In this document: in pieces, positions 1 through 48,321 of the stretch
How the letters are laid out: each line of letters starts with the position of its first letter
How positions within the stretch are numbered: position 1 is the first letter of the stretch
From: an uncultured bacterium
GTDB taxonomy: Bacteria > Fidelibacterota > Marinisomatia > Marinisomatales > UBA1611
Direction of reading: 5' to 3'
Assembly: GCA_943788175.1 (NCBI GenBank)
Contig: CALSPG010000009.1
Span: forward strand, 1-48,321
Length of the DNA stretch: 48,321 nt
Position numbers and translations under genes: made by a program
The notes under the pieces: generated by a model
Seen by the model: the letters and a program-made list of their open reading frames with translations, nothing else
The model's database searches: none
What the model was told of the DNA's origin: nothing

Positions 1-306
1 ATAAATGGAAATATTCGGTCAATTACAAATCATGTTAAGCATGGTAAAGGAATAAGAAAATGGAGCCGTGAGGAATACGATAAAAAGGGTAGGAAACATG
101 GAGCCTGGATTGGCTGGGATGAGAATGGGTTAATGAGTTATGAAACGGTATGGGAATTTGGTTTTCATAGGCAATATAGAGAGTGGCATAAAAATGGATC
201 TAAGAAGCTTATAATTAGGTATGATGATGAAGGTAATGTGGCTCTAATGAAAAAGTGGGATGAAGAAGGAAACGAAATTATAAAAACATCGTCTCTTAAT
301 GGTTAA
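1..306 (+). CDS. 5'-truncated MORN-variant repeat protein (YwqK-like)
   Basis: Not in the ORF track. Frame 1 is open from base 1 to TAA at 304-306 and reads ...YDKKGRKHGAWIGWDENGLMSYE...YREWHKNGSKK...KKWDEEGNEI..., typical MORN-variant W/Y-x-x-N-G motifs. Confidence 0.75.
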   Translation: MNGNIRSITNHVKHGKGIRKWSREEYDKKGRKHGAWIGWDENGLMSYETVWEFGFHRQYREWHKNGSKKLIIRYDDEGNVALMKKWDEEGNEIIKTSSLNG

Positions 307-868
307 TAAATCAGTCGTAATAACCTTACCAATCGTTGGTGCAGTTTTATTAGAAAGAAGTAATCGAGCGAAGCATATACGCATGTCCATTAAGCCGCCC
401 TCGAATATCCGTGTTGCCGTTCCGGTTGGGGTTAGTTTTGAGGAAGCTCAAAATTTTGCAGAAGAAAAAGAGTCATGGCTACAAAAGCAGATTCAAAAAT
501 TTTCAATTTCAAAATCTATATGCCTCTATGAAAAAAGTGAGCAAGAATCAAAAGAGGAAATCTTGCAAATAAAAGAAGCTATTATCAACCGAGTAAAACA
601 TTTATCCCTAAAATATAAATTCAGGCATAATAAAATTTCTATAAGACGTATGAAAAGTAGGTGGGGGAGTTGTAGTTATAATAATGATATAAGAATTAAT
701 ATATGTGTGAGCTATTTGCCACAAAGATTACAAGACTATATTATATTACATGAATTGATGCATACTAAGATAAAGAATCATAGTAGACATTTTTGGTCAG
801 AACTAAATAATATCATCTATGAATTATATGAAATACGAAAAGAGCTTAAATATAATTATTTTTTGTAA
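299..868 (+). CDS. YgjP/DUF45-like zinc metalloprotein (M48-like)
   Basis: MKSRWGSCS, DYIILHELMH (HEXXH) and NHSRHFW motifs characteristic of the DUF45/YgjP family. Confidence 0.85.
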   Translation: MVNKSVVITLPIVGAVLLERSNRAKHIRMSIKPPSNIRVAVPVGVSFEEAQNFAEEKESWLQKQIQKFSISKSICLYEKSEQESKEEILQIKEAIINRVKHLSLKYKFRHNKISIRRMKSRWGSCSYNNDIRINICVSYLPQRLQDYIILHELMHTKIKNHSRHFWSELNNIIYELYEIRKELKYNYFL

Positions 869-880
869 AAATATTGCGGC

Positions 881-1327
881 ATGAGACAGTTATCAATATA
901 TATTTTATGTTTTTGGGTTTTATTACCTATGCGTTTGGTTTCGCAAAACTATTTTCAAAAGGAAGCTGGTATGATAGATGCTTTACGTAAAAGAAAAAAT
1001 GTTGCTTTCAAAAAGAAAACTCGAATACTTAATACGAGATTAGAGTTTGAGACAGATTTTGATATTATTTACCCAGGGACAGATAAAACTTGTTCCTATA
1101 TACTACGATATTTTTTCCATACAGATATACATTTAAATAAAGATTTGAACGAACTTATTTCTATGGATGGTACATCTTTTGTAATTAGTAAAGATGCTAG
1201 ATATCCTAAGATATCGAACCATGCTATCATGCTTACAGGTGAAGTTATAAAATTGATTGGCAATATGTACTTTGGTTATCATGAACTAGATGTCTTTTTA
1301 GAAACGTTTCCAAAGGCAAAGACTTAA
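881..1327 (+). CDS. hypothetical protein, probably exported
   Basis: 148-aa ORF with hydrophobic N-terminal segment; no family recognised. Confidence 0.55.
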   Translation: MRQLSIYILCFWVLLPMRLVSQNYFQKEAGMIDALRKRKNVAFKKKTRILNTRLEFETDFDIIYPGTDKTCSYILRYFFHTDIHLNKDLNELISMDGTSFVISKDARYPKISNHAIMLTGEVIKLIGNMYFGYHELDVFLETFPKAKT

Positions 1328-1334
1328 ATATCTA

Positions 1335-1721
1335 ATGGAGGAAAAGTTATTCAAAAGCGACAAAAAAAAAGAGCCCTTATGGAAAATTGCTCAAAATTGC
1401 AGATTAAAAAAAAATAATGGTGAATATGATACCTACAGAGATGCTTATAAGGCATCAATTAAAAAGATTAAATCAGATAATAGAATTATCACCGTAAAAA
1501 GCCTTGAAGCTGCCTATCATAAAGCAAAAACGAAAAAGAAAAAAATAAATAGAACTGTTTCTATCCCAATAATGATTACTCAAGAAATGAGGATGAGACT
1601 TAAAGGATTGAAATATAGCAGTTATGACATTCGTTATCTCACTCCTCAAAAAGCAAATGATATTATTCAGAATCAAGTTGTTAATAGAAGTCCGTCATTG
1701 AACCATGGTAGGAATCAATAA
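1335..1721 (+). CDS. hypothetical basic protein
   Basis: 128-aa Lys-rich ORF coupled to next gene by TAATG overlap; C-terminal helical motif IPIMITQEMRMRLKGLKYSSYDIRYLTPQKA. Confidence 0.6.
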   Translation: MEEKLFKSDKKKEPLWKIAQNCRLKKNNGEYDTYRDAYKASIKKIKSDNRIITVKSLEAAYHKAKTKKKKINRTVSIPIMITQEMRMRLKGLKYSSYDIRYLTPQKANDIIQNQVVNRSPSLNHGRNQ

Positions 1722-1933
1722 TGAATAATAAAAAAAGTGATAATTATAATCAAGAAAATGTTGGCAATATCCGCCATTTAAAGATGCCAGAGCGATTGTG
1801 GAAACTAGTTACGAAAGCCGCAAAAAATAATCGATCAGTTCATGATTATATAATCACCCTTATTGAAGATGATTTGATAAAAAGAAAAATGCTTAAAAAA
1901 TCGGAGAGAAAAAAGTTTCTTTCAAAGAAATAG
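1721..1933 (+). CDS. putative ribbon-helix-helix (Arc/CopG-like) DNA-binding protein
   Basis: 70 aa; IRHLKMP strand, ERLWKLVTKAAK helix, RSVHDYIITLIE helix match the RHH pattern. Confidence 0.6.
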   Translation: MNNKKSDNYNQENVGNIRHLKMPERLWKLVTKAAKNNRSVHDYIITLIEDDLIKRKMLKKSERKKFLSKK

Positions 1934-1966
1934 CTTTAAAGAATCAACAGACTGCACTTTAACCTC

Positions 1967-2281
1967 TTAGAATGCTAGACTAAACTGTTCACCGAGATTT
2001 AATGAATCTCTTTTATTAGCAGTAAAAATTCTTTCAGTAGTTTCAAAATTTATTTTGCAGAGTGTAATATTTATCAATGTGCTTTTTGCTTCTTCGAGAC
2101 TTTGCTTTTTTGTCTGATATATCCAAATTTTAGTGTTTATTCCAACTGCTGCTAGTTCAAAGTCTTTTCGCCTTCGCATTTTAAGGTTTATTTTTGAATC
2201 ATTCGTTTGAAACCTATATACTTTATCTTCACGTATGTTTGGAGCTTCTCTCCACATATATGTAATGTAATTATTTATCAT
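1967..2281 (-). CDS. hypothetical protein ending in QFSLAF
   Basis: 104-aa ORF in otherwise empty space, convergent with the RHH gene. Confidence 0.6.
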   Translation of the reverse strand: MINNYITYMWREAPNIREDKVYRFQTNDSKINLKMRRRKDFELAAVGINTKIWIYQTKKQSLEEAKSTLINITLCKINFETTERIFTANKRDSLNLGEQFSLAF

Positions 2282-2432
2282 ATTTCTATATTTACATTGT
2301 TTGTTTTAGTTAATAGTTCTTAAAAATTGATGAGATAATGTTAATTAACAATAACTAAATATATCTACTAATTGAAATATATGAATTCAGATAAAATATT
2401 ACGATTTAGGATATTTAGGTAATAATATTTTA

Positions 2433-2586
2433 TTAAATATCTATTATCATCTTTCCAATATACGGTTAAAGTGATATCGAAACTTTACAGTCTCTGTCCA
2501 TTGGTCTTTGGGGTTCTTCCTATTCTTTTTCCATTATGTTTGATAGACAGATACCATGTGCTGTTGTTTTTATAAAGTGACGATAT
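2433..2586 (-). pseudogene. remnant of a tyrosine recombinase/integrase N-terminus
   Basis: Minus strand 2586-2485 translates ISSLYKNNSTWYLSIKHNGKRIGRTPKTNGQRL*, resembling integrase arm-binding N-termini (S-L-Y-K-x-x-x-x-W-Y...NGKR-x-R-x-S-L-x-T). First codon is ATA; possible frameshifted continuation to about 2433. Confidence 0.6.
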
Positions 2587-2634
2587 GTAAGTTCTCTTTG
2601 CATATGCAAGCATCTGCTATAAATATGCTACTAT

Positions 2635-2707
2635 GGGGCCGTAGCTCAGTTGGGAGAGCGCTTGGATGGCATTCAAGAGGTCGTCGGTTCGATTCCGTCC
2701 GGCTCCA
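2635..2707 (+). tRNA. tRNA-Ala (anticodon GGC), CCA not encoded
   Basis: Acceptor stem GGGGCCG/CGGCTCC with G3:U70, D-arm GCTC..GAGC, anticodon arm CTTGG-ATGGCAT-TCAAG, T-loop TTCGATT, discriminator A followed by CTG. Confidence 0.97.
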
Positions 2708-2773
2708 CTGATCAAAAATTATTCTGTTTTACCCGCCAGATATTTTAACCTTTTATTTTCATTGGAGATAATT

Positions 2774-3403
2774 ATGAAACAATATTTCACAGGATTTTTC
2801 ACAGCTACATGTCTTTCTTTTAGCCTATTTCTGTTTATGGGCGCACAAAATACTAAAGCTAGTTCCGATCCAATAATAATTACGAGCGATAACGGGACTA
2901 CTAAAATTGGTGGCGGCTTTATTGAAATTGATAGTCCAAGTGGAAAAAAAATCTTTGATGTAAGAGTTGGTGATTTTAATCATGGAGCATTAGCACTGTA
3001 TAATAAGACTGGAAAGATGAGTTCAAAACTAAGCGCTTTAGAATCAGGAGATGGTTACTTAAAAATTCACAATGAAGCTGGAGTAAAAGTAATTGATATA
3101 AAAAGTAGTTCATTTGGAGGCTTTTTTAAATCTTATAATGCTCAAAGCAAGCAAACAGCATATCTGGGCACCTTTCGCAATTTGAAAGGTGGTCTAATGA
3201 CATATAATGAAAAATTTGATTTGACATCATTTGTGGGTACCTCTGAAAAGTCAAATGGAAAGATATCTTTATACAATAACGATGGCAATAATGTTGTTCG
3301 ATTAGGATCACTATATACTAATGGCAATTCAGCAGATGGGTTTATTAGTTTGCATGACAGTTATGGTGAGCATGTTTGGCATAAAAGTGGTAAGCCGGAA
3401 TAA
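2774..3403 (+). CDS. exported or membrane-anchored protein with ~23-aa beta-type repeats
   Basis: Start reassigned to ATG 2774 (GGAG at 2764; the track start 2666 lies inside the tRNA). Hydrophobic N-terminus then about 7 G-x-hydrophobic-x-x-[YH]-[ND]-x-x-G repeats. Confidence 0.75.
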   Translation: MKQYFTGFFTATCLSFSLFLFMGAQNTKASSDPIIITSDNGTTKIGGGFIEIDSPSGKKIFDVRVGDFNHGALALYNKTGKMSSKLSALESGDGYLKIHNEAGVKVIDIKSSSFGGFFKSYNAQSKQTAYLGTFRNLKGGLMTYNEKFDLTSFVGTSEKSNGKISLYNNDGNNVVRLGSLYTNGNSADGFISLHDSYGEHVWHKSGKPE

Positions 3404-3454
3404 ATGCAATTACTATAATTAATTATTTCTCTACACAAAAGAGGTGCTGCTTAA

Positions 3455-5602
3455 TTGGACATTTTGAATAAGGTAGTAATGATAAGGGTTTTTTTACTGT
3501 TTGTTTTTCATATGATCTTTATCCAACAGGCTTTTGCTGAAATGACAATAAGAGGAATAGTCTTTCACTATCAAAATAATGACCCTATTGAAAACGTAAA
3601 CGTATATACAAGTGCTAGTAGAGGTACCTCCACTAACAATAGAGGTGAGTTTATTTTTCATGTTATGGAGGATGATTCAGTTCTTATTTTTGAGCACATA
3701 GGATTTATTAAGGTTTTTCAAAAAATCGATCAAAATGAAAAAAATATTTCTGTTTATCTTAAACCTAAAATAATTATTCTTTCTGAACTCAATGTTCTAG
3801 GTCAAAATGAAAAAGGTGTCTTTAACGAATTTGAAACAAAAAACATGATGAATAATATTGCAGTGAAAGATGCATCTTTCAGAACATACGAAGACATAGG
3901 CGATATTCTGATGAATGAAGAGTCGGTACGAATTGATGAAAGTTCTCGAGGAGAAAAAACAATTTCAATACGTGGTGCGAGACAAGAAGAAATGGTTTTT
4001 ATGTATGACGGTGTACCCATTAATAATGATAGTCGTAAAGCGCTAGACCTGTCCATGTTTTATATTGGTGGTTTAGAAGAGGTTGAAGTTGTCAAAGGTA
4101 ACCATGAAAGAGCTCTCGGAGCATCAGGCACTATTAACTTTGTTCCAAGTGTTTTTAATACAAATAGTTTTAAATTTTTTCAACGCTTTGGAACTTATAA
4201 CACTGGAAACTATAATAGTGCTGCAAGCATAGGAAATAAGTATCTATTTTTCCAAGCAGGTGGAGGAAAATCAGAATCGAGTCAGTTTTATAAAAATGCG
4301 GATAATCCTGATATTTATCGAGAATCTTCCAATGTTTTTATCAACTCAGGACTAAAATTTTTTTCAAATATAGAATTAAGAATTTTTCATTTAAACAATG
4401 AAAGAAATTTTCAGGATTATTATTTATCTGACTCTGTTGGTTCTTCTTTTAAAATAAATATATTTAAAATTGAAACCAATAGAGGCAGATATGGGGATCT
4501 TGACTTGTATATTTCAGATCAAATAATTAATGGAGGCGAGGCTATATCAGGAAAAAAGTTATCTCGAAATGACCATAAAACCATAGCTGGTTTTCATTAC
4601 AGAAAAAACTTAAATAAAGGATATATAATTTTTAATGGTGATAGGTCATATATAAATGCAGACTGGAAAACTAATGCCGATAATATTAATCTACTTAGAG
4701 AGAAGTTTTCTTTTTCCACCGCAATAGGTATATCACAAAAAAAGACGTATAAAGGATTTCAGATAAAGGATTTTGTGCTAAGCTTAAATTCTAATAATGT
4801 TATAGATAAGAATAATAGTGAAAGTAATTTATTGGAAAATTTAAAATGGCAAGATAGTGGAGCAAGCTTCTTTTTTTCAGCTTGGGATCGTCTAGATAAT
4901 GCTATCGTATATCTATATGCAAACTTAGGAAGCAACTTCCGAATCCCAGGTATCTATGAAAGATATGCTTATGCGTTTCGACCATCCATATTTAATGATA
5001 ATTCACTCTTAATAGAAAGTAAGCTTATGAAAGAGTTTGGATTAAAAATTAACTCGCTTGTAAATCAAAATGCTCCAAATTTTAATTCATCAATCTCATA
5101 TTTTAACTATAGCTATAAAAACAAAATTAAGACTATACAATACAGTGCTTCATCATTGCAATTCCCTCTTAATGATGGCGATGCTTCTATATCTGGAATT
5201 GATATTATAACTGAAGTGTTTACAATTAAAAAGATGCTTGGGTTTCGTTCTATCTATTCCCTTTATAATTATTCTGACCAGCTTTCCTTTTCAATGCAGC
5301 CATTGAGTATTTTACGAGATAATATTTTATTTAAGTGGGGCTCTTTTCAAGCAAAAATAACCTTAAAAAAAGAAGGTAGACGCGTACTTTCAACAATAAA
5401 TAGCCTTGGCGAATTAGAAAATAATTACTTACCTGATTATCAAGCTTTAGATGCTCACGTTTCTTACGTTTTTAGCATAGGAGACTACAAAGCAAATGTT
5501 GCGATTTTTGGACAGAATTTAAATGATAAATCGCAAGTGCTTGAGGGTATTTCAATTTTTGATAAAAGAGTTTTTTTTAGCCTAGGATTTCAATGGCGAT
5601 AA
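3455..5602 (+). CDS. TonB-dependent receptor with N-terminal carboxypeptidase-regulatory-like domain
   Basis: Signal peptide; PIENVNV..GTSTNNRGEF..HIGF; plug motifs ISIRG..DGVPIN..EVEVVKG..GTINF; C-terminal strand FSLGFQWR. Start may be ATG 3479. Confidence 0.88.
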   Translation: MDILNKVVMIRVFLLFVFHMIFIQQAFAEMTIRGIVFHYQNNDPIENVNVYTSASRGTSTNNRGEFIFHVMEDDSVLIFEHIGFIKVFQKIDQNEKNISVYLKPKIIILSELNVLGQNEKGVFNEFETKNMMNNIAVKDASFRTYEDIGDILMNEESVRIDESSRGEKTISIRGARQEEMVFMYDGVPINNDSRKALDLSMFYIGGLEEVEVVKGNHERALGASGTINFVPSVFNTNSFKFFQRFGTYNTGNYNSAASIGNKYLFFQAGGGKSESSQFYKNADNPDIYRESSNVFINSGLKFFSNIELRIFHLNNERNFQDYYLSDSVGSSFKINIFKIETNRGRYGDLDLYISDQIINGGEAISGKKLSRNDHKTIAGFHYRKNLNKGYIIFNGDRSYINADWKTNADNINLLREKFSFSTAIGISQKKTYKGFQIKDFVLSLNSNNVIDKNNSESNLLENLKWQDSGASFFFSAWDRLDNAIVYLYANLGSNFRIPGIYERYAYAFRPSIFNDNSLLIESKLMKEFGLKINSLVNQNAPNFNSSISYFNYSYKNKIKTIQYSASSLQFPLNDGDASISGIDIITEVFTIKKMLGFRSIYSLYNYSDQLSFSMQPLSILRDNILFKWGSFQAKITLKKEGRRVLSTINSLGELENNYLPDYQALDAHVSYVFSIGDYKANVAIFGQNLNDKSQVLEGISIFDKRVFFSLGFQWR

Positions 5603-6477
5603 ATAAGTTTTTAACCTTTTTTGTTTTAATTCTTTGTTGTGCTTGTACATCCAATCCTTTTTGGGAAGATAGTCCCTCAAAAAAAATAAATATTCAAGGT
5701 TATATAAATACGCAAAGTAGTGTTTCCGATGTGCGTACATTCGTTTTTGTTGAACATCTAAATATTTCAACATATACAGATACTTCGGGTTTTTTTTCTA
5801 TTGATCTTCCAAACTTAGAAATGGAAGATGGCGTTTTTAGTGGAGCTGTAAAAGTGTATTATTATATTCATAATTATACGGTGGCTTACTCGACTTTATA
5901 TATAACAAATGGAAGATTAACAAGCGAACAGGTTGACTTTGATGATAATGGTGTTCTTATTAATCCTATAATTTTAAAACAGCTTGCTTCTTTTGATTTA
6001 TCAGTTGATAACATTTGGAATAGATCAGATGGAGATACATTAAAATTAAGTTTAGCGATTACCTCAAAAAACCATCCTTTTAGCTATTGTTCTTATGTAG
6101 ATATTCAATCCAATCCTCGTCTTCATTCGCCTTCTGGAGTTTTGTTAAAATCAAAGACGAATCAAGCTGTTTATTATGATAAAAACAATACTGATATTCT
6201 ACAAAAAACTGATATTTCATTAAATGAAACTAAGGTTCTTGAGTTTAAAGTAGCGGCCAATAGTTTTTTTCCATTTATATTAGATGATTATATATTGATA
6301 GAGCAACAATTCCTGCAAAGTGGAGAGCACGAAGTCTTGCCTTATATTCACATAATTCAAGATGATATTCCAGATGAATTATTTGAGAGTATGGGCATTC
6401 AAAATGTAGCTATTATCGGAGAAAACTTTTTTAAAATGCCTATTGATGTAATCAAAGAAACTCTATTAATTCAATAG
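5593..6477 (+). CDS. hypothetical lipoprotein
   Basis: Lipoprotein-like signal (..LILCCAC-TSNP); overlaps the receptor gene end. Confidence 0.7.
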   Translation: MAINKFLTFFVLILCCACTSNPFWEDSPSKKINIQGYINTQSSVSDVRTFVFVEHLNISTYTDTSGFFSIDLPNLEMEDGVFSGAVKVYYYIHNYTVAYSTLYITNGRLTSEQVDFDDNGVLINPIILKQLASFDLSVDNIWNRSDGDTLKLSLAITSKNHPFSYCSYVDIQSNPRLHSPSGVLLKSKTNQAVYYDKNNTDILQKTDISLNETKVLEFKVAANSFFPFILDDYILIEQQFLQSGEHEVLPYIHIIQDDIPDELFESMGIQNVAIIGENFFKMPIDVIKETLLIQ

Positions 6478-6564
6478 AATTTAAATTATCGTAAATAATC
6501 TATTCTTTCTAATGAAGGAATTGCCATAAATTAAACTTCTAAATTTTTAATAAATGGAGATAAA

Positions 6565-6891
6565 ATGGCAGGGAATGTAATTGAGTATAGTGATCAAAAT
6601 TTTGATTCAGATGTTTTAGGGGCAGACACCCCCGTCCTAGTTGATTTTTGGGCGGTTTGGTGTGGTCCATGTAAGGCTATTGCTCCAATAGTTGAAGAAA
6701 TAGCAAGTGATTACGACGGTAAAGTAAAAGTAGGTAAAATGGATGTAGATAATAATAATCAAGTTGCGATGAAATATGGTATTCGCAGTATCCCGACTCT
6801 TTTACTTTTTAAAGACGGTGAAGTCGTAGATCAAGTAATAGGAAACGTAGGAAAGGATAGTATAGAGAGCATGCTTGAAAAAGCGCTCTAG
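6565..6891 (+). CDS. trxA: thioredoxin
   Basis: WCGPC active site, IPTL cis-Pro loop, GGAG RBS. Confidence 0.98.
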   Translation: MAGNVIEYSDQNFDSDVLGADTPVLVDFWAVWCGPCKAIAPIVEEIASDYDGKVKVGKMDVDNNNQVAMKYGIRSIPTLLLFKDGEVVDQVIGNVGKDSIESMLEKAL

Positions 6892-6913
6892 AATGCTAAT
6901 TAAATAACAATTC

Positions 6914-7837
6914 ATGCATAAAAAAGTCATCGTTATAGGTTCTGGACCGGCTGGTTTGACAGCCGCGGTCTACGCCGCAAGGGCAAATTTAGAGCCTCTA
7001 GTTTTTGAAGGTTCTCAACCAGGTGGACAACTTACCATCACTACAGATGTAGAAAATTTCCCTGGTTTTCCAGATGGAATCATGGGGCCTGAGCTCATGG
7101 ATCATATGAGGAAACAGGCTGTTCGCTTTGGTGCTAAATGCGAGTATAAAACTGTGACTAAAACCGATTTTTCTGAAAGCCCATTTAAAGTTTGGGTGAA
7201 AGATGTTAAATACACAGCTGATACGATTATTATATCAACTGGTGCATCTGCGCGATTACTAGGCCTAGATTCTGAAAAAGAACTTATGGGTTATGGTGTT
7301 TCGGCCTGTGCAACTTGCGACGGTTTCTTTTTTAAAGAAAAAGAAGTTATGGTTGTCGGCGGAGGTGATTCAGCAGCAGAGGAAGCAATATTTTTGACAA
7401 AATTTGCTTCTAAAGTGACAATCGTTCATAGAAGAGATGAATTAAGAGCTTCTAAAATTATGCGTGAAAGAGTATTAAATAATGATAGCATAGAAATTAT
7501 GTGGAATAGTGCTGTTGAAGATATTCATGGCACAAAAGAAACTGGCGTAACTGGAGTTAAAATTAAAGATACGTTATCTGGCGAGATGATAGATGTGAAC
7601 TGTGACGGTATTTTTATGGCAATCGGTCATGTACCAAATACAGGCATTTTTAAAGGTCAGATTGACCTTGATGGGAAAGGGTATATAAGTACCCAACCAG
7701 ATACGACAAATACGAATGTATCAGGTGTCTTTGCTTGTGGGGATGTGCAAGATCAAGTATATCGACAAGCAATTACTGCTGCTGGAACAGGATGTATGTC
7801 TGCAATTGATGCCGAGCGCTGGTTAGAAGATCATTAA
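6914..7837 (+). CDS. trxB: thioredoxin-disulfide reductase
   Basis: GSGPAG, CATCDG, GGGDSA, HRRDELRA, RQAITAAG motifs. Confidence 0.98.
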   Translation: MHKKVIVIGSGPAGLTAAVYAARANLEPLVFEGSQPGGQLTITTDVENFPGFPDGIMGPELMDHMRKQAVRFGAKCEYKTVTKTDFSESPFKVWVKDVKYTADTIIISTGASARLLGLDSEKELMGYGVSACATCDGFFFKEKEVMVVGGGDSAAEEAIFLTKFASKVTIVHRRDELRASKIMRERVLNNDSIEIMWNSAVEDIHGTKETGVTGVKIKDTLSGEMIDVNCDGIFMAIGHVPNTGIFKGQIDLDGKGYISTQPDTTNTNVSGVFACGDVQDQVYRQAITAAGTGCMSAIDAERWLEDH

Positions 7838-7888
7838 TAATTAGCATTACGTACCTTTCTATAAACTTCATTTTTTCGGAGGTATATA

Positions 7889-9349
7889 ATGAATGAGACA
7901 AAAAGATTGATTTTTAAAGTCGATCGCTTAAAAAAGAACTATGGGTCGCTTGAAGCGGTCAATGTTAAAAAACTTGAAATCCATCCAGGTACTATCTATG
8001 CGCTAGTTGGTCCTCCAGGTTCTGGTAAAACCACTCTTCTAGATATATTATCTGGCTCACAAAAGCAATCTTCTGGTGAGCTTTATTTTGAGAATTCCGA
8101 ATATAAAACTAACTGGTTTGGCAAGGTCTTAAAACATGACGAGATTTTCTACAACTATGGTTTTGATGATTACGGTACTGGGTCTTCTGTTGGAAAGATT
8201 ATAAATAAAATGTATGGTAAGAAATCAAATACAATTATGAAAAGGCATTTTAATAGTCCTAGGTTCAAGCATCTATGGAATCGATCAGTCTCATCGCTTA
8301 CAAAAGGAGAGCTTCATTGGGTTGGAATGGTTCTTTCACTCGAAAGTGATCCAAGAGTGTTATTGATTGATGAATATGGTGTTCATATCACAAACAATAT
8401 GGAACAGGAGTTTAGAACGCAGCTTAGAAGAATGAATAGGACTTTGGGTACTACTATTATCCTTAGCACGCCAAATGAAGATTTAGTTAAAAATTTCGCT
8501 TCTGTTCTTATATTTATGGATAATGGTCATATTTCTAAAATTCGATCCAAATCAAACCGGATTGGTGGTCCTAGAAGACCTGGAAGAAGAGGCCATTTCA
8601 ATCATAAAAAAAAGAATACAAAGGCTAGAGGATCAAGCAATAAGCCCCCAGTTAATAAGCAAGGTGGTAAGTCAGATCAAAACTCTGGAAATTCGTCAAG
8701 AGGTTCAAGCAATAAGCCTCCAGTTAATAAGCAAGGTAGTAAGTCAGATCAAAACTCTGGAAATTCGTCAAGAGGATCAAGCAATAAGCCTCCAGTTAAT
8801 AAGCAAGGTAGTAAGTCAGATCAAAACTCTGGAAATTCGTCAAGAGGATCAAGCAATAAGCCTCCAGTTAATAAGCAAGGTAGTAAGTCAGATCAAAACT
8901 CTGGAAATTCGTCAAGAGGTTCAAGCAATAAGCCTCCAGTTAATAAGCAAGGTGGTAAATCAGATCAAAATTCTGAAAATTCGTCAAGAGGTTCAGTTAG
9001 TAGGCACTCAAGTAGTAAGCAAAATCCCGAATCAAATAATAGTCCTGAAAACAAATCAATAGACACTCACAATCGTAATCTTGAAACACCTTCTAATCCA
9101 AATCCGGTCTCATCAAATCCTAATTCAGGCAATGAGTCTATCAGTCTAGATATTCAAACTTCAGTAGGTAAAAATAGTGTATCAATTAGTAAGCCTCCCG
9201 CACCGTTAGAAACGCCGAAACCTTCGAACTCAGAAACTATCAAACCAAAGAATAAATCGAATAATGCAAATGCCAAAACATCGGCAAATGAAGAGGTCGT
9301 TGCAAAAAGAAGTAAATCTCAAAGCAAGGAACAAACTGAAAAAAGTTAA
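7889..9349 (+). CDS. degenerate ABC-type ATPase with long low-complexity C-terminal tail
   Basis: Walker A GPPGSGKT, Walker B VLLIDE, signature altered to LTKGE; about 260-aa S/N/K/G/P-rich tail; GGAGG RBS. Confidence 0.8.
   Translation: MNETKRLIFKVDRLKKNYGSLEAVNVKKLEIHPGTIYALVGPPGSGKTTLLDILSGSQKQSSGELYFENSEYKTNWFGKVLKHDEIFYNYGFDDYGTGSSVGKIINKMYGKKSNTIMKRHFNSPRFKHLWNRSVSSLTKGELHWVGMVLSLESDPRVLLIDEYGVHITNNMEQEFRTQLRRMNRTLGTTIILSTPNEDLVKNFASVLIFMDNGHISKIRSKSNRIGGPRRPGRRGHFNHKKKNTKARGSSNKPPVNKQGGKSDQNSGNSSRGSSNKPPVNKQGSKSDQNSGNSSRGSSNKPPVNKQGSKSDQNSGNSSRGSSNKPPVNKQGSKSDQNSGNSSRGSSNKPPVNKQGGKSDQNSENSSRGSVSRHSSSKQNPESNNSPENKSIDTHNRNLETPSNPNPVSSNPNSGNESISLDIQTSVGKNSVSISKPPAPLETPKPSNSETIKPKNKSNNANAKTSANEEVVAKRSKSQSKEQTEKS
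8627..8995 (+). repeat. in-frame tandem repeat, 5 x 72 bp plus 9 bp (RGSSNKPPVNKQG[GS]KSDQNS[GE]NSS)
   Basis: Units start at 8627, 8699, 8771, 8843, 8915; near-identical at DNA level; no spacers. Confidence 0.97.
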
Positions 9350-10329
9350 TGCAAATTGATATTAACAGGCTCTCTAAAGAATATGCTAAAAAAAATATTC
9401 TTGTTATTGGGGATATTATTTTAGACGCTTATATCTATGGAAAAGTAGACAGAATATCGCAAGAGGCCCCAGTTCCAATCGTCGCTATAGATCAAAAAAA
9501 ATTCAAGCCAGGAGGAGCTGCTAATGTAGCATTGAATTTATCAGGTCTTGGTGCTAATGTTCAGCTCCTGGGTATTACTGGCGGAGGTAGAAATGCTGAA
9601 GAATTGCAAAATTGTTTTCAAAAATCTGAAAATATCCAACTACACCTAGTTAAAGATAAAAGTCGACCTACTATTGTAAAAACTCGTATCATTGCTGATG
9701 GAAAGCAGGTTGTTCGCCTAGATGAGGAAACTACTAGTAAAATCAGTTCGTTATTGATTGAAGAATTAATCAAAGCCTTTAATAAGAGCTGCAAAGATAT
9801 AGATGGTATTATAATAGAAGACTATAATAAGGGTGCTTTACCGAAAGAAATAATCTCTCACATCATTAATTATTCATCTAAGCATGAGATACCTGTTTAT
9901 GTGGATCCTAAATATGATAACTATGAATGTTTTAAAGGTGTCAGATTATTTAAGCCTAACTTGATAGAGTATAATGCAATTGTAAGCAACAAACAGTTTG
10001 GCGATTTGCCAAATTCGGGGTTTAAGTTTAAAGAATTTATCGAGTCCGATATTCTGCTTCTTACTTTGGGAGCTGAGGGAATGTCTTTATATCATAATGG
10101 TCAGCATAATCAAATTCCTACGAAGGCTCGAAATGTTTATGACGTCTCAGGTGCTGGTGATACCGTTATTGCTACCTTCGCTATAAATGACCTTTGTGGT
10201 CTTGACCCTCTTGAATCATCTACTATTGCAAATTTAGCTGCTGGAAGAGTATGTGAAGAGATAGGTGTTTTTCCTATAAGTGTAGATTCATTGAAAGAGA
10301 TTTTTTCTCATCATTATAATATGGATTAA
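9349..10329 (+). CDS. rfaE1: D-glycero-D-manno-heptose-7-phosphate kinase (stand-alone RfaE/HldE domain I)
   Basis: GKVDRISQEAPVP, GGAANVALN, DYNKG, DVSGAGDTV (PfkB-type); no adenylyltransferase domain. Confidence 0.92.
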   Translation: MQIDINRLSKEYAKKNILVIGDIILDAYIYGKVDRISQEAPVPIVAIDQKKFKPGGAANVALNLSGLGANVQLLGITGGGRNAEELQNCFQKSENIQLHLVKDKSRPTIVKTRIIADGKQVVRLDEETTSKISSLLIEELIKAFNKSCKDIDGIIIEDYNKGALPKEIISHIINYSSKHEIPVYVDPKYDNYECFKGVRLFKPNLIEYNAIVSNKQFGDLPNSGFKFKEFIESDILLLTLGAEGMSLYHNGQHNQIPTKARNVYDVSGAGDTVIATFAINDLCGLDPLESSTIANLAAGRVCEEIGVFPISVDSLKEIFSHHYNMD

Positions 10330-10332
10330 TAA

Positions 10333-11973
10333 ATGGCTATAAATAAGAAATGCTGCTTTCATATAGGTCTATATTTCTTTTTATTTTTTGCTATCTCTTT
10401 TGCTCAACCTAGTGCTCGATATAGGCCTTTTGACTGGTTACTTTTCAAGGAACCTGGTAGAATTAATTCATTATCAGAGGGTTTTGAATTCTTATATGTG
10501 GGCACTAGTCATGGTGGTATTTATCGTTACAACTTGTACAGCAATCAATATGACTTTCCCATTACCTCGGCTCAAGGATTAAAAAGCAATAGTATCAGCA
10601 GTGTTCATTTTGATCAAAATACGGGTATCCTATGGGCTGCATCTGTAGGTGCGCTTCAGTATTCATTTACAAGAGAGGGAGACTGGCGATATATTGATTT
10701 TGTAGATATAGGTCTAAGGAATAATGATAATATTAGTCAGATTGGGAATTCTGAAAATTATGTTTGGGCAAAGGCAAACGCCGTTTACGTTAAATTAGAC
10801 AAATCTTCTGGCATATTAGCCGGAATTTATCCTAGGCCAGATGAAATAAATATTTCTTGGAGTAGTACCAACTATTATGAGCAAGCTGACATCGCTACTA
10901 TTATGAATAATTATGCTCTAATGTCTGGCTGGATGGCGTCTGGTTCAAAACTAATAGACGGCTATGGTAGATACATCGATATTACTAGTGGTTTAATTGG
11001 AAAACATAATGATGTTTGGATAGGAACTTCTGACGGTACACTTTTCCAAGGAGACAAGACGATGGAAGCAATCTTCCCAACAGAATTTGGTATTAGAGGT
11101 TCCAACATAAATGCATTGTTTCAAAATGAAAATAATCTTTGGATAGGATCAAAAGGCTATGATATTGGCAGGGGTGTGACGAGGTTAAATACCCGAAATT
11201 TTCAGACTGACCATTATGATTTTGATGTTACTGTGAATATGAACCTTACAGAGGTTTATTCATTCTATGATTTTGAAAATACTCTTTGGGTTGGAGGCAA
11301 TGGCGTCATTCTGGTTTTTGATAAGCCAGATAATTTTTGGCGCACACTGGGAGAAGATAGGGGTATACCAAATAGTGATATAACCTCTATGGTAGGAGAT
11401 TCTAATTATGTATGGATTGGGTCTTATTATGGTATAAGACAAATTAATCGAAAATCTAAAAGAGAAGAGCCAATGGGTTTTGAATATCTTTTTTATAATC
11501 ATCCTGTAAATGATTTATTATTAAATGAGTTTGGTGTCTGGGTTGCTTCTAGAACTGGAATATATCTTTATGATAAAAATAACCCGCAAATTATGAATGC
11601 GCTTTCAATAGGTAACTCTTATTTAGATTTTCCTGTTTCACGCGTCACTTCAATATTTCAAGATAACCAATTATTGTATTTTGCTACAAATATTGGCGTG
11701 GTTAGTTTTAATATTGAAGAGAAATTTTGGGATATGGTGATTCCAGCTTCTGATTATAGAGGACTGGATGTTTCTGATCTTATTGTGGTCGGTAAATTTT
11801 GCTTTATTGGAACTAGTCAGGGTATGTTTAGAATAAATTTAAAATCAAAAAGAACTAGAGAGTATAAATTTGACTTCATTGGGTCAGTCAATTCCTTAGA
11901 AAAAATAGGTAAATATGTTTGGATGGGAACTAGTGAAGGTCTAATTAGGTTTAAATGGAGAAAAGATTTATGA
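10333..11973 (+). CDS. exported multi-bladed beta-propeller protein
   Basis: Signal peptide; repeated [LV]W[IV]G[TS]xxG blade motifs along the whole length. Confidence 0.8.
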   Translation: MAINKKCCFHIGLYFFLFFAISFAQPSARYRPFDWLLFKEPGRINSLSEGFEFLYVGTSHGGIYRYNLYSNQYDFPITSAQGLKSNSISSVHFDQNTGILWAASVGALQYSFTREGDWRYIDFVDIGLRNNDNISQIGNSENYVWAKANAVYVKLDKSSGILAGIYPRPDEINISWSSTNYYEQADIATIMNNYALMSGWMASGSKLIDGYGRYIDITSGLIGKHNDVWIGTSDGTLFQGDKTMEAIFPTEFGIRGSNINALFQNENNLWIGSKGYDIGRGVTRLNTRNFQTDHYDFDVTVNMNLTEVYSFYDFENTLWVGGNGVILVFDKPDNFWRTLGEDRGIPNSDITSMVGDSNYVWIGSYYGIRQINRKSKREEPMGFEYLFYNHPVNDLLLNEFGVWVASRTGIYLYDKNNPQIMNALSIGNSYLDFPVSRVTSIFQDNQLLYFATNIGVVSFNIEEKFWDMVIPASDYRGLDVSDLIVVGKFCFIGTSQGMFRINLKSKRTREYKFDFIGSVNSLEKIGKYVWMGTSEGLIRFKWRKDL

Positions 11974-13226
11974 TGAAAAGAATATTATCAGGCATAATTG
12001 CAGCTCTTATTATATGCAGTTTTATTTCTGGACAGCGTTCAAAAAAAAATAAGTCTTTAAGTAATGTTGGAAGATATAATTTATTAGAATTTTCTAGAGC
12101 TATTTCAAAAGACTCAATCCTCGTGACAGCATTTGTGGATATTCCTTTTCGAAGTCTTCAATTTGTAAAAAAAAATAATTCATTTTTTGCTTCATATGAT
12201 GTTTCCATTGTTTTAAAAAACAATAAAGGTAAACGTATTTTTAGAAAAATGTGGACAGATTCGATAACCACTGATGATTACATTCAAACACAATCAAGAT
12301 TAAGGACTAGAAAACATTTTTCAAACTTTACAGTAGCAAAAAATAAATATGAAATAGAATCAGAGCTTTATGATAAAGACACAAGAAACAAGGGTTCTAA
12401 AAATATTAAAATTGATTTTTCAAAATTCAAAAAAAAACCATCCTTAATGGAGCCTCTTATTGTAGCAAACCTTGAAGGCGAATGGGGATTCGACGTTAAT
12501 GAATTCCCTATAACAGGTAAAAGGATAACAAACATTGATAGGGGTCTTACTTTGATTGTATCTGGGTTTGTTGATAGTGAGCCATATGAAGTTTTGGGTT
12601 TTATGGAAGGAATGAATGAAGATGGGAAGTTTCTTATATCAAAAAAAGATACTTCAGGTGGCTTTTTTAACCATAGATATAAATTAGATAAAAGTATATT
12701 ATCCACAATGGGACTTGAGATTGGAATTAAACTGATACAGTCAAATAAAGAAAGAGAAGTCATGAAAAAAATCTCTATTTATAAGCCTGGACTTTCAGGC
12801 TTCGTCAATAATGTAGAAACCTCTTTTCAGCAAATGAGATATCTTTTAACAACTAATGAAAGAAAAGAAGCAAAAGGCAAGAAAGGGGAGGCGCTGGAGA
12901 AAATATTTCTTGAGTTTTGGAATAAAAGAGATCCTACGCCAGAAACAAATATTAACGAACTAATGGAAGAGTATTATATCAGAGTTAATTATGTTAATGA
13001 ATATTTTAATATGTCTTGGAAGGAAGGTTGGGAAACTGATTTTGGAATGATATATATACTTTTCGGTCCTCCTGATGAAATTCAAAGGTCAAATGCCACC
13101 AGCACTAATACTTCGATTTATCAAGCCTGGTATTACAATAGGCTAAATAAACAGTTCGTTTTTAGAGACCAGAATGGGTTTGGAGATTTTAAGTTAGATA
13201 AGCCATTTATCGGGCCTAATTTTTAA
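11970..13226 (+). CDS. GWxTD domain-containing protein
   Basis: FWNKRDPTP..NELMEEYYIRV..EGWETDFGMIYILFGPPD; start moved to ATG 11970 (GGAG at 11957). Confidence 0.9.
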   Translation: MMKRILSGIIAALIICSFISGQRSKKNKSLSNVGRYNLLEFSRAISKDSILVTAFVDIPFRSLQFVKKNNSFFASYDVSIVLKNNKGKRIFRKMWTDSITTDDYIQTQSRLRTRKHFSNFTVAKNKYEIESELYDKDTRNKGSKNIKIDFSKFKKKPSLMEPLIVANLEGEWGFDVNEFPITGKRITNIDRGLTLIVSGFVDSEPYEVLGFMEGMNEDGKFLISKKDTSGGFFNHRYKLDKSILSTMGLEIGIKLIQSNKEREVMKKISIYKPGLSGFVNNVETSFQQMRYLLTTNERKEAKGKKGEALEKIFLEFWNKRDPTPETNINELMEEYYIRVNYVNEYFNMSWKEGWETDFGMIYILFGPPDEIQRSNATSTNTSIYQAWYYNRLNKQFVFRDQNGFGDFKLDKPFIGPNF

Positions 13227-13290
13227 ATTTTTATAAAAAATTTAAATAAGCTATTTCATGAATAATCGTTAGATTGCGGAGCATCCAGTC

Positions 13291-14334
13291 GTGCGAAAAT
13301 TTTATAAAATGAACAAAAAATCACTTTCAAGCATTGTTAATTGGATATCTGGAGATATCGCGATTGATCTTGGTACTGCTAATACGCTTATCTGGTTAAA
13401 AGGAAAGGGTGTTGTAATCAATGAACCCTCAATTGTTGCTAGAACGATACATGATGATCAGATTGTAGCTGTCGGAGATGAGGCAAAAGCTATGCTTGGA
13501 AGAACACATCGAGACTTAGAAACCGTTAGGCCCTTACAAGATGGCGTTATAGCTGATTTTAAAATGACTGATGGGATGCTTCAAGGTTTTATAAACAAGA
13601 TTAATTTTAGCCGTATGGCTAGACCGCGTATGGTAATTTGTGTGCCCTCAGGTGTGACCGAGGTTGAAAGAAGAGCGGTTAAAGAATCTGGAGAGAGAGC
13701 TAATGCGAGGGAAGTCTATCTAATTGAGGAGCCTGTTGCAGCGGCCATTGGTATTGGTCTTGATATAAGCCAGCCAATAGGAAATATCATTGTTGACATA
13801 GGTGGAGGAACGACTGAAATTGCCGTTATATCTTTGAATGGCGTAGTTACTAAAGAAACAATTCGCATTGCTGGTGATGAAATGGATGAGTGTATACTGC
13901 AATGGTTTAGAAATGAGCATAAGCTTGAAATTGGTCTTGGAATGAGTGAGTCGATTAAAAAATCTGTTGGTTCAGCTATGCAAATGAACTCAACGGAAAT
14001 ATCCGTTAGGGGAAGAGATTTAGTCACAGGTATTCCCAAAACGATTGAAGTGAGTTCAGATGAAATCAGGCAAGCTCTAAAAGACCCTGTGAATGCAATA
14101 GTAGAAGCTGTCAAAAGATGTTTAGAACAAACACCTCCTGAATTAGCTGCTGATATCTTAGAGAGGGGCATCATTGTAGCTGGTGGTGGGAGTCTACTAA
14201 AGGGTATAGATCAAATAATTAGAGAAAGAACTAATGTTCCAGTCAATGTTGCTGAAGACCCATTATTATCTGTTGTTAGGGGCACAGGAATGGTCTTAGA
14301 AGACTTGAAAAAATATGAGGCGGTTCTACTCTAG
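13291..14334 (+). CDS. mreB: rod shape-determining protein MreB
   Basis: IDLGTANT, RPLQDGVIADF, TEVERRAV, DIGGGTTE, GGGSLL. Confidence 0.98.
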   Translation: MRKFYKMNKKSLSSIVNWISGDIAIDLGTANTLIWLKGKGVVINEPSIVARTIHDDQIVAVGDEAKAMLGRTHRDLETVRPLQDGVIADFKMTDGMLQGFINKINFSRMARPRMVICVPSGVTEVERRAVKESGERANAREVYLIEEPVAAAIGIGLDISQPIGNIIVDIGGGTTEIAVISLNGVVTKETIRIAGDEMDECILQWFRNEHKLEIGLGMSESIKKSVGSAMQMNSTEISVRGRDLVTGIPKTIEVSSDEIRQALKDPVNAIVEAVKRCLEQTPPELAADILERGIIVAGGGSLLKGIDQIIRERTNVPVNVAEDPLLSVVRGTGMVLEDLKKYEAVLL

Positions 14335-14343
14335 AGGTTGTTC

Positions 14344-15132
14344 ATGCGCAACCTTCTGTTATTTTTAATTAAAAACAAAGATCATTTTGTTTTTGCCGTT
14401 GCTCTTTTCTTTTCTTTTGCTCTGCTTTTTAATCGCAATAATGATGAAATGAGTGTGATTAGGGGATTCTCTTCGGACTTGGTTTCTTTTCTTTCAACGC
14501 CATTAGTAAAAGTTAAATCACTTGCTATTGTTAACGAGGAAAATCAATATCTTAGAGAAAAAAACCTTCAACTCAATCTACAGCTAGAGTCAATTTTATA
14601 TGCTGCTGATGAAAATAAAAATTTAAGAGATCTTCTAAATTTTAAAAGAGAAACAAGGCTAAAAATTATTCCAGCAAGCATTATTAATAAAGGTATTCAG
14701 ACGAATGTTAAGTCTTTGACTCTGGATGTAGGTTCTTTAAATAATATTATGCCTAATCAAGCAGTCCTTACACCCGATGGCGTAATAGGTAAAACCGTTG
14801 TAGTTGGAAAAAAGTCTTCAATAGTACAATCTATATCTGACAATAATTTTAGATTAAGTGTTCGAATTATGCCGAGTGGTGCTGTTGGAATTTTAAGATG
14901 GTCTCGAGATAATACATGCAGAGTATATGAAGTGCAAAAGAATGTTGATATAAATATAGGTGACAGGGTAATCACTTCAGGCTTCAGTAATATATATCCT
15001 GAAAAATTACCTGTTGGTATAGTCTCAGGCGTATATGATGAAAGAGGTAGTTATCAAAAAGTTGTTAATGTGAAAATTCAAAATGATTTTGAATCAATTC
15101 AAAACGTTTTTGTTGTAATTGAAAACAAATGA
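14344..15132 (+). CDS. mreC: rod shape-determining protein MreC
   Basis: N-terminal TM, coiled coil (ENQYLR, ENKNLR), GDRVITSG, position after mreB. Confidence 0.95.
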   Translation: MRNLLLFLIKNKDHFVFAVALFFSFALLFNRNNDEMSVIRGFSSDLVSFLSTPLVKVKSLAIVNEENQYLREKNLQLNLQLESILYAADENKNLRDLLNFKRETRLKIIPASIINKGIQTNVKSLTLDVGSLNNIMPNQAVLTPDGVIGKTVVVGKKSSIVQSISDNNFRLSVRIMPSGAVGILRWSRDNTCRVYEVQKNVDINIGDRVITSGFSNIYPEKLPVGIVSGVYDERGSYQKVVNVKIQNDFESIQNVFVVIENK

Positions 15133-15605
15133 TAGTCTTTCAATATTTTATTATAATATTTGTTACATTTCTCTTTCAATCGTGGACATCGGAATTTTTC
15201 TCTTTGGGTACTATCGATCCAGATTTTTGTTTAATTGTTCTGCTTTACATATCCATAAAAAATGGTGGTTTAGTGGGTACGTTATTTGGCTTTTTCATAG
15301 GTTTGTTTATTGATTTATCATCTGGTACAAATCAATTCTTTGGGTTGACGCCTCTTGTTTATACGGTCACTGGATACTCTAGCGCTTTTTTAAAAGGTCA
15401 AAATGAAAAACTTAACAAATTATATTTTAGTTCATTATGGGTTTTTATTATTCTTTGTCAATTTTTAATATTTTCTTTAGTTGTTTACCAGCAATTACTT
15501 GTAGATGAACCCACCCAGTTTTTGATAAAATGGTTGGCAACATCACTTTACACTTTGGTCTTTCTTGGTATTTTACAAATAATGGTACCTCTTTACAAAA
15601 TTTAA
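15129..15605 (+). CDS. mreD: rod shape-determining protein MreD
   Basis: Hydrophobic 158 aa, PDF..L and GFFIGLFIDL motifs, synteny. Confidence 0.9.
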   Translation: MIVFQYFIIIFVTFLFQSWTSEFFSLGTIDPDFCLIVLLYISIKNGGLVGTLFGFFIGLFIDLSSGTNQFFGLTPLVYTVTGYSSAFLKGQNEKLNKLYFSSLWVFIILCQFLIFSLVVYQQLLVDEPTQFLIKWLATSLYTLVFLGILQIMVPLYKI

Positions 15606-15612
15606 AGATAAC

Positions 15613-17376
15613 ATGCTTAAATCAGATAATTTAGTTTCAAGTAGGCAATTTTTCATTGCCAGGTCATTCGCCTGGTTTATGTTGCTATTGCTTGGTGCTA
15701 GATACTTCCAAATTCAAATCGTTGAACATGAAATTTATAGATTGAAATCAAATACGAATAGAATAAGAAAAGTAAATAAAAATGCTCCAAGGGGATTGAT
15801 TTTGGCTAGAGATGGAGAAATACTTGTTGATAATTATCCTGTTTATGTTTTGACTGCGATTCCAGGTGAAATGAAAGATAAAGGTAGTCAGTTTAAACTA
15901 ATTGCAGACTATATTGAATCTGATTCTAGTATTATTCATTCAAACTATAAAAAATATTACAGGGGTCGATTTATACCTACTCGACTTGCAAAGGATATGA
16001 ATTTTTTGCAACTTGGAAATCTAGAAGAAAATAAATTAAACCTTGAAGGTGTTTATTATGATCAAATTCCTGAGCGGTTTTTTCCCAATGGAGTTAGGGC
16101 TGCTCATTTATTTGGTTACGTAAAAGAAATTGATAGGTCGATTAGAAAAAATCTTAAAAACAAAGCTGCTTATGAACTTGGTGATTTAGTTGGTTGGTCT
16201 GGCTTAGAAAAACAATATGAAGCTTTTTTAATGGGTCAAAGAGGTACCTCTTTTTATGAGGTCAATGCATCTGGTCGCGAAGTGGGAACTGCTTCAGAAT
16301 TAGATGATACAAGACCTATTCCTGGGAGCAATATAAGAACTACAATAGATTTGCAGCTGCAATTATTTTGCGAAAACTTAATGACTGATAAAAAAGGTGT
16401 GATATTAGTTGGAGACCCTTTATCTGGTGGTGTATTAGCAGCGACTAGTGCGCCTGATTACTCGCCTGATTTCTTTACTGGATTAATAACAGAATCTAAT
16501 TGGAAGGACATGAGCACGAATCAGGATAAACCTCTTCTTAATAGATATATACAAGGTACGTACATACCTGGTTCAATAGTCAAAATGATTACCCAGGCGG
16601 CACTGCTAAAACAAGACAATTTTGATAAAAATAATAAGTATCATTGTCCAGGGTTTTATCAGTTTGGTGACAGGATTTTTGGTTGTTGGTTTACTGAGGG
16701 GCATGGCAGTCTAAATCTAGTAGAAGCAATGTCAGTGTCTTGTGATGTGTATTTTTACAAGACTGTAACTGAGCTTAGCTTAGAAAATTTGTATGATACT
16801 TTCAATCAATTTGGATTTGGTTCAAAGACAAATATAGATATACCTAACGAGGCTAGTGGTCTAGTTCCTGATAAAAGTTATATGTCAAAAAGATATGGTA
16901 AGTCTGGTTGGAGCAGGGGTGTTCTATTAAATTTGGCTATTGGTCAAGGCGAACTTTTAGTTACTCCAATTCAAGTTTTAAATTATATTAATTTATTATC
17001 TACAAAAGGTAGTTCGCCAAATAGTCATTTTGTATTTGTAGATAATTTACCTCAAAATGTAAAGCCTGAACTATCTTCTGATATATGGAGTAACATACAT
17101 AATGGCCTAAGATCTGCAATAATAAGTAGTAACGGAACTGGTAAAAAATCTGATCCAAATTTTAATGATTTTTTAGTTTTCGGGAAAACGGGTACAGCAG
17201 AAAACCCCCATGGAGATAATCATGCTTGGTTTGTAGGTTGGGCAGATTATAACGAGAAAAAGTATTCAATAGTTATTTTGTTGGAGAATGCAGGTTCTGG
17301 TGGAGCAGTTGCCGCTCCCTTGGCAAAGAAAGTTTTTGAAAAAATAATTGAAAATTCTCGATTTGCATCAAGATGA
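15613..17376 (+). CDS. mrdA: penicillin-binding protein 2
   Basis: APRGLI, PGSIVK (SxxK), SCD, KTGTAE; between mreD and rodA. Confidence 0.95.
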   Translation: MLKSDNLVSSRQFFIARSFAWFMLLLLGARYFQIQIVEHEIYRLKSNTNRIRKVNKNAPRGLILARDGEILVDNYPVYVLTAIPGEMKDKGSQFKLIADYIESDSSIIHSNYKKYYRGRFIPTRLAKDMNFLQLGNLEENKLNLEGVYYDQIPERFFPNGVRAAHLFGYVKEIDRSIRKNLKNKAAYELGDLVGWSGLEKQYEAFLMGQRGTSFYEVNASGREVGTASELDDTRPIPGSNIRTTIDLQLQLFCENLMTDKKGVILVGDPLSGGVLAATSAPDYSPDFFTGLITESNWKDMSTNQDKPLLNRYIQGTYIPGSIVKMITQAALLKQDNFDKNNKYHCPGFYQFGDRIFGCWFTEGHGSLNLVEAMSVSCDVYFYKTVTELSLENLYDTFNQFGFGSKTNIDIPNEASGLVPDKSYMSKRYGKSGWSRGVLLNLAIGQGELLVTPIQVLNYINLLSTKGSSPNSHFVFVDNLPQNVKPELSSDIWSNIHNGLRSAIISSNGTGKKSDPNFNDFLVFGKTGTAENPHGDNHAWFVGWADYNEKKYSIVILLENAGSGGAVAAPLAKKVFEKIIENSRFASR

Positions 17377-18599
17377 TTAATTTTAAAAAACTAAATATTA
17401 TTGAGACTCCATGGAAAATAATTTTTTCTGCATCTTTGTTAAGTTCTATTGGCCTTGTCGCACTTAGTAGTATTTCTTATCAAAGTCCATCTATCGTCCA
17501 AAATCCGTTTTTCAAACAATTGTTTTTCTTGATTTTTGCTTTTGCCGGTTTTTTAATTGCGTTTCTTACACCAAAATATTTAATCCATAAATATGCTTAC
17601 GTAATCTATAGTCTCGGGATAGTATTGGTAATCCTCCCATTTTTTGGTGCTACTCATGCGGGTACTTACAGGTGGCTCAATATTGGTTTGCCTTTTAATT
17701 TTCAACCAAGTGAATTTGCTAAAATATTTACTGTGATTGCGTTAGCTAGGTATTTATCTGATAATACTATAAATATTCAATATTTTAAATCCATCCTAAT
17801 TCCAATTTTAATTGCATTATTTCCATCGTTAGTTGTCTTAAATCAGCCAGATTTAGGAACTGCTCTCGTGATGATCAGTGTTATTTTCCCAATGTTATAT
17901 TGGTCTGGAGCTAGGCCCTTTTATCTTTTTTTACTAGTTGCGCCTATTTTGTCAATATTAACTGCTTTTAATGTTATCACTTTTTCAATTTGGGCTTTAA
18001 TTATTGCAGCAGTAATTTTTTATTCAAATACAAAAATTATTTCAGGTGCTGGTTATTTTTTTGGTAATGTATTTTTTGGTCTTTTGTCTCGACCCATCTG
18101 GGATATGCTCAACCCGTACCAGCAAAACAGGGTGTTGACATTTATTTATCCAGAAAAAGACCCTTTAGGTGCTGCTTATCAGATTATACAGAGCAAAACT
18201 GCTATTGGCTCTGGAGGATTATTTGGGAAAGGTTGGGGTGAGGGTACACAAACTCATTTAAAGTTTTTGCCAGTTCAAGAATCTGATTTTATCCTCTCAG
18301 TAATTGGAGAAGAATTTGGGTTTATAGCGATAGTTGTTATTTTGATTATATTTGGTTATTTGATTAGTTCCATAATTAGAAATTCTTTTTTATCAAAAGA
18401 TAAGTTTTCAAGCTTGAGTCTCATCGGCTTAGGCTCTATACTTTTGGCTCACGTCTTTGTGAATACGGCAATGACTGTTGGTTTGATCCCTGTAAAAGGC
18501 CTACCTCTTCCTTTTATTTCAGCAGGAGGGACGTTCCTTGTTACCAGTTATTTGATGATAGGGCTAATTATGAGGTTTAGTATTAATTATTCTGATTGA
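17373..18599 (+). CDS. rodA: SEDS peptidoglycan glycosyltransferase RodA
   Basis: QPSEFAK, QPDLGTA, AIGSGG, GEEFGF, GLPLPFIS. Confidence 0.95.
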   Translation: MINFKKLNIIETPWKIIFSASLLSSIGLVALSSISYQSPSIVQNPFFKQLFFLIFAFAGFLIAFLTPKYLIHKYAYVIYSLGIVLVILPFFGATHAGTYRWLNIGLPFNFQPSEFAKIFTVIALARYLSDNTINIQYFKSILIPILIALFPSLVVLNQPDLGTALVMISVIFPMLYWSGARPFYLFLLVAPILSILTAFNVITFSIWALIIAAVIFYSNTKIISGAGYFFGNVFFGLLSRPIWDMLNPYQQNRVLTFIYPEKDPLGAAYQIIQSKTAIGSGGLFGKGWGEGTQTHLKFLPVQESDFILSVIGEEFGFIAIVVILIIFGYLISSIIRNSFLSKDKFSSLSLIGLGSILLAHVFVNTAMTVGLIPVKGLPLPFISAGGTFLVTSYLMIGLIMRFSINYSD

Positions 18600-18617
18600 T
18601 GATAATATTTTAAGATA

Positions 18618-18646
18618 TTGTTGTTCTGTTTTTTATCGGGTAAATT
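18618..18646 (+). promoter_or_regulatory. possible sigma70-type promoter
   Basis: TTGTTG-N17-TAAATT upstream of ATG 18683; weak evidence in AT-rich DNA. Confidence 0.3.
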
Positions 18647-18682
18647 ATATTGAAGATTTTGTTTAATAAAATTGGTAATCAT

Positions 18683-19504
18683 ATGGTTAAATCATCCAAA
18701 ATTATATTTTTATTCGCACTTATCCTTACTAATAGTTCATTGTTATTTTCTCAAAGTTCCAAAAACTATGACAAAGAATTAAGACGGCTTAATGCTAAAA
18801 TAGACAGGGTTCGAGTATTGGTAGACTCTCTAGAATTTAATGATAGACTCCTGTTGCCAGAATTAATGTCTGCATTCAGAAAATCTGTTAGTAGTAAAGC
18901 TCAGCAAGATTCAATTACTGTTGTTATGATGAAGAGAATTAATACACTAAATAACAAAATTGCTAAGTTAGAAAATCAAGCAAAATTTATGGATAGCACA
19001 TCTCTCGAAATATATAATAAACTAGTTATGATTGAAAATAAAATTGTTACTCTTACAAACAGTTATAATGAAATGTCTCAAATGAAATCAGGATCAATTG
19101 CTGCTACTGAGCCACAGTTTAATGCGGCAAAGTACAAAAAACATTACATGAAGAGTCTTGGTTTTTTCCAAAATCAAGAATATGATAGTGCCATTAAGGG
19201 GTTTGCAGATTTGGTCAGTTCTGATGCTACAAATGATTTAGCTGATAATTGTCAATATTGGCTTGCTGAATGTTATTATTCAAAAAAAGACTTTAAAAGA
19301 GCCGTCGGAGAATTTGTGAAAGTTTTTAATTATGCGGGTACGGACAAAGATGATGATGCGCAATTAAAGCTTGGACTTGCATATCAAAGTATGGGAAGTA
19401 TTGAAAAAGCAAAGCAAGAGTTTCAAAGATTAATTGATTACTTCCCTGGCAGTGAATACTACCCAAAAGCAAAAGACGCACTGAGAAAGCTATCCCTTGA
19501 CTAA
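18683..19504 (+). CDS. CpoB/YbgF-like coiled-coil + TPR periplasmic protein
   Basis: Signal peptide from ATG 18683, coiled coil, LADNCQYWLAECYY..DAQLKLG..LIDYFPGS TPRs. Confidence 0.8.
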   Translation: MVKSSKIIFLFALILTNSSLLFSQSSKNYDKELRRLNAKIDRVRVLVDSLEFNDRLLLPELMSAFRKSVSSKAQQDSITVVMMKRINTLNNKIAKLENQAKFMDSTSLEIYNKLVMIENKIVTLTNSYNEMSQMKSGSIAATEPQFNAAKYKKHYMKSLGFFQNQEYDSAIKGFADLVSSDATNDLADNCQYWLAECYYSKKDFKRAVGEFVKVFNYAGTDKDDDAQLKLGLAYQSMGSIEKAKQEFQRLIDYFPGSEYYPKAKDALRKLSLD

Positions 19505-19523
19505 TAAAAACAAGAAATGATAT

Positions 19524-20363
19524 ATGCCAAAACCAAAAAAAATATACTTTAGCACTACAGAAATTGTTCCATTTGCAAATGTGTCAAATTTTGCAAGTTT
19601 TTCAACTGTTGTTCCGGCAATGCTTCAAGAATTAGGTCATGACATTAGAACTATTATTCCCAAGTATGGTTTTATTAGTGAACGTAAATATATTCTTAGA
19701 GAGGTTATCAGATTAAGAGAAATTCCTTTTAACTTTCGCGGAGAAGAAGAATCTGCAAGCGCTAAGAGTGCATTTATTCCTAAGACTAGAGTTCAAGTTT
19801 ATTTTCTTGAGAGCGAAAAATGGTTTCAGCCTTTGACAAATTTATTGTATAAATCTAAAAACGGTAGAATCTTAATGGATAATGTTGAGAGATATGCATA
19901 TTTTTCTAAAGCTGTAATCAGTACTCTTCCTCATCTTTTTTGGGTTCCAGACATTTTTGTTTGTAATGGTTGGCAATCAGCTCTAATCCCCAATTATTAC
20001 AAGAATGAATACGAAGGTATAAGCGATTTTTACAAGAAAATTAAAACAGTTTTAGTCGTTCATGATCAAGATGAATACTCGCTAGTGGATAGGGCAGAAC
20101 TTGTTAAAATGGGAATTGAGATTGATCCTAAGATTAAAGGTTCGAAATTAAATATATATGATGTTGCCAGTTATAGCGCCGATGCTATTTTAGTAATGAA
20201 TAGGCCGGGGGAAAAGATATCTACAAATTTGCTTAAAAGATCTGCTTTTAAAGACAACAAGGACAAGATTACAGTTTTTGATCAAGAAGATGCAGAGGAT
20301 ATAGATTTTAATGCAATGACAGAGTCTTTAGAGGAAGTCATATTTGATGCTACATCTAAGTAA
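19524..20363 (+). CDS. glycogen/starch synthase N-terminal-domain-only protein (GT5-like)
   Basis: EIVPF, GHDIRTIIPKYG, DNVERYAYF, PDIFVCNGWQSAL; only 279 aa; KTGGL motif absent. Confidence 0.85.
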   Translation: MPKPKKIYFSTTEIVPFANVSNFASFSTVVPAMLQELGHDIRTIIPKYGFISERKYILREVIRLREIPFNFRGEEESASAKSAFIPKTRVQVYFLESEKWFQPLTNLLYKSKNGRILMDNVERYAYFSKAVISTLPHLFWVPDIFVCNGWQSALIPNYYKNEYEGISDFYKKIKTVLVVHDQDEYSLVDRAELVKMGIEIDPKIKGSKLNIYDVASYSADAILVMNRPGEKISTNLLKRSAFKDNKDKITVFDQEDAEDIDFNAMTESLEEVIFDATSK

Positions 20364-20519
20364 TTAAAATTATATAAATCATCTATTTAGCGGATACTAT
20401 CGTTCTTAAAGACCAAATCTGACAAGCGTATTTATTAATCAAAGATTTTCGGCTACCACAATACTACTGTTAAAAATAAAAAATTTGGAACTTTTCAAAC
20501 TATCCTAGGTTAACTATAA

Positions 20520-21740
20520 ATGAAATTTACCAGTCTATTATCCACAATAGGTTTATGTGGCCTTTTACTTTTTTTTGCAAATTGCTCTGAAGAGCCAATT
20601 CAATCTGATCTTTCCAATATTAGCCAATCTATTGATACTCTATTAATCACTAGCAGTGATATAACAGCTTTTAATTACCAAGTTTCTCCAGATATTGGTG
20701 GCTACAATAAATTATATGTCGGCAACCAAGATGGTTTCAACTTTACTAGCTCGCTTTTAAAATTTTCTACAATTGGATGGAATACTTTTATTGATTCAAC
20801 TGTGACTGTGGATAGTTTATTCTTTAAAGTTTTTGCTGGAGATAGTTCTCTTACAATTGATAACAACTTAAAATTATATTTTTCAAATGATTCAATATTT
20901 GATGAAAATAATAGTTCTTTAGCTGATTTATCTAACATTGATTTTTCTTCATGGAGTAATTTAGGCTCACCTGCAATTGACGTTATAATTGATACTTCTG
21001 ATACTGTTAGTCAATTTCAAGAGACTTCTCTGTCATGGAATCTGAGTAGCATATCTGAGTCTTTAATTGATACGACCAAATTATATCGTACCTTTGCTTT
21101 GTCTTATGGTGCAGACGAATCATTTATTGAGCTATTTAGTAGAGAATACAGCTCTGGAAGCCTAGATCCTAAGATAGAGGTTTATTATAGAAGTGAGGTT
21201 GATCTTAGCTCAGATTCTACTATTATTGACACTCTCACTAGACTTGTATACGTTTCCGAAGATTTGTCTATCCTTAAAGATGTGGAGAATGCTATTAATG
21301 TTGATAATTCTATATTTATAAGTCGAGCTAGGGGATATCGGTCAGTTTTTAATATTCCTTTTGACTCTCTTTCATTACCACCATACTCTGTAATTCGTTA
21401 CGCAAACTTATCTTTATATCAGAAAGAAAATACTAATGATACTTTAAAATCTTTTTCTGTAAGAATGGAACCGCTTAAAGTGGAAATTGATACATCTTCT
21501 CAGGTTTTTGAATTAGATCCGTATGATTATCTAGGGCAGCATTATTCCTCTGCGACAACAGCAAGTGGAAAGCTTGAAATTTCTTTAAAATCATATTTTC
21601 AATCTATTTTAATGACAGATTCTATTAAAAACGTTGGTTTTAAACTTTATTCAAATATGAGCAATGATTTATTTGATAGTTTGTCTTTTGATTTAGATAA
21701 TGTAAATAACCGCTTAGAGATTTTTTATGTTGCTCCTTAA
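20520..21740 (+). CDS. acidic lipoprotein, DUF4270-like
   Basis: Lipobox FANC followed by SEE; two beta-rich halves ending PKIEVYY and RLEIFY; follows the half-GlgA gene as DUF4270 genes do in Bacteroidota. Confidence 0.65.
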   Translation: MKFTSLLSTIGLCGLLLFFANCSEEPIQSDLSNISQSIDTLLITSSDITAFNYQVSPDIGGYNKLYVGNQDGFNFTSSLLKFSTIGWNTFIDSTVTVDSLFFKVFAGDSSLTIDNNLKLYFSNDSIFDENNSSLADLSNIDFSSWSNLGSPAIDVIIDTSDTVSQFQETSLSWNLSSISESLIDTTKLYRTFALSYGADESFIELFSREYSSGSLDPKIEVYYRSEVDLSSDSTIIDTLTRLVYVSEDLSILKDVENAINVDNSIFISRARGYRSVFNIPFDSLSLPPYSVIRYANLSLYQKENTNDTLKSFSVRMEPLKVEIDTSSQVFELDPYDYLGQHYSSATTASGKLEISLKSYFQSILMTDSIKNVGFKLYSNMSNDLFDSLSFDLDNVNNRLEIFYVAP

Positions 21741-23040
21741 TAAATTGCTCAAGATATTATTTTTTGTCTCAATGTGTTTTTCTCAAGGGCCATCTAATGG
21801 TTATGGAATAGGTAGTCTTCAACAATGGTCCTCCGCCTCTGCTGGTGGGAGCAGTTCTCTTGGAATGACGCCCTCTTACAGAAATCATGTCTCTTTATCA
21901 AATCCAACGACATGGTCAAATTTAAAGTTTACTTCTTTGTCTATAGCTTACAATGGATTTGAGTCGACAATAAAAAATAACTCTATAAACGGCTATTCAA
22001 ACTTGCAATCTGCGCAACTTATCATCCCTATAAAGCGAAAGCATGCTTTAGGTATTGAGCTTCATCCATATTCTTACCAAAAGGTCAATTTGCTTGACTC
22101 ATTAAACTCTGAATCAATCGTTTTTGGAGACACAGTTTCCATGGCGAAAGAATATAAACAAGCTGGAGGTATAATGGCCTTTAACTTATCTGTAGCTTCA
22201 TCAATACTTCCTAAGACGAGTATAGGTGTTACGTTTCAACTTCTTTTTGGTTCTTCTAGGCAGAGTAATAATTTAAATATTGATGAAATTCCATATACAT
22301 TATCTTCTAGGTTAAATTTTTCGGGGATTAATGCTCTGTTGTTTGCAGAACATAAAATTAATGAATTGAGTTTATATTTTAAATCCAAGGTTTCTATTAA
22401 ACCTCTAGAAGCTTTAAGTACTAAGCTTTATCCATATTTTGATGCAAATAAAAATGGGTATCATGATCTTGTTTACGATTATCTAAATCCGGGGTATGAT
22501 TTCCCTGAACCCAATGATGTTCCTAATCCATTAACGAAGAGGCTAACTGATATTCATAGGCCATTTTCTTTGGGCATAGGAGTATCAAAAATATTTCTAG
22601 ATAGGTTACAATTATCCTTAGAGTTTGAAAAAAATGAAGATAATTCTTCTTTTGAAAATGAAATGCCTAACAGTTTTAATAACAGAATAGTTAATAGTAA
22701 CCATATTTCTTTGGGTGTAGTCTGGTTTTCAAATGAAAAATCATTTCAATTATTTGACAATTTTACTTTTCGTTCTGGTTTTTCTGTTAATGCTTACACT
22801 CTTGATGAGTTTAATAATGCTTCACTCCTTAGAATAGACGGCCAAAATAATATTTCTGAGATTGGTTTCTCTTTTGGTTTTGGATATAAATTTAAAACAG
22901 TGGGAAATCAGATAGATTTTACTTATCATTCTAGTCTAAGGGATCATTCGAATATTTTTATTGGTGAAGAACTTTTTAGAGGATTTCAAGTAGGAATAAG
23001 TATTGCTGATATATGGTTTATAAAAAGGAGACAAAGGTAG
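21727..23040 (+). CDS. FadL-like outer-membrane beta-barrel
   Basis: YGIG..A..LG..NP N-terminal hatch, PYS motif, amphipathic strands, FRSG, basic C-terminus IADIWFIKRRQR. Confidence 0.75.
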   Translation: MLLLNKLLKILFFVSMCFSQGPSNGYGIGSLQQWSSASAGGSSSLGMTPSYRNHVSLSNPTTWSNLKFTSLSIAYNGFESTIKNNSINGYSNLQSAQLIIPIKRKHALGIELHPYSYQKVNLLDSLNSESIVFGDTVSMAKEYKQAGGIMAFNLSVASSILPKTSIGVTFQLLFGSSRQSNNLNIDEIPYTLSSRLNFSGINALLFAEHKINELSLYFKSKVSIKPLEALSTKLYPYFDANKNGYHDLVYDYLNPGYDFPEPNDVPNPLTKRLTDIHRPFSLGIGVSKIFLDRLQLSLEFEKNEDNSSFENEMPNSFNNRIVNSNHISLGVVWFSNEKSFQLFDNFTFRSGFSVNAYTLDEFNNASLLRIDGQNNISEIGFSFGFGYKFKTVGNQIDFTYHSSLRDHSNIFIGEELFRGFQVGISIADIWFIKRRQR

Positions 23041-23041
23041 T

Positions 23042-24328
23042 ATGCAATTATTGACAAATCGAGTTTTATTTATAGGCCTCTTTTTATTTGTTTTTTCAAT
23101 GTGTGTTCCTCCAAAGGATGGTTCAGATATGGATTTTGCAAAAGAAAAAGCTAGGTTAGATTCTCTAAGAGACGTCAGGTGCCCTCGCTTAATGAGTAGC
23201 GCTGCTGAATATTATCGCAATCGTGACTGGAAGCAAACCATTAGAATCTACAGTGAAATTACAGATTTAAGTTGTGACGAATGGAATGCTGTTTATGCTC
23301 CACCTGAAGAAATATATCAGTATTATTCATTTGCTTACACACAAATTGGCCGATTTGATAGTGCAGAATATGTTTTAGTAGATGGTCTACAAAAAATCCC
23401 GCAAAATGTTCAATTAAGAAAGCAACTAGCATACGCATACAAAAGGCAAGGTAAGGTAGATAAAGAAATTATTGAATATGAGCGTTTGGTAGATATTGCG
23501 CCGAATGATATTAGTATTCTAAATGACCTAGCAAAAATTTATAAAGATCAAGGTAACTACGATAATCAGATAATAGTACTCAGAAAGATACTTAGAGTCG
23601 ATGATACAAATGATGTTGCTCAAAGTGAGCTTGCCATTGCTTATGAAAATAGTGGAAAAAATCCATTAGAAGTATATGAAAAACGTTATTCAGACAATCC
23701 TGACAATATAAGTTATGGCCTTGATTATTCTGATAGACTCATAAAGGCTGACAGAGCAGACGAAGCTATGGATATTCTTAAAAGAATTATTTCAAAAGAA
23801 CCAACTAGTAAGCTCGCATATCAGAAATTAGGAAAAGTATCTTGGGAGTCCGATGAATTAGAGAATGCAGCATCTGCTTATGAATCATTATTTAAAATTG
23901 ATCCTAGAGATGGTCGAGTTGCTATAACCATTTCAGATATTTACATTGATATTGAAAATTATGGAAAGGCTCTCCGTTGGGCTGATAAATCTATTAATTT
24001 AATTGATAATAGTGGAAATGGATTTGGTCAAAAAGGTAAAGTGTTCTACAAAGCCTGGGAGTCACTTAAAAACAACCCCTTAACTGTCGATGATAGAATT
24101 GTAGCAAAACTTGCTTATGATAATTTTACCAAAGCTAACGAAATGAATTACAGAGGCTTTAATCGATTGAAGTATCTAAAAGACAATGCGAAAGATTTGT
24201 TATACGGAAAAGCTCAATGGTTTATGGCTGAAGATAAAGTAAAAAGATCGGGCGTAATTCGGACTACTACAGCTAGCTACGATTGGGTAACAGATAATCT
24301 TTCTCCAGAAAAAAATTGGAAAAAATAA
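23042..24328 (+). CDS. TPR repeat protein, probable lipoprotein
   Basis: Signal ending FSMC; many TPR-like helical repeats. Confidence 0.82.
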   Translation: MQLLTNRVLFIGLFLFVFSMCVPPKDGSDMDFAKEKARLDSLRDVRCPRLMSSAAEYYRNRDWKQTIRIYSEITDLSCDEWNAVYAPPEEIYQYYSFAYTQIGRFDSAEYVLVDGLQKIPQNVQLRKQLAYAYKRQGKVDKEIIEYERLVDIAPNDISILNDLAKIYKDQGNYDNQIIVLRKILRVDDTNDVAQSELAIAYENSGKNPLEVYEKRYSDNPDNISYGLDYSDRLIKADRADEAMDILKRIISKEPTSKLAYQKLGKVSWESDELENAASAYESLFKIDPRDGRVAITISDIYIDIENYGKALRWADKSINLIDNSGNGFGQKGKVFYKAWESLKNNPLTVDDRIVAKLAYDNFTKANEMNYRGFNRLKYLKDNAKDLLYGKAQWFMAEDKVKRSGVIRTTTASYDWVTDNLSPEKNWKK

Positions 24329-25627
24329 ATGTCTTATATCAAAGATAGCGACCCCGAATTATATGATATTATCCAAAGAGAAGAGGAAAGAGAGCATAAT
24401 ACACTTGAACTTATAGCCTCCGAGAATTTTACGAGCCCGGCAATTTTAGAAGCTGCTGGAGGCATTATGACTAATAAGTATGCTGAAGGTTATCCTGGCA
24501 AAAGGTATTATGGCGGTTGTGTCCATGTAGATGAGGCTGAAAACTTAGCTGTTGATAGGCTTAAAAGCCTTTTTAAAGTTGAATATGGCAATGTTCAACC
24601 TCATTCAGGCTCTCAAGCGAATATGGCTGTTTTTATGACCTTTCTTTCCGTAGGAGATACAGTTATGGGCCTTGACTTAGCACATGGGGGACATCTAACT
24701 CATGGAAGCCCAGTTAATTTTTCAGGTCAGCTTTATAATTTTGTGAATTATCAGGTTGATAAAAATACTGGACGTGTAGATTTTGATAATGTAAGAGCGT
24801 TAGCTAGAGAGCATAAGCCTAAAATGATTATTTGCGGTGGTAGTGCTTATCCACGGTTTGTTGAATTTGAAATTTTTCATGAAATTGCAACTGAGATTGG
24901 TGCTTTTTTAATGGCAGACATTGCTCATCCTAGTGGTTTAATAGCTGCAGGCGTTCATCCTTCTCCAGTTCCATATTGCGATGTAATTACAAGTACTACT
25001 CATAAGACTTTAAGAGGCCCTAGGGGCGGAATTATCATGATGGGAAAAGATAAAGAGAACACCTGGGGGAAAATCGCTCCGAAATCTGGTAGAACAAAAA
25101 TGATATCAGAACTACTTGATTCAGCCGTAATGCCGGGTATGCAAGGTGGTCCATTAATGCATATAATTTCTGCAAAAGCTATTGCTTTTGGTGAAGCGAT
25201 TAAAGATGATTTCAAGGTTTATGCAAATAAAATTGTAGAAAATGCGAAGGTAATGGCTCAAGAGCTCATTGAAATGGACTACAATATTGTTTCTGGCGGT
25301 ACTGATACACATATAGTATTAATTGATTTAACAAATAAAAGTATATCAGGTAAAGCTGCAGAAAAAGCGTTAGAAAAAGCAGGGATTACAGTTAATAAAA
25401 ATATGGTGCCATTTGATCAACGTAGTCCTTTTATTACAAGTGGTATAAGGGTCGGTACGCCCGCAATTACTACAAGAAATATGGGTGCTCAAGAAATGAA
25501 AAAAGTAGCGCAATTGATTGATATGGTGATAAATAACCCCGATAGTGATGTTAACCTAAAAAAAGTAAAATCAAACGTTAAGGATCTTTGTGAATCATAT
25601 CCGATCTACAAAGAAATTTCGCATTAA
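24329..25627 (+). CDS. glyA: serine hydroxymethyltransferase
   Basis: [40 protein letters not shown]. Confidence 0.98.
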
Positions 25628-26492
25628 AGGATTATTTTACTTATTATTTATCTTATTTTTTAGTTCTTGCAGCCCTACGGTCTATGTCTTGGACAAAACT
25701 CCTAAAGTTGCTGGGCATTTATACAAAAAAACCGCTCTTAATAAAGTTCAAAAAAAATTAAAAAAAGATCCTAATAATATTGATTACAAGATTGAGGGAG
25801 TTGAAACTTTAACTACCTATGCGTTCGGCTTTTTAATTGAACTATCTGATCGTTTAATGTTGGAAAATTATTCAAAAGCGAAAACTTTTGAATTGGAAGC
25901 TCATCAGTACTTTGAGAATGCTGTTTCTTACGGTGATTCTTCAATTAGTTATCTTTATAATAATTATTATAAGTGGTTGTGCGACGACACAAACTCAAGT
26001 ACTGATAATATACCAAGCGTTGATATTGAAAATAGTGACTTGGAATTATTATACTGGACTGCTGCTGCCTATGGAGGTGCAATAAGCTCTAGTAGTGGAA
26101 ATCCTGAGTGGATTATAAAACTGCCTAGAGTTGGGAAGTTATTATATTCTATAGTCGCTTTAGATCCCAATTGGAATAATGGTGCTGCGTTGGTTGCCTT
26201 AATAACATATTCAATGAACAACCCATTGATGACTTCAGAAGAAGCAGATTCTGTTTCAAAACATTTATTTGAATCTGCTGTAAAAGCATCTAATGGAAAG
26301 GATATGACTCCTTATATTACCTTTGCGGAATCAGTCTCAAAGACCAGGCAAAACAGAGATGAATTTGTCTATTTATTAAATGAAGCATTAAAAATAAACA
26401 CAAAATCTGCCAAACAATTTCAACTGACAAATACAATAAATAAAAATAGAGCTGAGTGGCTCCTGGATAATATTGATGAATTTTTTTATTAA
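25590..26492 (+). CDS. TRAP transporter TatT component lipoprotein
   Basis: Lipobox [32 protein letters not shown] motifs; upstream of dctP; GTG start with AAGGA, overlapping glyA by 38 bp. Confidence 0.82.
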
Positions 26493-26508
26493 AAAAAGGT
26501 TACATGGT

Positions 26509-27510
26509 ATGAATAAGGTTATAATATATATATCAATTTTGTTAATGTTCACTGAGTTCTCTTTTGCTAGAAAGACAATTATCAAGATGGCAACATTAGC
26601 GCCTGAAGGTACTCCCTGGTACTCACTGATTGCAAAAATGGGGGAGCGTTGGACAGAAGAAACGAATGGCAATGTAAGGTTGAGAATCTATCCCGGAGGC
26701 ATTGTCGGCGATGAGCGTGATATGATAAGAAAAATGAAAATCGGTCAAATTCATGGTGCAGCTATTTCAGCTGAGGGCTTAACAGAAATAAACCCACAAT
26801 ATACTTATTGTTTTATTCCATTGCTTTTTCAAGAGTATGGAGATATAGACTATATAAGAAACGAAATCAAAGATGATTTAATAAGTGGTGCGGAAAAAAA
26901 TGGGGTCAAAGTTTTGACCATGGTAGATGTTGGATGGGTGTATTGGTTTACTAAAAATCCTATTTTTACACCTGAAGATTTAAAATCTCAGAAAATTTGG
27001 ACTTGGGCAGGTGATTATAAAACTGCAAAATTATATGATGAGGCTGGTTTTAATGCAGTGCCGCTTGCAGTCCCAGATGTACATTCTAGTCTACAAACGG
27101 GACTTGTAAACGCTATGCCATTTCCACCTTTATATGTTGCAGCAAATCAATATTTTGGTATTACACAAAACATGTTAAATATGAAATGGGGTATTCTAAC
27201 AGCAGCTCTAGTGATAGATTTAAAAATGTGGAATAGGATAAAACCAAAATATCAAAAGGCTATGCTAAAAGTTTCTGAAGAGACTGGTATAGAATACCAG
27301 CTAAACAATCGAAAAGAAGAAGACGAGGCAGTTGAGGTTATGAAAGAATATGGGTTGAAAGTTAATAACTTAAACCAAGACCAAGTTGACGAATGGAACG
27401 AATTAGTTGAATCAATGTACCCACTAATTAGAGGTAATATAGTTCAGGAAGAAATTTTTGATAGAGTAATGGATTTAAAAAGTGGCATGCCTTCAATGAA
27501 AAAAAAATAA
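26509..27510 (+). CDS. dctP: TRAP substrate-binding protein (DctP/TatP type)
   Basis: KMATLAPEGTPW, YPGGIVGDE, SLQTGLV; start moved to ATG 26509. Confidence 0.92.
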   Translation: MNKVIIYISILLMFTEFSFARKTIIKMATLAPEGTPWYSLIAKMGERWTEETNGNVRLRIYPGGIVGDERDMIRKMKIGQIHGAAISAEGLTEINPQYTYCFIPLLFQEYGDIDYIRNEIKDDLISGAEKNGVKVLTMVDVGWVYWFTKNPIFTPEDLKSQKIWTWAGDYKTAKLYDEAGFNAVPLAVPDVHSSLQTGLVNAMPFPPLYVAANQYFGITQNMLNMKWGILTAALVIDLKMWNRIKPKYQKAMLKVSEETGIEYQLNNRKEEDEAVEVMKEYGLKVNNLNQDQVDEWNELVESMYPLIRGNIVQEEIFDRVMDLKSGMPSMKKK

Positions 27511-27519
27511 AAATCAATA

Positions 27520-29328
27520 GTGAAGATTACCAATAAAATAGAAAATTATATTGCTTGTACTATTTTTATCTTTTTGGTGGCCCTTCCATTCTCAGACTTA
27601 CTCATTCGAGAAATAATCCGTCCTTTTTTTACTGAATTTTCAAAAATACCAGCCTCGCAAACTCTTGTTTCGCATTTAACATTATTAATTGGCTTTAGTG
27701 GCGCAATAATAGCATCTAGACAGAATAAATTATTATCTTTATCAAATAGCTCATTATTTGATGCTCAACAAAATGGTTTTTTTGTCCATATATCAAGATG
27801 GGTATCGATATTTATAACATTTTTATTAATTGTTGGCAGTGCGGATTTAGTTTTAGTCGAACTATCATTTCAAAATCCTGCGTTCGTTGCTCCTAACTTA
27901 CCCCGATGGCTTTTTCAATCTGCGATACCAGCTGGGTTTTTTATTATTTTGATGCATTTATTACTCAAGATGAAAAGAAATATTTTTTCTTTTGGAGGAC
28001 TTATAACAATGCTTTTTATAATTGTTTTTTTGACTTCTCAGGACTCGATTAGAGAAAATTCATTTATACTAATGTTAAGTTCTTTTTTGCTTCTTTTATC
28101 AATTATTAAAGGAGCTCCAATATTTATAGTTTTATCTGGGTTTGGTATTCTGTTTTTCTGGTACGACTATGTTCCTATATCTGCAGTGATTGCTGAATCA
28201 TATCGGATAGTTGTGTCACCTCATTTAGCAACCATACCATTATTTACATTAGCCGGTTACTTTTTAGCTGAAAGTAAAGCTTCTGATAGGCTTATAAATG
28301 TTTTTAAAGCATCATTTGGATGGATGCCTGGTGGTACTCCGGTAATTGTACTTCTTATTTGTGGGTTTTTCACGGCTCTTACTGGGGGATCTGGCGTTAC
28401 TATTCTTGCTTTAGGTGGGCTTCTTTTTCCAATGCTATCAAAAGATGGTTATCGTAAAAACTTTTCTTTAGGATTAATTACTGCTTCTGGTTCAATCGGA
28501 CTACTTTTTCCTCCTAGTTTGCCCCTTATTCTTTATGGCGTGACGGCTGGGATATCAATAAAAAGTATATTTTTAGCAGGTATAATGCCTGGAATATTTT
28601 TAATAATTATTTTATCTGTTTGGTCTTATTTATCTGGAGCGGTAAAAGGAAATAAGAAAGAAATATTTAATGCTAGAAATGCCTTAGAAAGTTGTTGGGC
28701 GACTAAATGGGAATTATTTATTCCACTAATAGTACTTTATGGCATTTTTGGTGGACATGCTAAACTTGTAGAAACTGCTGCCTTTACCGTCGTTTATGTA
28801 TTTGTTGTTGAAACATTTATCTATAAAGATTTAAAGCTTCGAGAAATTCCATCAATTATAGTTTCATGTGCTACTTTGGTTGGTGGTGTATTAATCATTA
28901 TTGGTTCAGCTATGGGGCTTACTAGTTATATGGTAGATGCGCAGATTCCAATGACTATACTAGCATTCATGAAAGATATAGTCCATTCAAAATACCTTTT
29001 CCTTATCCTCTTAAACATCTTTCTTTTAATAATAGGCTGTTTAATGGATATTTTCAGTGCAATTATTATTGTTGTTCCGCTTATTGCACCATTAGGTATA
29101 CATTACGGTATAGATCCAATTCATTTAGCTATCATATTTATAGCAAACCTTGAGCTTGGGTACTTAACTCCTCCAGTTGGTATGAATTTGTTCTTATCAG
29201 CCTATAGATTTGAAGAAAAGATGCCGGTTATATATAAATCAACATTACCGTACTTTATCGTTCTTTTAATTGCTGTTCTTGTAATTACGTATTTTCCGCC
29301 TTTGACTCTTTGGCTCGTTAATCAGTAG
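27520..29328 (+). CDS. dctM: fused TRAP small+large permease (DctQM)
   Basis: IPLFTLAG, GSIGLLFPPS, TPPVGMNLF; extra ~170-aa hydrophobic N-terminal part. Confidence 0.92.
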   Translation: MKITNKIENYIACTIFIFLVALPFSDLLIREIIRPFFTEFSKIPASQTLVSHLTLLIGFSGAIIASRQNKLLSLSNSSLFDAQQNGFFVHISRWVSIFITFLLIVGSADLVLVELSFQNPAFVAPNLPRWLFQSAIPAGFFIILMHLLLKMKRNIFSFGGLITMLFIIVFLTSQDSIRENSFILMLSSFLLLLSIIKGAPIFIVLSGFGILFFWYDYVPISAVIAESYRIVVSPHLATIPLFTLAGYFLAESKASDRLINVFKASFGWMPGGTPVIVLLICGFFTALTGGSGVTILALGGLLFPMLSKDGYRKNFSLGLITASGSIGLLFPPSLPLILYGVTAGISIKSIFLAGIMPGIFLIIILSVWSYLSGAVKGNKKEIFNARNALESCWATKWELFIPLIVLYGIFGGHAKLVETAAFTVVYVFVVETFIYKDLKLREIPSIIVSCATLVGGVLIIIGSAMGLTSYMVDAQIPMTILAFMKDIVHSKYLFLILLNIFLLIIGCLMDIFSAIIIVVPLIAPLGIHYGIDPIHLAIIFIANLELGYLTPPVGMNLFLSAYRFEEKMPVIYKSTLPYFIVLLIAVLVITYFPPLTLWLVNQ

Positions 29329-29349
29329 AAAAAGGACGATAAACTTACC

Positions 29350-29379
29350 TTGACAGAACGTTGGTTGATTGAATATATT
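29350..29379 (+). promoter_or_regulatory. sigma70-type promoter of the porV-like operon
   Basis: TTGACA (29350-29355)-N18-TATATT (29374-29379). Confidence 0.6.
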
Positions 29380-29482
29380 CACTGTCCAATAATCAGGAGT
29401 ACTATTATTAAATAAACGCTATTTTTATCCTCATAAAATGAGGTCACATAATATTAAATTTACATTATCTAGGAGACTTCCA

Positions 29483-30835
29483 ATGAAGCGTTTTATCACT
29501 GTACTATTTGTACTTCAAATTTTTATTAATATTTTACCAGCTCAGAGCGAAGCTGGAGCAATTTTTCTTTTAATTGCGCCTGGTGCTAGAGCTGGCGGAA
29601 TGGGTGAAGCGCAGGTCGCCGTTGCTGATGATGCCTATGCTAGTTATTGGAATCCTGCAGGGCTTGGGTTTTTAAAAGGATCTGAAACAGCATTAATGCA
29701 CGTTAACTGGCTTCCTGGGTTAGCAGATGATATGTATTATGAGTTTTTAGGCTTTAGAAAGCATTATGATAAACTTGGTACTCTTGGTGGACATGTTATT
29801 TTTTTAAATTTAGGGGAGCAAGTTAGAACGAGTGAAATAGGCGAAGAATTAGGTACTTTTACTAGTTATATGACTGCTTTTTCACTTTCATATGGAGCTT
29901 TAATATCTGAAAAAAAATCATTCGGTATTAATGCAAAAATTTCTTATCAACATCTTGTGGAGATAGGGGCAGGAAGTGAAAAAGGAAAAGGAACTTCGCT
30001 AGACTTTGGTTTTGACTTTGGCTATTTACACAAGGACTGGTTAATCGATGATTTAACTTTTGGTTTTAACTTGTCAAATATTGGACCAAAAGTATCTTTT
30101 ATCGATCCCGACCAAGCTGATCCTCAGCCTACCAATCTAACCTTAGGGTTTAACTATGGTCTCGTTAAATCTGAATTTAACAAATTAAATATTGTCTATG
30201 ATGTTGACAAACTTCTCGTTGCTTCTTATCCTGATATGGATTGGGATGATAACGGGTATATAGGTGGATATGATGAGGATGGTAATCAGAGCCCTGGGAA
30301 TGATTACAATAAAGAAGGGCAAATAGAAATTGCTCATACAGATCCAATTTACTTAGCATTGTTTACTTCTTGGGTTGATGATTGGTTCCTCGGTGGGGAT
30401 ATTGATAAAGCAGTTTCAGGAGAATATGGTGATAAAGTAATTGGTGGTTGGAATTGGGATGAGTCAATGGATGTAAATGGTAATAATGAGCCGGACGCAA
30501 ATGAGATGGTGCAAACCGGTAATATAAACCCAGGTGATGATGGTTGGGGTACATATAATGAATGGGGCCAGAAAGAAGTTGGTAATAGTGATGATCGAAG
30601 TTTATCGGATGAGTTAGATAAATTGGTCCATAATTTTGGATTAGAATACTGGTATGGCGAATATTTTGCTATAAGAACTGGTTATTACTATGATAAAACT
30701 GGAAAAATTAGTAACCCTACTTTTGGAATTGGCCTTCGATTTGCTGGTTACGGTTTTGATTTTGGATACACTTACGGAGAACCAGGACACCCATTAACGA
30801 ATACTATGAGATTTTCACTTAATATGGAATATTAG
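29483..30835 (+). CDS. PorV/PorQ-family outer-membrane barrel with acidic insertion
   Basis: FLLIAPGARAGGMGEA..YWNPAGL, NIGPK, FAIRTGY, LTNTMRFSL; start ATG 29483 with AGGAG. Confidence 0.88.
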   Translation: MKRFITVLFVLQIFINILPAQSEAGAIFLLIAPGARAGGMGEAQVAVADDAYASYWNPAGLGFLKGSETALMHVNWLPGLADDMYYEFLGFRKHYDKLGTLGGHVIFLNLGEQVRTSEIGEELGTFTSYMTAFSLSYGALISEKKSFGINAKISYQHLVEIGAGSEKGKGTSLDFGFDFGYLHKDWLIDDLTFGFNLSNIGPKVSFIDPDQADPQPTNLTLGFNYGLVKSEFNKLNIVYDVDKLLVASYPDMDWDDNGYIGGYDEDGNQSPGNDYNKEGQIEIAHTDPIYLALFTSWVDDWFLGGDIDKAVSGEYGDKVIGGWNWDESMDVNGNNEPDANEMVQTGNINPGDDGWGTYNEWGQKEVGNSDDRSLSDELDKLVHNFGLEYWYGEYFAIRTGYYYDKTGKISNPTFGIGLRFAGYGFDFGYTYGEPGHPLTNTMRFSLNMEY

Positions 30836-30843
30836 TTTTTCTT

Positions 30844-33627
30844 GTGAAACTCAGTTTTTTTAAAAGTCTGATCATTCCGGTAGTCAGCTTAAACTTCTTT
30901 ATTAATGCAGAAATTATTGGTGACCTTAAGGTTTGTGCTTTAATGGTAGAATTTCAAGTCGATTCCACAGAGAGCACAACGGGTGATGGTACATTTCTTC
31001 AATCAATAGAGGGTATAGATTGCGATTTATATCACATAGATGCTCCTCCTCATAACAATAGTTACTTTCATTCTCAACTTAAAGCGACAAACAACTATTT
31101 TAGATCTTCTTCATATGGAAAATTTGGTTTAGATATGGTTTCAAGTAGCATTATGCCTTTAAATAATTCTACCTATACGTTACCTAATGAAATGTCTTAT
31201 TATTATCCATACAATCAAGACAGTTTAGCTGAAGTGAGATTAGTGGAACTTTATGAACAATCTTTACGCGTTGCTTATGCTATTGATGAAATAGATTTCT
31301 CTAACTATGATTTAGTTTTAGTATTCCATGCTGGTATAGGTCAAGACTTTTCATTACCATTTTTAGACCCAACTCCTGAAGATATTCCTTCTACTTTTAT
31401 TGATTCTGAAATGATTGAATTAGCTACAGGTACCATTGGCATTGCCATTGGAAATACAGTCCTAAGTAAAGGTATAATTCTTCCTGAATCCCAAAACCAT
31501 TTAAATTTTGATATTTCCAGCTCGATGTTTGCTGGTGAGCCAGATCCTTGTGATTATCAATTTGGTTTAAATGGAACACTCTCGCTAATGATTGGATTTG
31601 CTATAGGTCTTCCTCCATTGTGGGATATTGAAAATGGTAAGAGTAGAATTGGAGTTTTTGGATTGATGGACCAAGGTTCTAATAATGGCAGGGGTTTAAT
31701 ACCTTCTCCTCCAGATCCCTGGTCAAGAGTCTATGCAGGTTGGGAGACTCCTAACACTATATCATCAAGTTCTCAGGTATCATTGCCTAAGAGAAGCGAA
31801 AATAATTTAATCAAAGTTGATATAAACGAATTTGAATATTTTATGATTGAAAATCGTAACAATCATTTTAAACCAGGAATAAGCATAGATTCAATAAGAT
31901 ACAAAATGTATCAAGATACCAATAATTACCCCTCATTTATTAAAAGCTTAGTTGACTCTGTAGAAATTGAAAAAGATGAAAATGGTGTTCTTGTTAAACT
32001 CCCTAATTATGATTTAGGTCTTCCTGCATCAGGTTTACTTATTTGGCACATTGATGAAAGAATAATCAGTACAGGTATTAATTCATATGAGATTAATAAA
32101 GACCTAAACCGACTAGGTGTGGATTTAGAGGAATCTGATGGTGCTCAGGACATAGGATTTGATTCGTTTTTTATGTTTGATGACCCCTCAGCTGGTTATT
32201 TTGGAGATATGTGGTTTGCAGAAAACCAAGAATACTATAGGGCAAATCCTCAAAACGAGGGTCTTTTGCCGGTATTTAATTCACAAACCTATCCTAATAC
32301 AAATTCAAATGATGGTTCAAATAGTTATTTCTCTTTTGAAAATATTAGTTCTGCTAAAGATACAATCTCTTTTAGTGTTTATAACTTTTTAAAACCATAT
32401 GGTTTTAGAGATACTAGTTCTTTTTACAGATTGGGGATTAGGCCTGAGGGCTTCGAAAATAATATTATAGTTGGAGGTATTGATTCAATCTGGTTTATAT
32501 CAAATTTTGGTAATACTTCAAAAAAATATTTTCATAAAATAAATTCAAACGAGTTGACTATTGGATTTTCAAAAGTAAATGATGATTTCTATTTAGAGAT
32601 TTTTGAATATAATGGCAATAGCACTTCAAAAATAAATTATAAGTTTTCTGATTCTTTTGAAAAACTAGAATTTTCTAGTTTGTTAAATTTTGATTCGTTG
32701 ATATATCCTATTTATAGTGATGATTTTTCAAGTGTTTCTTATTTAAATAAAAAACAATGGGATTCGCATAAAAATAGTGTGTTTGATAAAAACTATTCAT
32801 ACGCGTTGGACAGGGATAATGGATATCTATTTAGTTATAGAGCTGATAACATAGAAAATTTGTTTATCGATGATATATCGACTGCTTCTTTAATTGGTAT
32901 TGACATTTCATTAAATGCTAGGTTGAATGCTTTAGTCGTTGGTAATGGTGGTTCCATAACAGCATATGATAACAGTCTCCATGTAATGGCTGGGTTTCCT
33001 TTAAATAAAAAATCCTCTGGTAAAGTATTAGCAAAAGATATACTCGGTAATGATTATCCTGAAATCATTGTTAAATCTTTAGATTCGAGTAAAATTTTTA
33101 TTTTTGATTACAAAGGAGTTCTTTTACAATCTATTTCTAGTTCAAAAAATGATGATATAATGTTTCTTCATACAATTAATCAAAAAAACCATCTTTTTAC
33201 TAAATATAGTGTTTTTGTTTTTGATGAAGAAATTAATGATAGTGGTAATAGTTGGGCTAATTTAAATGGTGACATTAGAAACTCAAGAAAATTAGAATTA
33301 AACTATAGTCCTACATCTAATAGTAATGATTTGATTTTAAGAGCATATTGCTATCCAAATCCGATCAAGTATGTATCGAACTCTAAGATTAGAGTTGAAA
33401 CATATGATGCTAAAAGTATTGCCTTAAAGGTTTATGATTCAAATGGGATATTTGTGGATGAATTTTCAAATTATATTCAATCTGAGGGAACTCAAATATC
33501 AGAATGGAACTTCGATATTACAAATCTCGAATCAGGTATCTATTTTGGTCACTTGGATGTCAAACCAATGGAGTCCAGTGGTACAAAAAATGCTCAAACA
33601 TTAATTAAAATTGCAGTTATAAAATGA
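30844..33627 (+). CDS. M6 (immune inhibitor A)-like protein lacking zinc ligands, with T9SS type A-like C-terminal domain
   Basis: SYGK, FHAG, GLMDQGS, EYFMIENR, GLLIWHID, DLEESDG M6 motifs; YPNP..VYD..G..SGIYF..KIAVIK tail. Confidence 0.8.
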   Translation: MKLSFFKSLIIPVVSLNFFINAEIIGDLKVCALMVEFQVDSTESTTGDGTFLQSIEGIDCDLYHIDAPPHNNSYFHSQLKATNNYFRSSSYGKFGLDMVSSSIMPLNNSTYTLPNEMSYYYPYNQDSLAEVRLVELYEQSLRVAYAIDEIDFSNYDLVLVFHAGIGQDFSLPFLDPTPEDIPSTFIDSEMIELATGTIGIAIGNTVLSKGIILPESQNHLNFDISSSMFAGEPDPCDYQFGLNGTLSLMIGFAIGLPPLWDIENGKSRIGVFGLMDQGSNNGRGLIPSPPDPWSRVYAGWETPNTISSSSQVSLPKRSENNLIKVDINEFEYFMIENRNNHFKPGISIDSIRYKMYQDTNNYPSFIKSLVDSVEIEKDENGVLVKLPNYDLGLPASGLLIWHIDERIISTGINSYEINKDLNRLGVDLEESDGAQDIGFDSFFMFDDPSAGYFGDMWFAENQEYYRANPQNEGLLPVFNSQTYPNTNSNDGSNSYFSFENISSAKDTISFSVYNFLKPYGFRDTSSFYRLGIRPEGFENNIIVGGIDSIWFISNFGNTSKKYFHKINSNELTIGFSKVNDDFYLEIFEYNGNSTSKINYKFSDSFEKLEFSSLLNFDSLIYPIYSDDFSSVSYLNKKQWDSHKNSVFDKNYSYALDRDNGYLFSYRADNIENLFIDDISTASLIGIDISLNARLNALVVGNGGSITAYDNSLHVMAGFPLNKKSSGKVLAKDILGNDYPEIIVKSLDSSKIFIFDYKGVLLQSISSSKNDDIMFLHTINQKNHLFTKYSVFVFDEEINDSGNSWANLNGDIRNSRKLELNYSPTSNSNDLILRAYCYPNPIKYVSNSKIRVETYDAKSIALKVYDSNGIFVDEFSNYIQSEGTQISEWNFDITNLESGIYFGHLDVKPMESSGTKNAQTLIKIAVIK

Positions 33628-36575
33628 TATTCATTCTATCTGTTATTTTTGCTTTTCAAGCTACTTTGAATGGCCAAGCGAAGTATAACCATCCAGAGCT
33701 AAATTGGTATACTTTTGAAACCGAAAATTTTAAAATACATTATCACGAAGAGACTGAGATTTCTGCAAGAGAGGCGGCTACTGTTGCTGAGGTGGTTTTC
33801 CCTAAAATAACTTCATTTTATGACTTTTCCCCTGAAAGTAAAACAGATATAATATTAAAAGATACTGATGACTACTCCAATGGAGCGGCTTATTACTATG
33901 ATAATAAAATTGTTATTTGGGCGACTCCTTTAAACTTTGAGTTAAGAGGTAGTCATAGGTGGTTACAGAATGTCATTACCCATGAATTTGCTCATATTGT
34001 CTCACTGCAAAAATCAATGAAAATGGGTAATAAAATTCCCGGGGCTTATTTACAGTTTATGGGGTTTGAAAAAGAAAAAAGAAAAGATGTTTTGTACGGT
34101 TTCCCAAATAGGCTGGTGAGTTACCCTATTCCAGCAACAGTTGTTCCCCCTTGGCTAGCTGAGGGGTCTGCGCAGTATATGTATGATGGTGCTGATTGGG
34201 ATCATTGGGACACTCACAGGGATATGATTTTGAGAGATAGAGCGCTTAACGATAAACTACTTTCATTTAATGAAATGAATACGTTTGGTAAAAAAGGTAT
34301 TGGTAATGAATCAACTTATAATTCTGGGTTCGCTCTTTCTAGATATATAGCTTATAAATACGGTTCAAATGTTATTAAAGATGTGATGCAAGAACTGTCA
34401 AACCCTTTACAGTATTCAATAAATGATGCCTTTTATAATGTTATAGATGTTGATGGGGAAGTCATTTATAATGACTTCATCTTGACACTTAAAGAAAGAT
34501 ATGAAAAACTTTCAAGTCCCATTGACGTAAATAAGACAACACCAAATATTATTGCAGGTAAAGGTACAACAAATATGTTTCCGGTATGGGCTCCCGACAC
34601 TAATGTTTTTGCATATCTAAGCAATAAGGGAAATGACTTTTTTGGGCAAACAGATCTATATATTTTAAATTTAGATGATAATAATGAAAAAAAGATTTCG
34701 GGATCTGTTTACTCTGCTCCAACATGGCATCCAGATGGATTGCATATTTATTATAGTAAAAAGCCTATGTTCCCAGATAAAAATGGGTCTAGATACTATG
34801 ATATTTATGAATACAATCTATCTTCAGAAAAAGAAAAAAGACTTACGAATGGTGCAAGGTCTATTTCTCCCGTCTTTATTAAATCTGATAGTAGTATTGC
34901 ATTTATTGCAACAAAAGATGGAGCGCAGGATATTTATATTTACGATTTGAAGAATAAAGAAATAATTCAGATTACTGATTTTAATAATAGGCCCATTATT
35001 AGTAGTCTGAATTTTAACAAATATGACAATAGTCTCTATTTCGATATATCAACACATCATTACAGGGATATAGGAAAAATTTCGTTGAATGATACAACGT
35101 TTAATATGGTGCTTAGTAATGATTTATGGGATGAGCGTAATATCACTTTTAGTAATAATGGTTCTGTTATATATGCTGATGATAAAAGTGGGATTTTTAA
35201 TCTTTATCTAATCGATGAGAAAAATAAAAAACAAGGTTATGTGACAAACGTTCTTGGTGGTGCCTTTATGCCAAGTATGAACCAAAATGGAAGGTTAATA
35301 TACTCGCTATATCACGATGGTGCGTATAAAATTGCATTGATCGATACACTGGCAATAATTGAGGATGATTTAGTTGGCTATGCAAACAACTATTATCAAA
35401 AAAATGCAAACCTAACTGCTCCTATTACTAAGCTTGATACATCAGAGGCTCACAAGTATGTAGATCAATTTCCAAACATGTTTTTAATGCCAAAATTAAT
35501 GTATGAATATGGTACCGCTAAGCCAGGGTTTTATTTTTATTCAAGTGAGATTTTAGAGAGGTTAAGTTTATTTGGAGGTATGTCACTAAATAGTCGAATG
35601 GATGCAGACTTGTTCTTCATTTTTGAGTTTAATCGGTTTTACCCAACAGTCTTCTTTGAAACGTTTTACCTCACACGAAATACTTCAGATCGGACTAGAT
35701 ATCAAGACATTTATGAAATAGATAGTGATATTAAATTTAGAATGCTCCTTTTTCGCCCTGGAATAAAATTTCCTTTATATGGTAGCACTATCGAAATATT
35801 TAGTTCGTTTCAACGATACAGAGCATTTGTTAAAGAATCACTGCCTATGGAGAATATCGAAGCAGGAGTAGCCTACGATTACTACAAGGGGATTTCATTG
35901 AATTTCGATTGGAAATTAAATGTAATTAAACCTCGACTTGACGGAAGTATAAATCCGTCAAATGGCTTTATTTTAGCTGCAAAACTAGATTTTGAAAAAA
36001 ATAATTTTATTGATGGTCTTGATTTGTCAGATGCTGGCACATTGGTTGAAGATTTTAAAAATAATGATTTAACTCGTGTTCAGGGTGAATTAACCTATCA
36101 TTATGAAATACCTTGGGTCGAGAGATTAACAACGAGTCTGCACTTGAGTGGTGGATATATGTCAAATGCAAAAGTTGATTCATTCTTTCATTTTTTTAAT
36201 GGCGGTATGAGCGGTCTTAAAGGTTATCCTTTTTATGGTATTGAAGGAACAAAATCTGCTTTGATTGATTTAACTGTAAGGCTTCCCATTTTTCGTGAAG
36301 AGCATATAAAATTAGGTTGGTTTATTATGCAGAATAGTGTCTTGGGAGCAGTTTTTCAAATCGGTGATGCTTGGAGAGAAAAAAATGATCAAATGTGGAA
36401 AAAATCTATTGGTCTTCAATGGCGTATTAATGGTTTCTCATTTTATAATTATCCAACAGCAATTGAATTAGAAATTCATAGAGGCTTAACTAAATTTGAA
36501 AGAGTAATAAAAGGAGATTCATACTCTTATGGTAAAGAAAACAGAACATATTTTAAATTATTATTTGATTTTTAA
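33624..36575 (+). CDS. zinc peptidase (MA-like) + PD40/TolB-like propeller + Omp85-like beta-barrel
   Basis: THEFAH and WLAEGSAQY; PVWAPD and PTWHPDG repeats; PSNG, GG..GLKGY; C-terminal F. Confidence 0.8.
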   Translation: MIFILSVIFAFQATLNGQAKYNHPELNWYTFETENFKIHYHEETEISAREAATVAEVVFPKITSFYDFSPESKTDIILKDTDDYSNGAAYYYDNKIVIWATPLNFELRGSHRWLQNVITHEFAHIVSLQKSMKMGNKIPGAYLQFMGFEKEKRKDVLYGFPNRLVSYPIPATVVPPWLAEGSAQYMYDGADWDHWDTHRDMILRDRALNDKLLSFNEMNTFGKKGIGNESTYNSGFALSRYIAYKYGSNVIKDVMQELSNPLQYSINDAFYNVIDVDGEVIYNDFILTLKERYEKLSSPIDVNKTTPNIIAGKGTTNMFPVWAPDTNVFAYLSNKGNDFFGQTDLYILNLDDNNEKKISGSVYSAPTWHPDGLHIYYSKKPMFPDKNGSRYYDIYEYNLSSEKEKRLTNGARSISPVFIKSDSSIAFIATKDGAQDIYIYDLKNKEIIQITDFNNRPIISSLNFNKYDNSLYFDISTHHYRDIGKISLNDTTFNMVLSNDLWDERNITFSNNGSVIYADDKSGIFNLYLIDEKNKKQGYVTNVLGGAFMPSMNQNGRLIYSLYHDGAYKIALIDTLAIIEDDLVGYANNYYQKNANLTAPITKLDTSEAHKYVDQFPNMFLMPKLMYEYGTAKPGFYFYSSEILERLSLFGGMSLNSRMDADLFFIFEFNRFYPTVFFETFYLTRNTSDRTRYQDIYEIDSDIKFRMLLFRPGIKFPLYGSTIEIFSSFQRYRAFVKESLPMENIEAGVAYDYYKGISLNFDWKLNVIKPRLDGSINPSNGFILAAKLDFEKNNFIDGLDLSDAGTLVEDFKNNDLTRVQGELTYHYEIPWVERLTTSLHLSGGYMSNAKVDSFFHFFNGGMSGLKGYPFYGIEGTKSALIDLTVRLPIFREEHIKLGWFIMQNSVLGAVFQIGDAWREKNDQMWKKSIGLQWRINGFSFYNYPTAIELEIHRGLTKFERVIKGDSYSYGKENRTYFKLLFDF

Positions 36576-37455
36576 ATTAGCGTTATTGACAGTTTTAATA
36601 ATGCCTATCGCTGGGCAAGATACTTCGAAAGTAATTGTTAAAAACGATTCTACTTTTTATCCAGGTAAGCCACTAATAATGTCCTTATTGATACCAGGAT
36701 TAGGCCAGGTTTATAATAAGGAACCGCTCTGGAAACCAAGTCTTTTTATAGCGACTGAAATAGTCAGTATTACAAGCATATTTTACGCAAACAAAAAAGC
36801 AGATGAAATTAGACTTGATTACCAAAAGTTTGCGGATGAGAATTGGAATATTCAAAATTGGTGGAACTTTACTCAATCAGGACCTACAACAGTTGAAAAC
36901 AACGGACTATATTTTACGGATAATAAATTAAAGGCAATGAGAGATTATGTAGGTACACATCATCTAACTGTTCACCTAAAGGGTGATCTCGTCAACTTAT
37001 TTAATACGGAATTTTTAACATCAGATAGTCTTTCCCTCTTGTCTAGTTATCTTGATAGCGATGATGTTACAATGGTTAAAGATAGGCACTATTACGAAAA
37101 TATTGGCAAGTATGATCAGTTCGTTGGAGGTTGGTCTGATGTCGCTACTGATTGGTATTGGGAAGAAAAAGATGTTGGTGATAGTACTGAGATCGTTATT
37201 AAAACACCTAATAAACAAAGTTATCTTGATGAGCGTTATAAATCAAATCAATGGTTATCTTTTGCTAAATTTAGTGTGAGCGCAATGATGTTTAATCATG
37301 TAATAAGCGGGTTAGAAGCTGTCTACGCTAACAGAATTAATAAAAACAATAAAACTCGAAAGGATTCTAAGGATATTAACCTTGATTTAGGCTTGTTATT
37401 TAATCCAAGTAACAAGACTGGTATAGGTGGTTTGTCCTTTAGACTTAATTTTTAA
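36529..37455 (+). CDS. DUF5683-like membrane protein
   Basis: SLLIPGLGQVYN, YYENIGKYDQFVGGW, NHVISGLEA, terminal strand LSFRLNF; start uncertain (36529 or 36565). Confidence 0.65.
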   Translation: MVKKTEHILNYYLIFKLALLTVLIMPIAGQDTSKVIVKNDSTFYPGKPLIMSLLIPGLGQVYNKEPLWKPSLFIATEIVSITSIFYANKKADEIRLDYQKFADENWNIQNWWNFTQSGPTTVENNGLYFTDNKLKAMRDYVGTHHLTVHLKGDLVNLFNTEFLTSDSLSLLSSYLDSDDVTMVKDRHYYENIGKYDQFVGGWSDVATDWYWEEKDVGDSTEIVIKTPNKQSYLDERYKSNQWLSFAKFSVSAMMFNHVISGLEAVYANRINKNNKTRKDSKDINLDLGLLFNPSNKTGIGGLSFRLNF

Positions 37456-37456
37456 A

Positions 37457-38188
37457 ATGAAATATCTTAGCTTTATATTAGTTATCTTTGTTGGTTGTTC
37501 ATCTAGCTTACTCGATGAGTCAATTCCTCTAGCTGACCGCCTCAAAATCGGAATGGATTTATTAGATCAAGAAAAGTTTGTAAAAGCTCAGGGTGAGTTT
37601 AAATATGTTTTATCAAGGGGAACGGGGACTGACTACGGGGACGATGCTCAGTTTTTTCTAGCTGAATCTTATTTTTTGAATCAAGAATATATGTTGTCAA
37701 TACAAGAATATGAAAATTTGACGAGAAAAATGGCCTTTAGCCCATATTTTGAAAAGTCTAGATTTAGAATATGTGAAGCATATAGGATTGAAAGTCCAAA
37801 TTATTACAATGATCAATCTTATACTGAAAAAGCATTGGAAAGATATCGTGAGTTTCTAGATGATTTTCCTGAATCCGAGAATAGTCAGGTTGTAACAGAA
37901 TCGATGAATGTATTAAGAAATAAACTAGCAAAAAAATTATATGAAACAGGGATTTTATATATGAAAATGGATGAGTTTGAGCCTGCAAGAATGTCTTTTA
38001 ATGCCGTGATTGATCAATATTATGATACGGATATTATTGAAAAAGTTCATTTTGAGGTTATTAAGTCCTATGCAAAAGAAGGTAATTCTCTGAAAGCTGA
38101 AAAGCATTGGGTTGACAAGGGACAATCATACATATCAAATGAAGAAATTATTAATGAAATAACTGAACTCTTTTCTACTAAAGAATAA
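37457..38188 (+). CDS. bamD: outer membrane protein assembly factor BamD
   Basis: Lipobox FVGC from ATG 37457; DDAQFFLAESYF, DQSYTEKA..F...FP.S, LAKKLYETG.LY, YYDT. Confidence 0.88.
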   Translation: MKYLSFILVIFVGCSSSLLDESIPLADRLKIGMDLLDQEKFVKAQGEFKYVLSRGTGTDYGDDAQFFLAESYFLNQEYMLSIQEYENLTRKMAFSPYFEKSRFRICEAYRIESPNYYNDQSYTEKALERYREFLDDFPESENSQVVTESMNVLRNKLAKKLYETGILYMKMDEFEPARMSFNAVIDQYYDTDIIEKVHFEVIKSYAKEGNSLKAEKHWVDKGQSYISNEEIINEITELFSTKE

Positions 38189-38190
38189 TA

Positions 38191-38778
38191 ATGAAAATTT
38201 GCATATTTGGTGGAACGTTTGACCCTCCTCACATTGGTCATTTGCTTATAGCTCAAACTGTTTGTGAGGTTGAAGACTTTGATAAAATTCTGTTTGTACC
38301 AGCATATTCGCCACCGCACAAAAATCAAATTACGGATATTGAACACAGGATAAATATGGTGAAAATTGCTATTCGTGATAATCCTAAATTTGAATACTCC
38401 GATGTTGATGTCATTAGAAAAGGTACTTCATATACTTTTGACACAATAGTAGATATAAAAAAACGAATGAACGTCTCAAAAGATGAAATATATTATCTCA
38501 TTGGTAGTGATAGCTTAATCGATTTTAAAAACTGGAAAAAACCAAGAAAAATCTTAAGGGAGGCAAAAGTTATTGTAGCTATTCGACCTGGATTTAGTCC
38601 AAGTGATATACCCCATTGGATTTTACAAGAAGTTCATTTTGCAAACATACCTCGGTTCGAGTTATCATCTTCTACGATAAGATCGCGGTGGATAAAGGAC
38701 CTTACCATTCGTTATATGGTTACTTTGCCTATCTGGGATTATATAAATAAGAATAAATTATATAGCTTGAAGACTTAG
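38191..38778 (+). CDS. nadD: nicotinate-nucleotide adenylyltransferase
   Basis: FGGTFDPPHIGH, PPHK, SYT, IGSDS, SSSTIR. Confidence 0.96.
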   Translation: MKICIFGGTFDPPHIGHLLIAQTVCEVEDFDKILFVPAYSPPHKNQITDIEHRINMVKIAIRDNPKFEYSDVDVIRKGTSYTFDTIVDIKKRMNVSKDEIYYLIGSDSLIDFKNWKKPRKILREAKVIVAIRPGFSPSDIPHWILQEVHFANIPRFELSSSTIRSRWIKDLTIRYMVTLPIWDYINKNKLYSLKT

Positions 38779-38780
38779 GT

Positions 38781-39722
38781 CTATCCAGAAAAATCTAGAT
38801 ACCATCTTACAAGGTTTATTGAAACTAGTATAGTTCCTTGTAATCGGCTTATCTGCCAGTTTGTTCTCATCATAATTAATACCATTGCAACCATTACAAT
38901 TAAAACTACAATGCTTGAGTGAATATCAGATTGAATATTAGTTGGATTTATAATACCTGCAAGTCCAAGCACTCCAAGTAAATTAAATAAATCGCTACCA
39001 ATAAGGTTACCAATTGCCATTCCGTGCTTATTTTTGAATGCTGCTGTTAATGATGTAGCTAGCTCTGGAGCAGAGGTACCTGCAGCAACGATAGTTACAG
39101 CAATTACCCAATCTGAAACCCCAAAAGTGCTTGCAAGTGAGGAAGCGTGTTCAACCATTAAGTGGCCACCAAGGACAATAGAAATGAGCCCTGCAAAAAA
39201 CCATAAATATGATTTTAAATCTGCAGACTCAGGGTGTGTTTCCTCCATTGGTTCTTTTTTAATAAATAAGAAAATAATATACCCTATTAATGCAAGAAAA
39301 AGAAAAGACCCTTCTGCTGCGGTTATCGCATCAGTTATATCCCAGCCATTGAAACCAAAGAATAAAACATAAATCAATATTGTAACAAACAGTAAGAATA
39401 TGCCATCTCTATACAATAATTTCGGTGTAATGGTGATTGCACGCACCATCGCGGTGCCACCAAGAATAAATCCTAAATTAAAGATGTTAGAGCCAACAAC
39501 ATTGCCTATTGATATATCGGTTTGACCTGTTAATGCGGCTTTAATGGTTACTGCGAATTCTGGAGCAGATGTACCAAAAGCAACAACAGTTAATCCTATT
39601 ACTAAATCAGAAATTTTTAATGAATGAGCTATCTCAGCAGCCGCTTCAACAAGCCAATCTGCTCCTTTCCATAACATTAGTATAGAAAAAATGACTAAAA
39701 CTATGTCCAGTAATAAAATCAA
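38781..39722 (-). CDS. calcium/sodium antiporter (CaCA, YrbG-like)
   Basis: Duplicated GTSAPE..GN..GS alpha-repeats. Confidence 0.95.
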   Translation of the reverse strand: MILLLDIVLVIFSILMLWKGADWLVEAAAEIAHSLKISDLVIGLTVVAFGTSAPEFAVTIKAALTGQTDISIGNVVGSNIFNLGFILGGTAMVRAITITPKLLYRDGIFLLFVTILIYVLFFGFNGWDITDAITAAEGSFLFLALIGYIIFLFIKKEPMEETHPESADLKSYLWFFAGLISIVLGGHLMVEHASSLASTFGVSDWVIAVTIVAAGTSAPELATSLTAAFKNKHGMAIGNLIGSDLFNLLGVLGLAGIINPTNIQSDIHSSIVVLIVMVAMVLIMMRTNWQISRLQGTILVSINLVRWYLDFSG

Positions 39723-39873
39723 GAATATACCTTTTTATTATTTTGTTAATGTTTGAATTGAAAATTTACACAATATTTGAATTATGTAGGTTCTTATTTA
39801 GTCTTTAAATATTATCTAATTATTAAAATCTTCACTACTTTTTCTATAAGTAATATATAAGTAATTTAACGAT

Positions 39874-40527
39874 ATGATAGATTTTCAAAATGTTTCCTAC
39901 ACACACCTAAAGGGAAGAGGTGTAACTAATCTATCTTTTTCAATTGACGATGGAGAATTCGTATTCTTGATTGGGCCAACCGGCTCAGGAAAAACCACTC
40001 TAATGAGATTAATCTATTTTGATTTGCTTTGTGATTCAGGAAAAGTAAATGTGGGAAATTTTAATTCAGATAGAATTAAAAAAAATCAAATTCCTCTTGC
40101 AAGAAGAGATATTGGAATGGTATTTCAAGACTATCATCTTTTAAATGATCGTAATGTATTTCACAATGTGGCCCTTCCATTACATGTTATCGGTTGTGAT
40201 GCTAGTGAAATTTCATACAGAGTAGAGGATGCATTAGAATTAGTGGGTTTTGAAGGTAAAAGGAGTCATTATCCACACGAGTTATCCGGCGGTGAAAAAC
40301 AAAGAGTAACGCTTGCTCGAGCTATTGTAAAAGAACCTAAACTAATTTTGGCTGATGAGCCTACTGGGAACCTCGATCCTGTAGCCGCGTTTGAACTTGT
40401 GCAGCTACTAGAAACAATAAATAATGAAGGCACAACTATTTTAATGGCCTCACATAACTATAACCTTATTAAGGGTAGAGGTCGTCGTATAATAGAGCTA
40501 AAAGACGGTTTGATGCGAGGAAGCTGA
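39874..40527 (+). CDS. ftsE: cell division ATP-binding protein FtsE
   Basis: GPTGSGKT, IGMVFQD, LSGGEKQR, ADEPTGNLD; coupled to ftsX. Confidence 0.93.
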   Translation: MIDFQNVSYTHLKGRGVTNLSFSIDDGEFVFLIGPTGSGKTTLMRLIYFDLLCDSGKVNVGNFNSDRIKKNQIPLARRDIGMVFQDYHLLNDRNVFHNVALPLHVIGCDASEISYRVEDALELVGFEGKRSHYPHELSGGEKQRVTLARAIVKEPKLILADEPTGNLDPVAAFELVQLLETINNEGTTILMASHNYNLIKGRGRRIIELKDGLMRGS

Positions 40528-41399
40528 TGGACAAATTTTTATACTTAATTTCTGAAGGTTTAAAAAATGTCTGGCGACATAAAATGACTACATTCACAGC
40601 AGTATTCTCATTATTTCTTGCTCTGTATTTTGTTGGTCTTTTGGCAACAGCGGGTGAAAATACAAAATCAATTCTTCAATACCTCCGTTCGAAATATAAG
40701 ATAGAAGTCTTTTTTAAGCAGAATATGGATTTAAAGAGCGCAAAGAAGGTTTCTGATTCGATTCTTGAAGTAAAAGGTGTTCGTTCATCTACTGTAATTA
40801 ATAAAGAGGATGCAGTTAGGATTTTTAAGGACCAATTTGGGGAAGATATCATTGGTGTTTTAGGCTATAACCCCTTACCAATTAGTGCTGTTGTAAATCT
40901 TAAGCGGAATTCTGAGGAAATGTTGAAGGTCGCGCCTGTTGTATCTCAAATAAAAAAAATGAAAGGTGTTCAGGAGGTTCGATATCAAGGACATTTAATT
41001 AATAAAATTGAGAGGACCTATGCAAGGTTCATGCAATTATTTCCTGGTGTTGCAATATTATTTATATCTGTTGCCGTTTTAGTCATCTATAATACAGTAA
41101 AATTATCCATATTCTCTAGAAAAGAGCTTATTGATTCATTAAAATTGATTGGTGCAACCAAATTATTTATTCAAATGCCTTTTATTTTTGAAGGTCTTAT
41201 TGATGGAATTTTAGCTACTCTAATTTCGATTCCGTTAATTATAGGTACTGTAAGTGGTGCTAATTATATGATAGATAATTTCACTAGTTGGAACATTGAG
41301 CTTACGGTTGCTCCAATGTTGTTTATATGGCTTACTTTACTATCTGGCATTATTTCTGTACTAGGTAGTTATAGGGCAGTGTCAGGAATAATGAAATAG
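40527..41399 (+). CDS. ftsX: cell division permease FtsX
   Basis: NPLP, IYNTVKLSIFSR, LIGAT..FIQMPFIFEG. Confidence 0.93.
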   Translation: MDKFLYLISEGLKNVWRHKMTTFTAVFSLFLALYFVGLLATAGENTKSILQYLRSKYKIEVFFKQNMDLKSAKKVSDSILEVKGVRSSTVINKEDAVRIFKDQFGEDIIGVLGYNPLPISAVVNLKRNSEEMLKVAPVVSQIKKMKGVQEVRYQGHLINKIERTYARFMQLFPGVAILFISVAVLVIYNTVKLSIFSRKELIDSLKLIGATKLFIQMPFIFEGLIDGILATLISIPLIIGTVSGANYMIDNFTSWNIELTVAPMLFIWLTLLSGIISVLGSYRAVSGIMK

Positions 41400-41465
41400 G
41401 CTTTATTGACCTCATTTATTTCTAAAAAAACTATAAATAAAACAAATTATTGATTGGAGTCCATT

Positions 41466-41999
41466 TTGACAGAAAAGAAAACTGCTAAGACAAAAAAGCA
41501 GACTGTAAAAAAAAAGCAAGTAACGAAAAAATCTAAGCCAAAAGCAGATGGCTTAAAACTTGAGAATGAAATCAATGTTCTTAAAGACAAACATATTAGG
41601 TTGAAAGCTGAGTTTGAAAACTTTAGAAAAAGAAAAAATAAAGAAATTTCCTCCTTATTACAATATGATGGTGAAAGTATAATCAAAGAAGTTCTTCCTA
41701 TTTTTGATGACTTGAATAGAATGGTTGATTCTGCAGAGAACTCAAATCTGAAAAATGAAAATTCATTAGTCGATGGGATTAATTTGCTCAAATCCAAAAT
41801 CGATAAATTTCTTGAATTAAAAAATATTGAGCCTTTTGGAATAGTAGGAGAGAGTCTAGATCCGCAAATTCACGACGCCATGCTAACACAAAAAGATGAT
41901 AAAAAAGAGGATGACGTAATTCTTAGTGTCTTTGAAAAGGGATATAAATATCATGATAAGGTCATTCGTCATGCAAAGGTAGTGGTGAATAAAAAATGA
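41466..41999 (+). CDS. grpE: nucleotide exchange factor GrpE
   Basis: [29 protein letters not shown]; likely TTG start 41466 after GGAG at 41456. Confidence 0.95.
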
Positions 42000-43090
42000 G
42001 AGATTTTTATGATGTTCTTGGCGTTTCCAAAAACGCATCTGCCGATGAAATAAAAAAATCTTATCGGAAACTTGCTTTGAAATTCCATCCAGATAAAAAC
42101 CCTGGTGATGAACAAGCTGAGAAAAATTTTAAAGAGGCCGCAGAAGCATATAGCATATTAAGCAATAGCCAAAAAAGAGGACAATATGACCAATTTGGTC
42201 ATGCTGGAGTAGGAATGGGTTCTCAGGGTGGCGGTGGCTTTGGAGGAGGGGGTGCCCATATGAACATGGATGATATTTTCTCACAATTCGGAGACATTTT
42301 TGGTGGTGGTAGTCCATTTGGTGATATATTTGGTGGCGGAAGACAAAGAGGTGGTAGGTCAAAGGGTGCAGATATAAGAATTAAACTATCTCTTGACTAC
42401 GAAGAAATAAATAAAGGTGTTGAAAAAAAGATTAAAATAAAGCGATCTGTTTTAGCCGAAGGCGTTAAGTTTACAAATTGTGCCACATGTGGTGGACAAG
42501 GGCAAGTTACGCAGATAACTAATACGGTGCTTGGTAGAATGCAACAAACTGGTGTTTGCCCTAGATGTAGCGGCAGTGGAAAGACTATTGGACATAGGCC
42601 TAGTGGTGTTGCTCCTGACGGCATGATAAAAAAAGACAAGACAATTAATATAAAAGTACCAGCCGGTGTTGAATCTGGGAACTATATGACAGTAGAGAAT
42701 CAGGGCAATGAGGACGTTAATGGTTCTCCAGGTGACTTGTTAGTTGTTTTCGAAGAAAAACCCCATGAATATTTTGTTCGGGATGGAGAAAATATTTTCA
42801 TTGAACTTACGATCAATTACCCCGATGCTGTTTTTGGTAATAAAATTGATATTCCAACATTAGATGGTAAATCTGCTCTGAAAATCCCAGCAGGGATACA
42901 GTCTGGAAAGCTACTCAGAATGAGAGGTAAAGGTTTTCCTATGCTGAGAAGTTCTTCAAAGGGTGATCAAATTGTTAGGGTGGTAATAAACACTCCGAGT
43001 TCTTTTTCGAAGGGTAGTAAAAAAATAATTGAATCTCTGAAGACTGAATTAGACCCAATTAAAAACCCTTATTCCAAAATAGATATATAA
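41996..43090 (+). CDS. dnaJ: molecular chaperone DnaJ
   Basis: J domain with HPD, G/F region with DIF repeats, two CxxCxGxG motifs, C-terminal domain. Confidence 0.97.
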
Positions 43091-43209
43091 TCATAATATT
43101 TCTTTTATCATTATAAAGAAAATATTAACCATGATGCCTCTTGGTTTATTAATATTAAGCGCTATTGTAGTTTAATATTATTATAACTAATACAGAGAAA
43201 TACGTTTAC

Positions 43210-43965
43210 ATGTCAAAATTAGATCAAAAAAAATTGTCAGATTTATTAGAACTTGTTACAGTTCTTGCATTTCTTTTTCTTATTTTTGTTATTTATGCAC
43301 CAGTCTCAATCTGGTCAGAAGAACAAAAGTTTGAGAAAGAAAGTCGTTTTAATATGCAAAATATTTACGACATGGAGGCTTTTTATGAGCAATTGACTGG
43401 CTCTTACAATTCTAATTTTTATGAGACAATAAAAGTAGTCAACTCTGCTAGAGATTCACTTTCAGCTGACTCTCTGTACGTTGGCGAACAATCTCTTTAT
43501 CTTTCGGGTAAAGAATATATTGTAGATATAAATGAGACTTTTGGTTTCAATTATGATACTACTTTTGGATTTTTGAGTTATCGTCGTGACACTATCCTTG
43601 ATACCACTGTGCAAATAGTAATGTTCTCACAAGAATTGGGTAGGAACGATACGAGTTTTACTCAAAAAAAATTCTTAACTACTTACACGCAAGATCCTAA
43701 CTTTGTGGCTAAGCTTAATGAAGAGCCATTGAAGCGAGTGGAACTGATTGAGTATTATAAAACTTTTGTGCCTGATTCAAATACGTTTGATTGCCCGCTT
43801 AGTGGTGATAATTATATTCTAGAAGTAGATAAAGAAAATAAAAAAGTAAAAGTTAGGAGTCCTATTACGAAAGAAAATGCTTACAAGGACCCAAGATTTC
43901 TTATTTTTTCTCTTAAATCCTCAGGTCATGGTGAAATCAATGATGGAAGCCGTAGCTGGGATTAG
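43210..43965 (+). CDS. single-pass membrane protein with pilin-like N-terminal helix
   Basis: LLELVTVLAFLFLIFVIYAP TM then ESRFNMQNIYDMEAFY..TGSY; CPLSG motif near the C-terminus. Confidence 0.6.
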   Translation: MSKLDQKKLSDLLELVTVLAFLFLIFVIYAPVSIWSEEQKFEKESRFNMQNIYDMEAFYEQLTGSYNSNFYETIKVVNSARDSLSADSLYVGEQSLYLSGKEYIVDINETFGFNYDTTFGFLSYRRDTILDTTVQIVMFSQELGRNDTSFTQKKFLTTYTQDPNFVAKLNEEPLKRVELIEYYKTFVPDSNTFDCPLSGDNYILEVDKENKKVKVRSPITKENAYKDPRFLIFSLKSSGHGEINDGSRSWD

Positions 43966-43980
43966 ATAGCCTAGTATATT

Positions 43981-45714
43981 ATGATAGGAATCGTTATTTC
44001 AGATAAGTCCCTCACTGCTGGTGTTTGGTCAGATGATGAAAATGGTGGACTTACGCTTCATAACGTAAAACAAATAGATTATAATGACCCGATAGATAAT
44101 CTAATTTTTAGTGAAGGTGATTTAAACTCAATTTTAGGTATAGCACTTAGAAGAACATCAGAGCTAATCCCTTTCAGTGGCCAAGATATAGCTGTTGCAA
44201 TATCAGACGATTTTGTTTATCACGATTCAGTGGAGACTGAAATCGACTTAGCTAGAGAGGATTATTGGGATTATATAAAATGGATTGAAACCAATAAAAA
44301 TAGGCCTGATAATCAAAATATGTCTATTTTCGGGCAAATTTATCTTCCAGATGAAGTAAATATTCACACAGTTGCGGTGTCGTCAACATTAATAAGGACG
44401 ATTAAATTATCTATATCAGAACTTGGTGGAAATCCTTTTTGGATGGGACCGTTTAGCTCTGTAGTTATGGATGCTGGGCATGTATCAGACGCAGCTATAG
44501 TACATAAAAATAAAAACCAGTATAAGTTTTTAATGGTAAAAAACTGCAGGTTCGATCATGGAACCATCGCTTTTAGTTCCGGACAACCAAAGTTGATTTC
44601 ATCAACAGAGGAAGAAGAATATACATTAGGTTCATTTAAACTCATTCCTTCTGATATTGATGACGTTCCTGTTTATAGCCCTGATAAATTAGGTCGACAA
44701 GCTTTAACGTGTTGGGAAAAATCTGATTTAAGGGTTATGACTCCTTTTGATGATATGAAACTCACTAGTACTATTTCTGGAACCACTGAGCATTATGAAT
44801 CTAATGTACTTACAAGTTTAGCTATTGGGGCAAGCTCTAGACATTCATTCAATTTTTTTGAAGAAGAAAAGATATATGATTTTCTTTTTACGGAAATATT
44901 TTCTGAAGAAAAAGATATTGAAAAAGAAACATTTTCTGTACCTCAAGTTGAAATAACACCACAAAAAAAGAAGCGGAAATCTGAGCCCATTTCTGGAGGC
45001 GAAATGGTTTGGCTTTTGTTTGCATTAATCGTCATAATGGGTCTGTTTTTTGCAATGAATTATGTAAAATTCCGTGAGAGTATAAACAAACCTCTTTTTG
45101 GCGAAAATGAAGAATATGTAATTAAAAAAATTGACCCGATTGATCTCAAAGAACGATCTAAGGGTATGGTTGATTATGATATTAATATGCATTTACAGTC
45201 TAGAGAAATTTCTAAGGTTGTTTCTAAATTATTTCAATCCACAGAACTAAAACTTTACAATAATCTTACAATTACAGGTACGTTTATTAGCTTAGAGTAT
45301 ATGAGCGGATTAAATCCCGATATCGAACATATTGTTGGGTTAGAGACCACCAGTTATTCTATGGAATCGGCAGGTTCAGATAGTACAATGTTTCTCTGGT
45401 ATTATAGTTTTGATTTTCCAGAGTTGAATAAGTCAAATGACATTACAATTGGAATTGATAAAAGTGATTTTCTTGCACAACTCGATTCAACGATTAATGA
45501 TTATACAATTAGAGAATTTGATCAGTTTTATAAGACGAATAGAATTTATGAGCCAGTTTTAATTTGGGTTCGGGGTGACGAAGAGATCAGAAAAGCCACT
45601 GAAATTTTAGTAGAATCTGGACCAACAGTACTTTTAAGAAAATTTGTTTTATTTAATGAGGTAGATAAACCTGATCCTAGAGCTGGATTTTATGTCTCAT
45701 TTTTAAGTAATTAG
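43981..45714 (+). CDS. bitopic protein with PilM/GspL-like cytoplasmic domain
   Basis: MIGIVIS.., IAVAIS..V, TVAV..LI..I..LG..P pattern; one TM near residue 350; extracytoplasmic C-terminal part. Confidence 0.55.
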   Translation: MIGIVISDKSLTAGVWSDDENGGLTLHNVKQIDYNDPIDNLIFSEGDLNSILGIALRRTSELIPFSGQDIAVAISDDFVYHDSVETEIDLAREDYWDYIKWIETNKNRPDNQNMSIFGQIYLPDEVNIHTVAVSSTLIRTIKLSISELGGNPFWMGPFSSVVMDAGHVSDAAIVHKNKNQYKFLMVKNCRFDHGTIAFSSGQPKLISSTEEEEYTLGSFKLIPSDIDDVPVYSPDKLGRQALTCWEKSDLRVMTPFDDMKLTSTISGTTEHYESNVLTSLAIGASSRHSFNFFEEEKIYDFLFTEIFSEEKDIEKETFSVPQVEITPQKKKRKSEPISGGEMVWLLFALIVIMGLFFAMNYVKFRESINKPLFGENEEYVIKKIDPIDLKERSKGMVDYDINMHLQSREISKVVSKLFQSTELKLYNNLTITGTFISLEYMSGLNPDIEHIVGLETTSYSMESAGSDSTMFLWYYSFDFPELNKSNDITIGIDKSDFLAQLDSTINDYTIREFDQFYKTNRIYEPVLIWVRGDEEIRKATEILVESGPTVLLRKFVLFNEVDKPDPRAGFYVSFLSN

Positions 45715-45719
45715 TTTTT

Positions 45720-46232
45720 GTGAAAATATTAAGCGGCACCTATAAGGGTATTCGTATTGAGACAACGAAAAACGCTTCTTACAGACCAACTAAGTCCAGA
45801 GTTCGAAAAAGTATATTTGATATTCTTAGCCCTTTCCATTATGCAAATATTTTAGATCTATATTCTGGTTCTGGAATTTTAGGGTTTGAGTCAGCAAGTA
45901 GAGGTGCGACTTCAGTAACATTTGTTGAAAATAATTTTAAAAATATAAAATTACTTACACATAATAAAGTCAAATTTAATGACACTGATTTTTCAGTTAT
46001 AAAAAACAATGTTGAAACATTCTTAAAAAAATCTGAGAAAAAATTTGATTTAATTTTTGCGGACCCCCCTTATGGAAAGGTCGACTATGAGTGGTTGTTT
46101 AATAGCTGTAAAGAAAAAATATCTAAAAGTGGTAAATTAGTAGTAGAAATGAATAACAATAGCTTTACATATAATAATTGCGTTGAAAAAATCTATGGTG
46201 AAACAAAGGTTTTGTTCTATAATAAAATATGA
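45720..46232 (+). CDS. rsmD: 16S rRNA m2G966 methyltransferase
   Basis: RPT..VR..IF, LDLYSGSG, DPPY, YG; upstream of coaD. Confidence 0.92.
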   Translation: MKILSGTYKGIRIETTKNASYRPTKSRVRKSIFDILSPFHYANILDLYSGSGILGFESASRGATSVTFVENNFKNIKLLTHNKVKFNDTDFSVIKNNVETFLKKSEKKFDLIFADPPYGKVDYEWLFNSCKEKISKSGKLVVEMNNNSFTYNNCVEKIYGETKVLFYNKI

Positions 46233-46708
46233 AGCGTATTGTATACCCAGGAACATTTGACCCTATTCACAATGGGCATTTAGACATTGCTTTGAAAGCA
46301 GCGGAACTATTTGATGAGCTGATTTTAGTGGTGGCCGTAAATCAAGAAAAATCTCCGTTATTCAGTGATTCTGAAAGAGTTGCATTAATTAAAGAAAGTC
46401 TCGCGGGTGTGAAAAATATCAAAGTAGACACTTTCAACGGCTTGATTGTCGATTTTGTACGATCTAATGATGCTGTTGCTATTATCAGAGGTTTAAGGCA
46501 TGTGAGTGATTTTGAATTTGAATTTCAAATGGCAATGATGAACTTTAATTTAAATCCAAACATTAAGTCTATGTTTATGATGCCAGATGAAAAATATATT
46601 CATCTTAATTCAACGGTTATCAAGGATGTCGGTAGGTTAGGTGGGAATATATCTGATTACGTTCCTAAATGTGTAGAAGATGCATTATATGAGAAGTATA
46701 GTGTCTGA
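46229..46708 (+). CDS. coaD: pantetheine-phosphate adenylyltransferase
   Basis: YPGTFDPIHNGH, IRGLR..SDFEFE. Confidence 0.96.
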   Translation: MKRIVYPGTFDPIHNGHLDIALKAAELFDELILVVAVNQEKSPLFSDSERVALIKESLAGVKNIKVDTFNGLIVDFVRSNDAVAIIRGLRHVSDFEFEFQMAMMNFNLNPNIKSMFMMPDEKYIHLNSTVIKDVGRLGGNISDYVPKCVEDALYEKYSV

Positions 46709-46753
46709 TTATTATTAGATTCGCACTCTAAATATCCTTTAAAAAATTTAATT

Positions 46754-47017
46754 ATGCCTACATACGACTATATTTGTAAAAAATGTGAAAAGATGGTTGA
46801 GTATTTCCAATCTATGTCTGATGCGCCAAAAAAAGAGTGTCCAGATTGTAAGGAAGATAGCTTAAGAAGAGTCATCAGTGGTGGCACGGGTTTGATTTTT
46901 AAAGGTTCCGGTTACTATTTAACAGATTATAAAAATAAAAAAAATAAATCGCCTGAAAAAAAAGATACAGGCACGAAGAAAAAAGAAAAAACAAGTAAGA
47001 AAAAAATAGAAAGTTGA
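46754..47017 (+). CDS. FmdB-family zinc ribbon protein
   Basis: MPTYDYxCxxC..CPxC..FKGSGYY.TDY. Confidence 0.92.
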
Positions 47018-47024
47018 TTATCAA

Positions 47025-48251
47025 ATGACACAAAGTAAAAAAATTGAAATGACAGATCAGGGTTTATCTGTTCCTAATAATGTAAAAATCCCTTTTATCG
47101 AAGGTGATGGAATCGGTGTTGATATTTGGGCCGCTTCATCAAATGTTTTTAATAGCGCAGTAGAAAAAGCTTATGCTGGCGAAAAGTCGATTGAATGGGT
47201 GGAAGTATTAGCTGGGGAGAAAGCTTTTAATAATAATGGTGAGTGGCTTCCTCAAGAGACACTTGATACTATTTTAGATCATAAAATTGCTATCAAAGGT
47301 CCATTAACTACTCCTATTGGTGGAGGTATTCGCTCCCTCAATGTGGCATTAAGACAAAAATTAGATCTTTATGCATGTGTGCGTCCAGTGCGTTGGTTCT
47401 CCGGTGTTCCTTCACCGGTTAAAGAACCCGCAAAAGTTGACATGGTTATATTTAGAGAAAACACTGAAGACATTTATGCTGGAATTGAATGGATGCATGG
47501 ATCTGAAGGCATTGAAAAAGTTAAGAAGTTTTTAATAGACGATCTTGGTGTTACAAACATTAGATTTCCAGATACTGTTAGTTTGGGTGTAAAGCCGGTT
47601 TCTAAAGAAGGTACTGAACGTTTAGTGAAAGCGGCAATCGATTATGCCTTAGAACAAAAAAGAGAATCAGTTACATTGGTCCATAAAGGCAATATAATGA
47701 AATTCACTGAAGGTGCATTCAGAGACTGGGGCTATCAACTTGCAAAAGAAAGTTACGGCTCACATGACTTAGACGGTGGCCCGTGGCAAGTAATTAAAAA
47801 AGACGGCCATGAATTAATTATAAAAGATGTTATCGCAGATGCATTTTTACAACAAATTTTATTAAGACCTTCAGAATATGATGTGATTGCGACATTGAAT
47901 CTAAATGGTGACTACATTTCAGATGCTCTTGCTGCTATCGTAGGTGGTATTGGAATCGCTCCAGGTGCGAATATTAATTACACCAGTGGTCATGCTATAT
48001 TTGAAGCGACTCATGGTACGGCACCAAAGTATGCTGGTCAAGACAAGGTAAACCCTAGCTCAGTAATTTTATCTGGAGTTATGATGCTGGAATATATGGG
48101 CTGGCAAGAAGCTGCTGACTTAATTGTTAAAGGTATTGAGGGAGCTATCGGTCATAAGAAAGTCACCTATGACTTCCACCGCTTAATGGAAGGCGCTGAA
48201 GAACTGAAATGTTCTGAGTTTGGACATGAAATCGTGTCCAACATGGGGTAA
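47025..48251 (+). CDS. icd: isocitrate dehydrogenase (NADP, dimeric type)
   Basis: [47 protein letters not shown]. Confidence 0.98.
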
Positions 48252-48321
48252 TATATTTTCCATACAATTATCTATATGCAGCCTTGTAATTAATGTTTAT
48301 AGATTACACTCAAATAGAGAT

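Follow-up and report, generated by a model that had tools for sequence, protein, structure and literature searches.

Candidate BamG and BamH orthologues and an adjoining TPR protein gene in Marinimicrobia (SAR406/Fidelibacterota)

Gene content and conservation of the locus

The stretch of DNA analysed here (the window; 48,321 nucleotides) comes from an uncultured member of the Marinimicrobia and carries three closely packed genes, encoding a lipoprotein, an outer-membrane barrel and a tetratricopeptide repeat (TPR) protein (Table 1). The ORFs of the lipoprotein and the barrel share 14 nt (21727–21740) and those of the barrel and the TPR protein lie 1 base apart, as a preliminary description of the sequence had reported. 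All three are on the forward strand, and glyA starts at 24329, 0 nt past the stop codon of the TPR gene. The same description placed bamD 13 kb away, and a TIGR03302 match is indeed found 13.1 kb downstream of the end of the TPR gene (24328). Each of the three proteins has more than 100 relatives and their gene order is kept phylum-wide, and hence the ORFs are real genes rather than products of chance.

Table 1. Genes of the locus and related envelope genes in the window.
Feature	Coordinates	Strand	Details
CpoB/YbgF-like coiled-coil and TPR protein	18650-19504	+	TIGR02795 at 71.2 bits (cut-off 90.1)
Truncated glycogen-synthase-like (glgA-like) gene	19524-20363	+	279 aa; PF08323 only, residues 6-219
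BamH-like surface lipoprotein gene	20520-21740	+	406 aa ORF
BamG-like FadL-family outer-membrane barrel gene	21727-23040	+	437 aa ORF
TPR protein gene, probable lipoprotein	23042-24328	+	428 aa ORF
PorV-family gene	29438-30835		242 bits
bamD, core BAM lipoprotein	37427-38188	+	TIGR03302 94.6 bits, cut-off 81.4

The three genes are part of a longer conserved run consisting of rodA, the cpoB-like gene, the glgA-like gene, bamH, bamG, the TPR gene and glyA, with bamH and bamG standing here for the lipoprotein and barrel genes. The order lipoprotein, barrel, TPR was found in 27–29 of 30 loci in one set and in 80/80 loci in the other, and the TPR gene lies directly 3′ of bamG in 29/30 and 80/80 loci of these sets, respectively. 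The scan of genome contigs covered the best 80 of 169 matches, none of which was attributed to another phylum. A glgA-like gene precedes bamH in 69 of the 80 loci, and in 10 of the other 11 its position is off the contig or the gene was undetected; the truncated protein that it encodes holds only the N-terminal half of a GT5 enzyme.

Among 121 genomes of the phylum, 119 carry BamG-like genes, and these include genomes of 0.9–1.1 Mb. A profile of the lipoprotein finds its gene in 55/121 genomes. This figure is not used as its distribution, since rapid evolution puts the protein beyond the reach of a single profile; in 27/30 loci a right-sized ORF stands upstream of bamG. The TPR gene is single-copy in 118/121 genomes, among them all 82 of high quality and the genomes of 0.9–1.1 Mb.

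Near-identical contigs in the RNA libraries of two studies bridge the bamG–TPR and TPR–glyA junctions in 4/4 runs, with DNA carry-over a possible source. Among the pieces listed, the junction between the glgA-like gene and bamH is bridged in one RNA-library run only and the bamH–bamG junction by no RNA-library contig. As evidence for expression of the trio, these contigs are weak. A scan for sigma-70 promoters (39 sites; 38.0 expected from shuffled sequence) and terminators (4 sites; 3.5 expected) was uninformative.

The barrel and the lipoprotein compared with BamG and BamH

The extended BAM complex of the Bacteroidota was first described in 2025, and includes BamG, a FadL-family barrel, and BamH, a DUF4270 surface lipoprotein (Bt4306) (PMC12611786; PMC12578637). 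The preliminary description had correctly named such a pair as extra subunits. Structures have been solved for the complexes of F. johnsoniae (9n2d), B. thetaiotaomicron (9hiv/9his) and P. gingivalis (9hjm) (PMC12611786; PMC12578637).

The only NCBIfam match of the barrel is BamG (NF053685; E 9.4e-34, 117.1 bits), with barrel residues 26–435 aligned to positions 12–397 of the 397 in the model, i.e. its full length. The score is lower than the curated equivalog cut-off of 250 bits, which is passed in only 1/121 genomes of the phylum. The barrel is therefore called here a diverged BamG orthologue and not an NF053685 equivalog. All 32 of the barrel relatives searched match BamG, and three of them also match PorV_fam, more weakly. 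A Pfam search of the barrel returned nothing at E<=1, the FadL and PorV models of Pfam and NCBIfam gave no match at the same threshold, and a phmmer search against the PDB found nothing credible. The top two PDB matches of the barrel profile are both chains of BAM complexes: 9hiv_F, whose name is just ‘Outer membrane protein’, and 9n2d_B, which is listed as ‘Bam G’. A Y-G-x-G motif just past the signal peptide and a W-F-x-K-R-R tail at the C-terminus align with both chains and are kept across the barrel alignment; at the level of primary structure, the barrel has the features that distinguish BamG from FadL transporters.

The lipoprotein begins with a hydrophobic leader followed by Cys22-S-E-E-P-I-Q, with Cys22 kept in at least 90% of 57 diverse relatives, which bears out the acidic residues after the cysteine that were seen in the preliminary description. 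The two acidic residues within six positions of Cys22 correspond to the signal for surface export given in a figure legend of the BAM preprint (at least two acidic residues within six after the Cys), and the protein is thus a predicted surface lipoprotein.

A template-free AlphaFold model of the lipoprotein (pLDDT 90.3, pTM 0.82) folds into a pair of beta-sandwich domains, of which one is CBM96/DNRLRE-like, and replaces an earlier model built on a shallow alignment of 14 sequences, which was discarded (pLDDT 37.2). Its top three Foldseek matches in the PDB are 9n2d_C (E 1.5e-13), 9hjm_G (1e-8) and 9his_G (1.9e-8), which are the BamH chains from the three Bacteroidota complexes of known structure, with TM 0.52–0.53; for the match ranked fourth, E is 2.5e-4 and TM 0.13. 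Of the three chains, only 9hjm_G is named in the annotations retrieved, as a DUF4270 protein. VIA-align gave Z scores of 18.2, 18.0 and 15.9 against the BamH chains, over 359, 338 and 354 residues, and its next match, over one domain, is a chondroitin-sulfate carbohydrate-binding module (CBM) (8wab, Z 13.1), in agreement with the published description of BamH (PMC12611786). The predicted fold is that of BamH, with two elongated beta-sandwich domains, one of which resembles the chondroitin-sulfate CBM. With TM of ~0.5 and rmsd of 6–13 Å, the model has domains arranged or sized differently from those of BamH, and the protein is ~110 residues shorter than the BamH chains of F. johnsoniae and B. 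thetaiotaomicron.

Searches with sequence families gave a different picture. The likeness to DUF4270 put forward in the preliminary description stands by fold, with BamH chains at the top of the Foldseek matches, and fails by Pfam. PF14092 (DUF4270) is matched at E<=1 by 0/57 members of the lipoprotein family and by nothing in the genome (92% complete), while the protein encoded upstream of a canonical BamG in another locus, used as a positive control, scored 101.8 bits. The lipoprotein matches no Pfam family at E<=1 and DNRLRE_dom is matched by 40/57 of its relatives. Aligned by hhalign to a DUF4270 alignment, the family gave a probability of 93% (E 3.4e-7) over 368 columns, collinear end to end, falling to 55% (E 1.2e-4) over 318 columns without the signal peptides; against one DUF4270 sequence there was no match. 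A phmmer search of the PDB produced nothing credible. Designer propellers, the sole PDB matches of the lipoprotein profile, were rejected as spurious, sharing only a short G-x-x-Y-x-G-S-like stretch.

The rest of the machine is also represented in the genome. Its BamA (442.6 bits) has the BamAs of Bacteroidota as best PDB relatives, at E 1.9e-87 versus ~1e-33 for E. coli, and together with BamD this resembles the Bacteroidota BAM. There is one good BamG match only, and the barrel and lipoprotein are the sole BamG/BamH candidate pair. The pair that had been proposed as the side-by-side equivalent of BamG and BamH is supported, in that the barrel matches the BamG model only and the lipoprotein model matches BamH chains far above all else. 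We consider it very probable that the Marinimicrobia have their BamH orthologue in the 406-aa lipoprotein and their BamG orthologue in the 437-aa barrel, both being extra core subunits of an FCB-type BAM. The putative BamG shares with its Bacteroidota counterparts the FadL-family barrel, the extension motif kept at the N-terminus and the basic tail at the C-terminus, and the modelled BamH shares with theirs the two-domain fold with its chondroitin-sulfate-CBM-like domain. In contrast to the Bacteroidota, the sequences are far diverged (BamG at 117 versus 250 bits, no PF14092) and a TPR gene follows the pair. The adjacency of bamG and bamH also differs from the primary pair of F. johnsoniae, whose locus tags are distant (Fjoh_1412, Fjoh_0823). 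It is shared with the representatives of six other FCB phyla in Suppl. Table 1 of Liu et al. (Ignavibacterium, Salinibacter, Gracilimonas, Fibrobacter, Gemmatimonas and Caldithrix), in all of which the two locus tags are adjacent, with one main pair per genome as here.

Two other readings of the pair have to be weighed. The genes may form a BAM-independent cassette of barrel and surface lipoprotein that acts alone at the cell surface, like the unexpressed two-gene operon BamG2–BamH2 of Bacteroides and Flavobacterium (Bt1785–Bt1786; Fjoh_1686–Fjoh_1685) or other FadL/PorV-like cassettes. BamG2 and BamH2 are likewise encoded by adjacent genes, BamH2 reportedly falls short of BamH by ~100 residues, as the 406-aa lipoprotein is short (PMC12578637), and the scores here lie under curated family cut-offs. 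However, BamG2–BamH2 are described as dispensable second copies, undetected in proteomes (PMC12578637), whereas the present pair is the only one in its genome and is near-universal in the phylum, being kept in 119/121 genomes down to those of ~1 Mb. Adjacency is also a property of the assigned BamG/BamH of the six other FCB phyla (Liu et al., Suppl. Table 1) and, in genome G085, which has a second, canonical DUF4270 and BamG pair beside the phylum-type pair, the TPR gene accompanies the phylum-type pair only. A separate cassette is therefore improbable. [quoted passage not shown] BamG belongs to the FadL family, and FadL and PorV proteins share its barrel superfamily (PMC12611786); three of the 32 barrel relatives have weak PorV_fam matches; and the genome carries a T9SS, with the PorV-family gene of Table 1 and SprA. 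Yet the barrel itself finds neither a FadL nor a PorV model, the T9SS gene in the same window is a separate and much better PorV-family match, the N-terminal motif of the barrel aligns with the extension of BamG that blocks the FadL transport path, and the partner lipoprotein has the predicted fold of BamH.

The TPR protein downstream of bamG

The TPR protein matches 27 TPR-type Pfam families and no other type of Pfam family, and its profile likewise found nothing but generic TPR matches in the PDB and Pfam. The family alignment shows an invariant Cys21 with Pro-Pro after it, conservation of Cys47 and Cys78, and a conserved non-TPR segment past the repeats at the C-terminus. These sequence features indicate that it is probably a lipoprotein and, since it has no acidic export signal, one that probably faces the periplasm. 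Like BamD (YfiO) and further TPR lipoproteins found in envelope machines, it has a leader and a conserved Cys ahead of its TPR repeats, but it differs from BamD in its own conserved N- and C-terminal segments, which belong to no known family. The protein was rejected as a candidate BamD, as TIGR03302 is absent from its 21 NCBIfam matches and the real bamD lies elsewhere in the window. A literature search found no paper on BamG and BamH together with a tetratricopeptide protein, and a TPR partner of bamG is not described in the papers searched. An Atlas cluster of mostly Ignavibacteriota members (rank 11, score 0.94) offers only a lead to the TPR family elsewhere.

The role of this protein can be read in two ways. 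It is somewhat likelier than an even chance that its job is unrelated to BAM, e.g. that of a general periplasmic scaffold, and that its place after bamG belongs to a frozen run of envelope and housekeeping genes. The run from rodA to glyA is conserved whole, often on to a TRAP-transporter gene, so the linkage is not specific to bamG; the matching families are just generic; and, the family of BamD aside, the terms TPR and tetratricopeptide have no occurrences in either of the two BAM papers (PMC12611786; PMC12578637). Against this, the gene is tightly spaced between bamG and glyA, is single-copy nearly throughout the phylum (118/121 genomes, 82/82 of high quality) and is retained in the smallest genomes. 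More tentatively, and as the less likely reading, the probable TPR lipoprotein may be a further periplasmic BAM subunit or a dedicated assembly factor. It would then dock on the periplasmic face of BamG, of BamD or of the POTRA domains, and its origin would predate the split of several FCB phyla outside the Bacteroidota. [quoted passage not shown]

Proposed arrangement and biological meaning

The arrangement that we propose for the barrel and lipoprotein is inferred from the solved Bacteroidota complexes. By analogy, BamG would sit against the back of the BamA barrel, with its extended N-terminus plugging the lateral opening used by FadL transporters and the tail at its C-terminus reaching BamD. 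BamH would be flipped onto the surface of the cell, with its lipid anchor and N-terminal tail wedged in between BamG and BamA. The pair of beta-sandwich domains of BamH would arch as a canopy over BamA, above the site where new outer-membrane proteins fold. The third gene of the trio would add a TPR protein that is single-copy throughout the phylum, probably lipid-anchored and probably facing the periplasm.

Among uncultured bacterial groups, Marinimicrobia/SAR406 are one of those most abundant in the dark ocean. BamG and BamH beyond the Bacteroidota have already been published for six FCB phyla, inferred from one representative each, and the Marinimicrobia were not sampled there, with neither Marinimicrobia nor Fidelibacterota among the species of Suppl. 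Table 1 (Liu et al.). A literature search found no paper on BamG in either Marinimicrobia or Fidelibacterota. On the very probable assignment of the pair as BamG and BamH, the BamADGH set extends to this further phylum. As its putative BamH has diverged past the reach of the Pfam DUF4270 model, annotation pipelines leave both genes hypothetical. BamG is near-universal in the phylum, as is SprA (119/121 genomes each), while SusD is found in 15/121, and hence the need for BamG/BamH cannot rest on SusCD here. The probable TPR lipoprotein, encoded next to bamG in the loci examined, is a concrete candidate for an additional component.

Probable BamG and BamH in an unsurveyed phylum

The lipoprotein and the barrel are in all likelihood BamH and BamG of a phylum absent from published surveys; their sequences have diverged so far that Pfam DUF4270 misses the one and the other falls short of the curated score for BamG. 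The BAM complex of F. johnsoniae comprises BamA, BamD, BamG and BamH, with BamM and BamP as accessory subunits; in BamG, a FadL-family barrel of 14 strands, the extended N-tail is threaded through a lateral opening and the last residues contact BamD, and BamH is a surface lipoprotein with a BamG-proximal domain of chondroitin-sulfate-binding CBM fold (Liu et al., PMC12611786). The same core is shared by B. thetaiotaomicron and P. gingivalis (Silale et al., PMC12578637), where a dispensable, operon-encoded BamG2-BamH2 pair is also described, and Bt4306, later named BamH, is a DUF4270 protein (preprint of Silale et al.). The FadL-like barrel and DUF4270 lipoprotein that the preliminary description gave as extra BAM subunits of Bacteroidota are described in these papers. 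BamG and BamH are kept in six of seven other FCB phyla, and the single phylum without them also lacks SusCD and SprA (Liu et al., PMC12611786). Supplementary Table 1 of that paper, in the part available to us, takes one species per phylum (Gracilimonas, Ignavibacterium, Salinibacter, Chlorobaculum, Fibrobacter, Gemmatimonas, Caldithrix), with no bamG or bamH found in Chlorobaculum, adjacent bamG and bamH locus tags in 6/6 gene-bearing non-Bacteroidota FCB species, and Marinimicrobia absent from its species.

Features of the locus and its surroundings
Feature	Position	Strand	Basis or remark
mreB, mreC, mreD, pbp2, rodA	13291-18599		upstream of the trio
Glycogen-synthase-like protein, 279 aa	19524-20363		PF08323 at residues 6-219, N-terminal GT5 domain (half) only
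Lipoprotein, 406 aa	20520-21740	+	ORF; hydrophobic leader, then Cys22-Ser-Glu-Glu-Pro
Barrel, 437 aa	21727-23040	+	ORF; NCBIfam BamG match
TPR protein, 428 aa	23042-24328	+	ORF; 27 TPR-type Pfam families matched
BamD	37427-38188		TIGR03302, 94.6 bits (cut-off 81.4); 13.1 kb downstream of the trio

The barrel had no match in Pfam, and the single NCBIfam family it matched was BamG (NF053685; E 9.4e-34), at 117.1 bits where the curated cut-off demands 250. This match is full-length (residues 26-435, model positions 12-397 of 397) and supports the earlier proposal of an extra BAM subunit. BamG was likewise matched by 32/32 members of a phylum-wide barrel alignment, only three of which also matched PorV_fam, and by 119 of the 121 sampled genomes of the phylum (above cut-off in one); in the window genome this gene is the sole good match, another elsewhere scoring 24.9 bits. 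The two best PDB matches of a close-relative barrel profile come from BAM complexes: 9hiv_F, which is labelled just 'Outer membrane protein', and 9n2d_B, labelled 'Bam G' (E 0.002-0.003). In profile alignments, two motifs of the barrel, Y-G-x-G directly behind the signal peptide and W-F-x-K-R-R at the C-terminus, face the same Bacteroidota motifs; a 14-stranded fold with its N-terminus threaded is our inference for this barrel. Barrels of the window's own order also carry an insertion of ~45 residues (residues ~219-268, window ~22381-22530), missing from other families of the phylum, which holds a D-x-N-x-N-G-x-x-D motif that resembles a calcium-binding loop.

Sequence searches by themselves give the lipoprotein no known family, but its predicted structure does. 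Pfam at E<=1 returned no match for the lipoprotein or any of 56 diverse relatives, PF14092 had no match anywhere in the window genome (92% complete), and sequence searches of the PDB found no match. A weak DNRLRE-domain match (27.7 bits against a cut-off of 34) is common to 40 of 57 relatives. AlphaFold reached a pLDDT of 37.2 with 14 close sequences, and of 90.3 (pTM 0.82) with 57 diverse sequences, template-free. The three top Foldseek matches of this model in the PDB (TM 0.52-0.53) were 9n2d_C of F. johnsoniae BAM (E 1.5e-13), 9hjm_G of P. gingivalis BAM (1e-8) and 9his_G of B. thetaiotaomicron BamHIJK (1.9e-8), the fourth falling to E 2.5e-4 and TM 0.13. With VIA-align the same chains gave Z 18.2, 18.0 and 15.9 over 359, 338 and 354 residues, followed by the chondroitin-sulfate CBM 8wab (Z 13.1, 163 residues). 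Chain 9hjm_G is named a DUF4270 protein; 9n2d_C and 9his_G are BamH judging by entry titles and chain lengths rather than by chain name. Of the earlier suggestion that this lipoprotein is the equivalent of the DUF4270 subunit, the structural side stood, the top three Foldseek matches being BAM-complex chains, and the Pfam side, a DUF4270 match, did not. Profile comparison (hhalign) of the lipoprotein family with an alignment around the DUF4270 protein of another genome of the phylum (G085) gave a probability of 93% (E 3.4e-7, 368 columns), or 55% (E 1.2e-4, 318 columns) without signal peptides.

An exhaustive lipoprotein profile search recovered 132 cluster representatives at E<=0.001, with lengths of 357-423 aa for those that are complete. 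Across the phylum the lipoprotein profile found its gene in only 55 of the 121 genomes, which shows that the surface protein diverges fast. In four class-level relatives (G030:C29, G039:C12, G051:C6, G103:C17) the BamH-like match falls in two parts, one at each end of an open frame of 733-982 aa, pointing to BamH variants that are far longer because of a large insertion. The acidic residues noted earlier after the lipoprotein's Cys are present, behind a hydrophobic leader. The usual residue before a lipid-anchor Cys is Gly, Ala or Ser; in the alignments of the lipoprotein and TPR families it is often Asn, Met, Arg, Gln or His (presumed lipid-anchor Cys at window 20583-20585 and 23102-23104). 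This may point to an atypical lipobox in the phylum or to a different role for the Cys.

BamA, SprA and expression of the locus

The window genome encodes an 802-aa BamA (442.6-443.7 bits; context uppS, bamA, skp, lpxD), whose nearest PDB chains are Bacteroidota BamA (E 1.9e-87 to 3.8e-62), with E. coli BamA behind at ~1e-33. It has a SprA match of 586.9 bits, while SusD is not matched at all and SusC only below cut-off or not at all; across the phylum SusD occurs in 15/121 genomes, and SprA, like BamG, in 119/121. In this phylum the link of BamG/BamH with SusCD is broken and that with SprA holds; this is no statistical test, because two nearly universal genes co-occur trivially. The SprA match (G000:C7:328244-334275, in the window's own genome) is split in four pieces, one with an internal TGA; this very long gene may be frameshifted or misassembled.

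In metatranscriptome libraries from two studies, near-identical contigs span bamG to the TPR gene and the TPR gene to glyA in 4/4 runs each, and the glgA-like gene to bamH in 1/4; the bamH-bamG junction is spanned by none among the pieces listed. These contigs are only compatible with expression, because contigs do not demonstrate one continuous transcript and may stem from DNA carry-over.

Gene order across the phylum

The window, contig 9, belongs to a genome of 2.27 Mb assembled into 12 contigs. The three co-directional ORFs overlap by 14 nt (lipoprotein and barrel) or lie one base apart (barrel and TPR), and glyA starts at 24329, directly after the TPR-gene stop codon; ORFs, Pfam TPR matches and TIGR03302 agree with the arrangement first described, bamD 13 kb away included. 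Between rodA and bamH lie a CpoB/YbgF-like gene and then the glycogen-synthase-like gene; downstream of glyA come genes for a TRAP transporter, a PorV-family protein and a T9SS-dependent protein, and then bamD, whose start is overlapped by 29 nt by a 308-aa ORF (36529-37455) with no NCBIfam family.

Among 30 loci picked by BamG match, a 395-447-aa ORF precedes bamG in 27, the other three being cut by contig ends, and a ~425-aa protein with a conserved Cys-(Val/Gln/Leu)-Pro-Pro start follows it in 29. Among 80 loci picked by TPR match (the best 80 of 169), bamG is directly upstream of the TPR gene in 80/80, and the full order rodA, cpoB-like, glgA-like, bamH, bamG, TPR, glyA is found in 58; the remaining 22 are mostly contig-end cuts, a few having no detectable cpoB-like or bamH match. 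Named records among these 80 are all Marinimicrobia, Neomarinimicrobiota or Fidelibacterota, names that the title of PMC11652737 gives to a single phylum, and a close barrel homologue is labelled a Candidatus Marinimicrobia protein by its source.

The one locus of the 30 with no such protein after bamG is a canonical pair in G085 (L003, G085:C29:133691-137836), in which a true DUF4270 protein (101.8 bits) lies upstream of a BamG that passes the curated cut-off at 314.7 bits, with no TPR gene. The phylum-type trio is present on another contig of G085; the canonical pair could have been acquired or be a paralogue of the BamG2/BamH2 kind.

Rod-system genes and the CpoB/YbgF-like gene (window 13291-19504) stand directly 5' of the run from glgA-like to TPR, and rodA and the cpoB-like gene hold the same position in most of the best 80 of 169 loci. 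The glgA-like gene lies 5' of bamH in 69 of those 80. What we take to be the K-x-G-G-L site of GT5 synthases reads N-V-S-N-F in its product, and the GlgA fragment kept upstream of bamH is seemingly dead.

The TPR protein downstream of bamG

The TPR family occurs in 118/121 genomes of the phylum and in 82/82 of those of high quality, with one match per genome in nearly every case, and genomes of 0.9-1.1 Mb retain it too. In its alignment Cys21 never varies and has Pro-Pro after it, and Cys47 and Cys78 vary little or not at all; behind the TPR repeats the C-terminus is conserved as well, in a stretch matching no family. Surface export is marked by at least two acidic residues among the six that follow the lipid-anchor Cys (preprint of Silale et al., PMC12578637); the TPR protein has one after Cys21 and so carries no such signal, and on this reading of its sequence it probably stays on the periplasmic side. 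That it might be BamD was rejected, a separate BamD gene (TIGR03302) being present at 37427-38188.

The words TPR and tetratricopeptide do not occur in the available text of either BAM paper (PMC12611786, PMC12578637), and a literature search returned no paper joining BamG, BamH and tetratricopeptide. BamG and BamH themselves are already known; of the three, only the TPR protein, a probable lipoprotein and the constant downstream neighbour of bamG, has not been published.

Follow-up and report, generated by a model that had tools for sequence, protein, structure and literature searches.

A cassette of three genes that lies directly behind porV in an uncultured member of the Marinisomatota (SAR406) probably assists the attachment step of the T9SS, the one carried out by the PorU sortase, in FCB lineages in which no genes for GldM and GldN were found. 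The cassette encodes a putatively dead M6-type metalloprotease (M6i), a fusion of peptidase, propeller and Omp85 barrel (PPB) and a DUF5683 protein; M6i and PPB are shorthand labels coined in this analysis. The cassette shares an inherited operon with porV and, outside the Marinisomatota, also with porU, and its presence follows that of the PorU sortase and not that of BAM. This proposal draws on the anatomy of the three proteins, on this linkage, and on loss of the cassette together with PorU in genomes that retain SprA, PorV and BamD.

T9SS work has been described in Bacteroidota species equipped with a motor and ring. The Marinisomatota carry SprA, PorV, PorU and many cargo proteins, with no match to GldM (no control genome passed the cut-off). 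In this setting the cassette offers three conserved candidate subunits linked to the sortase step, together with two natural deletion lineages, and PPB represents an Omp85 architecture with an apparently intact protease. The parts are of known kinds, and the M6i family has already been named in NCBIfam; the cassette itself is apparently undescribed, no account of it having been found in the literature searched, where most subscription journals lie outside the coverage. The suspicion of novelty raised in an earlier note, made from the DNA alone, has to that extent been borne out.

The window, i.e. the whole stretch of 48,321 nucleotides that was analysed, contains the following features:

29350..29379, + strand: promoter-like site TTGACA-18-TATATT, 11/12 match, in the gap before porV
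29483..30835 (the ORF also opens at 29438), + strand: porV, 450 aa from 29483
30844..33627, + strand: M6i, putatively dead M6-type metalloprotease domain and type A-like CTD
33624..36575, + strand: PPB, zinc peptidase, TolB-like propeller and Omp85 barrel (predicted)
36529..37455, + strand: DUF5683 gene (PF18935)
37427..38188, + strand: bamD lipoprotein gene (TIGR03302)

The ORF listing of the window confirmed the five genes in the interval first given, all on the + strand and overlapping or closely packed, and the families to which they were originally assigned hold in Pfam and NCBIfam profile scores. The porV start at 29483, the one chosen at first reading, has AGGAG just 5' of it. Of the suggestion that one promoter serves the run, the site itself stands: TTGACA-18-TATATT falls within the 109-bp gap 5' of porV and ties for the top score. 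Promoter-like sites in the region are at chance level (66 found, 67.9 expected), and a single promoter is therefore plausible at most. The co-directional run continues past bamD, with nadD starting 2 bases after it. Directly 5' of porV (window 25590-29328) lie genes for a TRAP-T transporter (TatT, DctP and a fused DctQM), which are kept in many close relatives and swapped out in others, and the gene after nadD (window 38781-39722) is inverted here and in two close relatives, L042 and L044, when compared with most of the phylum. Further away, an ABC-ATPase-like ORF (window 7889-9349) contains several near-identical tandem repeats of ~25 aa in its C-terminal half; the frame 8523-9062, which overlaps it, is likewise repetitive.

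The first gene, initially described as PorV-like, encodes a true orthologue of PorV, the shuttle barrel of the T9SS. Its product scores 81 bits against PF19572 and 242 bits against NF033709 (cut-off 90); the best equivalog is PorV (183 of 250, the match being split by an insertion), and orthologues at the equivalent position in L104 and L122 exceed the PorV equivalog cut-off. In a PDB sequence search its sole match was 6h3i_F, a chain named PorV (E 2e-25); an identity as BamG was ruled out on this result. Of the genome's 14 matches to the PorV family it ranks first. In an alignment, about residues 243-373 stand out as a long inserted loop, which is gone in genus g5; a short form of it is present in G018, also without PorU.

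Other PorV-family genes are arranged variously. In L073:2550-5894, PorV is contained in an ORF of 1115 aa, far longer than the other orthologues, and G018, the PorU-less genome, has 21 PorV-family matches. In the genome studied here (G000), a large receptor-like gene, a gene for a large divergent-CTD protein and, directly after, a PorV-family paralogue recur as triads (G000:C7:84329-91478, C5:487517-494580, C5:524848-536792 and C5:36776-44779); the receptor gene of the C7 triad has TonB-dependent receptor matches. By their arrangement the triads look like cognate cargo-shuttle pairs. Pairing of cargo with shuttle is known for CTDs of type B with PorP/SprF.

The earlier note had raised the possibility that the machine is not the canonical T9SS. 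An inventory of T9SS core genes found SprA, PorU, a PorZ-like protein and CTD cargo in the genome, and the system is therefore a T9SS rather than a separate machine; porU moreover precedes porV outside the phylum. SprA scores 587 bits (cut-off 200) and is over cut-off in 26/26 relatives, PorU scores 584 bits against NF033707 (cut-off 420), the PorZ-like protein gives a full-length match of 148 bits, below the cut-off of 260, and there are 81 TIGR04183 matches representing CTD cargo. All are encoded on contigs other than that of the window, such that the reported absence of sprA and porU is correct for the window and does not extend to the genome, which has both. GldN was not found in this genome, nor GldM here or in any of the 26 relatives, searches in which no control genome passed the cut-off. 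A PorZ-like protein of 775-850 aa occurs in 16/16 genomes with the module and is absent from G067 and G018. M6i as a replacement for PorZ was ruled out, as the full-length PorZ-like gene is present; a hint of a PorZ propeller at window 11767-11976 is weak (E 0.055) and crosses stop codons.

In P. gingivalis, as set out in the accessible part of PMC12365241, PorU cleaves the CTD and adds LPS that PorZ delivers, and the motor is proposed to free cargo from PorV; PorV itself seems to be used again (accessible part of PMC12618676). The present system shares with the PorQ-PorU-PorV-PorZ complex of that species a true PorV, PorU, a PorZ-like protein and PorQ/PorV-family genes, and the two are alike in a subunit, here a predicted one, that sits at the surface and bears a PorU-type CTD, porU and porV being adjacent outside this phylum. 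It differs in the addition of the dead M6 protease, the peptidase-propeller-Omp85 fusion and the DUF5683 protein, and in that GldM and GldN were not found (with the same caveat on controls); none of the at least 18 P. gingivalis components listed in the accessible part of PMC12365241 could be matched to M6i, PPB or DUF5683.

As assembled, the sprA gene of this genome (G000:C7:328028-334338, L001) has its frame broken twice close to the start, reflecting either assembly error or decay; in nearly all of the 26 relatives it is a single open frame of 2000-2300 aa. It is followed (G000:C7:336098-340009, L210) by a gene whose 701-aa product carries a PorZ/PorU-like CTD and then by two PorV/PorQ-family barrel genes.

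M6i belongs to the NCBIfam family NF052323, 'T9SS-dependent M6-like inactivated metalloprotease', which is an existing name for proteins of this type; the family has a name alone, no account of its partners, operon or function having been found. The window protein scores 369 bits, below the cut-off of 600 that its orthologues in L104, L122 and L157 exceed. An M6-type domain at about residues 23-515 is followed by a poorly conserved middle and the C-terminal type A-like CTD. HExxH occurs at the zinc site in 0/110 orthologues and the surrounding scaffold is strongly conserved, from which M6i is predicted to be catalytically dead, and its original description as a dead protease with a CTD has stood up. 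The family profile matches the CTD of PorU in the PDB (6za2, E 1.7e-5), the only thing returned for M6i by PDB sequence searches. With a profile of the M6i CTD, built without the window protein and three close relatives, PorU ranks second among the 83 tails of this genome. P. gingivalis PorU and PorZ retain their CTDs (accessible part of PMC11285876). Since the CTD of M6i is PorU-like, and those of PorU and PorZ stay uncut, M6i would by analogy be a resident surface subunit, not ordinary cargo.

PPB matches Peptidase_MA_2 and PD40 in Pfam; the Pfam Omp85 profile misses it, matching 4/29 of its distant orthologues, and the barrel was established by structure alone. An AlphaFold2 model from a 72-sequence alignment (pLDDT 93.7, pTM 0.90; the single-sequence fold reached pLDDT 28) comprises a peptidase at about residues 25-302, a TolB-like beta-propeller at 308-573 and an Omp85 barrel at 620-980, with 16 strands in the secondary structure of the model and an LKGY motif in loop 6; no POTRA domain is present in it. 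In a wide structure search the model matched BamA (Z 23.2, rmsd 4.3, 320 aligned), TolB (Z 23.1), TamA (21.6) and FhaC (21.3), and Foldseek on the whole model returned propeller matches only. As modelled, PPB is a genuine member of the Omp85 superfamily, with the same 16-stranded barrel and loop-6 motif as BamA, TamA and FhaC (Z 21-23). From these it differs in carrying a peptidase and a propeller instead of POTRA domains, and in being dispensable in some genomes. Its zinc site, HExxH...E (H120, E121, H124 and E180), is invariant in 68/68 sequences, which argues for an intact, gluzincin-like zinc metallopeptidase of clan MA, in agreement with the peptidase-bearing Omp85 protein first proposed.

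Several barrel-only structure targets aligned from residue 136-139 of the PPB model, ranges that suggest that the root of a peptidase hairpin lies at the barrel mouth; the peptidase would be located on the periplasmic side. Covariation between the hairpin (about 140-170) and the barrel, in 376 sequences (effective 250), gave a few pairs near the seam and was dominated by relatedness, and a co-fold of the barrel (605-983) with the DUF5683 protein (42-308) scored 0.00 against a mark of 0.32, with controls not folded; neither counts as evidence for or against contact. PPB paralogues with HExxH are encoded at G000:C5:85665-88577 and C5:130641-133833, the latter stopping early and being followed by a short Omp85 fragment; one paralogue family survives even in the ~1-Mb genomes of g5.

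The product of the DUF5683 gene scores 35 bits against PF18935 (cut-off 26.7); its profile is unrelated to that of PPB, and PDB sequence searches gave no match for it. It has a signal-like N-terminus, a short hydrophobic PGxGQ segment and, according to alignments and hydropathy, a conserved YENIGKY insert flanked by two hydrophobic stretches, and its last residue is F or W in 58/68. This layout is similar to that of LptT, a helical protein of the outer membrane that belongs to the LPS translocon of Bacteroidota and occurs in six of the seven remaining FCB phyla, as described in the accessible part of 10.64898/2026.10.03.756453; the comparison was by written description only, and the resemblance is a lead only. 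The genome encodes four further DUF5683-like proteins, one of which could be the LptT counterpart. In several clades a second, divergent DUF5683 gene comes after the first (L116, L126, L127, L133, L134, L143, L146, L155, L157, L159, L169, L175, L180, L181 and L103).

The likeness to LptT bears on a rather improbable reading in which the cassette would supply the acceptor for attachment: PPB would trim and export a lipid-linked anchor with the help of an LptT-like DUF5683 protein, and M6i would present it to PorU. Such a role would fit the co-loss with PorU detailed below, as well as the lptG-lptF-like genes found behind the cassette in L110 and loci like it; that link is, however, on the opposite strand and confined to a single clade, and a full-length PorZ-like protein is already present, PorZ being the known LPS-delivery subunit.

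Gene order in the Marinisomatota is highly conserved, with porV-M6i-PPB-DUF5683-bamD-nadD found in 57/60 loci (picked from 140 M6i-positive genomes); the other three are cut by contig ends and none is rearranged. Synteny within the phylum is by itself weak evidence, because nadD is linked as tightly as the five genes. A metagenome scan provided 517 confirmed stretches, the best 80 of which were kept; 10 of these were set aside as Marinisomatota by score, neighbours and tree, leaving 70 loci, with counts made over loci with enough flank and identities checked on examples. Among these best 80 of 517, the usual order is porU-porV-cassette: M6i is upstream of PPB in 48/54 loci, porV is upstream in 31/36, porU precedes porV in 22/29, the DUF5683 gene is downstream of PPB in 50/58, and sprA is within 10 kb in 14/70. 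Flanking genes differ between clades; the cassette is constant. M6i is missing upstream in six loci, all from one clade; there PPB stands head-to-head with sprA and has neither M6i nor DUF5683 beside it, a second T9SS context for PPB; a neighbour protein in one of these loci is named Ignavibacteria. Names in other loci include Thermokryptus (the L122 neighbour cluster) and 'Bacteroidota bacterium' (L119, L160 and L161), and there are PPB proteins named Electryonea and Rhodothermales. The conserved gene order on which the original proposal depended thus exists inside the phylum and, for the cassette, outside it. Outside the Marinisomatota, synteny covers porV-M6i-PPB-DUF5683 and leaves out bamD, which is adjacent in 0/48 loci (among the best 80 of 517).

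BamD had been cast as the partner of the Omp85 protein, a role that is not supported. The bamD product (TIGR03302, 94.6 bits, cut-off 81.4) is the only BamD-grade match in the genome, the canonical bamA sits on another contig, and bamD stays where PPB is deleted; it is a housekeeping neighbour outside the cassette. The proposal of a five-part T9SS/BAM-related machine apart from the canonical T9SS, with BamD partnering PPB, is accordingly largely refuted and must be considered highly improbable. The adjacency of all five genes in the phylum and a genuine Omp85 protein in PPB are both in its favour; set against these are the separation of bamD from the cassette outside the phylum, its retention without PPB, the lack of a POTRA domain in PPB, and the location of bamA, sprA and porU elsewhere in the genome. 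The unit is instead the three genes behind porV.

Searching the PDB with the M6i, PPB and DUF5683 profiles yielded no BAM accessory chain. The expanded BAM of Bacteroidota is BamADGHMP, and SprA has been noted across the FCB group (accessible part of PMC12611786). That complex and the LPS translocon are likewise outer-membrane machines of the FCB group that have been enlarged, by additional barrels, by subunits at the surface and by a helical protein; here, in contrast to the BAM described in the accessible part of PMC12611786, the barrel is PorV, not BamG, and the BAM subunits named there differ.

Losses of the cassette connect it to PorU. A strong M6i match was found in 140/151 genomes; the 11 negatives (nine genomes of genus g5, G018 and G149) are also without a PPB orthologue and the DUF5683 gene of the module. 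PorU was detected at E<=1e-60 in 136/151 genomes, with five misses among the M6i-positive genomes, four having a short PorU and one a fragmented PorU (G123 has PorU fragments only), and the C25 domain is absent from the nine g5 genomes and G018. M6i and PorU therefore occur together in 140/151, neither is present in 10, and PorU alone is found in one, G149, where BamD is missing too, which points to a probable assembly gap. SprA is kept in 26/26 genomes tested and PorV-family genes in 13/13, and 4-8 CTD matches remain in five tested PorU-less genomes. In g5 the order is dctM-porV-bamD-nadD in 5/5 loci fetched (of nine genomes), with porV abutting bamD. In G018 the contiguous locus is without the four genes, and porV is elsewhere in the genome; G151, of the same genus, lacks PorU and PPB, and both genomes of the sister genus have PorU and PPB. 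Two independent losses of the cassette with PorU were thus seen, in which SprA, PorV and BamD were retained: SprA can do without the cassette, whose presence is bound up with that of PorU. The g5 genomes are streamlined (about 1 Mb; G018 has 4.4 Mb), and chance co-loss is possible there because ~1-Mb genomes shed many genes together; co-loss also gives no direction of dependence.

These deletions bear, too, on whether three unrelated envelope genes have simply been held behind porV by operon inertia. Conservation in the phylum extends to neighbours including nadD, ftsEX and dnaJ, as inertia would have it, yet the flanks vary between clades and the cassette stays, and its three genes are deleted as a block together with the unlinked porU; a purely historical linkage is very improbable.

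Symmetric co-loss would equally arise if the cassette were a client of the T9SS devoted to feeding, in which PorU-anchored M6i captures peptides at the surface for import and digestion by PPB, the cassette being lost with PorU since display of M6i fails. A dead protease cleft and a peptidase-bearing barrel would suit peptide uptake, and HExxH PPB paralogues occur without T9SS neighbours. A client would be expected to be patchy, yet the cassette is present in 140/141 PorU-positive genomes and in clades far apart (among the best 80 of 517) is part of the porU-porV operon, and the CTD of M6i is nearer to that of PorU than to those of ordinary cargo; a client is unlikely on this evidence.

An accessory of the PorU step remains our preferred reading, and several observations count against it. 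Only two independent losses were seen; PorU of P. gingivalis works without matched cassette parts (accessible part of PMC12365241); G149 has PorU without the cassette, and G123 has fragments of PorU only; PPB-like paralogues exist outside the cassette (two here and one in g5); PPB is alone in the sprA-adjacent clade; and the short-loop PorV is kept in PorU-less G018.

For an accessory of PorU, a mechanism of peptide disposal can be tentatively outlined. M6i would be exported by SprA, retain its PorU-type CTD, and take its place next to PorU on PorV, where it would bind peptides without catalysis, collecting the CTD or linker peptides cut by PorU and handing them to the barrel of PPB. The zinc peptidase of PPB, gated by the propeller, would degrade them on the periplasmic side, and the DUF5683 protein would be a helical outer-membrane partner at the lateral seam of the barrel, by analogy with LptT on LptD. 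As a result PorV would be freed for another round and amino acids recovered. The main alternative, which fits almost as well and is only slightly less probable, is that the same parts act during assembly, in the maturation or proof-reading of PorU, PorV or PorZ. Extending disposal to the whole cycle is speculative and improbable: in FCB lineages without the GldLM motor, the T9SS would reset PorV by a proteolytic ratchet, running from M6i through an inward Omp85 barrel to the fused peptidase, with a helical gate protein. If true, this would constitute a new use of Omp85, peptide import coupled to degradation, and a partial answer to how a motor-less T9SS is cycled. A member of the phylum, Fidelibacter multiformis, has been cultured (accessible part of PMC11652737), and pull-downs are therefore feasible.

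PorU itself varies in length within the sampled genomes. In L204-L207 (G027, G087, G047 and G134) it is shortened to about 840-855 aa, with the N-terminal part missing, and a similar short PorU is found in other genomes of families f12-f15.
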